In this document: piece after piece, positions 1 to 42,353 of the stretch | Layout of the letters: each line of letters starts with the position of its first letter | Position numbering within the stretch: position 1 is the first letter of the stretch | Assembly: GCA_964492595.1 (NCBI GenBank) | Contig: CAZBKY010000001.1 | Location: 1-42,353 of the forward strand | Origin: an uncultured Muribaculaceae bacterium | Lineage (GTDB): Bacteria; Bacillota_I; Bacilli_A; RF39; UBA660 | Direction of reading: 5' to 3' | Length of the DNA stretch: 42,353 nucleotides | Notes under the pieces: model-generated | The model's input: only the letters and a program-made list of their open reading frames with translations | Database searches by the model: none | What the model was told of the DNA's origin: nothing | Made by a program: the position numbers and the translations under genes

Positions 1-1
1 G

Positions 2-535
2 CATAATTTAAGACTTGTAGCTCATATTGTAAAAAAATATGATAATTTTAAAGAAGATCCAGATGATTTAATAAGTATAGGTACAATAGGGTTAATCAAA
101 GGAATTGATTCATATTCCCCTGATAAGAATGTTAAGCTGACAACTTATGTTGCTAAATGTGCAGAAAATGAAATTCTGATGTATTTTAGAAGTAATAAAA
201 AAAACATGAATAATGTAAGTCTAAATGACTGTATAGGTTTAGATAAAGATGGAAATGAAATAACTTTTTCCGATGTTGTAAAAGAACAGGATGAGGACAT
301 TATGGAAGGTATTTATTTAAGTGATAATATAAATTTGCTTAAAAAATATATAAACGTTTTAAACGATAGAGAAAAGAAAATTATTATAATGAGGTATGGA
401 CTTTTAAATGAAGATGAGCAAACCCAAAAGCAAATAGCCAAAAAGCTTGAAATAAGCAGAAGTTATGTTTCAAGAATAGAAAAAAGAGCATTAATAAAAA
501 TGCTCCGAGAATTTATAAAAAACAATACAGATTAA
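2..535 (+). CDS. sigK: RNA polymerase sporulation sigma factor SigK (5'-partial, continues upstream of window)
   Basis: Frame 2 is open from the window edge. The translation HNLRLVAHIVKKYDNF..DLISIGTIGLIKGIDSY...ENEILMYFR...DREKKIIIMRYGL...ISRSYVSRIEKRALIKM follows B. subtilis SigK regions 2-4 nearly residue for residue, as recalled from memory. Stop codon is TAA at 533-535. Confidence 0.85.
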   Translation, partial: HNLRLVAHIVKKYDNFKEDPDDLISIGTIGLIKGIDSYSPDKNVKLTTYVAKCAENEILMYFRSNKKNMNNVSLNDCIGLDKDGNEITFSDVVKEQDEDIMEGIYLSDNINLLKKYINVLNDREKKIIIMRYGLLNEDEQTQKQIAKKLEISRSYVSRIEKRALIKMLREFIKNNTD

Positions 536-537
536 GA

Positions 538-1179
538 TTAATTATGTATAGAGAGTGTTCTGGCATTCTTTTTCAGAGGATATCTGAGTCCTTCAATTTC
601 CATTTCTTCACATTCTGGGCAATATATAATTTTGCCTTCTTCATTAAAGGCTACTATATTGCAAGCTCTAACAATAAGTTTTTTCCCTCTGCCTAAAATA
701 ACTCCCGCAGAACTTCTTATAGAATATGGAAGAATATGTAAATTAGAATAATTTACTACAAATTTTTCATCAGATTCTCCAACTAAGGCTCCAACAATGC
801 TATTACCTACTACAATACCCTCAACCCTGCAATTGTTTATTGAGCCATTAAAAATTCCTCCAATAAGTCCAACATAATTTCTTCCCATTACATTTATATT
901 TTCAAGATTCAAATTTTTCAAAGTCATCATTGATCCTTTTACTGTGTTAAACATTCCGATGACATCTTTATCGGGACATCCGATATATACATTTTTTATT
1001 GTATATCCATCGCCATCAAATATTATATTTGACCCATTAATATAAATTGGTCTATACATATCACCTTTAAAATCTAAATTGGAAGTCAATTTTACAATAT
1101 ATTCTCCTCCTTTTAAATCTTTTAATGAAATTAAATCCCTCTTATTATTGATAAATATTCTTTTCATAAAACCTCCCAT
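538..1179 (-). CDS. hypothetical protein with glycine-rich GLUG-like beta-helix repeats
   Basis: 213-aa ORF whose ATG overlaps the topA stop by 1 nt. An alternative start is MKRIF at 1167, just after GGGAGG. It has repeated N-x-G/VG-x-[IL]-[VI]-G segments (YVGLIGGIFNGSINN, IVGALVGES). No signal peptide. Confidence 0.5.
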   Translation of the reverse strand: MGGFMKRIFINNKRDLISLKDLKGGEYIVKLTSNLDFKGDMYRPIYINGSNIIFDGDGYTIKNVYIGCPDKDVIGMFNTVKGSMMTLKNLNLENINVMGRNYVGLIGGIFNGSINNCRVEGIVVGNSIVGALVGESDEKFVVNYSNLHILPYSIRSSAGVILGRGKKLIVRACNIVAFNEEGKIIYCPECEEMEIEGLRYPLKKNARTLSIHN

Positions 1180-3203
1180 TAATCAGTTTTATCACAGGTA
1201 GGACATTTATCGCCACTTTTTGTTTCTAAAATAAGTGAATTACATTTAGAACATTTTTCTCCTGTAGGTTTGTCCCAGAAAGCGACTTTACATTTTGGAT
1301 AATTAGAACATCCATAAAATATTTTGCCCTTTCTAGTTTTCTTTTCTATAATCTTTCCTTCACACTCTGGGCAATCACATATTTCTATTGGTTTTTCCTT
1401 ATGTGTATGAATATATTTACATTTTGGATATCCACTACATGCCACGAATTCCCCAAATCTTCCTTTTCTTACAACTAAATCACTACCGCACTGTGGACAT
1501 TTTTCTCCCGTAGTCTTGGGAGCTTCTTTTTCCATATTTTTATATGCATCTTCTACTAAAGGATCAAACTTATCATAAAATTTTTTCAATAATTCATACC
1601 AAACTTCTTTTCCATCTGCCACTTTATCTAAATCAGTCTCCATATTTGCAGTATATTCTACATTTATAATATTGCTGAAACATTCCTGAAGTTTATCTGT
1701 AGTAGTTATTCCTATATCTGTTGGATAAAATTTTTTATCATTTATTTCTATATAATTTCTTAATTTCAATATATCAATTATTTTAGCATATGTACTAGGT
1801 CTTCCAATACCTAACTTTTCAAGTTCATGAATGAGTTTAGCTTCAGTAAATCTTGAAGGCGGTTCTGTAAAGTGTTGAGACTTTTCAATTGAAGAAGACA
1901 CAAGTACTTTAGATTTATAGGTTGAAAAATCGGGCAATATTTTGTCTTCACTATCTGAGTATTCACTATAAAGTTTTAAATATCCATCGAATTTTAATAT
2001 AGATCCTGTAGCTTTAAATTTATAATCATTATTGTTTAAAATAACAGTTGTTACTAAAGTTTTGGCATCAGCCATTAAAGAGCATATTGATCTTATATAA
2101 ATTAAATTATAAATTTTGTATTCATCTGCATTTAAATATTTTTTGACACTTGCAGGAGTTCTATTTATACTTGTGGGTCTTATAGCTTCATGCGCATCTT
2201 GAACATTAGTGCCGCCTTTAGCTTTTTTAACATATCCTATATATTCCTCTCCATAATTCTTAGCTATATAACTATATGTTTGTTTTATAAAATCATCAGA
2301 AAATCTTATAGAATCGGTTCTCATATATGAGATCAAACCTACAGTTTCATTACCTAAATCTATTCCTTCATAAAGACTCTGAGCCACTCTCATTGTTTTA
2401 GAAGCAGTAAATCCTAAACGATTGGATGCCATTTGAGTAAGTGTACTTGTTGTAAAGGGAAATTTACTCTTTTTGTTTTTATCTTTACTTTCAGCACTTT
2501 CTATTTCAAAAGCATTAGAAAGTAGCGATAATATATCATCAGCTTCTTTTTCGCCTTTAATTTTTATTTCTTTATTTTTATATTTAAATAGTTCTGCTTC
2601 AAAATCTTTAAATTTACCAGTTATTTTCCAGTATTCTTCTGATTTGAAAGCTTCTATGTCTCTTTCTCTATCAACAATCAATTTTAAAGCTACACTTTGA
2701 ACTCTACCAGCGGATTTCCCACCGGTTTTTTTCTGCATAAGTTTACTTAAGCGAAATCCTATAATTCTATCTAGAATTCTTCTTGATTCCTGTGAATGCA
2801 CTAAATCATCATCTATTTTTCTAGGGTTTTTAAAAGCTTCCTTAATAGCATTTTCAGTTATTTCATTAAAAACAACTCTGCCATACTTATCATCTTTTAA
2901 TTTCATTAAATCTTTCAAATGCCAGCTGATTGCCTCTCCCTCTCTATCCGGGTCTGTTGCTAAAAGCACATTATCACTTAATTTTGCTTCTTTTTTTAAA
3001 TCGCTAACTAATTTATTTTTCCCTTTTATAACTATATAATCAGGTTTGAAATTATCTTCTATATCCACACCAAAACCAAATTTACCGGTTGTTGATAAAT
3101 CTCGAATATGCCCTTTACTTGACAATACTTTATATTCTTTCCCCAAATATTTCTCTATAGTTTTACTTTTACTTGGAGACTCAACTATTACTAAATTTTT
3201 CAT
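1179..3203 (-). CDS. topA: DNA topoisomerase I
   Basis: 674 aa. N-terminal Toprim domain (MKNLVIVESPSKSKTIEKYLG, DPDREGEAISWH), active-site region SYMRTDS, and three C-terminal Cys4 zinc ribbons (CPQCGS..CSGYPKC, CPECEG..CSNYPKC, CSKC..CPTC). Confidence 0.95.
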   Translation of the reverse strand: MKNLVIVESPSKSKTIEKYLGKEYKVLSSKGHIRDLSTTGKFGFGVDIEDNFKPDYIVIKGKNKLVSDLKKEAKLSDNVLLATDPDREGEAISWHLKDLMKLKDDKYGRVVFNEITENAIKEAFKNPRKIDDDLVHSQESRRILDRIIGFRLSKLMQKKTGGKSAGRVQSVALKLIVDRERDIEAFKSEEYWKITGKFKDFEAELFKYKNKEIKIKGEKEADDILSLLSNAFEIESAESKDKNKKSKFPFTTSTLTQMASNRLGFTASKTMRVAQSLYEGIDLGNETVGLISYMRTDSIRFSDDFIKQTYSYIAKNYGEEYIGYVKKAKGGTNVQDAHEAIRPTSINRTPASVKKYLNADEYKIYNLIYIRSICSLMADAKTLVTTVILNNNDYKFKATGSILKFDGYLKLYSEYSDSEDKILPDFSTYKSKVLVSSSIEKSQHFTEPPSRFTEAKLIHELEKLGIGRPSTYAKIIDILKLRNYIEINDKKFYPTDIGITTTDKLQECFSNIINVEYTANMETDLDKVADGKEVWYELLKKFYDKFDPLVEDAYKNMEKEAPKTTGEKCPQCGSDLVVRKGRFGEFVACSGYPKCKYIHTHKEKPIEICDCPECEGKIIEKKTRKGKIFYGCSNYPKCKVAFWDKPTGEKCSKCNSLILETKSGDKCPTCDKTD

Positions 3204-3259
3204 ATTGCTCCTTTTTTTCTTTATTTAATTATTGTATGATTTTTTATAAATGTCAAGAT

Positions 3260-3679
3260 TTAATCTTTTGTCAGTTTAAATAGATATATATCTTCTTCAG
3301 AATTTGTAAAATCAACAGATGATGTTCTTTGAGTCTCTATACCAAGGAAATAGCAGATATTGTGAACTAGCCATTCTCTTTCCATACTTTTTGCACTTCT
3401 GTTCCAATTATATTCATTCTCGCTCTTATCATATTCTAAAATTTCTTCAATTATTTTTTTCATTTTATTAATATCTGTTATTCTATGGGAATCAATTACT
3501 CTTATATTAGGGTCCTTTATGCCCCTTTCATCTAAGGCAATAACCCCATAGCTTAATGGAATATCTGATTTATTATTTTTGTTCTTTGATCTATTTGGAC
3601 ATGAAAATAAACATATCATAATTATTAAATAAAGATATATTCTATACATAAATAAATTTATAACATTACTTTTTTTCAT
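3260..3679 (-). CDS. hypothetical lipoprotein or secreted protein
   Basis: 139-aa ORF with an N-terminal hydrophobic segment ending in a lipobox-like LFSC. No recognisable family. Confidence 0.5.
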   Translation of the reverse strand: MKKSNVINLFMYRIYLYLIIMICLFSCPNRSKNKNNKSDIPLSYGVIALDERGIKDPNIRVIDSHRITDINKMKKIIEEILEYDKSENEYNWNRSAKSMEREWLVHNICYFLGIETQRTSSVDFTNSEEDIYLFKLTKD

Positions 3680-3727
3680 TCAATTATTATAAAACAAAAA
3701 AATAATTAACACAAATAAAAAAGAAGC

Positions 3728-3994
3728 TTATTTCGCTTCAACAATTAGTTTTATTGCAGTTCGCTCTTCTCCGTTTATAATAACTTCTGAAAAAGCTGGA
3801 GTACATATTAAGTTTATTCCAAGAGGGGCTACATAACCTCTGGCTATGGCTATTGCCTTAACTGCCTGATTTATTGCTCCTGCTCCTACTGATTGAACTT
3901 CACAAACGCTTTCACGACCTTCTCTAAATACATTAGCTATAGATCCCGCTACTTTTTGAGATACACTCTTACTAGATACTTTTATAATTTCCAT
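3728..3994 (-). CDS. spoVS: stage V sporulation protein S
   Basis: 88 aa. MEIIKVSSKS..VAGSIANVFREG..VQSVGAGAINQAVKAIAIARGY..L.C.PAF is the highly conserved SpoVS sequence. Confidence 0.9.
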   Translation of the reverse strand: MEIIKVSSKSVSQKVAGSIANVFREGRESVCEVQSVGAGAINQAVKAIAIARGYVAPLGINLICTPAFSEVIINGEERTAIKLIVEAK

Positions 3995-4066
3995 ATTTCA
4001 CCTATTTAATAATATGAATTTATTATAAAAAAATACTTCTTACTGTTGTAAAAAGTATAATATGAA

Positions 4067-4459
4067 TTAGCATTTAGAAAATAATCTTAATTGTTTTGAA
4101 ACTCCTTCTTTTTCATATAAAGCAATGGCTTCATCAATGTGTAGTGAATTTGCTTCTATTTTATCATATGCTTCTGGAGCTTTAAACGATATTGATGACC
4201 TTAAATCTCTAAGGATAATATTGGGACTATGATTTATTTTCTTACCATTTAAAGGATATACCACTCCATTTAATTCAAATACTTCTACATCCCAAAATTG
4301 AAAATAAACACAGTCTTTATCAATAACTTGACTCGGATCTCTATTTGGTACTATTCTTGTCCTTGTATAAGCCATATGATATGAATTATTTTTTCCAAAT
4401 TGTTCTGAAACATAATGTTGAGTAAAATACCTTACTTCTTCTTTTTTTACTGCTTCCAT
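4067..4459 (-). CDS. hypothetical protein
   Basis: 130-aa ORF with a GGAGG-type RBS upstream (plus-strand cctccacc at about 4466-4473). No family recognised. Confidence 0.5.
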   Translation of the reverse strand: MEAVKKEEVRYFTQHYVSEQFGKNNSYHMAYTRTRIVPNRDPSQVIDKDCVYFQFWDVEVFELNGVVYPLNGKKINHSPNIILRDLRSSISFKAPEAYDKIEANSLHIDEAIALYEKEGVSKQLRLFSKC

Positions 4460-4532
4460 TTAATCCTCCACCTAATATTATCAAGAATTAATATGATTGT
4501 AAATAATTTATATAAAACTATAAGTTTTTACT

Positions 4533-5102
4533 TTATTGCTTTACATTTTCTTTATACATTGAAGTATATAATTCTTTTTCCTCACTATCACTTGATTCTT
4601 TAAAATTCAAAGTCGGAAGATCCTCTTTAGTTGATAAACCAAAATAATCAAGAAAATCATTTGTTGTTTTATATAAATTAGGTCTACCTATACTACCAGC
4701 TTTCCCGCACTCTTTTATAAAGTTCATCGCCACAAGTTTCCTTATTATTCCAGAGGAATTAACGCCTCTAATTTCATCTACTTTCAAACGTGTTATAGGC
4801 TCTTTATATGCAATAATTGCCAAAGTTTCTAAAGCTGCATTTGATAAAGTATAGGTTTTAGTGTCTATAAGCAATTTTTCAAAATATTCTTTATGCTCTT
4901 TTTTACTTGTAAGTTTAAATGTATTGCCTAAAAAAGATATTCTAATACCTCTATTTTCATTTTCATATTCTTTCCTTAAATTAATTAAAATCTCTTTAAC
5001 TTTATCTTCATCAATATTTAAAATTTTCACTAAAGAAGACAAAGTTATCCCTTCATCGCCAACTACAAATAAAATTCCTTCTATAATTCCCTCTAAATTC
5101 AT
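4533..5102 (-). CDS. scpB: segregation and condensation protein B
   Basis: N-terminus MNLEGIIEGILFVVGDEGITL and the ..LETLAIIAYKEPITR..IRGV motifs are typical of ScpB. It lies directly downstream of scpA. The track start (TTG at 5111) overlaps scpA, so ATG at 5102 is preferred. Confidence 0.85.
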   Translation of the reverse strand: MNLEGIIEGILFVVGDEGITLSSLVKILNIDEDKVKEILINLRKEYENENRGIRISFLGNTFKLTSKKEHKEYFEKLLIDTKTYTLSNAALETLAIIAYKEPITRLKVDEIRGVNSSGIIRKLVAMNFIKECGKAGSIGRPNLYKTTNDFLDYFGLSTKEDLPTLNFKESSDSEEKELYTSMYKENVKQ

Positions 5103-5103
5103 A

Positions 5104-5820
5104 CTAATCAACTCTTTCTAAATATATATTTCCAAAGTTATTATCTTGGATAAGTTTTATTTCATTATCATTTGCCATAGTCAGTACAGATAAAAACGTT
5201 ACTATAATAAAACTTTTATTAAACTCCACAAATAATTCTTCAAATTTAATTTTTTTCTTTTTTGATAATATATTTTTTATTTCACTAATTCTCTCTCTCA
5301 CTGACAACTCTCTTTTAGTAACTTTTGAAGTTATTGGCTTAGAATATTCCACCCTTTGCAAAACATTCTCCAGTGCTTTCAAAAGATCAAAAATACTAAC
5401 GTTATCCTCATTTATCAATTTTTTATCAGAAAACTCGGATATATTCTCTGGACTTTTTGTATAAACTTCATGTCTTGTGTTTTCAAGTTCTTTAAATTTT
5501 TCTGTTGCTTCTTTGAATGCTTTATATTGAATTAATCTTCTTTTTAATTCCTCTTCAGAATCCTCTACAAATTCATCAGTTTCTTCCTCTTCATTTTTAG
5601 GAAGTAAGTGTCTACTTTTTATTTCTATAAGTTCTGCCGCCATTACAAGATATTCACTTGCAATATCTAGATTCATTTCTTCCATAGATTTAATAAATTC
5701 CACATATTGAGATGTAATTTCAACTATATTTATATCATAAATATCCATTTTAGATTGTTTAACTAAATGTAGTAACAAATCTAAAGGACCTTCAAAGTCA
5801 TTTATCAGAAATTTGTGCAT
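5104..5820 (-). CDS. scpA: segregation and condensation protein A
   Basis: FEGPLDLLLHLVKQSKMDIYDINIVEIT is the kleisin ScpA N-terminal signature. ATG at 5820 is preceded by GAGTGGAG, whereas the track start at 5853 is TTG. Confidence 0.85.
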   Translation of the reverse strand: MHKFLINDFEGPLDLLLHLVKQSKMDIYDINIVEITSQYVEFIKSMEEMNLDIASEYLVMAAELIEIKSRHLLPKNEEEETDEFVEDSEEELKRRLIQYKAFKEATEKFKELENTRHEVYTKSPENISEFSDKKLINEDNVSIFDLLKALENVLQRVEYSKPITSKVTKRELSVRERISEIKNILSKKKKIKFEELFVEFNKSFIIVTFLSVLTMANDNEIKLIQDNNFGNIYLERVD

Positions 5821-5875
5821 AATATTAACTCCACTCTTTAATAATCTTACCAAAAAAAAACCAAAAAGTCACTTT

Positions 5876-6226
5876 TTAGTTTTTAGGTTTAAATAAGAGT
5901 GCTACTACGAAAGATATGATTATAGTGGCACAAAGACCGGCCGAGGCATTAACGAGTAATCCCTTTAATATTCCAACAACACCATCTGCGTTATACCCAT
6001 CCATAGCCCCACTTACAAGAAGATGACCGAAGTTCGTTATAGGGACAGTGGCTCCAGCTCCTGCCCATATTATAAATTTATCATATAATCCAAATCCTGA
6101 GAATATACAGCCCATTATAACAAGTATTGTATTTAAATGTCCCGGAGTAAGTTTTGAATTTTCCAATATCAACTCACCTATAAGACAGACAACACCACAA
6201 AATAAGAATGCTTTTAAATATATCAC
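5876..6226 (-). CDS. spoVAE: stage V sporulation protein AE (SpoVAEB-type membrane protein)
   Basis: 116-aa polytopic membrane protein. It overlaps the spoVAD stop by 4 nt and sits in the canonical spoVAC-AD-AE order. Confidence 0.8.
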   Translation of the reverse strand: MIYLKAFLFCGVVCLIGELILENSKLTPGHLNTILVIMGCIFSGFGLYDKFIIWAGAGATVPITNFGHLLVSGAMDGYNADGVVGILKGLLVNASAGLCATIIISFVVALLFKPKN

Positions 6227-7200
6227 TTCAACACCTCCAAACTAACTGCATGCCCTATTCCCGGCATTCCTTTTTTTAAATTCGTACTAGTCATTGAATG
6301 AAGCGCACCACTTCCAACAAACAGTATTTTTTTATAATTTTTAATTATTTCGCTAAATAAAACTAATGCACCGCAAGCAGGTCCTGAAGCTCCTGCAAAT
6401 GGAAAATTGGGTTTTGTATTATATAGAATAACTCCGGCATCTTCTGCATTTTTTAAATTAATTTTATATTTTCTTAACATATATTCCCTAAGCACAAATA
6501 ACCCATATATTCCTAAGTCTCCTGTCAAAATAATGTCATAGTAATCAGGACTTCTATCAGTAGATTTCAAATGGTCATATATTACTTCTGCAACTCCCGG
6601 CGCCATACAAGCTCCCATATCATTGGCATCCGTATGTCCCATATCAATAATTCTTCCTATATTAGCAGATTCTATTTTTATATTGCCTTTTTCAGCAGTC
6701 AGTAATGCTGAGACTGCACCACTTACGGAAAAAGAATTTGTTTTTTTTCTAAGTGAGCCATACTCTATTGGAAATCTAAATTGCTTTTCAGTTACTAAAT
6801 TACTGGCAGAACATATTACAATAGAATTATCTATAAAACCTCCCTCCAACATAATAGCAGATATTATTAACCCCTGAGCAAAACTTGCACAAGCGCTGTA
6901 AACTCCTAAAAATGGTATATCAAAATCACTGGCATTAAAATTAGATGCAAATAATTGATTTTGTAAATCCCCTCCAATCAATAAATCAACATCTTCTTCT
7001 AATAATTTATTATTTTCTAATATATTTCTGGTAACAATACTTTGATACTCGACCTCCCCTTCTTCAACAGTCTTTTTTCCCATATAATAATCATCTATTG
7101 TCATATCTACCTTTTTTCTGATCGTTGGACTGTTTTCTAGGCTGGCAAGCAATGTGAAGGTATCATTTATATATACATTTTTAAATTTAAAATTTTTCAT
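6223..7200 (-). CDS. spoVAD: stage V sporulation protein AD
   Basis: 325 aa. The thiolase/KAS-like SpoVAD pattern is present (..GGDLQNQ.., ..YSACAS.., C-terminal GSGALHS). Its ends overlap spoVAC and spoVAE. Confidence 0.85.
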   Translation of the reverse strand: MKNFKFKNVYINDTFTLLASLENSPTIRKKVDMTIDDYYMGKKTVEEGEVEYQSIVTRNILENNKLLEEDVDLLIGGDLQNQLFASNFNASDFDIPFLGVYSACASFAQGLIISAIMLEGGFIDNSIVICSASNLVTEKQFRFPIEYGSLRKKTNSFSVSGAVSALLTAEKGNIKIESANIGRIIDMGHTDANDMGACMAPGVAEVIYDHLKSTDRSPDYYDIILTGDLGIYGLFVLREYMLRKYKINLKNAEDAGVILYNTKPNFPFAGASGPACGALVLFSEIIKNYKKILFVGSGALHSMTSTNLKKGMPGIGHAVSLEVLK

Positions 7201-7631
7201 CCTAAAATCCCCTTAAATAAAGAAACTAAAAAGGCAATAATGATTCCATAAAGTATAATACTTCCTGTCAGCTTGAAAAAATTTCCTCCAATACCTTTTA
7301 CAAATCCTTCTTTTTTATAATCTAGGGCTGCACTTGTCATCGCATGAGCAAAACCAGTTGTCGGAACTATAAGACCACATCTGCAAAAAGCCACTATCTT
7401 ATCAAAAAAACCAAACCCTGTTAGTATTGAGGCTATTAAAACAAGACTAACCATTGTTAACATATATGAATCTTTAATAGAAAATTCTAAATATTTATTA
7501 AATATATATGTTAGGAATTGACCGAAAGTCCCCATAATACCTCCAAATGCAAAAGCCTTTATTAAATTTATAAAGGTATCTTCTTTACATGTTTTTTCTT
7601 TGACTATTTTTTTGTATTCTTCCTCGTTCAC
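7197..7631 (-). CDS. spoVAC: stage V sporulation protein AC
   Basis: 144-aa membrane protein (..AFAFGGIMGTFGQ.., GLIVPTTGFAH). GTG start is preceded by GGGTGA. It is the first gene of the spoVA cluster. Confidence 0.85.
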   Translation of the reverse strand: MNEEEYKKIVKEKTCKEDTFINLIKAFAFGGIMGTFGQFLTYIFNKYLEFSIKDSYMLTMVSLVLIASILTGFGFFDKIVAFCRCGLIVPTTGFAHAMTSAALDYKKEGFVKGIGGNFFKLTGSIILYGIIIAFLVSLFKGILG

Positions 7632-7648
7632 TTTTTATCACCCAATTT

Positions 7649-7677
7649 TATTATGGTACAAGATAAAAAATTAATAC
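7649..7677 (-). promoter_or_regulatory. forespore (sigma-G/sigma-F type) promoter candidate for spoVAC-AD-AE
   Basis: The minus strand reads GTATT-N17-CATAATA. The recalled consensus is GHATR-N17/18-CAHWHTA, giving a 7/7 match at -10 and 4/5 at -35. It ends about 18 nt upstream of the spoVAC GTG. Confidence 0.5.
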
Positions 7678-7830
7678 ATATAACATAGGCTGACTAATAA
7701 ATTTCAAGTCTAATTCTTGCGAATTTGCTTTTTCTGATTCTTGGGCTTTTTTGTCTACTTCCCCGGACCTTAATTTCGATAGTGGCTACTGTACTTTTTT
7801 TATCCTTCTGTGAACTTTCTTATAAGATTT

Positions 7831-7855
7831 AAAAAAACTGCTATTATTTTAGCAG
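7831..7855 (-). terminator. rho-independent terminator after the 163-aa unknown gene
   Basis: Minus strand: CTGCTA-AAATAA-TAGCAG hairpin (6-bp stem) followed by T7. It begins 8 nt after the stop codon at 7864. Confidence 0.6.
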
Positions 7856-7863
7856 ATGAATAT

Positions 7864-8355
7864 TTATTGATAGGAATGTTCTTTTACTTTTTTAAATTCT
7901 ATGGAATATTGCTTGATTATATTCTTAACGATAGCTTCTATTTCTTTTTCTTCTATTTTAATTTTAACATTATCGCTAATTATCAAAGGTTTATTATCTG
8001 TTGTATTTTTTAAAACGACAATTTCTACACTCTTATCATTTAAATCTATTATATCAGTATACATATTCCCAAATACATAACTAAAATTTAAAACTCCTGC
8101 CTCTTTAGGATCTATTATTACATATTGTTCTTGATGAGGAAACATTCCTGCAAAATTAGATTTAAGAGCATTTTCTGCTTCTTCTAATGTACTGACTTTA
8201 ACATTTCCATTAACATATATTGTCGAAACTAAACGAACATCTATAAGGTTTTTCTCGTATACTTTTCTAATAATTGCGGGTCTTATTACTGACTTTTGCA
8301 ATCTTCCGCCGACTCTTTCAATATTTTTTATTAATATAACCTGTCCAATTTTCAT
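7864..8355 (-). CDS. hypothetical soluble protein (163 aa)
   Basis: ORF between sigF and spoVAC. ATG at 8355 has AGGTG 9 nt upstream, whereas the track start at 8367 is a GTG abutting the previous stop. The N-terminus KIGQVILIKN....KSVIRPAIIRKV loosely resembles the PemK/MazF SH3-barrel motif. No firm family. Confidence 0.55.
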   Translation of the reverse strand: MKIGQVILIKNIERVGGRLQKSVIRPAIIRKVYEKNLIDVRLVSTIYVNGNVKVSTLEEAENALKSNFAGMFPHQEQYVIIDPKEAGVLNFSYVFGNMYTDIIDLNDKSVEIVVLKNTTDNKPLIISDNVKIKIEEKEIEAIVKNIIKQYSIEFKKVKEHSYQ

Positions 8356-8367
8356 ACAAAAAGACAC

Positions 8368-8532
8368 CTAAAAACACTTCTTAACTGGAAATTTTTCGTC
8401 TTTTTCAAATGAATCCAACATTGCTTTCAATTGAGGGTCATTGCTGTTAACTTTTTTTATTGTAGGTCTCATTATCTTAAGCAATTGTTCTTTCTTTTTA
8501 AGCAATGATAAAAACTTATTTTCTTTTTTCAT
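8368..8532 (-). CDS. hypothetical small basic protein (54 aa)
   Basis: MKKENKFLSLLKKKEQLLK... is preceded by a strong AAGGAGGAG RBS. The longer track ORF (to 8571) lacks an RBS. Confidence 0.5.
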   Translation of the reverse strand: MKKENKFLSLLKKKEQLLKIMRPTIKKVNSNDPQLKAMLDSFEKDEKFPVKKCF

Positions 8533-8639
8533 GACTCCTCCTTTTCTTAATTTTAACAAAATCAAAATCACTTTACAATATCATGATTTTTAATTTGTCA
8601 GTTGTGTTTTGTGAACTTTCCTGTAAGATTAAAAATTGT

Positions 8640-9296
8640 TTATGCAACCATTTCTTTTTTCATTCTGGATAATATTTTATTTTCAGCTCTTGATACTTGC
8701 ACCTGAGACATTCCCATCATATCTGCAGTTTCACATTGAGTATAGTCTTCATAATATCTATATTTAATAATTTTTCTTTCTTTTTCTGTTAATTTATCAA
8801 GCTCTTGTTTTAAATCTATGCTACTTTCTACTAGTTCTCGTTCATCATTACCGATGACATCTTGGAGTAAAAGATCTTCTGCGACTTCTTTATCTATACT
8901 TTCTGTCGGATAATTATTACAAATTGCATTATAAAGATCTAGTTCACTTATTCCCATGAAAGCGGCTATATCTGAAAGAGAAGGTTCAAAGCCTTTAGAG
9001 CTAATTAAAAAATCTCTTGCTTTTTTATATAATTTATATATTTTAGCATTATTTCCATTTAATTTTACCAACCTGTCATTTTTCAGATAATTAGCCATCT
9101 CTCCTAAAATATCATGGTATGCGTATGTGGAAAATGCAGTATTAAATTCTTTTTTATATCTTTTATATGCTTTAATTACTCCTATACAGCCCACCTGAAA
9201 TAAATCCTCAATATGAGAGTGTCCACAAAAATCATAAGCAATTTTATAAATCATTCCTTTATTTTCATTAATTACTCTATAATATTCCGCATTCAT
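8640..9296 (-). CDS. sigF: sporulation sigma factor SigF-like
   Basis: 218 aa. DLFQVGCIGVIKAYKRY, FSTYAYHDILGEM and YRYYEDYTQCETADMMGMSQVQVSRAENKIL parallel B. subtilis SigF (DLFQIGCIGLLKSVDKF, FSTYAVPMIIGEI, LRYYKDQTQSEVAERLGISQVQVSRLEKKIL). The start overlaps the spoIIAA stop as ATGA. Confidence 0.8.
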   Translation of the reverse strand: MNAEYYRVINENKGMIYKIAYDFCGHSHIEDLFQVGCIGVIKAYKRYKKEFNTAFSTYAYHDILGEMANYLKNDRLVKLNGNNAKIYKLYKKARDFLISSKGFEPSLSDIAAFMGISELDLYNAICNNYPTESIDKEVAEDLLLQDVIGNDERELVESSIDLKQELDKLTEKERKIIKYRYYEDYTQCETADMMGMSQVQVSRAENKILSRMKKEMVA

Positions 9297-9634
9297 AATT
9301 CAAACACTCCAAGGGCAGACTTTTCATTTTTTACTTTATAAAGTATTTTTTCTATTAAACTGCCTTTTAATAGTTTGTCCAGTTTTCTATTTTTTATTAA
9401 TGTTGTCTTTCCATTATATTTAATTACTATATCATTTATTTCTTCAAACAGTTCCATAGCATAATTATCTATATAATTAACATTATCAAGATTTAATACA
9501 ACATACCTAAAACCATACTTTAATAATAAAGGTATTATAGATTTTCTTAAGTCAATAGAATTTGTTTTATTTAATTCTCCATCTATTCTCACAAATAGAA
9601 CTCCTTTTTTAAACTCTATATCTGTTTTAAACAT
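9293..9634 (-). CDS. spoIIAA: STAS-domain anti-anti-sigma factor (SpoIIAA-like, no phospho-serine)
   Basis: 113 aa. GVLFVRIDGELN...YVVLNLDNVNYIDNYAMEL aligns to B. subtilis SpoIIAA VLCIRLTGELD...HIVLNLEDLSFMDSSGLG. The gene lies immediately upstream of sigF. Confidence 0.75.
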   Translation of the reverse strand: MFKTDIEFKKGVLFVRIDGELNKTNSIDLRKSIIPLLLKYGFRYVVLNLDNVNYIDNYAMELFEEINDIVIKYNGKTTLIKNRKLDKLLKGSLIEKILYKVKNEKSALGVFEL

Positions 9635-9685
9635 ATATTCACCTGCCTAATAAGTTTAGATTGTTTTTTTATTATTTTATACACA

Positions 9686-9692
9686 TTCGACA
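9686..9692 (-). promoter_or_regulatory. Spo0A-box-like heptamer upstream of spoIIAA
   Basis: The minus strand reads TGTCGAA, an exact match to the TGNCGAA 0A box. It lies about 52-58 nt upstream of the spoIIAA ATG and is followed by TGTGTATAAAAT. Confidence 0.4.
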
Positions 9693-9709
9693 AAACTAGA
9701 AAAATAATT

Positions 9710-10768
9710 CTATCGACTATTTTTTAAGTTTATACTTATTTTTCTACATATAAGTATAAGAAGTATTAATATTCCGCCTAAAGCGATAATAAATACGGGT
9801 AATTTTGAATAATCTTCAGATGTCTTTTTGTTTCCATAATTTATTGCAATAACCTCATCTTCATTATAAGCGGGCTTTATTTCTTCATTATTTTTATTAT
9901 TATAGATGTTTTTATAAATAATCTCGGATTCAACTGTTTTATATTCATAAAAGTATGTTTTTGTATTTTCATCTTTGATATATTCATTTAAATAAGTAAA
10001 ATATCCATCAAAATATTCTTTTTCATAACTATAACAATTGACATAACTATCTTTAAATCTGTAATATTTCTCTTCATAATTATCCATTTCATCCCAAGTA
10101 TATAAAGAAGTAATCTTATAGCTGCAGTAATATGTAGAACATGTCTTATATGTGCCGCCCAGAGTCGTTATTCCTTTAGATTTTACAGGATACTTGTAAT
10201 CAACCAACAATGTAGATTTAAAGTATAAAATATTATTAGTTTTCTCAAATCTAATCTCGACTTGTGGAACTTCAGTATGAAAATTATTGAGATTTAAAAA
10301 TATTTTAGAATCTTTATTTAAAATTAAATTTCCAGCTTCATTTGTAGTGCAATTTATGCAGTGCGCTAATTCAAAAGCTATATTCTTGTCGCTATTATCT
10401 GTAATTACAATACTCTTTAATTCTAAAAATTCAACTATAAAATTATCAATCAAAATTGTATTATATTTTTCATCAGATAAATCAATAATATTCACTTTTT
10501 CTTCTATTGTCCTGCCTTCTTTTTCATCGGGCTTAACCAAGTTCCATTCACTAAAGTTATTTTCTACTTCATCAAAATATTCGCAATTGTGTTTAACAGC
10601 ATTTTCGTAATGTTCGTTTACCTTTTTTAGTTTATACCATTTATATCTTTCCTCAACACTTGTAATAATTATGCTTTTATTTAAAGGTAGTTCATTTGTA
10701 AATGTTTTAGAATATATATCAGGCATAAATAAAAAAGTACATAATATAAAAATTATTGTTTTTTTCAA
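9710..10768 (-). CDS. hypothetical secreted protein with C-terminal membrane anchor, Tyr/Cys-rich
   Basis: 352-aa ORF with an N-terminal signal-like segment (MKKTIIFILCTFLFM) and a C-terminal TM helix (LPVFIIALGGILILLILI). No family recognised. Confidence 0.55.
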   Translation of the reverse strand: MKKTIIFILCTFLFMPDIYSKTFTNELPLNKSIIITSVEERYKWYKLKKVNEHYENAVKHNCEYFDEVENNFSEWNLVKPDEKEGRTIEEKVNIIDLSDEKYNTILIDNFIVEFLELKSIVITDNSDKNIAFELAHCINCTTNEAGNLILNKDSKIFLNLNNFHTEVPQVEIRFEKTNNILYFKSTLLVDYKYPVKSKGITTLGGTYKTCSTYYCSYKITSLYTWDEMDNYEEKYYRFKDSYVNCYSYEKEYFDGYFTYLNEYIKDENTKTYFYEYKTVESEIIYKNIYNNKNNEEIKPAYNEDEVIAINYGNKKTSEDYSKLPVFIIALGGILILLILICRKISINLKNSR

Positions 10769-10883
10769 TTTCTCCTCCTCTATTTTTATTATACGAGTGT
10801 TTTTTTTAAAACACTTTTTTGTTTTTAAGTTTTTTTGTCATAAATATTTAAAAATAAAGAATAATAATATTGGAGTGATTTTT

Positions 10884-11633
10884 ATGCCAAATGTTCACAG
10901 CAATATATCTTTCGGTCTAGTAAGTATACCAGTTATCATAAATCCTATAATTAAAAATAATGATACTTCTTTTAACCAACTTCATAAAAAATGTCTTCAT
11001 CGAGTTCAATATATAAAATATTGTCCTCACTGTAAAGAAGATATCAAAGAAAGTGATATAACCAAAGGATATGAATTTGAAAATGATAACTATATTATTT
11101 TTAATAAAGAGGAATTAAGTAAATTAAGACCAGAAAATGAAAAAGAAATAGAAGTAATCGCTTTTGTTGATGAGAGAGAAATAGATTCATATTATTTTGA
11201 AAAAAGCTATATTTTAAAATCTGATACTAAATCTAAATCTTATATTCTTTTTTATGAGGCATTAAAAGAAACTGGAAAAGTGGCTCTCGCCAAGACTGTC
11301 TTGGGAGGGAAGTTTTATTATTGTGTTTTAAAGTTCAATAGATTTGGTATAGTTCTTACAACTTTATATTTTGAAGAGGAAATAATAACTCCAGAAGCTG
11401 AAATTGAAGGCAAAATAAATGAAAAAGAATTAAATTTAGCTATAAAATTAATAGATAATTTAAAAGGTAAATTTGAACCACAAAAATATAAAGATGAATA
11501 TCAAAATAAAATAAAAGAAGCAATAGATGATAAATTAAAGGGCAAGAAAATAAAAACAACAAGAAAAAAGCCCAAAAAACAGATAAATGATTTAATGGAA
11601 GCATTGGAAAAGAGTCTAAAAATTAAAAAATGA
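10884..11633 (+). CDS. ku: non-homologous end joining protein Ku
   Basis: MPNVHSNISFGLVSIPV..., KGYEFENDNYIIF..EEL and EVIAFVD..EIDSYYFEKSY parallel B. subtilis YkoV. GGAG lies 8 nt upstream of the ATG at 10884. The track ORF from 10671 is an unsupported 5' extension. Confidence 0.9.
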   Translation: MPNVHSNISFGLVSIPVIINPIIKNNDTSFNQLHKKCLHRVQYIKYCPHCKEDIKESDITKGYEFENDNYIIFNKEELSKLRPENEKEIEVIAFVDEREIDSYYFEKSYILKSDTKSKSYILFYEALKETGKVALAKTVLGGKFYYCVLKFNRFGIVLTTLYFEEEIITPEAEIEGKINEKELNLAIKLIDNLKGKFEPQKYKDEYQNKIKEAIDDKLKGKKIKTTRKKPKKQINDLMEALEKSLKIKK

Positions 11634-12517
11634 ATATTTGGAAAAATAAAAACTGGGTTCCAATGCTTTTGGAAAGAATTGATAAACCTTTTAATTCAAA
11701 AGATTACATATTTGAATTGAAATTTGATGGAATAAGAACTTTAATATTTGCAAATCCTGAGAAAATAATTATTAAAAACAGAAATAAAACAGATGTAACA
11801 CATTTATATCCTGAGCTTCAAAATATTAAAAATATTGTTAATTCTAATACTATTTTTGATGGAGAAATTATATGCTTTGAAAATGGTGAGCCATCTTTTA
11901 AAAAACTTCAAGAAAGATCTCATTTAAAAGGCAATGATAAAATCTTATATCACATGGAAAACAATCCTGCTGTTTTTATATGTTTTGATATTGTTTATAA
12001 GGATAAAGATTTAACTAAACTTCCTCTTTTAAAGAGAAAAGAAATATTAAGCCTCTTTAAAGACACTGAGTCATTTATAAAAACAAAATATATAGATACT
12101 GATGGAATTAAATTATTTAATAAGGTCAAAAAATTAAATTTAGAAGGAATAATTGCAAAGAAAAAAAATAGTATTTATAAAATCAATACCAGAGATAACA
12201 GTTGGATAAAAATAAAGAATTTAAGAATGGAAGAATTTATAATTGGAGGATATATAGAAGAAAAGAAAAATTTTGTTGTTTCTTTATTGCTGGGAGAAAT
12301 CATTAAAAATGAACTTCACTTTGTGGGAAAAGTATTGATGGGTAAAAAAAATAAATTATATAGTGAACTTATACATTCTAAAACACTCAAAAATAGTCCT
12401 TTTAAAAATCATACTGATGATGAGGCAATATACACACAACCCGTTAAAACATGTAAAATTAAATATTTAGAAAGAACAGCAAGTAATCGCTTGAGGCAGC
12501 CTATTTTCGTCAAATAA
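11630..12517 (+). CDS. ligD: ATP-dependent DNA ligase, LigD ligase-domain-only form
   Basis: 295 aa. It has the adenylation motif I, ELKFDGIR (KxDG). ATGA overlap with the ku stop. It is too short to include polymerase/primase or phosphoesterase domains. Confidence 0.85.
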   Translation: MNIWKNKNWVPMLLERIDKPFNSKDYIFELKFDGIRTLIFANPEKIIIKNRNKTDVTHLYPELQNIKNIVNSNTIFDGEIICFENGEPSFKKLQERSHLKGNDKILYHMENNPAVFICFDIVYKDKDLTKLPLLKRKEILSLFKDTESFIKTKYIDTDGIKLFNKVKKLNLEGIIAKKKNSIYKINTRDNSWIKIKNLRMEEFIIGGYIEEKKNFVVSLLLGEIIKNELHFVGKVLMGKKNKLYSELIHSKTLKNSPFKNHTDDEAIYTQPVKTCKIKYLERTASNRLRQPIFVK

Positions 12518-12521
12518 AAAA

Positions 12522-12556
12522 GAATGCAACACCAGCCATTCAGCCAGATTGCATTC
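12522..12556 (-). terminator. terminator hairpin between convergent ligD and DD-carboxypeptidase genes
   Basis: GAATGCAA...TTGCATTC forms an 8-bp stem with a 19-nt loop. On the minus strand it is followed by T6. There is no T-run on the plus strand. Confidence 0.5.
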
Positions 12557-12587
12557 ACTATATAATATACACTGTTTTGATAATAAT

Positions 12588-13775
12588 TTATATTAGACTT
12601 ACCTCTCCACTTATTATATCTTTGAAATTATTATATAACATTCTTATAAAATTTGCTTTTACAACCTTATTTTTAACAATTAAATCATATTTATATTCTT
12701 TTTTATCATAAGTAAGTATTAAGTTTCCTACAACATCTCCCTTTTTTAAAGGAGCTCTTACATTCTTATATAGTTGGGTTTTCACATCATAATTTATATT
12801 TTCTGTGTTTATATCAACCAATATATTAACATCTTCCTTTACATAATAGGAGGCATTTCTATTTTTCCCATTATTTACATATAGAATTCCCAATTTTTTA
12901 TTTGAGTTCACAATCATTTTAGTATTATATATAGCAAACCCATATTCCATCATACTTATAGTATCACTATTTCTCGCTTCTTTTGTAGATACTCCCATTA
13001 CAACCCCTATAAGTCTCATATCGTTTTTCTTCATTGTAGATGTTAAACAGTATTTTGCCTGATCTGTAAAGCCTGTTTTCAAACCGTCCATTCCTTTATA
13101 AAATCGCACTAATGAATTTGTATTAACAAGCCAGTGGTTTTCTCCGCTTACATTTATATATTCTTCATAAGTACTTGTTATTTTCAATATTTCTTCATAT
13201 TTTACAAGTTCACTAGACATTAAAGCAAGATCATAAGCGGTAGTATAATGATTTACTTCATCAAGACCGTGAGGATTTTTAAAATTAGTATTAATTGCCC
13301 CTAATTCTTTAGCTCTTTTATTCATCATAGCAACAAAGTTTTCTTCTGTTCCACCAATTTTTTCTGCAAGAGCAACTGCAGCATCATTGGCTGAAGCAAT
13401 ACCAATACCTTTTAGCAAATCACTTACTTTTACATTTGTATTTGCTTCTACAAATATTTGAGTTCCTCCCATACCTGAAGCATTTTTACTTATAAAAACA
13501 TCATCATTTAATTTTATTTTACCTTTATCTAAAGCTTCCATAACAAGAAGCATTGTCATTACTTTTGTCATTGATGCCGGAGACAACTTCTCATTGGCAT
13601 TCTTCTCATAAAGCACTGTTTTAGTGCTCGCTTCCATAAGAATCGCACTTTTGCTGTTTGGTGCATAGTCAGCTTTAGAGCCTTCAGTTATTTCTTTGTT
13701 AACTGGAACTCCATCTGCAATAAAGGAACTCATAAATATAAAAAATGATATTAATACTACTATTGTTTTCTTCAT
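12588..13775 (-). CDS. D-alanyl-D-alanine carboxypeptidase, PBP5/DacF-DacB family (S11)
   Basis: 395 aa with a signal peptide, the SxxK motif (SPASMTKVMT), ASANDAA and KTG (LKTGFT). This is the typical low-MW PBP layout with a C-terminal beta-sandwich domain. Confidence 0.85.
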   Translation of the reverse strand: MKKTIVVLISFFIFMSSFIADGVPVNKEITEGSKADYAPNSKSAILMEASTKTVLYEKNANEKLSPASMTKVMTMLLVMEALDKGKIKLNDDVFISKNASGMGGTQIFVEANTNVKVSDLLKGIGIASANDAAVALAEKIGGTEENFVAMMNKRAKELGAINTNFKNPHGLDEVNHYTTAYDLALMSSELVKYEEILKITSTYEEYINVSGENHWLVNTNSLVRFYKGMDGLKTGFTDQAKYCLTSTMKKNDMRLIGVVMGVSTKEARNSDTISMMEYGFAIYNTKMIVNSNKKLGILYVNNGKNRNASYYVKEDVNILVDINTENINYDVKTQLYKNVRAPLKKGDVVGNLILTYDKKEYKYDLIVKNKVVKANFIRMLYNNFKDIISGEVSLI

Positions 13776-13905
13776 ACCCCACCTAAAAAATAATATGATA
13801 TAAATATCTAAATATACCGATGTTTTTAATATTGTAAATTGTTATTACTTTTATTCTAAATAACTTAAAAAGTGCTATAATTAATAATATAAGGAAATAG
13901 AATAT

Positions 13906-14946
13906 ATGAAAAAATTTTTAATTGGAGTTATTTTAATTTTATCAGTAAGTGCTTTTCTATATTTTAAAGATTATTTATTTAATAATAGCAAAATGATAAA
14001 AATCGGATACAGCGAAGTTGCCAGTAAAAAAATAAAAGAATTGGAAATAGAAGCGGTTATAGATGAAAAATATTATAAAACACTAGATATTGCATTAACA
14101 AAGGATACATATATTAAAGAATTTGTTAAGGATTATATAAATATTGAATATAAAAACAATGAATATTTTGTTGAAAGTGTCAATACTCTTTTGAAAGAAA
14201 ATTATACTACATCCGAAATCAATAATATCTCTTATATATTTGAAAGCCCATATTTTAAAAGTACTTATGTAAAAAGATATGCAGCTTACGCAAAAACAAA
14301 TTCTAATAATAAGGATAACGTTGTAATTTATGTAAATATAGGTCTTGATAATGATTTTTATACAAATATAAAAACAATAACTAATCAAAACGATTTATTG
14401 GTTCTTGTAAATAAATATAACAAACTCCCCGATGATTATGCCCCAACTGATTTAGAAACTTTTGATGATATTTATACTATCAGCAGCTCAAAAAGACAAA
14501 TGAGGAAAGTTGCACATGATGCATTAGTTAAAATGATAGATGACATAAGAAAAGAAAATATGAATTTATGGTTAAACTCCGGTTTTAGAACAAAAAGCTA
14601 TCAAAACACATTATTTACAAATTCAGTAAGTAGAAATGGATTAAATCATGCATTAATATATTCAGCAAAACAAAGACATTCAGAGCATGAAACTGGATTA
14701 GCTGCAGACATTTCCTCAGTAAAAGGAATGCTTGATGGATTTGAAAAATATAAAGAATATGACTGGTTAATTAAAAATTCTTATAAATATGGTTTTATAG
14801 AAAGATACCCCAAAGGGAAGGAACATATAACTGGTTATGCCTACGAACCTTGGCATTACAGATATGTCGGGATAGAAGCTGCCACTATTATTAAAAATGA
14901 AAAGATAACATACGAAGAATATGCAGTAAAATATTTAAATTATTAA
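13906..14946 (+). CDS. membrane-anchored VanY-like D,D-carboxypeptidase (M15B)
   Basis: 346 aa with an N-terminal TM helix. Zn-binding motifs SGFRTKSYQ, SEHETGLAADI and EPWHYRYVG are characteristic of VanY/M15B. Confidence 0.8.
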   Translation: MKKFLIGVILILSVSAFLYFKDYLFNNSKMIKIGYSEVASKKIKELEIEAVIDEKYYKTLDIALTKDTYIKEFVKDYINIEYKNNEYFVESVNTLLKENYTTSEINNISYIFESPYFKSTYVKRYAAYAKTNSNNKDNVVIYVNIGLDNDFYTNIKTITNQNDLLVLVNKYNKLPDDYAPTDLETFDDIYTISSSKRQMRKVAHDALVKMIDDIRKENMNLWLNSGFRTKSYQNTLFTNSVSRNGLNHALIYSAKQRHSEHETGLAADISSVKGMLDGFEKYKEYDWLIKNSYKYGFIERYPKGKEHITGYAYEPWHYRYVGIEAATIIKNEKITYEEYAVKYLNY

Positions 14947-14948
14947 CA

Positions 14949-15713
14949 TTATCTTCTTTTTCTTTTTAAAAACATAAAATGAAAGATTAAAATGATTAGA
15001 AATATGCAAAAAGATACCATAGAAACTATAATAAGCGTAGTTTCTTTTTTTGTGAATTTTCTTTTTATTATTATATTGTTTTCTTTTTCACTACTTAATT
15101 CTTCAAAAACATTTGACACTTTATTTACTTTAATGACATATACATTTACATTTGTTTTATTTTTACTTATAACTGATATTTTAACTGTATTTTGCCCTAT
15201 CTTAAAATTTGAATTTCCACTTATTTTAACTGTAGAATATTCACTGGTTTGTTCATATGATATATTTAATCTCTCTTCTATATCAACATATATTTCATAT
15301 TCATAGATATCAGTATTAAAATCTATATCATAGCCTTCAATTTCTAATTTATTTAAAGTTGCATTTTCTTCATCCTTATTCTCCTTATAATTTTTAAAAA
15401 TGGCTATTTCGTAAGTAATTACATCTAAGTTTTTTTTAATAACTTTTAATATAACTTCATTTTTTCCATCTAGTAAAGATATATTTCCTGTACCTGTAAT
15501 ATAATCATCATCTTTATCTTCTATGGCGGTTATATTTATATTTTCAACTTCGCCGGGTACAAAAACATTATATTTAGTTATATCTTCACTAAAATAAGGA
15601 ACCAAAGATCCTGAACTTAAATTAATACCCTTCAAAGCAAATAATAAGGGAGCAAAAGAAAAGAAAGCAACTACCGCACATACTACTTTTAATATATGTT
15701 TCAAAAGTTTCAC
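14949..15713 (-). CDS. secreted protein with two cadherin-like beta-sandwich repeats and C-terminal TM anchor
   Basis: 254 aa. Signal peptide, two L-x-x-L-x-[VI]-x-G...Y-x-[VI]-x-V type repeats (LSSGSLVPYFSEDITKYNVFV and LNKLEIEGYDIDFNTDIYEYEIYV), and a C-terminal hydrophobic helix followed by KRKRR. Confidence 0.45.
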   Translation of the reverse strand: MKLLKHILKVVCAVVAFFSFAPLLFALKGINLSSGSLVPYFSEDITKYNVFVPGEVENINITAIEDKDDDYITGTGNISLLDGKNEVILKVIKKNLDVITYEIAIFKNYKENKDEENATLNKLEIEGYDIDFNTDIYEYEIYVDIEERLNISYEQTSEYSTVKISGNSNFKIGQNTVKISVISKNKTNVNVYVIKVNKVSNVFEELSSEKENNIIIKRKFTKKETTLIIVSMVSFCIFLIILIFHFMFLKRKRR

Positions 15714-15718
15714 TTCCT

Positions 15719-16993
15719 TTATTTAATAACTTTTAATATTATATTTTTTTCTCTAGGTTTTTTGTTAATTATAATATATGCATTTAAAACTTGAGAAATC
15801 ATTTTTTCAACTTCTTTATTATAATAAATACTGCATAATATTTCATCTCTTTCGACAAAGTCTCCAATTTTTTTTCTCAATATTATCCCAGAGTTATTGT
15901 CAATTTTAGAGCCTAGGCTACCTCCAAAGGCAAGCATAGAAGACAAACTCCCAATATATTCTGCATTTATTTCTTTGATAAAACCTGACTTAACACTTTT
16001 AACATCTATTCTTTTAGCATTCATTTTTACTTCTGATAATCTACCACCCTGTGATTTTATCCATTCATAAAATTTATCTTTTGCCTTACCATTTTTTATA
16101 ACTTTTACAACCTCTTTAAGAGCTTCTTTATATTTAATATTTTTAGATATCATCAGCATATATGCAGATAATTCCAAAGTAAGTTTCTCAAGTCTTTCAT
16201 TTCTATTTCCCTCAAAAAAGTTTATTACTTCTTTTACTTCTAGTATATTTCCTACATTACTTCCCAAAGGACTATTCATATCTGATAAAATACATATTAT
16301 ATTTTTTTCATATTTTTTTCCAATATATATCATTAACCTTGCAAGTTTTTTAGCGCTTCTTAAATCTTTCATGAAAGCACCCTTGCCAACTTTAAGGTCA
16401 ATTACTATATTTTTTGCTGAACAGGCTATTTTTTTACTCATAATAGAACTTGCTATTAAAGGAATGGAATCTACATAACCTGTTTTATCTCTTAATGCAT
16501 AAATTTTTTTATCGGCTAAAGCTATATTTTCATTTTGACATATATCTGCACATCCAACTGTATTTATTATGTTGATGAATTCTTCATCAGTTAATTCACT
16601 TTTAAATCCTGGAATGCTTTCAAGTTTATCTATCGTACCGCCAGTTATTCCCAAACTTCTTCCACTCATTTTAGGTACAGCCAGTCCTAAAGATGCGCAA
16701 ATGGGAAGAATTAGCAATGAAATTTTATCTCCAACACCCCCACTTGAATGTTTGTCGACTGTTGTTTTTTTTACCTTTGACAAATCTATTATATTTCCAC
16801 TTTTAACCATTACATCAGTTAAATAATACGTTTCTTTTTTACTTAAACCCTTTTCATAAATGGCTTTAATAAATAAGGTCATAACTTCTTCGCTAATATC
16901 TTCCTTTATAAAACTTTTTACCATATATTCTATTTCTTCATATGATAAAGTTTTTCTCTTGTTTTTTTTATTTATTATATTTTCACTATTCAT
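15719..16993 (-). CDS. pdp: pyrimidine-nucleoside (thymidine) phosphorylase
   Basis: 424 aa with DKHSSGGVGDK and SGRSLGITGGTIDKLESIPG signatures. Confidence 0.9.
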   Translation of the reverse strand: MNSENIINKKNKRKTLSYEEIEYMVKSFIKEDISEEVMTLFIKAIYEKGLSKKETYYLTDVMVKSGNIIDLSKVKKTTVDKHSSGGVGDKISLLILPICASLGLAVPKMSGRSLGITGGTIDKLESIPGFKSELTDEEFINIINTVGCADICQNENIALADKKIYALRDKTGYVDSIPLIASSIMSKKIACSAKNIVIDLKVGKGAFMKDLRSAKKLARLMIYIGKKYEKNIICILSDMNSPLGSNVGNILEVKEVINFFEGNRNERLEKLTLELSAYMLMISKNIKYKEALKEVVKVIKNGKAKDKFYEWIKSQGGRLSEVKMNAKRIDVKSVKSGFIKEINAEYIGSLSSMLAFGGSLGSKIDNNSGIILRKKIGDFVERDEILCSIYYNKEVEKMISQVLNAYIIINKKPREKNIILKVIK

Positions 16994-17063
16994 ACCAGAC
17001 CTCTTATTCTAAAACAAGTATAACATTTATAGCTATACTTGTATATTATAATTAAAAAGATTA

Positions 17064-18152
17064 TTATGTTAAATCTTCAAATGTTTTCTCTTTAATTATT
17101 TTATTATTTTCTTTTAATCTTTCATTTTCGGGATCTAATTTTAAAGCTATTTCATTAAATTCAAGGGCTTTTGAATATAAACCTATATTATAATAACTTA
17201 TTGAACTCAAATCATATATCGTGCTATCCCATGAAAAATTCTCATTAATATATGTTTTTCCTCTTTCTTTTATCTTTAAGGCTTCATCACACATGTGCAG
17301 ACAGGCAAGCCAATTTTCAGTTTCATACTCCAGTAATGCCATCTCTACATATGGCTCTCTTAAATATGGGCTTTCTATTATTGCCTTATATAACCATTCT
17401 CTAGATAAATCATATTGTTTTTTATATTTATAACATCTTGCAATATAACGCATTGAAGCACATCTTTCATCTTTCCAAGTTGCCTTTTCTAAAGATAAAT
17501 GTTTTATTAAAGTTTTAATTGCCTCATCGTACATTTGATAAAACATATATTCTCTTCCTAAATAATGAACGTTTCGGTCATCAGAGGGATCTTCTTTAAC
17601 TGATAATTCTAAAAGCGGTAAATAATTAGATCGAGACTTGGTATCATCTGGATAATGATTTACTTCAAACCCTGAAACATAGTTTATTTTTTCAATTCCA
17701 TCTCCTATATATTTTAAAACTTCATGAACAGGATGCTTCCAAGTATAATCTTTTTTATTGTGTATTTTTTCAATCATGAAACTTACTGATGGTTTACCAT
17801 ACTTATCAAAACTCCAATTATAGTTATATTTCAATCTTGTAGTTTTTTCATCCCAGATTTTTTCAACATGTTTTCTCCATCCTTTTGTTATTATTTCATC
17901 TAAATCCGTAGATACACATATATCGATGTTATCTGGTATTTTTTTTAAAACCATATTTCTAGCCTTGTCAAATCTCCATGGATTTACTTTTATTTTATAT
18001 ACTTTTGCACCTAATTTTTTTAATTTTAAAATTGTATCATCAGTTGAACCTGTATCTCCCACTATTACCATATCTGCTTCTTTTACAGATTCATACCACC
18101 TTTCAACGAATTTACTTTCATTCTTTGCAATTGCATAAACGCATATTTTCAT
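17064..18152 (-). CDS. family-2 glycosyltransferase fused to TPR repeats
   Basis: 362 aa. GT-A N-terminus (ICVYAIAKNE...VGDTGSTDDT, DxD at TDLDE) and a C-terminal half with TPR-like Y/A/L periodicity. It lies directly downstream of the collagen-like gene on the same strand. Confidence 0.7.
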   Translation of the reverse strand: MKICVYAIAKNESKFVERWYESVKEADMVIVGDTGSTDDTILKLKKLGAKVYKIKVNPWRFDKARNMVLKKIPDNIDICVSTDLDEIITKGWRKHVEKIWDEKTTRLKYNYNWSFDKYGKPSVSFMIEKIHNKKDYTWKHPVHEVLKYIGDGIEKINYVSGFEVNHYPDDTKSRSNYLPLLELSVKEDPSDDRNVHYLGREYMFYQMYDEAIKTLIKHLSLEKATWKDERCASMRYIARCYKYKKQYDLSREWLYKAIIESPYLREPYVEMALLEYETENWLACLHMCDEALKIKERGKTYINENFSWDSTIYDLSSISYYNIGLYSKALEFNEIALKLDPENERLKENNKIIKEKTFEDLT

Positions 18153-18255
18153 TAAATACCTCCTATAGTTATTATATGAATTTAAAGCATATTAAAAGCC
18201 ATTTTTTGATGTGCACCCTAATGGATGCGGTTCATTTTAGTGGCTTTTATTTTTA

Positions 18256-19302
18256 TTAAACTATGTTTATTCCTGCACTAGCATAGCCAGTTACAGTTTG
18301 TAATAAATTTAATCCATTAGCATTTATAGTAAATACCATTAATAATCTTGTTCCTGCAGTTACTGCAATATTTAATCCAGTTAAGTTGCCTCTAACAATA
18401 TCTCCTATATTTATTATTCCACTCAAGTTCGGTGTTAAAGTTACATCTGTTCCCGCTACTGGAGTGAAAATATTATTAGGAGTTGTTGATTGATATAACT
18501 GAGCATGAACAGTAATATCTGTACTTATAAGTGTCAATCCAAGTACTACACTAAAATAAGCTTCTATATCTGTAATTGTTCCATTTCTTGGAACTGAAAA
18601 TGCCAAATTGGCTAATAAACCTGCAGCTCCTGTTAAATCAATATTTAGACCCAATATGTTTGGTAATGTTGTACTTGTTCCAAATCCGACTATAGCTGGT
18701 AATCCTGCCAATCCCAAAGCAATACTTGTAGGAGCTACTGGTAATCCTGAAGCATATGGTATTATTGCACCTGCTCCATTTAAACCTGCTGTTCCCTGTG
18801 GTCCAGTCGGACCGGTTGCACCTTGAATTCCTTGAATTCCTTGTGGTCCAGTTGGTCCAGTTGGTCCGGTTGGCCCAGTTGCTCCATTTGTTCCAGCATT
18901 ACCTTGTGGCCCTGTCGGTCCTGTGGCTCCTATTGGCCCCTGGATTCCTTGAGCACCTTGTGGTCCTATAATTCCTTGAGGTCCGGTTGCTCCCATCGCT
19001 CCAGTTGGACCAGTAGCTCCATTTGCACCTTGGGCGCCTTGTGGCCCTTGAGGGCCTACTTCACCCTGAGAACCTTGAGAACCATTTGCTCCGGTTGCAC
19101 CTGTTGGTCCTTGTATTCCTTGTACTCCCTGAACTCCCTGCGGACCCTGTGGACCTGTTGATCCGGTTGGCCCTGTCGGTCCAGTTGGACCAGTTGGCCC
19201 TGTCGGTCCTCCCGAAGGTCCTGTTGGTCCTGTCGGCCCAGTAGGACCATAACATGTATAACATGGACAAGGATTATTACATAAATTTTTAAATCCATCC
19301 AT
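18256..19302 (-). CDS. collagen-like exosporium glycoprotein, BclB-type C-terminal domain
   Basis: About 160 residues of uninterrupted G-x-y triplets (GPT, GPQ, GAT...) are followed by IIPYASG..., the start of the BclB-related C-terminal domain. The N-terminus is Cys-rich ([11 protein letters not shown]). ATG at 19302 follows GAGGTG, whereas the track start at 19311 is a GTG inside the RBS. Confidence 0.8.
18760..19250 (-). repeat. collagen G-x-y triplet-repeat coding tract (locally GC-rich)
   Basis: Runs of ggtcc/ggacc 9-mers encode (GPT)n and GxQ triplets. All six frames lack stops here, which produces several spurious overlapping ORFs in the track. Confidence 0.9.
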
Positions 19303-19481
19303 TTTTTTCACCTCTTTTTCTTACATTTTATTGTATGAAGTTAAATAAAAATAGAACTTACATTAAACTAAGTTTAGGTGAAAATGTGTTAATGTATTAT
19401 TTTCAATTTCTTTAATAAAACAGTACAAAAATAATTGTTTATATTTTTATATTAACATAGAATTTAATAAGGAGAATAATT

Positions 19482-20255
19482 ATGGACACAATTGAAAATC
19501 AATCCTCTATTGAATATGATTATAAAATAAATCCAACTGGCGATGCAATTACAACAGATTTAGAAAGTAATATAACTGTGACCGATCTTGCAATTGGAGA
19601 ATTAAATATGATTAAATCAGTAGATAAAACCTATGCAACTATTGGAGATATACTAACATACACCATAGTTTTAAATAATAATGGAAATGTTTTGTTAACA
19701 GATATTGTATTTAAAGATATTGTACCAACTGGTGCTACTTTTGTAAGTGGAAGTGTTATAGTAGATGGAACTTCTCAACCAACATATAATCCCAATACTG
19801 GATTTAATGTCGGAAGTTTGTTAATACTCGGATCTAGAACAATTACTTTTCAAGTAGAAGTAACTTCTTTGCCTGATCCTAATACTATTATCAATACCTC
19901 ATCTGCAACATATAATTATCTTGTTATTATTCCTATAGGGGGAAGTTCTACAAGCAACAGTGTTACTACAACTATAAATGTTAATAATTTAGAAATTGTT
20001 AAATCTGCTAGTCCTTCAACTGTAACAAAAGGAGATACTTTAACTTATACTACTGTAATAACAAATAATGGAAATATAGATGCCACTGATATAATGTTTA
20101 CCGATATAGTGCCTTCAGAATTAACATTTGTCCCTGAAAGTGTTACTATAGATGGAACCCCTTACTCAAGCTATGATCCTAATGATGGATTTAGTTTAGG
20201 AACATTAAGCCCAGGAGATAGCATCACAGTAGTATTTGAAACAACTGTTAACTAA
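19482..20255 (+). CDS. DUF11 (conserved repeat domain) protein, two repeats, no signal peptide
   Basis: Two clear internal repeats: KSVDKTYATIGDILTYTIVLNNNGNVLLTDIVFKDIVPTGATFVSGSVIVDG and KSASPSTVTKGDTLTYTTVITNNGNIDATDIMFTDIVPSELTFVPESVTIDG. AAGGAG RBS. It is divergent from the collagen-like gene. Confidence 0.75.
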   Translation: MDTIENQSSIEYDYKINPTGDAITTDLESNITVTDLAIGELNMIKSVDKTYATIGDILTYTIVLNNNGNVLLTDIVFKDIVPTGATFVSGSVIVDGTSQPTYNPNTGFNVGSLLILGSRTITFQVEVTSLPDPNTIINTSSATYNYLVIIPIGGSSTSNSVTTTINVNNLEIVKSASPSTVTKGDTLTYTTVITNNGNIDATDIMFTDIVPSELTFVPESVTIDGTPYSSYDPNDGFSLGTLSPGDSITVVFETTVN

Positions 20256-20668
20256 TGGAAATCATTAACACATCTGAAATATCATATATAGTAAATGGAA
20301 CTTTAGTTGATAGTTCAAGTAACACTTCAGTAACTAAGCGAATAGAACCGATTATTTATTTTACAAAATGTGTTAATGAGTGTTTAATTAAAGTAGTTAT
20401 AAAAAATAATAGCGGAACTATTATTAAAAATGTTTTATATAAGGAATGTTTGGATAAAGATTTATATGTAAAAGGTACCTTAAAAATTAACAATAAAAGT
20501 TTTGACTACAATCCTTTTTATAGTATATGTTTAAAAAATATTGCAAATAATGAAATAATAAAAATAGAATATAAAATAAAAAAGAATTATTATAATAATA
20601 AATCACTATTAAGATATAACTTTGTATTAAATAATGGCTATCAAACTACATATATATTAAGTAGTTAA
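20255..20668 (+). CDS. hypothetical protein, possibly a degenerate DUF11-like beta-sandwich
   Basis: 137-aa ORF whose ATG shares 1 nt with the upstream TAA (TAATG). It has weak V..N.G.....V pattern similarity to the upstream repeats. No signal peptide. Confidence 0.45.
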   Translation: MEIINTSEISYIVNGTLVDSSSNTSVTKRIEPIIYFTKCVNECLIKVVIKNNSGTIIKNVLYKECLDKDLYVKGTLKINNKSFDYNPFYSICLKNIANNEIIKIEYKIKKNYYNNKSLLRYNFVLNNGYQTTYILSS

Positions 20669-20670
20669 AA

Positions 20671-20696
20671 ATAAAGCAGATTATGCTTTATTTTTT
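20671..20696 (+). terminator. rho-independent terminator of the DUF11 gene pair
   Basis: ATAAAGCA-GATTA-TGCTTTAT (8-bp stem, 5-nt loop) followed by T6. It begins 3 nt after the stop codon. Confidence 0.7.
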
Positions 20697-20732
20697 ATAT
20701 TTTCTATTTAAAATAAAATAGTTAAAAGGTTA

Positions 20733-21287
20733 TCAAATTTTAAAATTATAAATTTTTGTCTCATCTATATTTATTCTCTTATCATTTTCATCAAACCAAT
20801 CGAAAAAATGCCACCATTCTTTTGTATATTGTACAAAACCAGCTTTATTCATTATTTCTTTTAAAATAATTGAATTTTTATTACTTCTACATGCATCTAA
20901 TATCAATTCACAACACTTTGTAGGCATTAATAATTCTCTATTTGTTTTAAGATTAACTAAGCTTACATCAACAGCCATTCCAACATTGTGCCAACTAATA
21001 CCATTTCCAAGAAGACCTAATTTAACCTCTTTTTTATATTTGTTACATAATAATTTGGTTATATAATATGGTCTATAAGCCTCATATATTCTAATTTTAA
21101 AACCTTTTTTATTTGCTAAATCATTTGCTTTTTTTAATTTGAAAGCTGTCTTTTTAGTCAAATAAGCAATATTATGTTTGTATAATTTATCCTTGTAATA
21201 ATGATGAAGTTTTACATCAATATTAGAATCTATTTCTAAAATATTTATTAAATCAATATTTTTATTAAAAATTTTATAATTATTCAT
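20733..21287 (-). CDS. VanX/DdpX-like D-alanyl-D-alanine dipeptidase (M15D)
   Basis: 184 aa. YEAYRP, ISWHNVGMAVDVSL (SxHxxGxAxD) and EWWHF motifs. Cytoplasmic, with no signal peptide. Confidence 0.7.
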   Translation of the reverse strand: MNNYKIFNKNIDLINILEIDSNIDVKLHHYYKDKLYKHNIAYLTKKTAFKLKKANDLANKKGFKIRIYEAYRPYYITKLLCNKYKKEVKLGLLGNGISWHNVGMAVDVSLVNLKTNRELLMPTKCCELILDACRSNKNSIILKEIMNKAGFVQYTKEWWHFFDWFDENDKRINIDETKIYNFKI

Positions 21288-21350
21288 GATTACCTCAAAT
21301 AGAATAAATAATATTACAATTATTTATTTTCTAATTTTTCTATTTTCATT

Positions 21351-22222
21351 TTAAATTTCCATCTTTGATTTATCATTTATTGAATTATTAAGTGATTTTA
21401 GTTTATCAATACTAGCATTATTTTGTAGTGATTTTAATTGTGATAATGCATAATAATTTAGATTTTTTAACCTATCTTTTTGAGTGATATTATCTTTTAT
21501 CATTATTGAGTTAGAACTTTCCATATTGGATAATACAATTAATTGTTCAATAGTTGCATAATCTCTTATATTTCCTTTTTTATCTTTATTTCTATTTCGC
21601 CAATCTTTCGCAGTCATTCCAAATAATGCCACATTTAATACATCAGCTTCACTAGCATAAGTATAATTTATTTGCTCTTTTGTAAGTATAGGTAATATTA
21701 GATTTTCTTTTATAGCATCTGTGTGAATTCGATAATTACCTTTAGCAATTATTCTTCTTACATTCCATTCTATTTGGTTTTGATAATATTCATTCTTTTT
21801 TAATCTTTGGAATTCAATTATTACATATAATTAAACTCTGGGCTTAACCAACTGGCAAACTCAAAGGCTATATCAGAATGAGCAAAAGTACCACCATTAT
21901 TACCTGATTTTGAGATTATACCTATAGCATCAGTTTCTTTTATCCATTTTTGAGGAGACATATAAAAACTATTTCTCCCGGCTTTATTTTCAAAGGTCGT
22001 AAATTTGTGACCTTTGAAATTTTTATTATTAAGTTTTTCCCATAACCCTAAGTATAGTATAACATCAGTATTTCTCATCCATGTTTGAACAGGCACTTTT
22101 GGTTCTTCTGGATTGGCATATCTTGCTAAATCTGTAAGAGAAATATATTCTACTTCTCCTACTCACAATACTTTTATTTTTTCATGATTCACTTCAAGTT
22201 CTGTTTTAATAATATTTTCCAT
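21351..22222 (-). pseudogene. KilA-N domain protein gene, inactivated
   Basis: Read from the ATG at 22222, there is an in-frame TGA at 22163-22165 (..KIKVL*VGEVEYISLTDLARY..). A frameshift near 21826-21835 splits ..AHSDIAFEFASWLSPEF / KLYVIIEFQRLKKNEYYQ... The track shows only two fragments (21821..22096 and 21351..21632). Confidence 0.75.
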
Positions 22223-22294
22223 TAGTTTCTCTCCTTTCAATTTTCACTATGTATTTTAATTTGTGTTTATCTATTAATCTATAAAACATATTAT

Positions 22295-22705
22295 CTATTC
22301 TACTACATAATTCCATAATGTTATCTGTGCAGTCTTCCCAGTAATTGCATAATGCAGTTTGTTTTGAACAATTTTAAAAAAAGTATATGCTTCATTACTA
22401 TCTTTGTTATAATCAATGCTTGTTATTTCAAATATATCCAATATTTTTTTATAAACTCTATACTCACTAGTTCTAATTTCTTTTATTTCAATTAATAACT
22501 CATCAAAATAATCTTTACCAAATTTAGAACTATTTTTAAGTCTTTCCTTATCTAATTTATACCCTTTGATAATATAATCTTTTAAAACACTAGTAGCCCA
22601 TATTCTAAACTGTGTTGCTTTTTTACTATTAACTCTATAACCCACTGCAATGATAGCATCTAAATTATAAAAGCCTGTGTTATAAGTTTTTCCATCAGAA
22701 AAATC
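22295..22705 (-). pseudogene. rhuM-like gene remnant (5'- and 3'-truncated)
   Basis: It encodes only the middle of a RhuM-family protein: ..DFSDGKTYNTGFYNLDAIIAVGYRVNSKKATQFRIWATSVLKDYIIKGY..VQNKLHYAITGKTA... There is no N-terminus, a stop lies just upstream in frame, and it ends prematurely. Confidence 0.65.
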
Positions 22706-23509
22706 TTGCCAAATTAGTTAATCCCATGTTGTCTTTTTTTGAATCAACTCTGTTTTATATTATTTCAGCAGCAGTATTACCAGTAATTGCATGATGAAAT
22801 TTATTTTGTATTGTTTTATAAAATTTTTTGTAATTTCGCTGTCTCTGTCTCTATTATAGTCAATAGAACATTCAGAAAATATATCTGTTATTTTTTGATA
22901 AAACATCCTTTCGCTTACTCGAATTAATTTAATTCTTTCAAGTAATCTATCAAAATATTCTTTATCTGCTTTTTTACCTTTTAAAAATCTGTTATCATCT
23001 AAAGCAAAACCTTGTATTATATATTCTTTAATTATTTTGTTTGCCCAAGTTCTAAATAAAATAGCTTTCTTTGAATTAATTCTAAACCCAATTGAAATAA
23101 TCATATCCAAATTATAATATTTTGTTTTATATTTTTGGCCAGTCTTACCCATATGTTCCAAAATGGAACATGTGTTATCTTCATTTAATTCTTCTTGCTC
23201 ATATATATTATTAACATGTTTGGTTACAGCAGGTCTTTCAACACCAAAAAGTCTTGAAATCATTTCAGTATTAAGCCATATATTCTCATCAGAATACAAA
23301 ACCTCAACATTAACATTTCCATCTTCGTTAGTGTAAATAAGAATATTATTTTGCTGAAATGCTTTCCAATTAATTATAATACGTACTAAATTAAAAGAAA
23401 AAGATAGTTTATTCATTAAAATTTCTATCTTTTTTATATTTTTAAAAGTTTTTCTTTCTATTATATGCTCTTTACATATATTTAGTTTATCTTGTGTTGT
23501 TAATTTCAT
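22695..23509 (-). pseudogene. rhuM-like gene, frameshifted and nonsense-mutated, with foreign 5' leader
   Basis: RhuM pattern NILIYTNEDGNVNVEV...YYNLDMIISIGFRINSKKAILFRTWANKIIKEYIIQGF. A frameshift occurs before ..KKFYKTIQNKFHHAITGNTAAEII. TAA at 22755-22757 sits where family members have Tyr, then NRVDSKKDNMGLTN follows. The first ~25 codons (MKLTTQDKLNICKEHIIERKTF) look like an IS3-type OrfA N-terminus. Confidence 0.65.
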
Positions 23510-23594
23510 TAAAAACAGCTCCCTTCAGTTTTCTTGAAGTTATATTCATTATACAACTTTCTTTTTAACTTTTGGAAGCCATTTCATCAAAATT

Positions 23595-23671
23595 TGGTGG
23601 AGAATACAGGATTCGAACCCGCGACCCTCTGCGTGCAAGGCAGATGCTCTAGCCAACTGAGCTAATTCCCC
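23595..23671 (-). tRNA. tRNA-Ala (anticodon UGC), CCA encoded
   Basis: The minus strand reads GGGGAATTAGCTCAGTTGGCTAGAGCATCTGCCTTGCACGCAGAGGGTCGCGGGTTCGAATCCTGTATTCTCCACCA. It folds as a cloverleaf with anticodon loop CTTGCAC and the G3:U70 Ala identity pair. Confidence 0.95.
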
Positions 23672-23685
23672 ATGGTAGGCACTTG

Positions 23686-23714
23686 ATATAAATCAAGCAT
23701 TGTAATTTTAGCAA
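23686..23714 (-). promoter_or_regulatory. sigma-A-type promoter candidate for tRNA-Ala
   Basis: The minus strand reads TTGCTA-N17-TTATAT and ends about 14 nt upstream of the mature tRNA 5' end. Confidence 0.4.
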
Positions 23715-23745
23715 ATCAAAAGGAGGTTGTCAACTAAAACCTCCC
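23713..23745 (-). terminator. terminator after the second VanY-like gene
   Basis: Minus strand: GGGAGGTT-TTAGTTGAC-AACCTCC followed by TTTTGATTT. Confidence 0.55.
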
Positions 23746-23768
23746 AAAAAATTCAAAATAAAGGGTAT

Positions 23769-24704
23769 TTAAAATTTATATCCATAATATTCTTCAAATG
23801 TAATATTGTTATTATAAATATATGTTGATAACTCCACTCCCACATATCTAAATCTCCATGGATAATAACTAAATCCAGTTATATTTTCTTTATCTTCGGG
23901 ATATCTTAAAATAAAGCCATATTTGTATGAATTTTCCATTAACCATATATGTTCTTCAGATTCATTTGGATTTGAAATAGTTTTATTATAAGGTTCTATA
24001 TCTAATCCCAATCCTGTTTGATAATCAGAATGCCCCGCTTTAGACACAAATGCATTTGCAGATGCCTCTCCATTAGAATTTTTGTAATTTTCATACGCTT
24101 TTAACTGATCTTCATAGCTTCTATAGCCTTGAGTAACCACTAACACATATCCGCTTTCCATCGCAGACTCTAACATACTTTTTAATGATTCTAATATAGA
24201 TTCACTTATATATTTACCTTTATAAGCATATCTGCTTGATACTTCAACTAAATCTGATGGCTCATAAGTTTCACTTAATTTATAATATTTATTTACCATC
24301 ATTAATTCTTTTTTAGAAGTATCAGTGGCAATTATTTCGTCATAAAAATCAATATTTGTATGTGTATTTACTTTAGTTACTATATCTGTTTCAGTAAGAT
24401 TTTTATTTTTATTATAATATTCCAAATATTCCTTTAATTTATCAAATCTAAAATATTTTTCTTTAGATAATGCGATTAAATTTTTAGAATAATCAATAGA
24501 TAAAATCTGAGAAATTTGTGAAATATCAAAGTTTGCCTTTATATAGCTCACTTCAATTTCTGAATATCCCTTCTCTTCTAATTTATATTCTATGGAATTA
24601 TGATGTTTCTTAATTAAACTAAAAATAGTAATAGCTCCTATAATTAATAATAATGCTATTATAACTCCAAATAATTTAAACTTGTTTAATTTTTTTACAA
24701 CCAT
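23769..24704 (-). CDS. membrane-anchored VanY-like D,D-carboxypeptidase (M15B), paralog of 13906..14946
   Basis: 311 aa with an N-terminal TM helix. Motifs QGYRSYEDQ, GHSDYQTGLGLDI and YPWRFRYVG. Domain layout matches the other VanY-like ORF. Confidence 0.8.
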   Translation of the reverse strand: MVVKKLNKFKLFGVIIALLLIIGAITIFSLIKKHHNSIEYKLEEKGYSEIEVSYIKANFDISQISQILSIDYSKNLIALSKEKYFRFDKLKEYLEYYNKNKNLTETDIVTKVNTHTNIDFYDEIIATDTSKKELMMVNKYYKLSETYEPSDLVEVSSRYAYKGKYISESILESLKSMLESAMESGYVLVVTQGYRSYEDQLKAYENYKNSNGEASANAFVSKAGHSDYQTGLGLDIEPYNKTISNPNESEEHIWLMENSYKYGFILRYPEDKENITGFSYYPWRFRYVGVELSTYIYNNNITFEEYYGYKF

Positions 24705-24820
24705 CTTACTCTCTACTTTCTATTTAATTATATAAAATTTTTTTAATTAACTCAATAACTCTTTTTACTCTTTTATTGTTTATAATTTTATGATATCTTA
24801 TTATTGAAAGAGGTAAAAAA

Positions 24821-25219
24821 ATGTTAAAAGAATTTAAAAAATTTATTTCAAGAGGAAATGTTATAGATTTAGCTGTAGGTGTTGTAATTGGAGCATCTTT
24901 CGGGAAAATCGTTACATCTTTGGTAGAAGATATCTTAATGCCTATAATTGGAGTTATAAGTGGAGGATTAGATTTCTCAAACTTAACTATAAGTATTAAA
25001 GATGCGACAATTAAATATGGAAATTTTATTCAAAATACAGTGGACTTCTTCATAGTTGCTTTTTGTATATTCATTTTTGTTAAATCTTTAAATAAACTCT
25101 TACATAAGAAAGAGGCTGAAAAACAACAACCTGCAAAGCATCCTCACCCTTCTGATGAAGTTAAATTATTAATGGACATAAAAAAAGAACTAGTAAAGCA
25201 AAATAAAAAGAGTAAATAA
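24821..25219 (+). CDS. mscL: large-conductance mechanosensitive channel
   Basis: 132 aa. [31 protein letters not shown] is the MscL signature. AGAGG RBS. Confidence 0.95.
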
Positions 25220-25831
25220 TCACTTAAAATTTAACTCTTTTTTTAATTTTTGTTTTAATCTAAACATAGTATTTTCAATACTTCGTTTATCTTTGTTTAG
25301 TATTTTACAAATTTCTTTATTTTCATAGCCTTCTATTTTTAAAGCAAACACTTTTAATTCAAATTTAGTTAATATATTTTTAGCTATATTCAGTATTTCT
25401 TCTGAACTCTCTTTATCTATCAATTCTACACTTGGATCTGATTTTTCATCTTTTACTATTTCATTAATATTTGTTATCTCACTTTCTGTAAGGCCTTCTA
25501 AAGAAACTGAATTATTTAAACTCTGATTTCTTTTTTTATTGCCTACTTTCAGTGCTGATTTTATGTGAGATTCAATACATACAGGAGCATAAGTGTAAAA
25601 CAATACATTTTTATTTACATTATATGTGTCAATTGCTTTTGATAAACCTATAAAACCTTCTTGTACCAAGTCTTTTTCTTCGATTCCAAATGAACTGGCA
25701 ATAAATATATATTTTTTAGCAATTGCATATACAATTCCAGTATATTTTTTTATTAATTCAAGTTTTGCCTCTTCACTAGATTCTGAGACTAAAAACAAAA
25801 GTTCATTATCATTTGCGCCTTCATACTTCAT
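25220..25831 (-). CDS. sigH: sporulation-initiation sigma factor SigH
   Basis: 203 aa. DLVQEGFIGLSKAIDTY and ..ESHIKSALKVGNKKRNQSLNNSVSLE parallel B. subtilis SigH (DIVQEGMIGLYKAIRDF, ..RQKHIPLNSYVSLD). It sits directly downstream of rlmB, as in the Bacillus yacO-sigH region. Confidence 0.8.
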   Translation of the reverse strand: MKYEGANDNELLFLVSESSEEAKLELIKKYTGIVYAIAKKYIFIASSFGIEEKDLVQEGFIGLSKAIDTYNVNKNVLFYTYAPVCIESHIKSALKVGNKKRNQSLNNSVSLEGLTESEITNINEIVKDEKSDPSVELIDKESSEEILNIAKNILTKFELKVFALKIEGYENKEICKILNKDKRSIENTMFRLKQKLKKELNFK

Positions 25832-25834
25832 ACA

Positions 25835-26530
25835 TTACCTCGTTTTCAATACTTCATAAATCATTATACCAGTTGCAACTGAAGCATTCAAACTGTTTGT
25901 TTTTCCTTTTATAGGAATTGAAGCTACAAAATCACAGGACTTTTTAACAATTTCTTTTAGCCCTTTGCCTTCACTGCCTATAACTAAAACTATCTTACCA
26001 TCATATTTTATTTTTGTATAATCCTCACCTTTTGAGTCTGTACCCACTATCCAAAACCCATTTTTCTTAAGTGAAGAAATCGCATTGTTCAAGTTAGATA
26101 CAATACATATTTTAGAATTTATCACTGCCCCGCTTGAGGTTTTCATAACTGTTGAATTAACTAATACATTACCTTTGTTTGGAACTATTATATAATCAAC
26201 TCCTGCACATTCACATGTTCTAATAATTGCTCCAAAATTATGGGGATCTTCTATATGATCCAGCATAACTATAAAATTGGCTTTCTCATCATCAAGTATA
26301 TGTTTTAAAACAATATAAAAATTTTCTTTTATGTCTAAAAGTATTCCCTGAGAATTATTTTCACACAATTTATCCATTTCATTCTTATCTTTATAAAAAA
26401 GGTTTACAGATTTATTTTTTATTAATTTTAATATTTCTTCTTCATTAAAATCTTTACTCACTGTTACACTTTTAATAAGTGCACTGCCTTTTAATAATTC
26501 TCTTGCAACATTTTTCCCATATACCAGCAT
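25835..26530 (-). CDS. rlmB: 23S rRNA (guanosine-2'-O)-methyltransferase, SpoU/TrmH family
   Basis: 231 aa. It has an N-terminal SpoU substrate-binding segment (YGKNVARELL), plus DHIEDPHNFGAIIRT, LVIGSEGKGL and SLNASVATGI motifs. Confidence 0.85.
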   Translation of the reverse strand: MLVYGKNVARELLKGSALIKSVTVSKDFNEEEILKLIKNKSVNLFYKDKNEMDKLCENNSQGILLDIKENFYIVLKHILDDEKANFIVMLDHIEDPHNFGAIIRTCECAGVDYIIVPNKGNVLVNSTVMKTSSGAVINSKICIVSNLNNAISSLKKNGFWIVGTDSKGEDYTKIKYDGKIVLVIGSEGKGLKEIVKKSCDFVASIPIKGKTNSLNASVATGIMIYEVLKTR

Positions 26531-26546
26531 GTTCCCTCCCTGAATT

Positions 26547-27443
26547 CTATAAATCTTTCATGTCACTTTTAGCACTTACTGCAGCGATAGCCCCTTCTGA
26601 AGCAGCAGTCACAATTTGATATAAACTCTTCTTAACTGTATCACCTGCAGCATATATCCCTTTTATTTTGGTTCTCATATTTTCATCTACACTTATATAA
26701 TTATCTTCTGTTAAAATACCAAGTTTTAATAAGTAAGATGTACTAGGTTCAAATCCAACATAAACAAACACGCCATCTATTTCTAATTTTTCTCCATTTT
26801 CAAGTTCTACTCCATTAACTTTATTATCTACTTCCAGTATTTTTTTAATTTTGCTTTTAAGTTTAACTTTTATATTTGATTTTTCTTTAGCTTTGTCCTG
26901 TAATGCAACCTCAGCTCTACATTCCTCGCTTCTATTTAAAATAGTAACTTCGCTTGCAAAGTCTGATAAATATACTGCCTCTTCAAAAGCAGAATTTCCT
27001 CCTCCAACAACTACAACTTTTTTACCTTTATATAAAGGAGCATCACATATGGCACAGTAGCTTATTCCTTTGCCTTCATATTTATCTTCACCTTCTATAT
27101 CTATTTTTCTAGGACGTCTTCCCCCGCAAAATATTATAGCTTTTGCATAATAAGTCCCTTCAGTTGTTATAACCACCTTTTTCCCGTTTTCTATTATTAC
27201 ATCTTCAACTTCTTCTATTCTATAAGGTATTTGTTGCTCCTGAGTATGAAAAAACATTTTAGCCGCTAAATCTGCACCACTTATTTTCTCATATCCTAAA
27301 TAGTTATCAACCATATTTGTCTTTGCTATTAATCCTCCTGGTGAAGCCTTTTCAAACATAATTACATTTAATCCACTTCTTTTAGCATAAACCGCCGCAT
27401 TCATTCCAGCGGGTCCCATACCAATTACTATTACATCATACAT
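26547..27443 (-). CDS. trxB: thioredoxin-disulfide reductase
   Basis: 298 aa. FAD motif VIVIGMGPAG, redox CAICDA, NADPH motif VVGGGNSAFEEA, and C-terminal GIYAAGD. Confidence 0.9.
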   Translation of the reverse strand: MYDVIVIGMGPAGMNAAVYAKRSGLNVIMFEKASPGGLIAKTNMVDNYLGYEKISGADLAAKMFFHTQEQQIPYRIEEVEDVIIENGKKVVITTEGTYYAKAIIFCGGRRPRKIDIEGEDKYEGKGISYCAICDAPLYKGKKVVVVGGGNSAFEEAVYLSDFASEVTILNRSEECRAEVALQDKAKEKSNIKVKLKSKIKKILEVDNKVNGVELENGEKLEIDGVFVYVGFEPSTSYLLKLGILTEDNYISVDENMRTKIKGIYAAGDTVKKSLYQIVTAASEGAIAAVSAKSDMKDL

Positions 27444-27509
27444 CTTATTTTTCTCTTCTTTCTTTATTTTATTTTTTTATATTTTTAAACTAATATTATT
27501 TAAATCTCT

Positions 27510-28319
27510 TTAATACATCAGTTTCTCAGACTTATTATTATATAAACTGCTTTTATCTTTGTTTTTTGCTTTTACCAGCAGCACTATATATGCCCCCACA
27601 AAAAATACTACACTAGCTACTTGAGCAACTCTTATATTCCCGATAAGAAGACTGTCAACTCTATATTTTTCTATAAAAAACCTTCCTAAAGAATACCACA
27701 TTAAATATAAACATACAATCTGTCCTTTTTTTATTGATTTTATTCTTCTTAATAAAAGCAATATCAAAAATCCTAACCCACACCATAATGATTCAAAATA
27801 AAACATAGGCAAGTAATAATATCCATTTATATTCATTCCTTTTATTACAAATTCCGGTATATATAATTCCTTTAACATTTTATAACTTGATACCACACCA
27901 TAAGCTTCACTGTTAAAAAAATTCCCCCATCTTCCGATAGCCTGAGAAAGTAATAAAAAAGGTGCAAAGATATCAAGTATTTTCCCTGAACTGAATTTAT
28001 ACTTTTTAGAGTATATAATTACAGTTAAAGCTCCAAATATAATCGCTCCATGTATCGCAAGCCCCCCATTCCACGTTTTATATATCTCCTCTAAATTTTT
28101 TGAATAATAATTCCAGTTAAATATTACATAATAAAGCCTTGCTCCTATTATACCCAAAATTACTGTCCAGAAAATTATATTTATTATAAAATTTTTATCT
28201 ATTTTAAATCTTTTGGCTTCTATCATTATTCCAAAATAGCTTATAACCATACCCAAAAGTATTAAAGCGCTATACCATTTTATTTCAAAACTGCCAATTG
28301 TAATCAATACTGAATCCAT
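27510..28319 (-). CDS. lgt: prolipoprotein diacylglyceryl transferase
   Basis: 269-aa polytopic membrane protein with YG..I..G...G and GRWGNFFNSEAYG signatures. Confidence 0.9.
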   Translation of the reverse strand: MDSVLITIGSFEIKWYSALILLGMVISYFGIMIEAKRFKIDKNFIINIIFWTVILGIIGARLYYVIFNWNYYSKNLEEIYKTWNGGLAIHGAIIFGALTVIIYSKKYKFSSGKILDIFAPFLLLSQAIGRWGNFFNSEAYGVVSSYKMLKELYIPEFVIKGMNINGYYYLPMFYFESLWCGLGFLILLLLRRIKSIKKGQIVCLYLMWYSLGRFFIEKYRVDSLLIGNIRVAQVASVVFFVGAYIVLLVKAKNKDKSSLYNNKSEKLMY

Positions 28320-28744
28320 TATTTCATCCTTCCCATTAAAGGCTTAATCACTGATCTATCAAAGATTATTCTAAGGATACTTATAAAAATTGAAACTAAA
28401 AATGGTACTAGAAAACCTTCAATATCAAAATGGCTCCCTAAAAGTAAACCTGTAATTTTTAAAATAATTATATTAACTACGGGATAAAATATACCGAGAG
28501 TACTGATAGTTAAAGGTAATGTAATATAAATAAGAATAGGCTTAATAAAAACATTTAAAGCTGATATTATAAGTGAAGCTAACACTGCCCAATAAAAACT
28601 ATCTATGTGAAAACCTTTAAATGTGTTATTAGCTATTAAAAGTATTATTGCATACACAAAAATACCTAATATAAATTCTATTAATGAATATTTATAAACT
28701 TGTTTTTGTTTTTCCCCCTCTATTACATAAACTTTATTTTTCAT
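28319..28744 (-). CDS. DUF360 / phage-holin-family-4 membrane protein
   Basis: 141 aa with 4 TM helices. ALNVFIKPILIYITLPLTISTLGIFYPVVN matches the DUF360 core. There is a 1-nt overlap with lgt. Confidence 0.7.
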   Translation of the reverse strand: MKNKVYVIEGEKQKQVYKYSLIEFILGIFVYAIILLIANNTFKGFHIDSFYWAVLASLIISALNVFIKPILIYITLPLTISTLGIFYPVVNIIILKITGLLLGSHFDIEGFLVPFLVSIFISILRIIFDRSVIKPLMGRMK

Positions 28745-28858
28745 ATAATCCTCTTTTATTATTTTACCAAATCTTATATATAAAAGTCTATTAAAAATAA
28801 ACTAAAATTTTAGATTAAAATTTTAGATACAAAAACTAAAAAGTTTTTATTTCATATT

Positions 28859-28878
28859 AAAAAAGAGGAAATTCCTCT
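28859..28878 (-). terminator. short terminator after the YjcZ-like gene pair
   Basis: The minus strand reads AGAGG-AATTT-CCTCT followed by T5-6, directly after the TAA at 28882-28884. Confidence 0.4.
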
Positions 28879-28881
28879 TTT

Positions 28882-29004
28882 TTACCACCCTACAAAAGCT
28901 CCAAAAATTATAGCCAATAAGATGAATAATATTAGTATAATAAAGAAACTATTTCCGTAAGAACCACTACCACATCCTGTACCGCAAGTTCCACAACCAG
29001 TCAC
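28882..29004 (-). CDS. YjcZ-family tiny sporulation membrane protein (40 aa), not in ORF track
   Basis: GGAGG-N9-GTG start. It encodes (M)TGCGTCGTGCGSGSYGNSFFIILILFILLAIIFGAFVGW, a Gly/Cys-rich head plus one hydrophobic helix, as in the tiny_TM_bacill/YjcZ family. Confidence 0.65.
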   Translation of the reverse strand: MTGCGTCGTGCGSGSYGNSFFIILILFILLAIIFGAFVGW

Positions 29005-29021
29005 TTATAAACACCTCCTTA

Positions 29022-29132
29022 TTAAATGAATGCACCTAATATGATTACTAATAAAATAAATAGTACTAGGGCAAAAGCTGCACCTGAAAATCCGCTTCCG
29101 CATGGATTTTTACAACCACATCCTGTATTCAT
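29022..29132 (-). CDS. YjcZ-family tiny sporulation membrane protein (36 aa), not in ORF track
   Basis: AGGAGG RBS then ATG. It encodes MNTGCGCKNPCGSGFSGAAFALVLFILLVIILGAFI, with the same architecture as its neighbour. It lies antisense to the false 5' extension of the prsA track ORF. Confidence 0.65.
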   Translation of the reverse strand: MNTGCGCKNPCGSGFSGAAFALVLFILLVIILGAFI

Positions 29133-29163
29133 ACTACATTCCTCCTTTTTCTCTTTACACTTT

Positions 29164-29190
29164 TATTTTATGGGAGATTTAAAATTGTGT
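29164..29190 (-). promoter_or_regulatory. SigK-type promoter candidate for the YjcZ-like pair
   Basis: The minus strand reads AC-N16-CATAAAATA (recalled consensus AC-N16/17-CATAnnnTA). It ends about 32 nt upstream of the ATG at 29132. Confidence 0.45.
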
Positions 29191-29253
29191 GAGTGCTTAT
29201 TATTGTATTTTTATTCCTTTTTTGTTATTATAAAAGCTATGAGGAGGATTTTT

Positions 29254-30210
29254 ATGAAAAAAATTTTATTATTTACTTTATGTTTTATATTATTAACCGG
29301 GTGTGGAGATGTAAAACTGGCTAATGGAGAAAAGGCTGTAGTAAGCTTTAGTAATAATGATGGCATCAGTTCAGATGAACTTTATAAAGAACTAAAGAAA
29401 AATTATGCAGCGGAGTCACTTATCAATATGATAGATACATATCTTTTAGCTAAAGAATATAAAGTGAGTACCGATGAAAAAAACTATATAAGTGAAATAA
29501 TTGAAAGTGTAAAAGATTATGCAAAAGAAAACAATATGGAATATATGGATTATATTTCTCAAAGTTATGGAATATATTCAGAAAGCGAATTTAAAGACTA
29601 TATCGCACTGAATTATAAAAGAAATCTTTGGATTAAAGACTGGAACAAAACTCAAGTATCAGATAAAGAGATAGAAGAGTACTATAAAAATGTTACAGTT
29701 GGCGATGTTGAGGCGAGTCATATTCTTATTTCAAATAAAGCCACTGATGATATGACCGATGATGAGAAAGAAAGACTGGAAAAAGAAGCTTTAGAAACAG
29801 CGAAAAGCATAATTAAAAAATTAGACAAAGGTGAAGATTTTGCGACTTTAGCTAAGCAGTATTCTGATGATGAAGGAAGTGCATCTGAAGGAGGAAGTTT
29901 AGGTTATTTCAACAGAGGCAAAATGAAAGAATCTTTCGAAGAGGCCGCGATTAATTTGGAAGTAGGAAAATATAGCAAAACTCCTGTCAAAACTTCATAT
30001 GGATATCATATTATTTATAAAACTGATCAAAAAGAAAAACCAGCGCTTTTGGATGTTAAAAGCGACATAATAGAATCTATATCAAAAGAATTATTAAACA
30101 CAGATTCTACCATACCGGCTAGGGCTTTAATAGCTTTAAGAGATAAATATAACATGAAAATTAAAGATTCTGAATTAAAAGCAAAATATGACAAATTAAT
30201 GTCACAATAA
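29254..30210 (+). CDS. prsA: foldase lipoprotein PrsA (parvulin-type PPIase)
   Basis: AGGAGG RBS. Lipoprotein signal MKKILLFTLCFILLTGC. Parvulin core ASHILI...GGSLGYF..G.M...FE.A...L..G..S..V.T.YGYHII. The track ORF from 29026 is over-extended. Confidence 0.9.
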   Translation: MKKILLFTLCFILLTGCGDVKLANGEKAVVSFSNNDGISSDELYKELKKNYAAESLINMIDTYLLAKEYKVSTDEKNYISEIIESVKDYAKENNMEYMDYISQSYGIYSESEFKDYIALNYKRNLWIKDWNKTQVSDKEIEEYYKNVTVGDVEASHILISNKATDDMTDDEKERLEKEALETAKSIIKKLDKGEDFATLAKQYSDDEGSASEGGSLGYFNRGKMKESFEEAAINLEVGKYSKTPVKTSYGYHIIYKTDQKEKPALLDVKSDIIESISKELLNTDSTIPARALIALRDKYNMKIKDSELKAKYDKLMSQ

Positions 30211-30234
30211 AAGAGTTCCCTAAACTCTTTTTTA
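30211..30234. terminator. bidirectional terminator between prsA and the NADAR-like gene
   Basis: AAGAGTT-CCCTA-AACTCTT is flanked by A4 upstream and T5 downstream. Confidence 0.6.
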
Positions 30235-30867
30235 TTTCAACTCACTTCTTACTCTTGTTAATGCTTTAATAACCTGATTCCTATCGTTTACTTTATTTTC
30301 TATGCAGTATCTAAGAGCATATAGTCTGCTAATATATTCTGTCCGGGTTAAAGTTGTATAATCAGTATTATTTTCACCTATAGTATGATCTAATTTTTTA
30401 CTACTAGAATTTGAAATATTATTTTTATATATTGGGTTTTGAAAAGCACAATAATATAATTCATCTAAATATTGTTGATATTCCTCACTAAATCGGCTTA
30501 TTTTTCCTGAAGGAGTAAATAATATTCCATCTTTTTGCCAAGCATACGGATTCATACCTCTTAAATGATAAGCATCAACACCGCTATATTCGTAGCAAGC
30601 TTCTCTTATAGACTTATCTTTATATTTAAGCGCTTGAATTGCAGACTCTATAGAATGAACTGTGAATCCAAAATAATCAAATTTATATGGATACAGATTT
30701 GATAAAACTCTTGCTTCGGTTTCCATTGATTTATAACTTATATCAATATAGCTTTCAGTCACTTTAAGTTTTTCGTTTTTTTCATTAAATTCTATTTTAA
30801 TTGGAATAATAATACCATTTTCTACTTCTCTATTTTTTAAAATCCTATCCATTTTCTCCCCCCCCAT
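30232..30867 (-). CDS. hypothetical protein, NADAR/YbiA-like (tentative)
   Basis: 211 aa. LSNLYPYKF..FGFTVHSIESAIQALKY and ..CAFQNPIYKN.. resemble the NADAR motifs LSNFYP, F.S.EH.FQA.K and KF.QNP, recalled from memory. It starts 4 nt after the recX stop. The start is ambiguous (30867 or 30852). Confidence 0.45.
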   Translation of the reverse strand: MGGEKMDRILKNREVENGIIIPIKIEFNEKNEKLKVTESYIDISYKSMETEARVLSNLYPYKFDYFGFTVHSIESAIQALKYKDKSIREACYEYSGVDAYHLRGMNPYAWQKDGILFTPSGKISRFSEEYQQYLDELYYCAFQNPIYKNNISNSSSKKLDHTIGENNTDYTTLTRTEYISRLYALRYCIENKVNDRNQVIKALTRVRSELK

Positions 30868-30871
30868 AAGA

Positions 30872-31627
30872 TTAAAAATCTTGTTTCATATCGTTATAAT
30901 TATAACCTTTTGCCCTTAAATAAACAATTATTTTATTATCCAGTTCAATTCCTTGATATTTTTTAGAAAACTTTTTATATGCTTTTTTATATTCAAGTTT
31001 TAAATTATCTTCATCATTTATACTTATATTTTCTAATTCTTCTGCAATTATTTCTCTGTCGTAGCCTTTAATATATAAATCATACATTATTTTTTGCTTT
31101 AAAATACCAGATGAATATTTTTTGTTTAAATTAACCGCTTTACAAATATGCTTTCTTATTTTATCTTTCCATACATCACTTTCTATTTCATTTATATGTT
31201 TATCTATAAGATTTTCACAAATTCCCATATTTATTAAATTGCTCTTTATCTTATAAGGCCCATCATTCTTTAGATTAACAGAATCATTTATAAAAGCCTC
31301 TATGTAAACTGTTTCATTCAAATATCCGTGAGCTTCCAATCTTTCTATTGCTCTATCTATAAGATCTGCTGAAAATGATTTATTTTCAAGATAAATTATT
31401 AATTCCTTTTTACTTCTTAATTTTATAGATATATATTTTAGTGCTACATTATAAACCTCATAGAATTTATTTTCTTCTATAATACTTTCAAGTTTACTTA
31501 TACTGATATTAGGATTTGTTAGCAGATTATATTTTAAAATGACATCCTCATATAAAATAAATTCAGAATCATCTAAGTATACTTTGTATTTATCCATACC
31601 GACTTTTTTAAATTTTATTATATCCAT
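30872..31627 (-). CDS. recX: recombination regulator RecX
   Basis: 251 aa of three-helix repeats. ..ALKYISIKLRSKKELIIYLENK.., ..IERLEAHGYLNETVYIEAFI.. is the typical RecX pattern. Confidence 0.7.
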   Translation of the reverse strand: MDIIKFKKVGMDKYKVYLDDSEFILYEDVILKYNLLTNPNISISKLESIIEENKFYEVYNVALKYISIKLRSKKELIIYLENKSFSADLIDRAIERLEAHGYLNETVYIEAFINDSVNLKNDGPYKIKSNLINMGICENLIDKHINEIESDVWKDKIRKHICKAVNLNKKYSSGILKQKIMYDLYIKGYDREIIAEELENISINDEDNLKLEYKKAYKKFSKKYQGIELDNKIIVYLRAKGYNYNDMKQDF

Positions 31628-31654
31628 AATTACCTCATAAAAAACAAAAAAGAT

Positions 31655-31855
31655 TTAATTTATTTTTATTGTAACTAAACCCTTTTCTATCTCTTCTAAT
31701 CCTCTGCCTATCTCTTTTGATGACTTATAATCTGTTTCTTTCATTTGATAATGATTCTTTGTAAGCATTTCTTTGGCTCTTATTGAAACAACATGCACGA
31801 GCTTATATTTAGAATCAATAATATTTAGTAATTTATCAATAGAAGGATATATCAC
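31655..31855 (-). CDS. rpoZ: DNA-directed RNA polymerase subunit omega
   Basis: (M)IYPSIDKLLNIIDSKYKLVHVVSIRAKEM matches the RpoZ N-terminus (YPSID.LL..V.SKY.LV...A.RA). GTG at 31855 has GGAGAG 8 nt upstream. The track start at 31864 is another GTG. Confidence 0.75.
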   Translation of the reverse strand: MIYPSIDKLLNIIDSKYKLVHVVSIRAKEMLTKNHYQMKETDYKSSKEIGRGLEEIEKGLVTIKIN

Positions 31856-31927
31856 ATTTATCACTCTCCTACTATAAATATACTTTATTTAATTTTCTCT
31901 AGCAATCAATTTGACATTTATTTACAT

Positions 31928-33751
31928 TTATTTTACTAAATTTCTTAATCCCCTTAGTATTTCAACCATAGCCCAGGTATCCTGTTTGCAATACTCTCTA
32001 AGATTTTCTTTTGATTCTTCAAGTTCTTCCTTGCTCAATTTATCATAAGATGAATACACACTTAATGCTTCTGTACCACTTTGTACCTCAAGATTCTTAT
32101 AACTTAAATCTGTAAATAAAGGCAAAGTCCTTTTTATTGAAAAACTTCCACTTTGTAAAGTGTTATAATAGTTCATAGTTTTAGACTCTTCTTCATCAAA
32201 TCCAAAAGATTTATATAATTCAGCATTCGTATCTAAATAATAAAGCAAATCTGTAGAATTATCTATAATAGAAAGTAATTTATCCCTATATTCTGGAAAA
32301 ATCCCTGCTAAATGCTTGATTACACCTCTTTCAAAGTTTACATTTTGTGCTATCATTGTGCCATTAAAACCATCTATATGATTGGCTAGAGCTTTAACCA
32401 GATTTTCTCTTTCATCTTGAGAGGTGTCCGCTAAAAAAATGTAATTATCTTTATCCTTATCACAAACCCCCTCTTCTCTTTCAATATGAAGAGAAAACTC
32501 AAAAGGGCTTTGAGTATAAGGAGCCTCTCCTCTAAACCTAGGTATAGGACAGGGAAATGTTTCAAAATCTAAATGATATATAGGATACTTAATATTATTC
32601 AATCCACATTTTATTTTTTCTTTATTTATATGTACTATATCATTTTCATAACAGTTTCTTTGTATTTTATGATTATTATTAGTTAGCCAGTTTATTGGTA
32701 CATCACCCAATTTGTAATAACCCTCATTCACTAAATCATATTTATTGTAAATAGTGCCATACTCATCTTTAAAAGATATAAATTTTTTATAATTATAACT
32801 AGCATTTAATTTAGGAACATCCTTAAAACAAATATTTTTAAATTTGCACTCAGTATTTTTATTTAACTCACAATGAACTCCAACTTTGCATGGTGTGTTC
32901 TCTCCTTCAAATATATAACTCTCAAGATTAGTTCTATCCTCTTCAATTATGCTCATCATAGAAGAGGTAATATCATTCATATCAAATATAGATATAATAT
33001 CATTGCCATTAACATCTTTATTATATATTCTTTTTCCATTTTCTTTATATCCGTCATATATATATTCATGATTTAAAACAGCTAAATAGTAATTTACCTT
33101 TTTATTAATATTGTGAGTTTTTAAATCTCTTTCTATAATATATCTTTGTACCGCCAAATCATAAATGTATTTACCTTTTCTAAATCTGTCTTTAAATGAA
33201 TTGATTTTATTTTCATAATCATTAATATATTTTAAATTAATGCATTTTCCTATTTTATATACACCACTTTCCAATATGAAAAGAGGGTATTTTTCATCTT
33301 TTCTTCCATAGTTTACATCAAGCATAACTTTAGATGTGGTGGCTTTCACTTCAACTATATTAACACATTCATCTGTTTCGTTATAAATATCAACATAACA
33401 TAAGTATCTTATTCCCCCTAGTTCAAAATCAAAAGATTCCTGGTTATATGTTTTTTCACTATATATACTCTTGCCACCAAATAATTTATTAACTTTTAAG
33501 GCACTTAGAAGCTCAACTTCTTTATAATAATCCATCATTGCTTCCAGATGTTTATTATCCTTAATAGTAATATCATTATCTTCTTCATCAAACATATCTG
33601 ATACAAGTTCTTTAATTATTTCATCTTTTTCTTTTTTTTTGTATTCTTCAATAGACATTTTAGAATTTAATTTATCTTTTCTAATGTCTTCAAGAGAAGA
33701 ATATCTTTTGCATCTTGTATAGTTTATAAAATCTGTTTTAGTAACTGCCAT
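31928..33751 (-). CDS. DUF2779-type protein (N-terminal PD-(D/E)xK nuclease-like, C-terminal RNase-H-like domain)
   Basis: 607 aa. N-terminus ..TKTDFINYTRCKRY.., then CYVDIY...IVEVKATTS (D...E-x-K), then IYHLDFETFPCPIP typical of the DUF2779 family. Confidence 0.6.
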   Translation of the reverse strand: MAVTKTDFINYTRCKRYSSLEDIRKDKLNSKMSIEEYKKKEKDEIIKELVSDMFDEEDNDITIKDNKHLEAMMDYYKEVELLSALKVNKLFGGKSIYSEKTYNQESFDFELGGIRYLCYVDIYNETDECVNIVEVKATTSKVMLDVNYGRKDEKYPLFILESGVYKIGKCINLKYINDYENKINSFKDRFRKGKYIYDLAVQRYIIERDLKTHNINKKVNYYLAVLNHEYIYDGYKENGKRIYNKDVNGNDIISIFDMNDITSSMMSIIEEDRTNLESYIFEGENTPCKVGVHCELNKNTECKFKNICFKDVPKLNASYNYKKFISFKDEYGTIYNKYDLVNEGYYKLGDVPINWLTNNNHKIQRNCYENDIVHINKEKIKCGLNNIKYPIYHLDFETFPCPIPRFRGEAPYTQSPFEFSLHIEREEGVCDKDKDNYIFLADTSQDERENLVKALANHIDGFNGTMIAQNVNFERGVIKHLAGIFPEYRDKLLSIIDNSTDLLYYLDTNAELYKSFGFDEEESKTMNYYNTLQSGSFSIKRTLPLFTDLSYKNLEVQSGTEALSVYSSYDKLSKEELEESKENLREYCKQDTWAMVEILRGLRNLVK

Positions 33752-33850
33752 AATTTACCTCTTTTTTATTAATAAGTCCTTTTCATCTTCTAATGTAATT
33801 ATAGCAAAAAAGTATCGGGTGAACCAATACTTTAGATATAATATTTTTTA

Positions 33851-34258
33851 TTAATTTATCTTCAAATCAAGTAAATCATCTAATGTATTATAAAAAATAC
33901 TTTTTTCAGATATTCCTTTAATGGAATTTGAAACTTCGGCATCTTTGCGCGCAATTAAATATATCGGAATCTTCTTCATATATGCATATCCAGCTTCTAT
34001 TCCTATTCCAATGCTTGTTTCTGATGCCTCAATTATAAAGATATCAGATTTTTCTATTTCCTCAAAAGCTCTTTGCATTAATTCTTTAGGTGTCAACCCA
34101 GAGATTTTATAATTTTGAACATCTCTTACAAAAACAAAAATATCTATGTTTATTTTTTTAAATGTTTGTGTAATATTTTCAATTAACTCTTTATTCTGTA
34201 AATTATTGTAATACTTAATTGCTAAAAAAGCTCTCATAAAACCATCCTTTATTTTCAT
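33851..34258 (-). CDS. nucleoside 2-deoxyribosyltransferase-like small protein
   Basis: 135 aa. ..SDIFIIEASETSIGIGIEAGYAYMKKIPIYLI.. resembles the NDT/Rcl-family core (G...E.GYA...K.PV). An alternative start is at 34237. Confidence 0.5.
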   Translation of the reverse strand: MKIKDGFMRAFLAIKYYNNLQNKELIENITQTFKKINIDIFVFVRDVQNYKISGLTPKELMQRAFEEIEKSDIFIIEASETSIGIGIEAGYAYMKKIPIYLIARKDAEVSNSIKGISEKSIFYNTLDDLLDLKIN

Positions 34259-34317
34259 ATTTATTATATCAAATGCTAAAAATTATCTCAATAAAAAAGA
34301 CTTTTTTGAAGCCCTTT

Positions 34318-34632
34318 TTAGAAATTACAACATGAACCAACTTGTTCATTTACTACTACATTTTCTTCAGTACAGGTATAGCTAGGTCTAAAAACATGTC
34401 TGTAAATATGATGATTTATAATTCTAGTATTTACAGGACAAATATGAGGAACAGTATGGCATATTGTTTTATGTATTTGTCTTTCTCTAGGACATTCCAT
34501 TACTTCTGGCATCATACATCCTGACATACTACTTGTTGCAGGAGTATTGTAATCTATCTCTTGATTTGAAGTTATATTAACTTCACTTGCTCCTTCCACA
34601 TTATATCCTTGGTACATTCCATAATCTTTCAT
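34318..34632 (-). CDS. CotD-like spore coat protein
   Basis: His/Cys-rich. ..HKTICHTVPHICPVNTRIINHHIYRHVFRPSYT.. resembles the inner spore coat protein D pattern (V.P...P.HT..VNH...H.H.YP.T.S). It ends in CCNF. ATG at 34632 follows AAGGAG. A SigK-type promoter lies upstream. Confidence 0.6.
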   Translation of the reverse strand: MKDYGMYQGYNVEGASEVNITSNQEIDYNTPATSSMSGCMMPEVMECPRERQIHKTICHTVPHICPVNTRIINHHIYRHVFRPSYTCTEENVVVNEQVGSCCNF

Positions 34633-34657
34633 TAATCCAGTCACTCCTTTTCTTTTA

Positions 34658-34684
34658 TATTTTATGTTAAATTCATCCTATAGT
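34658..34684 (-). promoter_or_regulatory. SigK-type promoter candidate for the CotD-like gene
   Basis: The minus strand reads AC-N16-CATAAAATA, with the same -10 nonamer and spacing as upstream of the YjcZ-like pair. It ends about 26 nt upstream of the ATG. Confidence 0.45.
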
Positions 34685-34838
34685 ATAGGTGAAAAAACCA
34701 TTAAAAATGTAAACCTTTTAAACTGAAGTCACTTTTCATGACTTTTGTTCTATATCTTATTTTATTCTTTCAAGTAATATAATTTACTCTTATATTAAAA
34801 AATGTTAAAATCAAAATATGAATTAAGAGGTTTTTAAA

Positions 34839-34961
34839 ATGTATAAATTTTTAAATAATAACAAAATTTTAGTGATATCGCATATCGCAGATATTGATGG
34901 TATGGGAGGAGTAATTTTAGAAAACCTTCCATTAGACAAAAGTCAATTAAAAAAATATTAG
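34839..34961 (+). pseudogene. possible N-terminal stub of a DHH/RecJ-like phosphoesterase gene
   Basis: 40-codon ORF MYKFLNNNKILVISHIADIDGMGGVILENL..., with an H-x-D-x-DG motif-I-like segment. It then terminates, and no continuation is visible in any frame. Confidence 0.25.
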
Positions 34962-35010
34962 TTTTCATTTTCACTCATATCTACTTCTTAAAGTATAGTT
35001 TGATTCTATT

Positions 35011-36022
35011 TTAATTTTTATTTGAATTTTCCCTATTTACTTTTTTTTCTATCATTTTTATAACTTCTAAATAATCTTTTTCAGCACTACTTAAAGTTTT
35101 AGATTGATATTTTTTATACTTTTTTTCAGCTTTTTCCATAGCTTTCAAATGACTGATTTTACCTTTCCCAGATAGCAATTTTTCTCCACTCATTGTTAAA
35201 ATATTATTTAAGTGTTTAACCCAGTCAGTCATTTTCATGGAAATATGTCTTTCTGCTTGTCTTTCAGCAAAAGCCAGATATCCTTCAACTATTTGATTTA
35301 ATGTTTTTAATTCTTTTAGAGTTAGATAATTTTTAGCGGTTTTAGCCTCTATTAGTGTTTGGCTCTTCTCCTGCAAATGATATAAGTCCCATATAATCTT
35401 TTTCACTGTCAACACGTGTATATACAACTTCTGCTGCTGTATTACTGTGAACTGCATAGTGTATTTTATTTTGAACTGTTTTAAAGAATTCTATTGATGT
35501 TTTATCTTTAGGATTATAATCTATACTTGTTGCGTAAATATCTAATACCTGCCTATAAAAAACTTTTTCACTGGAACGAATGTCTCTTATTCGTTCAATT
35601 AATTCCCTCCAGTAGTTTCCCCCACCTAATTTTTTAAGTTTTTCATCGTTCATAGCAAAGCCTTTAATCATATATTCTTTTAAAACTTTTGTAGCCCATT
35701 TTCTAAATGCTATTGCTTTATTTGAATTAACTCTATAACCTATCGCAATTATCATTTCTAAATTATAAAATAATAGCCCTCTGCTGATATTTCTGTTGCC
35801 TTCTTTTTGAACTTGTCGAAAGTTTTGACAAGTTGATTTTTCTTCCAATTCTTTTGAAGAGTATATTTCTTGTATATGATGAATTATAGTATTATGTTTA
35901 ACATCAAATAACTCAGCTAATTTCTTTTGGGTAAGCCAAACATTTTCATTTTCCAGTAAAACATCAATTTTTATATTGTTGCTTTCATCGGTATAAATTA
36001 CTACATTGCTTTTATCTTCCAT
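35011..36022 (-). pseudogene. rhuM-family gene split by a frameshift
   Basis: The N-terminal ORF (36022..35342) has VVIYTDESNNIKIDVLLENENVWLTQKKLAELF...YNLEMIIAIGYRVNSNKAIAFRKWATKVLKEYMIKGF...HSNTAAEVVYTRVDSEKDYMGL. The C-terminal part continues in another frame (..AKNYLTLKELKTLNQIVEGYLAFAERQA..) from about 35370. Confidence 0.7.
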
Positions 36023-36195
36023 TATTCATCTCCTTTCAAACATATTTCGTATTATATCTATTGCTTTATAACAAGCAACCAAAAAATTTAATTCATGTTT
36101 TAATTCTAATTTAAACTATCCTCTTTCAGTTATTTTTTATATAACAAAAATATTTAATTGCCAATAATTTTAATATTCTAATTACAAATAATCCT

Positions 36196-37728
36196 TTATT
36201 TTTGGGGGTTTTTTATTCCGTGCTTCATATTTCTTAATAACATATAAATCTTAGGAAAATAATCAATTAATATTCTTTTTGCTAGTCCTCTCAAAGATTT
36301 TTTCAATTCTGCAAGAAATACAAGAACTTTTCTTGGAGTAAGAGGCCCTGTAAACCAAAAATCATAGTATCTTTCCATAAAATGCCTAAATTTAGTATCT
36401 TTAGCAAAACACCATTTATATCTTTTTACATAATATTTAAAATACCTTACCACAAAAAGCACTTCATGATCTGGAAATTGTGGCTGTTTAATAAATACTT
36501 TAGTTTTAGGGGTAATTTCTGTTAGAAAACCAGCCACTCTTGAAATATCTTCTAATTTAGTCATAGGATATGGATAAAAAATATTTGGTATCATATCATC
36601 ACTTTTTAATTTAGCATTTAGTTTTACAGTTTCAAGAGCCTTATTTAAATCTTCATAAGGTAGTCCTATAATATTATAAGTTAATACCTTTATTTTATAT
36701 TTATTAAACCACTGTGAACATCTTATCATTTGTTCATCTGTAGTATATCTTTGTAAATATTTTCTTCTTATCTCCTCGTTGCCACTTTCAAGTCCAATAT
36801 CTATTACATAACATCCAGCTTCTTTTAATTTCTTTACAGTTTCTTCTGTCACAATATCAAATCTAAGATTACAGGTAAAAGGTAATTTAATTTCCTTAAT
36901 ATATAAATCTATAAATTCTTCATACCAACCAGGATACATATTGAATATAGCATCTCTAAAATTAAGAGTATTAATATTAGGATATTTTTTTAATATCATT
37001 TTTACCAGTTCAATAGCTTTTTTAGGACTTCTAAACCTTGCATATTTTGTTTTGTTCGGATATATATTTCTAAACTGAGAATTACCACAATAAGTACAGG
37101 CATATATACATCCTCTACTCAACATAACAAGTGCTTGATTTAACCTGGTTGAATCTAAATTTTTAAAATCAAAAAGCTCGATGTCTGGAAAAGGCAACTC
37201 ATCTAAATCCTCTATTAAAGGTCTTACAGGATTTTTAATTATATCCTTCCCCTTTCTAAAATAAAAACTCTCTAAATCATAATAATCTTTACCTTCAGAC
37301 ATTCTGTTCATTAAATCAAGAGTTGGATATTCTCCCTCTCCCACACATACCGCATTTAGACCTTTAATTTTCATAAATTCATCAGGTACTAATATTGCGT
37401 GGTATCCTCCACAAAAAATAAATATACTTTTATCTACATCTCTAGTCCATTTTATTAAATCTTTACAATAATCAAATGCAGTTGTTCTAACTGTTATTCC
37501 AATTATATCGATATCTTTAAATTCTTTTAGCTTCTCTTTATATTCTTTTTCAGTATACATATGAGTTATATGCATAAGACTTGCATTATGTCCGCCTTTT
37601 TTCACAACCGCAGAAATAGAAGCTAAACCCTCATTATAACTTCCTCCTCCGCTTTTTTTATCTGTATCCTGTTCTAAAAAATCTGGATACACTAATAATA
37701 AATTTAATTTTTTATTTAACCTTTTCAT
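36196..37728 (-). CDS. B12-binding-domain radical SAM protein
   Basis: 510 aa. N-terminal Rossmann-like cobalamin-binding region (LLLVYPDF...IGITV...), a CIYACTYC CX3CX2C cluster, and GLESGN. Confidence 0.8.
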   Translation of the reverse strand: MKRLNKKLNLLLVYPDFLEQDTDKKSGGGSYNEGLASISAVVKKGGHNASLMHITHMYTEKEYKEKLKEFKDIDIIGITVRTTAFDYCKDLIKWTRDVDKSIFIFCGGYHAILVPDEFMKIKGLNAVCVGEGEYPTLDLMNRMSEGKDYYDLESFYFRKGKDIIKNPVRPLIEDLDELPFPDIELFDFKNLDSTRLNQALVMLSRGCIYACTYCGNSQFRNIYPNKTKYARFRSPKKAIELVKMILKKYPNINTLNFRDAIFNMYPGWYEEFIDLYIKEIKLPFTCNLRFDIVTEETVKKLKEAGCYVIDIGLESGNEEIRRKYLQRYTTDEQMIRCSQWFNKYKIKVLTYNIIGLPYEDLNKALETVKLNAKLKSDDMIPNIFYPYPMTKLEDISRVAGFLTEITPKTKVFIKQPQFPDHEVLFVVRYFKYYVKRYKWCFAKDTKFRHFMERYYDFWFTGPLTPRKVLVFLAELKKSLRGLAKRILIDYFPKIYMLLRNMKHGIKNPQK

Positions 37729-37783
37729 TACTACTCCTTTGTTTTTTATTATACTACTTTAAACTTGATATTCCAATTCTTTA

Positions 37784-38245
37784 CTATCTTTTTTTTCTGT
37801 AAGGGAAGTCTGCGGTATCATAAAAATACCCTTTAATCATATTTTGAATTGCCAAATCTATAAAAGTAATTATTTCAATAGGCAAATCATTAACTGGAGC
37901 CCATAATAATTCAGCACACTTATCAGGCTCCATTATTGTTGGAACTCCCAGATAATTACTTGTTTTAAAAAAGAAATTTAAATAATTATCTTCAAAATCA
38001 TGTATTACCTCTGCCAACTCTAGATCCTCTTCAATTATTGTTATCCCAAGTTTTTCATTTGCTTCTTTAATAATTTTTTGATTCAGTGATTTTCCTTCTT
38101 CTAAATAACTCCTGCAGCATAAATCATACATTTCATCTCTATACCCAGTGTTCTTTCTTTTTTGCAGCAATATCTCCTCAACTCCATTATTCACTCTTGT
38201 TAATATTAAAAATATTACACATACAGTTTTATGTCTTTCTTTCAT
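37784..38245 (-). CDS. NUDIX-fold protein with degenerate Nudix box
   Basis: 153 aa. ..ILLQKRKNTGYRDEMYDLCCRSYLEEGKSLNQKIIKEANEKLGI.. fits the fold. However, GG is replaced by CC and REuxEE by KEANEK. Confidence 0.5.
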   Translation of the reverse strand: MKERHKTVCVIFLILTRVNNGVEEILLQKRKNTGYRDEMYDLCCRSYLEEGKSLNQKIIKEANEKLGITIIEEDLELAEVIHDFEDNYLNFFFKTSNYLGVPTIMEPDKCAELLWAPVNDLPIEIITFIDLAIQNMIKGYFYDTADFPYRKKR

Positions 38246-38292
38246 TTTATTATTATCCTTTCAATTTATTTTTATTATAGATACTCCTTTTT

Positions 38293-39597
38293 TTAAAATG
38301 GCATCTTCATATTTCCGCTTTTAAATTTTTTCATCATATCTTTCATCATTTCAAACTGTTTTAATAGTTTATTTACTTCTTCTACTGATGTTCCACTTCC
38401 CTTTGCTATTCTTATTTTTCTTGTAGCCTTCAATATGTCAGGGGTTTTTCTTTCTTCGGGTGTCATAGAAAGAACAATAGCTTCAGTTCTAGCCATTATC
38501 TTAGGATCTATATTTACATTATTAAGACCCATTTTAGAAGCCCCGGGTATTAATTTTATTAAATTCTCTAAAGGACCCATTTTTTTTATCTGCTTTAAGC
38601 TTAATAGAAAATCTTCCAAATCAAATTTTCCTTTCTGAAAATTCTTGGCAGTTTTTAAAGCTTCTTCCTGATCTATAGATTCTTCAGTTTTTTCTATAAT
38701 AGATAAAATATCACCTTCTCCTATTATTCTAGTAGCCATTCTCTCAGGATCAAATTCACTTAAGCCATCAAGTTTTTCAGAATCTCCAATCAATTTTATA
38801 GGTACGTTAGTCAAATATCTTAAAGATAAAGCTACTCCGCCTTTTGTATTTCCATCCATTTTAGTAAGAATGCACCCAGTTAAATGAACTTTTTCATTAA
38901 ATCCATTAATAACATTAACTGCATCCTGTCCCATCATTGCATCTATTACTAGTATTATTTCATTAGGTTTTACTTCATTTTCAATATTGGATAATTCCAG
39001 CATTAATTCTTCATCTATTTGAAGTCTTCCGGCTGTATCAATTAATATATAATCATATCCACTCTCTTTAGCATAATTTACCCCATTCTTAGCAATATTA
39101 ACTACATCTTTATTATCTTGCGAATATACATCTATACCAAGACTTTTACCAATTTCTTTTAATTGACTAATTGCGGCTGGTCTATATATATCACATGCTA
39201 CAAAAAGAGGTTTTTTATTATATTTTTTTCTTACCAGATTACCAAGTTTGCCTATAGTTGTTGTTTTACCACTTCCCTGAAGTCCTACAAGCATAATTAT
39301 TGTAGGTTTTTTACTTGTTTCAATATCTGCTTTTTCTCCAAGTAAATTTATTATTTCATCTTTTACTATCTTAACAAATAAATCTCCTGGTCTAATACTT
39401 CTTCCAACTTCTTCTCCTAGTGCTTTTTCTTTGACTTTATCAGTAAATTCTTTAACTATTTTATAATTGACATCCGCTTCAAGCAGGCATAATCTTATTT
39501 CTCTTAAACTCTCAGTTATATTATCTTCAGTTATTTTTCCATAACCTTTGACTTTACTCAATGCCTTACTTAATTTTTCGGATAATGTTTCAAACAT
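38293..39597 (-). CDS. ffh: signal recognition particle protein Ffh
   Basis: 434 aa. GLQGSGKTTT, DTAGR and TKMDG GTPase motifs, plus a Met-rich C-terminal M domain. Confidence 0.95.
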   Translation of the reverse strand: MFETLSEKLSKALSKVKGYGKITEDNITESLREIRLCLLEADVNYKIVKEFTDKVKEKALGEEVGRSIRPGDLFVKIVKDEIINLLGEKADIETSKKPTIIMLVGLQGSGKTTTIGKLGNLVRKKYNKKPLFVACDIYRPAAISQLKEIGKSLGIDVYSQDNKDVVNIAKNGVNYAKESGYDYILIDTAGRLQIDEELMLELSNIENEVKPNEIILVIDAMMGQDAVNVINGFNEKVHLTGCILTKMDGNTKGGVALSLRYLTNVPIKLIGDSEKLDGLSEFDPERMATRIIGEGDILSIIEKTEESIDQEEALKTAKNFQKGKFDLEDFLLSLKQIKKMGPLENLIKLIPGASKMGLNNVNIDPKIMARTEAIVLSMTPEERKTPDILKATRKIRIAKGSGTSVEEVNKLLKQFEMMKDMMKKFKSGNMKMPF

Positions 39598-39834
39598 ATT
39601 AGCCTTCCTTGTATATAAATTTTATCATTTATATTAATTTGTATCAATAAAAAAGACTATAAATTTTTATTATAATCTTTAAGTTTCATTGTATGTGTTT
39701 TTAATATACAATATGTAACATTGTTTATAGCCTTGTTTAACTCTTTCTCCAATTTTATTATACTTATAAGCATCCCTCCAAATAAATAATATACCATTTA
39801 TTTTAAGGATGCATCAATATCGACAAAACTAGAA

Positions 39835-40629
39835 TTATTCTGCAGGAATTTCGATAAAACCATCTATATCTATCTTGTTAAAGTTATCAAATTCATAAGT
39901 ATAAATAACTTTTCTATAATCAAAATTCAAATTCTCATAAAGATTTGTTAAATCAAGTTTCAATCCTTTTAAATTATCTTTATCATAGTAAATATCTAAT
40001 ATAACCTCTCCGCTTACTCGCTTAATTATATCTGCATTATTATATTCATTATAAATTTCTATTACTTTCTTTGCTTCTATTTTATATCTTTTGATATCAT
40101 ATTCCTCTTCTTTTAAATCAAGTTCATATGTGTGTTGATTAATCAATTCATGAATATTTTCTATATTTATAAATGTAGTGTCATAATTATTATATATATT
40201 AGATTTTTCTTCTAAAATAAATTGATTATTTACAGCCTTATATATTTTAGAGGCATTTATATAATAAATATTATTTTCACCTCTATATGTTTTAGAAATT
40301 AATTCTTTAGTTTCGCTTTCTTTTCTAATCAGTAAATTTAATAAATCTGTATCTGCGATTATAGTTAAATCAGCATCGTAATTGTTCTCACTTAACTCTT
40401 CAAGCAAATTTTTTTCAAGGATTTTTTCATTGCTTCCTGATTTATCATTATTGTTGGCATTTGTACTTTCTTTAGGGGTATCTGCAAACTTCATAATTAC
40501 TGCAACTATTAAAATTATACAGAATATTACTCCATAAAATACCATTTCTTTTCCGCTTTTTTCTGGATCTATCGGCTTATTTACATCTGATTTTTCATTT
40601 TCCTTTTTAGATTTAAAAATATTTTTCAT
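39835..40629 (-). CDS. hypothetical membrane-anchored protein
   Basis: 264-aa ORF whose start overlaps the fmt stop by 4 nt. It has a single TM helix (MVFYGVIFCIILIVAVIM) and then a Asn/Tyr/Glu-rich domain. No family recognised. Confidence 0.55.
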   Translation of the reverse strand: MKNIFKSKKENEKSDVNKPIDPEKSGKEMVFYGVIFCIILIVAVIMKFADTPKESTNANNNDKSGSNEKILEKNLLEELSENNYDADLTIIADTDLLNLLIRKESETKELISKTYRGENNIYYINASKIYKAVNNQFILEEKSNIYNNYDTTFINIENIHELINQHTYELDLKEEEYDIKRYKIEAKKVIEIYNEYNNADIIKRVSGEVILDIYYDKDNLKGLKLDLTNLYENLNFDYRKVIYTYEFDNFNKIDIDGFIEIPAE

Positions 40630-41573
40630 TTATTAAACACCTTTCCTAAAAGATTTTCTTTCTTTTTACCGTTTATATAATCACAGGCACTCATTTCTTT
40701 TTTACCCTCCGGCTTTAATTTAGTAATTATAATTTCCCCATCAGCACATTTTACACCTATACCATCTTTATAGACATTTGTTATTTCTCCTATAGAACCT
40801 GAAACATTGCTTCCAATTTTAACTTCAAGTATTTTTATAACTTCTCCTTCAAAAATGGTATAAGCAATGGGGAAAGGATATAGTCCTCTTACTTTATTAT
40901 ATACATCTTTAACATTACGCTTAAAATCTATTAATTCATCTTCTCTTTTTATGTTATATCCATAAGTTGCATCATCATTATTCTGCCTTATGCTTTTATT
41001 AGTACCATTAAATATGCTGGGTAATGTTTTTATTAATAAATCGCTTCCAAGCTTACTTAATTTATTATGTAGAATTCCAACATTGTCAGTATCTTCTATT
41101 TTTATGGCCTCCTGTGCGATTATATTCCCCTCATCCATTTTATCATTCATATACATTATGGTTATTCCAGTTTCCTTATAACCCTCCATTATAGCGCGAT
41201 GTATGGGCGCACCCCCTCTTAATTTGGGAAGAAGGGAAGCATGTACATTTACTCCTTTATATTTGGGTTTATATAAAATTTCTTCAGGGATTATCTGACC
41301 ATAAGCACAAGTAATTATAATATCAGCATCAAAGTCCAATACTTTTTGGTAGTCATTTCTTATTTTTTCCGGTTGAAAGACTTCGATTTTATTTTTCAGT
41401 GCTACTTCTTTTATGGGTGATGGTTTCAATTCTTTATTTCTTCCTACAAAAGAATCGGGTTGAGTTACAACTAAAACAACATTTGTGTTAGAAATTAATT
41501 TTTCTAAAACCGGTACTGCAAACAAAGGTGTCCCCATAAATACAACTTTTTTATCTTTCATCTCTAAATTCAC
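40626..41573 (-). CDS. fmt: methionyl-tRNA formyltransferase
   Basis: 315 aa. VVFMGTPLFAVPVLEKL, HASLLPKLRGGAPIHRAI, and the C-terminal beta-barrel domain. The start is either GTG at 41573 or ATG at 41561. Confidence 0.9.
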   Translation of the reverse strand: MNLEMKDKKVVFMGTPLFAVPVLEKLISNTNVVLVVTQPDSFVGRNKELKPSPIKEVALKNKIEVFQPEKIRNDYQKVLDFDADIIITCAYGQIIPEEILYKPKYKGVNVHASLLPKLRGGAPIHRAIMEGYKETGITIMYMNDKMDEGNIIAQEAIKIEDTDNVGILHNKLSKLGSDLLIKTLPSIFNGTNKSIRQNNDDATYGYNIKREDELIDFKRNVKDVYNKVRGLYPFPIAYTIFEGEVIKILEVKIGSNVSGSIGEITNVYKDGIGVKCADGEIIITKLKPEGKKEMSACDYINGKKKENLLGKVFNK

Positions 41574-41976
41574 ACTCTTTTTTTGAATTAATTATTTGAG
41601 CTTCTTCAATGATTTCTTCATTAATTTCACCTTCAAATATTACTTTTAACTTGCCATTATAAATACACAAATAATCAAGTTTTTTTGTTTCCTCATCAAA
41701 TTCAGCGATATAGTTCACTGTATCTTTATTGTTTAATAAAAGTGCAGCTTTATAATAACTGTATTCTTCGATAGGAAACCCTTCTTCAATGTCTTCCTTG
41801 TTTTGTTTTATCGCCTGAAGATAAACAATATTTGCTTCTTTTTTAAAAACATTAATTTCATTAAAATTACGAATTCTCATTACTAATACAAATAATATAA
41901 TTAAAATAGTTCCTAAAATTGATGATACTGTAACTATAGAGAAAAATTTATCTTTATTTTTCATTTGTCCTCCCAA
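41551..41976 (-). CDS. hypothetical membrane-anchored protein
   Basis: 141-aa ORF between priA and fmt. It has one N-terminal TM helix (FSIVTVSSILGTILIILFVLV). No family recognised. Confidence 0.5.
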   Translation of the reverse strand: MGGQMKNKDKFFSIVTVSSILGTILIILFVLVMRIRNFNEINVFKKEANIVYLQAIKQNKEDIEEGFPIEEYSYYKAALLLNNKDTVNYIAEFDEETKKLDYLCIYNGKLKVIFEGEINEEIIEEAQIINSKKECEFRDER

Positions 41977-42017
41977 CTATTTTATTCCATATAAATATTA
42001 ACATTTTTGGATAGGTT

Positions 42018-42353
42018 TTACAATATATTGATAGGATTTATATCTATATCTATATTGACTTTTTTGCCTATATAATTATTATTGATATCACTTAGCACTT
42101 CAAACAAATTTTTTTCATGTTTATATTTTATTATTATTTGAAAATGATATTTATTTTTTAATTTAAATATTCTTGACGTTGAAGGTCCAAGAATTATAAA
42201 TGAATTATCAAGATTTTTTTCTAAGTATCCTTTTATCTTTTTAATTTCGTCTCTTGCATCTTCATAGTTTATACTTATTACCTTTAATAAAATTAAATTA
42301 AAATACGGTGGGTAATTAAGTTTTTTTCTTATCATCATCTCATAATTATAAAA
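42018..42353 (-). CDS. priA: primosomal protein N' (PriA), C-terminal part; 5' end beyond window
   Basis: The frame is open to the window edge. ..LNYPPYFNLILLKV.. and the C-terminal ..GPS.S.IFKLKNKYHFQIIIKY.. pattern are typical of the PriA C-terminal domain. Confidence 0.7.
   Translation of the reverse strand, partial: FYNYEMMIRKKLNYPPYFNLILLKVISINYEDARDEIKKIKGYLEKNLDNSFIILGPSTSRIFKLKNKYHFQIIIKYKHEKNLFEVLSDINNNYIGKKVNIDIDINPINIL

Follow-up and report, generated by a model that had tools for sequence, protein, structure and literature searches.

On the minus strand of the window, the whole 42,353-nt stretch of DNA analysed here (GCA_964492595.1, CAZBKY010000001.1:1-42,353; uncultured bacterium, GTDB RF39; UBA660), a gene for a SpoIIAA-like STAS protein of 113 aa (9293..9634) is directly followed by a gene for a sigma-F-like sigma factor of 218 aa (8640..9296). 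The former was assigned by Pfam STAS, alignment, an AF2 model and Foldseek, the latter by Sigma70_r2 and r4, NCBIfam and a PDB match. The sequence tcat at 9293-9296 of the plus strand reads ATGA on the gene strand, where the sigma ATG (9296-9294) overlaps the STAS TGA (9295-9293). This strand reading confirmed the original prediction that the overlap accommodates no third gene between the two. A GGAG ribosome-binding site for the sigma gene lies within the 3' end of the STAS gene (9293-9310, minus strand), and the STAS gene is preceded by its own ribosome-binding region AGGCAGGTGA (9639..9648, minus strand). As judged from these signals, the overlap is a translational coupling of STAS and sigma. 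It is kept in 10 of the 12 loci for which the junction was read or annotated; the exceptions are L014, with a 7-bp gap carrying AGGAGG, and L018, with a 30-bp gap.

The STAS-sigma pair is located between a dacF-like D-Ala-D-Ala carboxypeptidase gene upstream (12588..13775; assigned by Peptidase_S11 in the orthologous genes) and spoVAC-AD-AEB downstream, all on the minus strand. The latter three genes, spoVAC (7197-7631), spoVAD (6223-7200) and spoVAEB (5876-6226), are the canonical downstream neighbours of sigF and together span 5876..7631, with Pfam matches to SpoVAC_SpoVAEB (spoVAC and spoVAEB) and SpoVAD at E values of 1e-28 to 1e-88. Between the sigma gene and spoVAC, the window carries two extra minus-strand ORFs of 67 and 167 aa (8368-8571 and 7864-8367; 7864..8571 in total). 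These were found in the window genome only and lie outside the conserved module; the sigma-to-spoVAC gap measures 36-84 bp in relatives. Neither ORF had a Pfam, NCBIfam, PHROG or PDB match. The gene immediately upstream of the STAS gene (9710..10768, minus strand) encodes a conserved 352-aa protein of no known family, with a signal-like segment at its N-terminus and a membrane segment at its C-terminus. It gave no match in Pfam, NCBIfam, PHROG or PDB and occupies the orthologous position in L002, L005, L006, L013, L015, L016 and L020. A sigK-like and a sigH-like gene are also present within the window. The possibility of a split sigK at the start of the window was discarded, the reading frame being open up to the window edge.

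The host lineage is most likely an uncultured, AT-rich and genome-reduced one of the class Bacilli (order RF39, family UBA660-like), and GC content was 24-30% in all loci. The Ffh protein of the window has a counterpart with 79% identity on a scaffold that shares the local gene order. The succession dacF, unknown gene, STAS, sigma (216-220 aa) and spoVAC-AD-AEB was found in L002-L006, L013-L016, L018 and L020. At least 14 loci had the STAS-sigma-spoVA layout; identity between their sigma factors fell to some 45%, and related loci have STAS proteins diverged into different 50% clusters. Because the layout without spoIIAB recurs in every related locus examined, the kinase-less STAS-sigma operon is a lineage trait and neither an assembly accident nor a matter of chance.

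The region upstream of the pair is conserved as well. A Spo0A-box consensus, TTTGTCGAA, lies 52 nt upstream of the STAS ATG (9686..9694, minus strand), and the block TCTA..TTTGTCGAA.TG was invariant in 10/10 aligned loci despite near-saturated synonymous sites. A second Spo0A-like box, AGTCGAT (9712..9718, minus strand), is located 26 bp upstream of the first and overlaps the upstream gene's stop codon; in relatives it reads TGTCGAT or xGTCGAA, and it was present in nine of the ten loci. Since the promoter region bears these conserved boxes, Spo0A~P probably switches the operon on, as in Bacillus. Candidate forespore-type promoters of the form GnATR-N15-18-CATnnTA were recognised before spoVAC and before the dacF-like gene; these are readings by eye and fit sigma-G as well as sigma-F. 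The sigma-G/F-type motif before spoVAC, GTATT-N17-CATAATA (7649..7677, minus strand), could be recognised in 7/8 loci, the L014 copy deviating. The motif before the dacF-like gene reads GTATA-N15-CATATTA (13791-13818, minus strand).

In Bacilli and Clostridia the gene order is spoIIAA-spoIIAB-sigF. The SpoIIAB kinase holds SigF, and unphosphorylated SpoIIAA frees it. In the loci studied here, spoIIAB was missing from the operon throughout. All six reading frames of the window and of 20 related loci (306 kb), searched with a SpoIIAB profile, returned a best E value of 1.7. HATPase_c and PP2C domains were found in none of the window ORFs of at least 90 aa, and HATPase_c in none of the annotated neighbours in the related loci. 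The earlier reading that no ORF between 7632 and 9710 is of the HATPase type also held, as the two other ORFs in this interval lack any Pfam, NCBIfam or PHROG match. We considered whether a neighbouring gene might encode a substitute anti-sigma factor. The ORFs at 7864-8571 were rejected, having no family or PDB match and being absent from all relatives, and the 352-aa protein is unlikely to take this role, being apparently mostly extracytoplasmic and without a known domain. Contiguous spoIIAA-AB-sigF genes are reported for all cultured spore-formers, Turicibacter included (PMC13492147). [quoted passage not shown]

The STAS protein matched Pfam STAS with E=2.9e-10. Its AF2 model had a pLDDT of 90, and the top five Foldseek matches were all SpoIIAA chains from SpoIIAB complexes (TM 0.89-0.92), led by 1TH8_B (TM 0.91, rmsd 1.5 A). 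According to the model, the protein thus has a SpoIIAA-type fold. The original prediction had placed Asn-Tyr-Ala where Ser58-Ser-Gly belong. We obtained the same pairing with phmmer, which aligned query residues 5-61 to residues 5-61 of B. subtilis SpoIIAA (1AUZ) and residues 4-60 to 5-61 of 1TH8_B, with ...YIDNYAM... of the query opposite ...FMDSSGL.... Because the alignment to solved SpoIIAA is ungapped, Asn57 occupies the Ser58 column, and Tyr58 and Ala59 those of Ser59 and Gly60. MAFFT with B. subtilis SpoIIAA put Asn57 in the same column, which accordingly holds neither Ser nor Thr in the window protein. The alignment therefore predicts that the window STAS can no longer be phosphorylated at the SpoIIAA site.

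Among the 150 nearest cluster representatives, the phospho-site column was occupied by K (27), E (24), S (21), N (16), I (10), L (7), M (7), D (6) and others, and Ser or Thr accounted for 15.5% of the 129 with a clean D-x-x-G motif. The relatives L006 and L013 have a Ser at this position and yet no adjacent kinase. This spread indicates that Asn at the phospho-site is no specific adaptation and that the column is simply unconstrained. Structural residues were well kept in the same 150 representatives (R17 in 141, G20 in 150, N49 in 146, D57 in 142 and G60 in 134), and the surface near D57-x-x-G60-I61 remains conserved in the STAS family. E21, D23 and R67 were not retained. The R67 column holds Ile66 in the window STAS and L, N, I, C, S or V across the family; in SpoIIAA, R67 contributes to the interface with SpoIIAB as well as to that with SpoIIE (PMC11418112). 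The STAS family comprises 398 representatives at 50% clustering. For the STAS gene, dN/dS was 0.08-0.31; these values are approximate because dS is near saturation, and they indicate purifying selection. The STAS protein is also more conserved and slower-evolving than the sigma factor.

The sigma factor has strong Pfam matches in Sigma70_r2 and r4 and a weak region 3. Its NCBIfam scores were 153 bits for SigB/F/G, 150.7 for spore_sigF, 116 for SigG and 100 for SigB, and its best PDB match was sigma-F (1L0O_C, 117 bits, query 8-213 to chain 33-243). By these scores, it is closest to sigma-F among the sigma families. With 218 aa against a full length of about 250 aa, it is missing some 30 N-terminal residues of canonical sigma-F, and all of the 120 best sigma homologues listed measure 215-222 aa. 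Neither protein reaches its equivalog cut-off: spore_sigF (TIGR02885) scored 150.7 bits against 321.45, the SigB/F/G score also falls short of its own cut-off, and the STAS protein scored 35.3 bits against 114.75 for TIGR02886 spore_II_AA. Because both lie far below these NCBIfam thresholds, their orthology was assigned by synteny and best-hit rank.

The locus resembles the spoIIA operon of Bacillus and Clostridium in having dacF upstream and spoVA downstream, the same first and last genes, a SpoIIAA fold, a sigma factor nearest to sigma-F and an upstream region with a Spo0A box. It differs in that spoIIAB is lacking, the Ser58 position varies freely, R67, E21 and D23 are not retained, the sigma factor is about 30 N-terminal residues shorter and neither protein attains its equivalog cut-off. 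A further difference from the operons that work with the SpoIIE phosphatase is that spoIIE is reported to be rare or missing in RF39 (PMC10868615). With RsbV-RsbW-SigB modules the locus shares a single-domain STAS gene directly upstream of a group-3 sigma factor. In contrast to these and to other STAS-HATPase-PP2C modules, the operon contains no HATPase kinase and its STAS protein no phosphorylatable residue, and its context is sporulation (spoVA, dacF, Spo0A boxes) and not the stress response. The scarcity of spoIIAB and spoIIE in RF39 was already known from the survey (PMC10868615); the retained SpoIIAA-like gene, the loss of its phospho-site, its coupling to a short sigma-F and the conserved promoter are not described there, and it is the retained, non-phosphorylatable STAS protein that is new.

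We consider it likely that the locus is the counterpart of the spoIIA (sigma-F) operon from which spoIIAB has been deleted, with the STAS protein as a non-phosphorylated partner in sigma-F control. As SpoIIAB is gone from the operon and the SpoIIAA-like protein is not phosphorylatable, the textbook sigma-F switch must work differently here. A simplification or rewiring of the partner switch between SpoIIAA and SpoIIAB, originally put forward for one genome, is supported and now extends to a lineage: all loci examined lack the kinase gene in the operon, the phospho-column varies, R67 is lost, purifying selection acts on the STAS gene, and the survey points the same way (PMC10868615). We propose that deletion of spoIIAB left a two-gene, translationally coupled operon of STAS followed by a shortened sigma-F, which Spo0A~P probably turns on; the promoters served by its sigma-F are probably of the forespore type, like those before dacF and spoVA. 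The STAS protein would no longer be a kinase substrate, so that its phospho-acceptor and its kinase and phosphatase contact residues could drift freely; selection nevertheless preserves it intact, and its synthesis is coupled to that of the sigma factor. Without phosphorylation, we infer, it might take part in sigma-F control as a stoichiometric binding partner; its likeliest target would be sigma-F itself, which it would bind as a holder, an inhibitor or a chaperone.

Several other accounts have to be weighed against this proposal. A SpoIIAB- or RsbW-type kinase and anti-sigma factor might be encoded elsewhere, unlinked to the operon, with the STAS protein still opposing it, perhaps through binding alone and without phosphorylation. 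The sequence covered amounts to 42 kb of the window genome and 10-20 kb around each relative, the survey wording leaves room for spoIIAB in some RF39 genomes (PMC10868615), and a kinase may act in some sublineages because about 16% of the STAS family keep Ser or Thr. Against this, no examined locus, across deep divergence, has a kinase gene in the operon, and S58, R67, E21 and D23 drift in a way that would be unexpected if an extensive kinase interface were in use (PMC11418112). Together with the scarcity or absence of spoIIAB and spoIIE at the level of the order (PMC10868615) and the contiguity of spoIIAA-AB-sigF in all cultured spore-formers (PMC13492147), this makes an unlinked kinase quite unlikely. 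Decay is harder still to reconcile with the data. Sporulation has been lost repeatedly in related orders (PMC10868615) and neither protein attains its equivalog cut-off, so the locus could be a remnant in a non-sporulating lineage in which losses of kinase and serine were early steps of gene loss. However, both genes are intact in every locus with dN/dS well under 1, the promoter block is invariant, the family counts 398 representatives, the spoVAC-AD-AEB, dacF, sigK-like and sigH-like genes are intact and the promoter-like motifs are conserved; we regard a decaying remnant as very improbable.

The fallback to direct binding of sigma-F is a STAS protein that counteracts an unrelated, non-kinase anti-sigma-F factor encoded elsewhere, in a partner switch that would run free of phosphorylation through a ligand, proteolysis or localisation. 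The strong conservation of the STAS protein, its co-expression with sigma-F and the conserved D57-x-x-G60-I61 surface would suit such a role, and STAS proteins do bind non-kinase partners. In Pseudomonas, the STAS protein HsbA binds FlgM; HsbA is still phosphorylated. MlaB, which works with the ATPase MlaF, is likewise a small STAS protein that regulates a partner other than a HATPase kinase by binding it (PMC7367683), as we suppose for the STAS protein here, but the partners and pathways of both the MlaB-MlaF and the HsbA-FlgM pair are unrelated to those at this locus. No candidate partner gene is conserved beside the operon: the sole conserved neighbour is apparently largely extracytoplasmic with a very short cytoplasmic tail, and the two extra window ORFs are absent from relatives. 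We therefore rate a non-kinase anti-sigma factor as rather unlikely. Alternatively, sigma-F might have no post-translational control and depend on Spo0A-driven transcription only, the STAS protein having been recruited to an unrelated job and being merely co-expressed. Such a loss would fit reduced genomes (RF39/UBA660 MAGs are about 0.9-1 Mb) that have shed many regulators (PMC10868615), and the residues tied to known SpoIIAA function all drift. Yet the 4-bp coupling of STAS and sigma-F is kept across most of the family, and the STAS protein has a slower rate of evolution than its sigma partner. Moreover, sigma-F is toxic in B. subtilis when uninhibited, and an unregulated sigma-F thus seems improbable.

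The partner switch of SpoIIAA, SpoIIAB and SpoIIE is the textbook case of cell-specific gene activation in endospore formation. Comparative surveys count its genes among the core genes shared by all spore-formers (PMC3533761; bioRxiv 10.1101/2022.02.25.481979). The locus described here presents a natural deletion experiment in a large lineage, in which the kinase was apparently, and the phosphatase reportedly, dropped and selection has retained a non-phosphorylatable STAS protein coupled to sigma-F. It thereby bears on the minimal requirement for compartment-specific activation of sigma-F, and its STAS protein offers a kinase-independent function for study in isolation. It is conceivable, though we put it forward as doubtful, that a widespread order of gut endospore-formers activates sigma-F without SpoIIAA-P, SpoIIAB and SpoIIE and that the STAS protein is a direct, phosphorylation-independent regulator of sigma-F. 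To our knowledge, no STAS protein is known to bind a sigma factor directly. If true, a STAS-type anti-sigma factor or sigma chaperone would be a form of sigma-factor control not described before. Gene-presence predictors that treat spoIIAB as universal, as in a marker set (PMC12536801), would misjudge a lineage of the RF39 type. Sporulation of RF39-type organisms is only predicted because they are uncultured, and the operon bears on whether these abundant gut Bacilli with genomes of about 1 Mb sporulate, and through this on their transmission and on strategies for their cultivation.

All genes relevant to the operon lie on the minus strand, in the order dacF-like, 352-aa protein, STAS, sigma, two ORFs, spoVA and scpAB. 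The STAS gene (9293-9634, 113 aa, Pfam STAS E=2.9e-10) and the sigma gene (8640-9296, 218 aa, sigma regions 2 and 4) form a two-gene operon without a kinase gene. Their stop and start codons overlap as ATGA at 9293-9296, just as the original prediction had read them. It had also seen no kinase gene between 7632 and 9710, and our searches bear this out. Family searches of the other ORFs in this interval (Pfam, NCBIfam, PHROG) returned no match, and none of the window ORFs of at least 90 aa matched HATPase_c or PP2C. We also built a profile from the SpoIIAB proteins of B. subtilis and G. stearothermophilus and searched all six reading frames of the window and of 20 related loci (306 kb) with it; the best hit reached only E=1.7. 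The B. subtilis SpoIIAB sequence used for the profile was validated by a 232-bit match to PDB 1TIL_A.

The sigma protein scored 153 bits with the NCBIfam model SigB/F/G, 150.7 bits with spore_sigF and 116 bits with SigG; both it and the STAS protein stay far under the curated equivalog cut-offs. Its best solved relative is 1L0O_C, sigma-F from a SpoIIAB complex (117 bits). As this alignment starts at chain residue 33, the protein is without the canonical N-terminal segment. A search with the sigma protein retrieved 519 relatives at E<1e-20, the best 120 of which are all 215-222 aa long.

We then considered the phospho-acceptor site of the STAS protein. The original prediction had placed Asn-Tyr-Ala where Ser58-Ser-Gly of SpoIIAA belong. 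With SpoIIAA from either B. subtilis or G. stearothermophilus, phmmer aligned the protein without gaps and gave the same columns (Asn57/Tyr58/Ala59 under Ser58/Ser59/Gly60), and MAFFT likewise put Asn57 in the Ser58 column. The AlphaFold2 model (pLDDT 90, pTM 0.83) superposes best on SpoIIAA chains from SpoIIAB complexes (1TH8_B, TM 0.91, rmsd 1.5 A, 24% identity), so the protein has a true SpoIIAA-type fold and the alignment of the phospho-site can be relied on. The observation of a missing kinase gene and a missing serine is thus confirmed.

Searching 1.84 billion cluster representatives with a profile of the STAS proteins yielded a family of 398 members (E<=1e-3). In the best 150 of these, the Ser58 column holds K (27), E (24), S (21), N (16), I (10), L (7), M (7), D (6) and others; among the 129 of them with a clean D-x-x-G, 15.5% carry Ser/Thr at the phospho-site. 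The structural positions are held in the same 150 representatives: R17 in 141, G20 in all 150, N49 in 146, D57 in 142 and G60 in 134. E21 and D23, which we take to have a docking role with SpoIIAB, are kept in 15 and 16 of the 150, respectively. At the R67 column the six most frequent residues account for 113 of the 150 sequences and do not include Arg; R67 belongs to both the SpoIIAB and the SpoIIE interface (PMC11418112). Constraint has been lost on the phospho-site and the interface residues, the positions that kinase and phosphatase touch. Two related loci (L006, L013) retain Ser at the phospho-site, yet the kinase gene is missing there too. The Asn of the window is therefore one drift outcome at an unconstrained site and not a special substitution.

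Close STAS homologues (60-81% identity) share the layout dacF, 352-aa-type gene, STAS, sigma, spoVAC-AD-AEB, scpAB and the same 4-bp overlap. In three more distant loci (L014, L015, L016; sigma ~45% identity) the STAS gene also directly precedes sigma, followed by spoVA, and no HATPase was found at these loci. In two distant STAS family members the phospho-site residue is Glu (P0279) or Tyr (P0281), and both genes lie in this layout. The comparison of synteny in relatives thus shows the kinase-less STAS-sigma-spoVA order recurring down to ~45% sigma identity, and this layout is a lineage trait. With moderate confidence we assign the window to RF39 or a close relative. Its GC is 27% (24-30% across all loci), and its Ffh is 79% identical to a homologue with matching gene order (Ffh, radical-SAM, RecX). 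A MAG classified as o__RF39;f__UBA660, RUG30208, has a GC of 26.1%, 0.88 Mb and 86% completeness (PMC7820578). Several MAG records with this Bacilli-type sporulation locus (L008, L009, L011, L013) bear the title 'uncultured Muribaculaceae bacterium', a name at odds with both gene content and a GC of 25-28%, and are probably mislabelled.

In the 130 bp 5' of the STAS gene, a block TCTA..TTTGTCGAA.TG is invariant in 10/10 aligned loci. It contains a Spo0A-box consensus at 9686-9694 (-), and a second box, xGTCGAxxG, lies 26 bp further upstream in 9/10 loci. Because the block is invariant although synonymous sites are near saturation, this conserved Spo0A-box region is probably functional. The predicted boxes suggest direct Spo0A control of the STAS-sigma operon, as for spoIIA of Bacillus. 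A second exact TTTGTCGAA lies at 15851-15859 (-) within a pyrimidine-nucleoside phosphorylase gene; TGTCGAA occurs at four sites in the window versus 1.35 expected (4 of 100 shuffles reach four).

Downstream of sigma, two small ORFs (67 aa, 8368-8571; 167 aa, 7864-8367) abut at 8367/8368 and had zero matches in Pfam, NCBIfam, PHROG and PDB searches. The pair is peculiar to the window genome, the sigma-to-spoVAC gap of relatives being 36-84 bp. spoVAC, spoVAD and spoVAEB (7631-5876) come next, then scpA and scpB. Immediately upstream of STAS lies the 352-aa gene (9710-10768), encoding a membrane or secreted protein. Its N-terminus resembles a signal sequence, a membrane segment lies towards the C-terminus, and no known family matches it. 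The gene is conserved in this position, with orthologues of ~320-370 aa in L002, L005, L006, L013, L015, L016 and L020, and may be a lineage-specific sporulation protein. Between it and the dacF-like carboxypeptidase gene (12588-13775), translations show motifs of a candidate Ku-like gene (10671-11633, +) and a candidate LigD-like ATP-dependent DNA ligase (11630-12517, +), a pair missing there in relatives. In one relative, L002, the stretch separating dacF from the conserved 352-aa-type gene has taken up a 703-aa large serine recombinase gene (Resolvase + Recombinase domains) along with small unknown ORFs (4423-6534). This region appears to be an insertion hotspot.

Motifs of the form GnATR-N15-18-CATnnTA precede spoVAC (GTATT-N17-CATAATA, 7649-7677, -) and dacF (GTATA-N15-CATATTA, 13791-13818, -). 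Judged by eye, they look like forespore sigma-G/F promoters and are kept in most of the relatives we inspected. A sigK-like gene (best NCBIfam match SigK, 140.7 bits) is represented at 2-535 (+) by its 3' part. We rejected a split by an inserted element, since the frame is open to the edge and the gene is truncated by the window. A SigH-like gene (25220-25831, -; 103-114 bits to SigH models, under cut-offs) follows immediately on the gene for a SpoU-family rRNA methylase, echoing the rlmB...sigH neighbourhood of Bacillus. Genes for a collagen-triple-helix protein (18256-19311, -) and a TPR-repeat GT2 glycosyltransferase (17064-18152, -) lie side by side, reminiscent of exosporium BclA-type glycoprotein loci; L002-L004 and L006 have this pair close to the operon as well. 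Given these sigK-like, sigH-like and exosporium-like genes and the forespore-type motifs, the genome looks like that of a spore-former. RhuM-family, Bro-N and KilA-N gene fragments (21351-23509, - and 35011-36022, -) seem to be what is left of decayed mobile elements or prophages; the overlapping RhuM ORFs 35011-35457 and 35342-36022 look like a single frameshifted gene.

We wondered what the STAS protein might do without a kinase. That the locus is a decaying remnant is very improbable. Pairwise dN/dS of the STAS gene lies at 0.08-0.31 and that of the sigma gene at 0.07-0.38, figures that are approximate because dS (0.6-1.7) is near saturation, and STAS is better conserved than sigma in the same relatives (60-81% versus 55-67% identity). 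The STAS protein is under selection, and its gene is, by these measures, still functional. A STAS function unrelated to sigma-F is unlikely; ATGA-type translational coupling is kept in most loci with the junction read. We consider it equally doubtful that a kinase is encoded elsewhere, unlinked to the operon, the profile search having covered the window and the related loci.

With the kinase gone, the phospho-site unconstrained and STAS under selection, the original reading of a simplified or rewired partner switch holds. Spo0A~P would switch on the STAS-sigma operon, sigma-F would then drive forespore genes, and STAS would act as a stoichiometric partner without phosphorylation. Tentatively, we favour direct binding of STAS to sigma-F; somewhat less probable is that STAS antagonises a non-kinase anti-sigma factor.

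According to surveys of cultured Firmicutes, spoIIAA, spoIIAB, sigF and spoIIE all belong to the core genes shared by every spore-former (PMC3533761; bioRxiv 10.1101/2022.02.25.481979), a MAG predictor reports spoIIAB in 63/63 predicted sporulators (PMC12536801), and in Turicibacter the three spoIIA genes remain adjacent (PMC13492147). Loss of the kinase is already recorded as a gene-table line in one survey, a partial precedent, which reports spoIIAB and spoIIE as reduced or absent in order RF39 (PMC10868615). Our literature search found no account of a retained non-phosphorylatable SpoIIAA, its coupling to a shortened sigma-F or the conserved promoter.

Follow-up and report, generated by a model that had tools for sequence, protein, structure and literature searches.

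P29a and P29b, the main proteins of the C. taeniosporum appendages, are DUF11 proteins (Walker et al. 2007, via PMC5749712), and the latter paper also cites the DUF11 spore proteins CrdA-C for the B. cereus group. As described there, P29 was named for a 29-kDa band, i.e., it was extracted as a monomer; DUF11 appendage proteins evidently need no covalent polymerisation. The F-Anchor-3 protein of clostridial F-ENA has DUF11 domains as well (PMC12357932). PDB 9IFR is a CLIPPER (DUF11) domain with an intramolecular isopeptide, and the known CLIPPER examples are secreted stalk domains that carry the whole triad in one chain (PMC12617251). A donor strand combined with an autocatalytic intermolecular Lys-Asn isopeptide has been described for BsaA of C. 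perfringens (PMC11580942) and for archaeal threads (PMC9715654), and A-ENA spore fibres are crosslinked by isopeptides (PMC13111695). SgtA of C. difficile adds O-GlcNAc to Thr of the BclA3 repeats, an experimental precedent for collagen-repeat glycosylation (PMC7157674).

We compared with these systems a locus of an uncultured gut lineage with a 0.8-Mb genome. It lies in a stretch of 42,353 nucleotides (the window) and encodes a GT2-TPR glycosyltransferase (GT), a collagen-like protein, a 257-aa protein with two DUF11 repeats (DUF11x2), and a 137-aa protein (p137). An earlier reading, made from the sequence only, had suggested that the DUF11 pair may be a "previously unappreciated" spore-surface component; this is wrong, since DUF11 appendage proteins were already known in the form of P29a/b. 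What is new, and absent from that reading, is the circular permutation of the 257-aa protein relative to P29, and this out-of-register domain architecture is what makes the locus most unusual.

Organization and Conservation of the Locus

All four open reading frames proposed earlier were found (Table 1). As had been claimed for the structural proteins, signal peptides are absent: none of the four proteins has an N-terminal hydrophobic segment (Kyte-Doolittle, 10-residue maximum in the first 40 residues ≤1.45, against 2.77 for a neighbouring membrane protein), and neither sortase signals nor signal peptides for vegetative export were found in the locus proteins.

Table 1. Features of the locus, with positions in the window.
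Feature	Position	Strand	Remarks
GT2-TPR glycosyltransferase, 362 aa; candidate collagen-repeat O-glycosyltransferase	17064–18152	−	PF00535 and weak TPR matches
CATATAATA box, mother-cell −10 type	18170–18178	−	26 nt upstream of the GT start codon
Collagen-like glycoprotein (predicted), 348 aa from ATG	18256–19302	−	53 GXY triplets between a Cys-rich N-terminus and a BclB-type C-terminal domain
CATACAATA box upstream of the collagen gene	19329–19337	−	Fits the sigmaK (CATA-N3-TA) and sigmaE (CATACA-T) −10 consensus
CATAGAATT, CATA-N3-TA box with one mismatch	19456–19464	+	26 nt upstream of the DUF11x2 start
DUF11x2, 257 aa, leaderless	19482–20255	+	Two DUF11 repeats
Orphan N-terminal β8-β9 tag, aa 1–37	19482–19592	+	Asn6 and invariant S29-N30
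Complete CLIPPER/DUF11 domain 1, aa 38–166	19593–19979	+	K45/D79/N138 triad
Truncated CLIPPER/DUF11 domain 2, aa 167–257	19980–20252	+	K174 and D208; own β8-β9 absent
TAATG stop/start overlap, DUF11x2/p137	20253–20257	+	Without Shine-Dalgarno sequence
p137, 137 aa	20255–20668	+	N-terminal β8-β9 tag, divergent complete DUF11-type β-sandwich, own closing strands

The earlier reading had staked its case on conservation of the locus as a unit. The four genes are mutually adjacent in three other genomes (G016, L001, and L017), in a gene order that differs from that of the window. Among 41 related genomes, three carry the BclB-type gene and two carry DUF11x2; both of the latter are within those three, an overlap with a chance probability of about 0.004 by simple arithmetic.

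DUF11x2 Has a Permuted Domain Register

DUF11x2 matched PF01345 in two stretches (93.3 bits; gathering score 24.6 bits) and TIGR01451 (123 bits). It is 30% identical over 224 aa (E 3e-26) to a 269-aa P29a-like protein encoded in G209, where the P29-like gene has a neighbouring collagen gene and a homologous GT gene; this cluster was taken as C. taeniosporum-like from its match to the gene sizes and order of the appendage locus published in PMC5749712. Residues 40–256 of DUF11x2 match residues 3–219 of the P29a-like protein, which extends about 50 aa further C-terminally with β8-β9. DUF11x2 does not contain two complete DUF11 domains in the canonical register, and its β8-β9 is N-terminal. In sequence, DUF11x2 is a circularly permuted P29 whose β8-β9 has moved from the tail to the head.

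The N-terminal tag aligns with aa 131–167 of the same protein and with the N-terminus of p137, so that three units, the two repeats and p137, align in a tag-first register. In the AlphaFold2 (AF2) model of DUF11x2, its strands are at residues 3–14 and 23–35, and N6 is kept in 50/51 relatives. In the window genome, which is 87% complete, no protein other than DUF11x2 and p137 has the tag.

Domain 1 resembles 9IFR (Foldseek TM 0.67). In the family profile, K45 falls on the isopeptide Lys of 9IFR and D79 on its catalytic Asp, and N138 is at the same spacing as the 9IFR Asn, the alignment stopping 1–2 residues before it. These residues are conserved in 49/51 (K45), 49/51 (D79), and 48/51 (N138) relatives. 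Repeat 2 matches only positions 2–84 of the 114 of the PF01345 profile, and then the protein ends, with a C-terminus (...F.T.V(N/D)) common to all 51 relatives. It does not hold a whole CLIPPER domain, Asn strand included, in one contiguous stretch, and since its own β8-β9 is absent, domain 2 can be described as an open acceptor. K174 (50/51) and D208 (51/51), like N6, are conserved as well as the complete domain 1 triad, or better.

p137 Is a Divergent DUF11 Unit

The 137-aa protein had been described as an unknown, and it gave no family match in the domain search of the window proteins. Its family profile, by contrast, has as many as 37 matching stretches in a single giant DUF11 protein (profile positions about 3–114, sometimes to 135), and there is a weak match to the DUF11 repeats in G041 and G042, which identifies it as a divergent DUF11 unit. 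The AF2 model is all-β (pLDDT 90); the Foldseek search that had been proposed for this protein returned generic Ig sandwiches only. The surplus tag had been expected to be disordered but is modelled as structured strands (AF2, pLDDT 80–91). Its tag residue is Asn in about 60% of the homologues and Ser in the rest; any lock made by p137 would therefore not be universal.

The p137 ATG overlaps the upstream stop codon or follows it within 2 nt in 9/9 loci, with exactly TAATG in 7/9, and no Shine-Dalgarno (SD) sequence was found for p137 in the 9/9 loci examined. p137 is thus probably made by termination-reinitiation. In the protein P0046, DUF11x2 and p137 are naturally fused exactly at their junction, so that a p137-type tag follows repeat 2 in the same chain, and no acceptor subunit was found near it. 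We regard p137 as a candidate donor-only (terminator or adaptor) subunit.

Proposed Assembly and Alternatives

With two strands transferred from tail to head, DUF11x2 molecules may join head-to-tail and so form a tough fibre. In the most likely mechanism, the tag of each subunit would complete domain 2 of the next, giving a rod that would mimic the stalks of giant tandem DUF11 adhesins, with junctions possibly locked by an autocatalytic Lys174-Asn6' isopeptide bond. p137 has this tag as well, on a complete domain, and would be synthesised only by reinitiation at TAATG; it may therefore occupy the last open groove, ending or adapting the fibre. DUF11x2 aligns nearly without gaps, linkers included, with two-repeat units of tandem DUF11 proteins of about 2,700 aa; such arrays cannot be closed pairs, and this likeness argues for complementation in trans. 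A split-domain mechanism is also favoured by the tag-first register, the cut of the PF01345 match in repeat 2, the conservation of N6, K174, and D208, the confinement of the tag to DUF11x2 and p137, and the P0046 fusion. Against it stand the structured tag of p137, the Asn/Ser variation in that tag, the extraction of P29 as a monomer, and the absence of an acceptor subunit near P0046. We give head-to-tail strand complementation, specifically in trans as a polymer, a little less than an even chance.

The tag may instead complete domain 2 of its own chain, p137 being a separate accessory protein. DUF11x2 would then be a compact pseudo-two-fold CLIPPER pair with two intramolecular isopeptides, K174-N6 nearly circularising the chain, and, like P29, would serve as a building block in monomeric form. 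AF2 modelled the monomer confidently over its whole length (pTM 0.77), and the high-confidence placement of the tag (pLDDT 89–97) would also be expected from closure within one chain. Circular permutants usually fold as their parents do, and an antiparallel side-by-side pair would geometrically fit the 4–5-residue linkers. The extraction of P29 as a monomer (PMC5749712) points the same way. Closure, however, leaves the conserved p137 tag without an acceptor and would give P0046 two tags for one groove, and the linker between tag and domain 1 is homologous to the one that joins domains 1 and 2 in the long tandem arrays, and these do not allow a closing two-fold relation. We consider this explanation unlikely.

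Still less probable, in our view, is a 1:1 split-domain heterodimer, in which the p137 tag completes DUF11x2 domain 2 to give a three-domain rod, while the DUF11x2 tag docks into another partner on the spore surface or stays free. The translational coupling of the two genes in 9/9 loci and the P0046 fusion, which puts a p137-type tag after repeat 2, are consistent with it. However, the invariant K174/D208 fit N6 better as a partner, given that N6 is present in 50/51 relatives and Asn in only about 60% of the p137 tags; no other open acceptor or tag-bearing protein was found in the 87%-complete genome, and the missing SD sequence suggests that p137 is less abundant than DUF11x2.

Collagen-Like Protein, Glycosyltransferase, and Promoter Boxes

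The collagen open reading frame was first called at 18256–19311 (−) with a GTG start at 19311, but the ribosome-binding site GAGGTG fits the ATG at 19302 (MDGFKNL...) instead. The C-terminal domain, of exospore_TM type, matched TIGR03721 ('exosporium glycoprotein BclB-related') over model positions 1–169 of 169 with 174.7 bits (176.9 bits for the protein in a genome-wide search), above the curated cut-off of 93.15 bits. It is 77% identical to the L001 orthologue and, over the aligned stretch, 63–69% identical to those of L017, G016, and G023. The GXY triplets, which match PF01391 (81 bits), include 14 GPT, and Thr is at the Y position in 21. The Cys-rich N-terminus is common to the window protein, its orthologues, and the GP85-like protein; judged by inspection, a Bacillus-type N-terminal exosporium-targeting motif is absent.

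The GT exceeds the PF00535 (GT2) cut-off (25.2 against 23.3 bits). It matches phrog_13126, its closest family, annotated 'beta-1,4-glycosyltransferase', over its full length (E 4e-115). Orthologues with 54–59% identity adjoin the collagen gene in G016, L001, and L017, and the GT of the P29/GP85-type cluster (G209) is 27% identical (E 3e-15). A GT that is 50% identical lies directly 3' of a collagen-like gene in L041, a distant high-GC contig, and the arrangement of collagen gene then GT recurs both there and in G023; adjacency to a collagen-like gene is thus kept in the window, G016, L001, L017, G023, G209, and L041. This recurrence, with the SgtA/BclA3 precedent (PMC7157674), supports the earlier proposal that the GT is the collagen glycosyltransferase: the adjacent enzyme would O-glycosylate the GPT/GAT repeats of a BclB-type protein presumably made in the mother-cell cytoplasm.

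A SigK-like −10 element had been noted before the collagen gene. The minus strand indeed carries CATACAATA there, and the −35 position lacks an AC. The same box is found at −30 to −35 before the collagen orthologues of L001 and L017. An exact CATA-N3-TA box is present in 3/3 collagen orthologues and, at −23 to −30, in 7/10 DUF11x2 orthologues, two others differing at one position; the boxes of both genes together span −23 to −35. The background for this motif at the same upstream position is 14/547 genes of the window genome, and among these 14 are cotE, cotJB, and both the collagen and the GT genes. A consistent −35 AC was found at none of the boxes examined, and the DUF11x2 box of the window itself has one mismatch.

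SpoIVA was found in 22/25 genomes of the host family, and the host genome has two sigmaE/K-type sigma genes. The BclB-type domain, the leaderless structural proteins, the positionally conserved CATA-N3-TA box, SpoIVA in the lineage, and the homology to a P29-like protein support the spore-surface assignment. The locus is likely to belong with the P29/GP85 appendage genes of C. taeniosporum as an accessory spore-surface module that is expressed in the mother cell. It is very improbable that the locus is instead a cassette for the vegetative cell surface, or one derived from phage, on a mobile island (a collagen-like fibre with a GT, as in phage tail fibres): the GT belongs to phrog_13126, with homologues in jumbo phages, the collagen repeats match phage tail-fibre families, and the locus is patchily distributed among relatives, but the phage matches of the collagen protein are confined to the GXY repeats and leave out the BclB domain, no PHROG matches the DUF11 pair, signal peptides, sortase signals, and nearby phage structural genes are absent, and cotE and cotJB have the same mother-cell-type box.

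Comparison with Known Systems

Taken together, the DUF11x2 family might form the shaft of a new class of endospore fibre, a proposal that we make tentatively and hold to be doubtful as a whole. Such a fibre would amount to a CnaA/CLIPPER-type pilus that is assembled in the cytoplasm independently of sortase, its subunits joined head-to-tail by strand complementation, with an autocatalytic intermolecular Lys-Asn lock at each junction and a length set by p137 as a donor-only terminator made by reinitiation, and it would be decorated or accompanied by the glycosylated BclB-type collagen protein. If this is true, the Lys-Asn junction would be a natural SpyTag/SpyCatcher-like split.

Like 9IFR, DUF11x2 has PF01345 domains with a CnaA-like Ig fold, an aligned Lys and catalytic Asp, and an Asn at the same spacing on the penultimate strand. 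In contrast to known CLIPPERs, it has no signal peptide, and the Asn strand of domain 2 would come from its own N-terminus or from another chain.

In terms of sequence, DUF11x2 shares with BsaA and the archaeal threads an N-terminal Asn donor strand and a strandless acceptor with a Lys and an acidic catalyst, which would predict a comparable 'exchange and lock' polymer. The folds differ (TasA-like for BsaA, their own for the threads, and CnaA-like CLIPPER for DUF11x2), and BsaA and the threads are secreted (SipW or Sec), whereas the window proteins would be cytoplasmic and made in the mother cell. Since neither a TasA-family Pfam match nor a signal peptide was found in the window proteins, the resemblance is one of mechanism and not of membership.

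With the Bacillus ENAs (S/L-ENA, F-ENA, and A-ENA; PMC12357932, PMC13111695), the proposed DUF11x2 fibre would share self-assembly that needs no assembly machinery, N-terminal peptides acting as connectors or hooks, collagen-like partners of the BclA type, and covalent crosslinks (disulfides, and isopeptides in A-ENA). Its candidate subunit, unlike theirs, is a two-domain CLIPPER protein, and no Pfam match to DUF3992, DUF4183, or the A-ENA helical-hairpin domains was found in any of the four proteins.

The SgtA-BclA3 pair of C. difficile likewise combines a glycosyltransferase gene with a neighbouring collagen-like exosporium gene with GPT repeats (PMC7157674); the likeness is one of gene context, the closest family of the window GT being phrog_13126.

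Finally, the locus shares with the P29/GP85 module a two-repeat DUF11 protein of about 260 aa that lacks a signal peptide, sigmaK-type promoter boxes, an adjacent Cys-rich collagen-like protein, and a homologous GT2-TPR enzyme (E 3e-15). The C-terminal domains of the window and G209 collagen proteins are unrelated, that of the window being of the BclB type (TIGR03721) and not of the BclA_C type as in GP85. The small partner p137 is a DUF11 unit without a PF12673 match, whereas HYPO2/3-like (SPOCS/SipL) and CRD2-like proteins do match that family. The host is a 0.8-Mb uncultured lineage and not Clostridium, and, where P29a has two complete domains, DUF11x2 is circularly permuted with its last domain open.

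The Locus, Its Host and Its Distribution

All four ORFs of the sequence-only reading were found in the window (see the table), and an N-terminal hydrophobic segment was absent from all four encoded proteins, in agreement with its statement that the structural proteins carry no signal peptide. The collagen-like protein contains 53 GXY triplets, including 14 GPT, and its C-terminal domain matched TIGR03721 ("exosporium glycoprotein BclB-related") with 174.7 bits (cut-off 93). The GC content was 0.34–0.37 between positions 18001 and 20000 and about 0.26 in the flanks; most of this rise is accounted for by codons for Gly, Pro, and Thr, but it would also suit an accessory locus gained from elsewhere.

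Features of the spore-surface locus and of related genes discussed in the text
Feature	Position	Strand	Length	Remarks
GT2-TPR enzyme	17064-18152	−	362 aa	GT2 with weak TPR matches
Collagen-like gene	18256-19302	−		Next upstream of the GT gene; last 170 residues match TIGR03721; start codon corrected, the RBS fits the ATG at 19302
Motif CATACAATA	19329-19337	−		
DUF11x2	19482-20255	+	257 aa	Divergent from the collagen and GT genes; two DUF11 repeats (PF01345, 93 bits; TIGR01451, 123 bits)
p137	20255-20668	+	137 aa	After DUF11x2; start and DUF11x2 stop codons overlap (TAATG)
First σE/σK-type gene	2-535	+		ORF truncated by contig start; 243 bits to the σK model (TIGR02846)
Second σE/σK-type gene	C2:53189-53857			288 bits
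His/Cys-rich protein	34318-34632	−	104 aa	CATA-N3-TA box at −34
Second collagen-like gene	C6:12480-13196			Same genome, outside the window; shorter
P0046, fused relative	L042:8001-8954			Tag, two DUF11 domains, second tag, Cys-rich tail
Small ORFs after DUF11x2	L018:9776-10054		92 aa	Tag-bearing
	L018:10344-10775		143 aa	Tag, then a clearly recognisable DUF11 domain with its own Lys and Asn
Protein after the DUF11x2-p132 pair	L015:10342-11478		~370 aa	Collar domain
	L016:10331-11437		~370 aa	Collar domain

The assembly of the window measures 829 kb and is 87% complete. SpoIVA was detected in this genome above the curated cut-off, a SpoIVA match was obtained in 22 of 25 genomes of its family, and two sigma genes of the σE/σK type are present; it is thus very probable that the host lineage, with its tiny genome, forms spores. 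The four-gene locus belongs to the accessory genome: in a set of 41 related genomes, the DUF11x2 gene occurs only in the genome of the window and in G016, and the BclB-type gene only in these two and in G023. In a large protein database, DUF11x2 defines one tight family of about 50 clusters, nearly all of exactly 257 aa, from metagenomic bins labelled "Bacilli", "Tenericutes", or "Firmicutes".

Conservation as a unit in a relative, whose absence would have counted against the sequence-only reading, was found in three other genomes, G016, L001, and L017, where the four genes are adjacent. Their identities to the window proteins were 62–71% (DUF11x2), 54–59% (GT), 63–77% over the aligned stretch (collagen; 77% for the C-terminal domain in L001), and 33–36% (p137). 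The gene order there is DUF11x2, p14x, and GT with a convergent collagen gene, whereas in the window the collagen and GT genes, in that order, are divergent from DUF11x2 and p137. That the genes are still neighbours despite this rearrangement argues for a functional link. DUF11x2 followed by a small ORF is the invariant core, found without collagen or GT genes nearby in L002, L015/16, L018/19, and L020, while genome G023 has the collagen and GT genes only. On L015 and L016, the core pair adjoins a gerA operon, and the ~370-aa protein encoded after the pair matches the Collar domain of phage tails (PF07484) and, weakly, N_methyl.

Promoter Boxes

The motif noted earlier upstream of the collagen gene was recovered. 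Of 10 DUF11x2 orthologues, 7 have an exact CATA-N3-TA box 23–30 nt before the start codon, and the other three, including that of the window, have a box with one mismatch; since L005 and L015 are nearly identical copies, the number of independent cases is somewhat smaller. The three collagen orthologues all have the box as well, at a distance of 30–35 nt upstream, and the intergenic sequence around the boxes is not conserved. Only 14 of the 547 RBS-bearing genes of the genome carry a box at that position, among them the collagen and GT genes, cotE (PF10628, 154 bits), and cotJB (PF12652, 84 bits). As σE and σK −10 elements both begin with CATA and the box is shared with cotE and cotJB, it may be read as good indirect evidence for transcription of the locus in the mother cell. 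A full σK promoter with a −35 AC was present in only one or two orthologues; as this AC is not conserved, σE and σK are both possible. Judged by eye, the 104-aa His/Cys-rich protein, also preceded by a box, looks like a coat protein of the CotD type, but it has no match in Pfam.

Relationship to the Clostridial P29/GP85 Appendage Module

The ribbon appendages of C. taeniosporum consist mainly of P29a and P29b, 269-aa proteins with internal repeats, together with the collagen-like glycoprotein GP85; DUF11 was found in four of the nine proteins of their cluster, and the appendage genes are adjacent and have σK promoters (PMC5749712, which also quotes the σE/σK −10 consensus and cites the DUF11 spore proteins CrdA-C of the B. 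cereus group). The F-Anchor-3 protein of clostridial F-ENA has DUF11 domains as well (PMC12357932). In the Clostridiaceae genome G209, we found a cluster that matches the published C. taeniosporum description gene by gene: a Cys-rich 166-aa ORF, SPOCS proteins of 158 and 160 aa (HYPO2/3), a DUF11 and SPOCS protein of about 413 aa (CRD2), a 269-aa 2xDUF11 protein (P29a), a collagen protein with a BclA_C domain, a 266-aa 2xDUF11 protein (P29b), and a GT2-TPR enzyme. The window DUF11x2 is 30% identical to the P29a-like protein of this cluster (E 3e-26), and the two GT2-TPR enzymes are 27% identical (E 3e-15).

With its collagen, GT, and DUF11 genes, the putative spore-surface module is related to a kind that is already known. 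The spore-surface interpretation made from sequence alone is confirmed in its observations and partly supported in its reading, but its description of the DUF11 proteins as a previously unappreciated component does not stand, P29a and P29b being already known as DUF11 appendage proteins (PMC5749712). Two closer equivalences were rejected: the collagen protein is not a GP85 orthologue, as the C-terminal domains are unrelated (BclB-type in the window and BclA_C in G209), and p137 does not correspond to HYPO2/3, whose relatives are SPOCS/SipL domains, whereas p137 is a DUF11 unit.

Glycosyltransferase and Collagen Partners

The GT2-TPR family adjoins collagen-like genes in every informative case, including G023, which has no DUF11 gene, and the unrelated high-GC faecal contig L041 (MT838491.1), where a 50%-identical GT lies directly behind a collagen-like gene. 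This adjacency, together with the experimental precedent of SgtA/BclA3 for glycosylation of collagen repeats (PMC7157674), suggests that the collagen repeats are likely the substrate of the enzyme.

L041 is filed as "UNVERIFIED: Bacteriophage sp.", but its other genes are ordinary and metabolic-looking, and it may be bacterial rather than viral. The GT2-TPR enzyme matches phrog_13126 over its full length, and homologues with 27–44% identity, annotated as beta-1,4-glycosyltransferase, are encoded by jumbo phages that infect Pseudomonas, Erwinia, and Dickeya and by an actinomycete phage. A phage origin of the whole locus was rejected, as a real phage family was found for the GT only. The second collagen-like protein of the genome, which may form another spore-surface fibre, starts with a Cys-rich stretch (…CKCNPISYC…) and contains about 22 GXY triplets; its C-terminal domain, of about 115 aa, is not of the BclB type.

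Permuted Architecture of DUF11x2

DUF11 has recently been renamed CLIPPER; its fold is CnaA-like, and an intramolecular isopeptide between Lys and Asn is catalysed by Asp (PDB 9IFR; PMC12617251). The gene boundaries of DUF11x2 do not coincide with those of its domains. Residues 1–37, hereafter the tag, are homologous to residues 131–167, the closing β8-β9 strands of domain 1 with Asn138, and also to the first 30 residues of p137; the second repeat ends after β7, its Pfam match covering only positions 2–84 of 114, so that domain 2 is left open. The P29a-like protein of G209 starts at DUF11x2 residue 40 and runs about 50 residues beyond the DUF11x2 C-terminus, an offset that makes the DUF11x2 family a circular permutant of P29.

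A direct phmmer search with DUF11x2 against the PDB gave no match; the family profile alone reached 9IFR, with K45 and D79 aligned with its isopeptide Lys and catalytic Asp. The spacing of K45, D79, and N138 (34 and 93) agrees with that in 9IFR (33 and 91). Over 51 relatives, down to 30% identity, this domain 1 triad was conserved in 49, 49, and 48 sequences, respectively, N6 of the tag and K174 of the open domain 2 in 50 each, and D208 of domain 2 in all 51, as was the C-terminal end ...F.T.V(N/D). The AF2 model was very confident (pLDDT 96, pTM 0.77) and resembles 9IFR (TM 0.67) and several pilins. DUF11x2 also aligned nearly without gaps, linkers included, with two-repeat units of DUF11 proteins of ~2,700 aa. 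Such giant tandem proteins, some of >4,000 aa, with about 20 or more repeats that show 40–48% identity to the window DUF11x2, occur in about 72 of 384 Clostridiaceae genomes and on L003, L004, L006, and L007.

The Coupled Small ORF

A word-based homologue search with p137 retrieved only the protein of the window itself, but a profile of nine homologues matched giant tandem DUF11 proteins, in some of them as many as 37 times, mostly over profile positions ~3–114 and sometimes to ~135. By these matches, p137 is a divergent DUF11 unit that, like DUF11x2, begins with the tag, and it is closed by C-terminal strands of its own. AF2 models it as an all-beta sandwich (pLDDT 90), and the Foldseek search proposed earlier returned generic Ig-like relatives only. 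At all nine loci, the ATG of p137 either overlaps the stop codon of the preceding gene or lies within 2 nt after that codon (exactly TAATG in seven), and no Shine-Dalgarno sequence precedes the ATG at any of the nine. This arrangement suggests that p137 is made by reinitiation, probably in smaller amounts than DUF11x2.

In the genome of the window, the tag motif was found in DUF11x2 and p137 only, and the p137 tag has its Asn in only ~60% of homologues. Disorder of this orphan tag was not predicted in the AF2 model, and a donor-only role gets no support from that test. In the relative P0046, DUF11x2 and p137 are naturally fused, precisely at their junction (...TVN-N-M-IAIINNTS...), with a p137-type tag directly behind repeat 2. 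Its gene directly follows a dTDP-rhamnose (rml) and glycosyltransferase cluster that recalls spore-surface glycan operons.

Proposed Assembly

What the sequences show is a permuted architecture, conservation of the triad residues, a coupled partner that is a candidate donor only, and an association with collagen, GT, and promoter box. From these we infer a model in which the tag of one DUF11x2 would complete domain 2 of another. A head-to-tail rod resembling the stalk of the ~2,700-aa DUF11 proteins would result, with junctions locked by K174-N6' isopeptides and p137 occupying the last open groove. Such a polymer is our leading reading, but we give it somewhat less than an even chance, because the AF2 monomer fits closure of the chain on itself, the p137 tag was not predicted to be disordered, and its Asn is incompletely conserved. 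In the main rival, the tag would close domain 2 of its own chain, which agrees with the statistics of the AF2 monomer; the Foldseek matches give no information on domain orientation, and we consider this rival unlikely. A 1:1 heterodimer of DUF11x2 and p137 appears more improbable still.

Appendages and exosporia govern the sticking, clumping, and persistence of spores, and to our knowledge their parts are hardly known beyond Bacillus and a few clostridia. P29/GP85 is the one experimentally defined clostridial appendage module, and the locus extends it to uncultured gut bacteria with genomes of <1 Mb that very probably still sporulate. If the reading of the GT2-TPR family holds, it would be a candidate general collagen-repeat glycosyltransferase common to bacteria and phages. 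What is new here, as a variant, is the CLIPPER subunit, permuted and apparently split, together with its coupled candidate terminator. Such a subunit may represent a novel principle of assembly, by which very robust fibres would be made along a simple and testable route that does without machinery for secretion or assembly. Should the isopeptide form between chains, the tag together with the open domain would constitute a natural split ligation pair of the CnaA type, of interest to protein engineers. The "exchange and lock" chemistry has precedents in BsaA (PMC11580942) and in archaeal threads (PMC9715654), both with a fold different from CLIPPER, and spore fibres crosslinked by isopeptides are known from A-ENA (PMC13111695).
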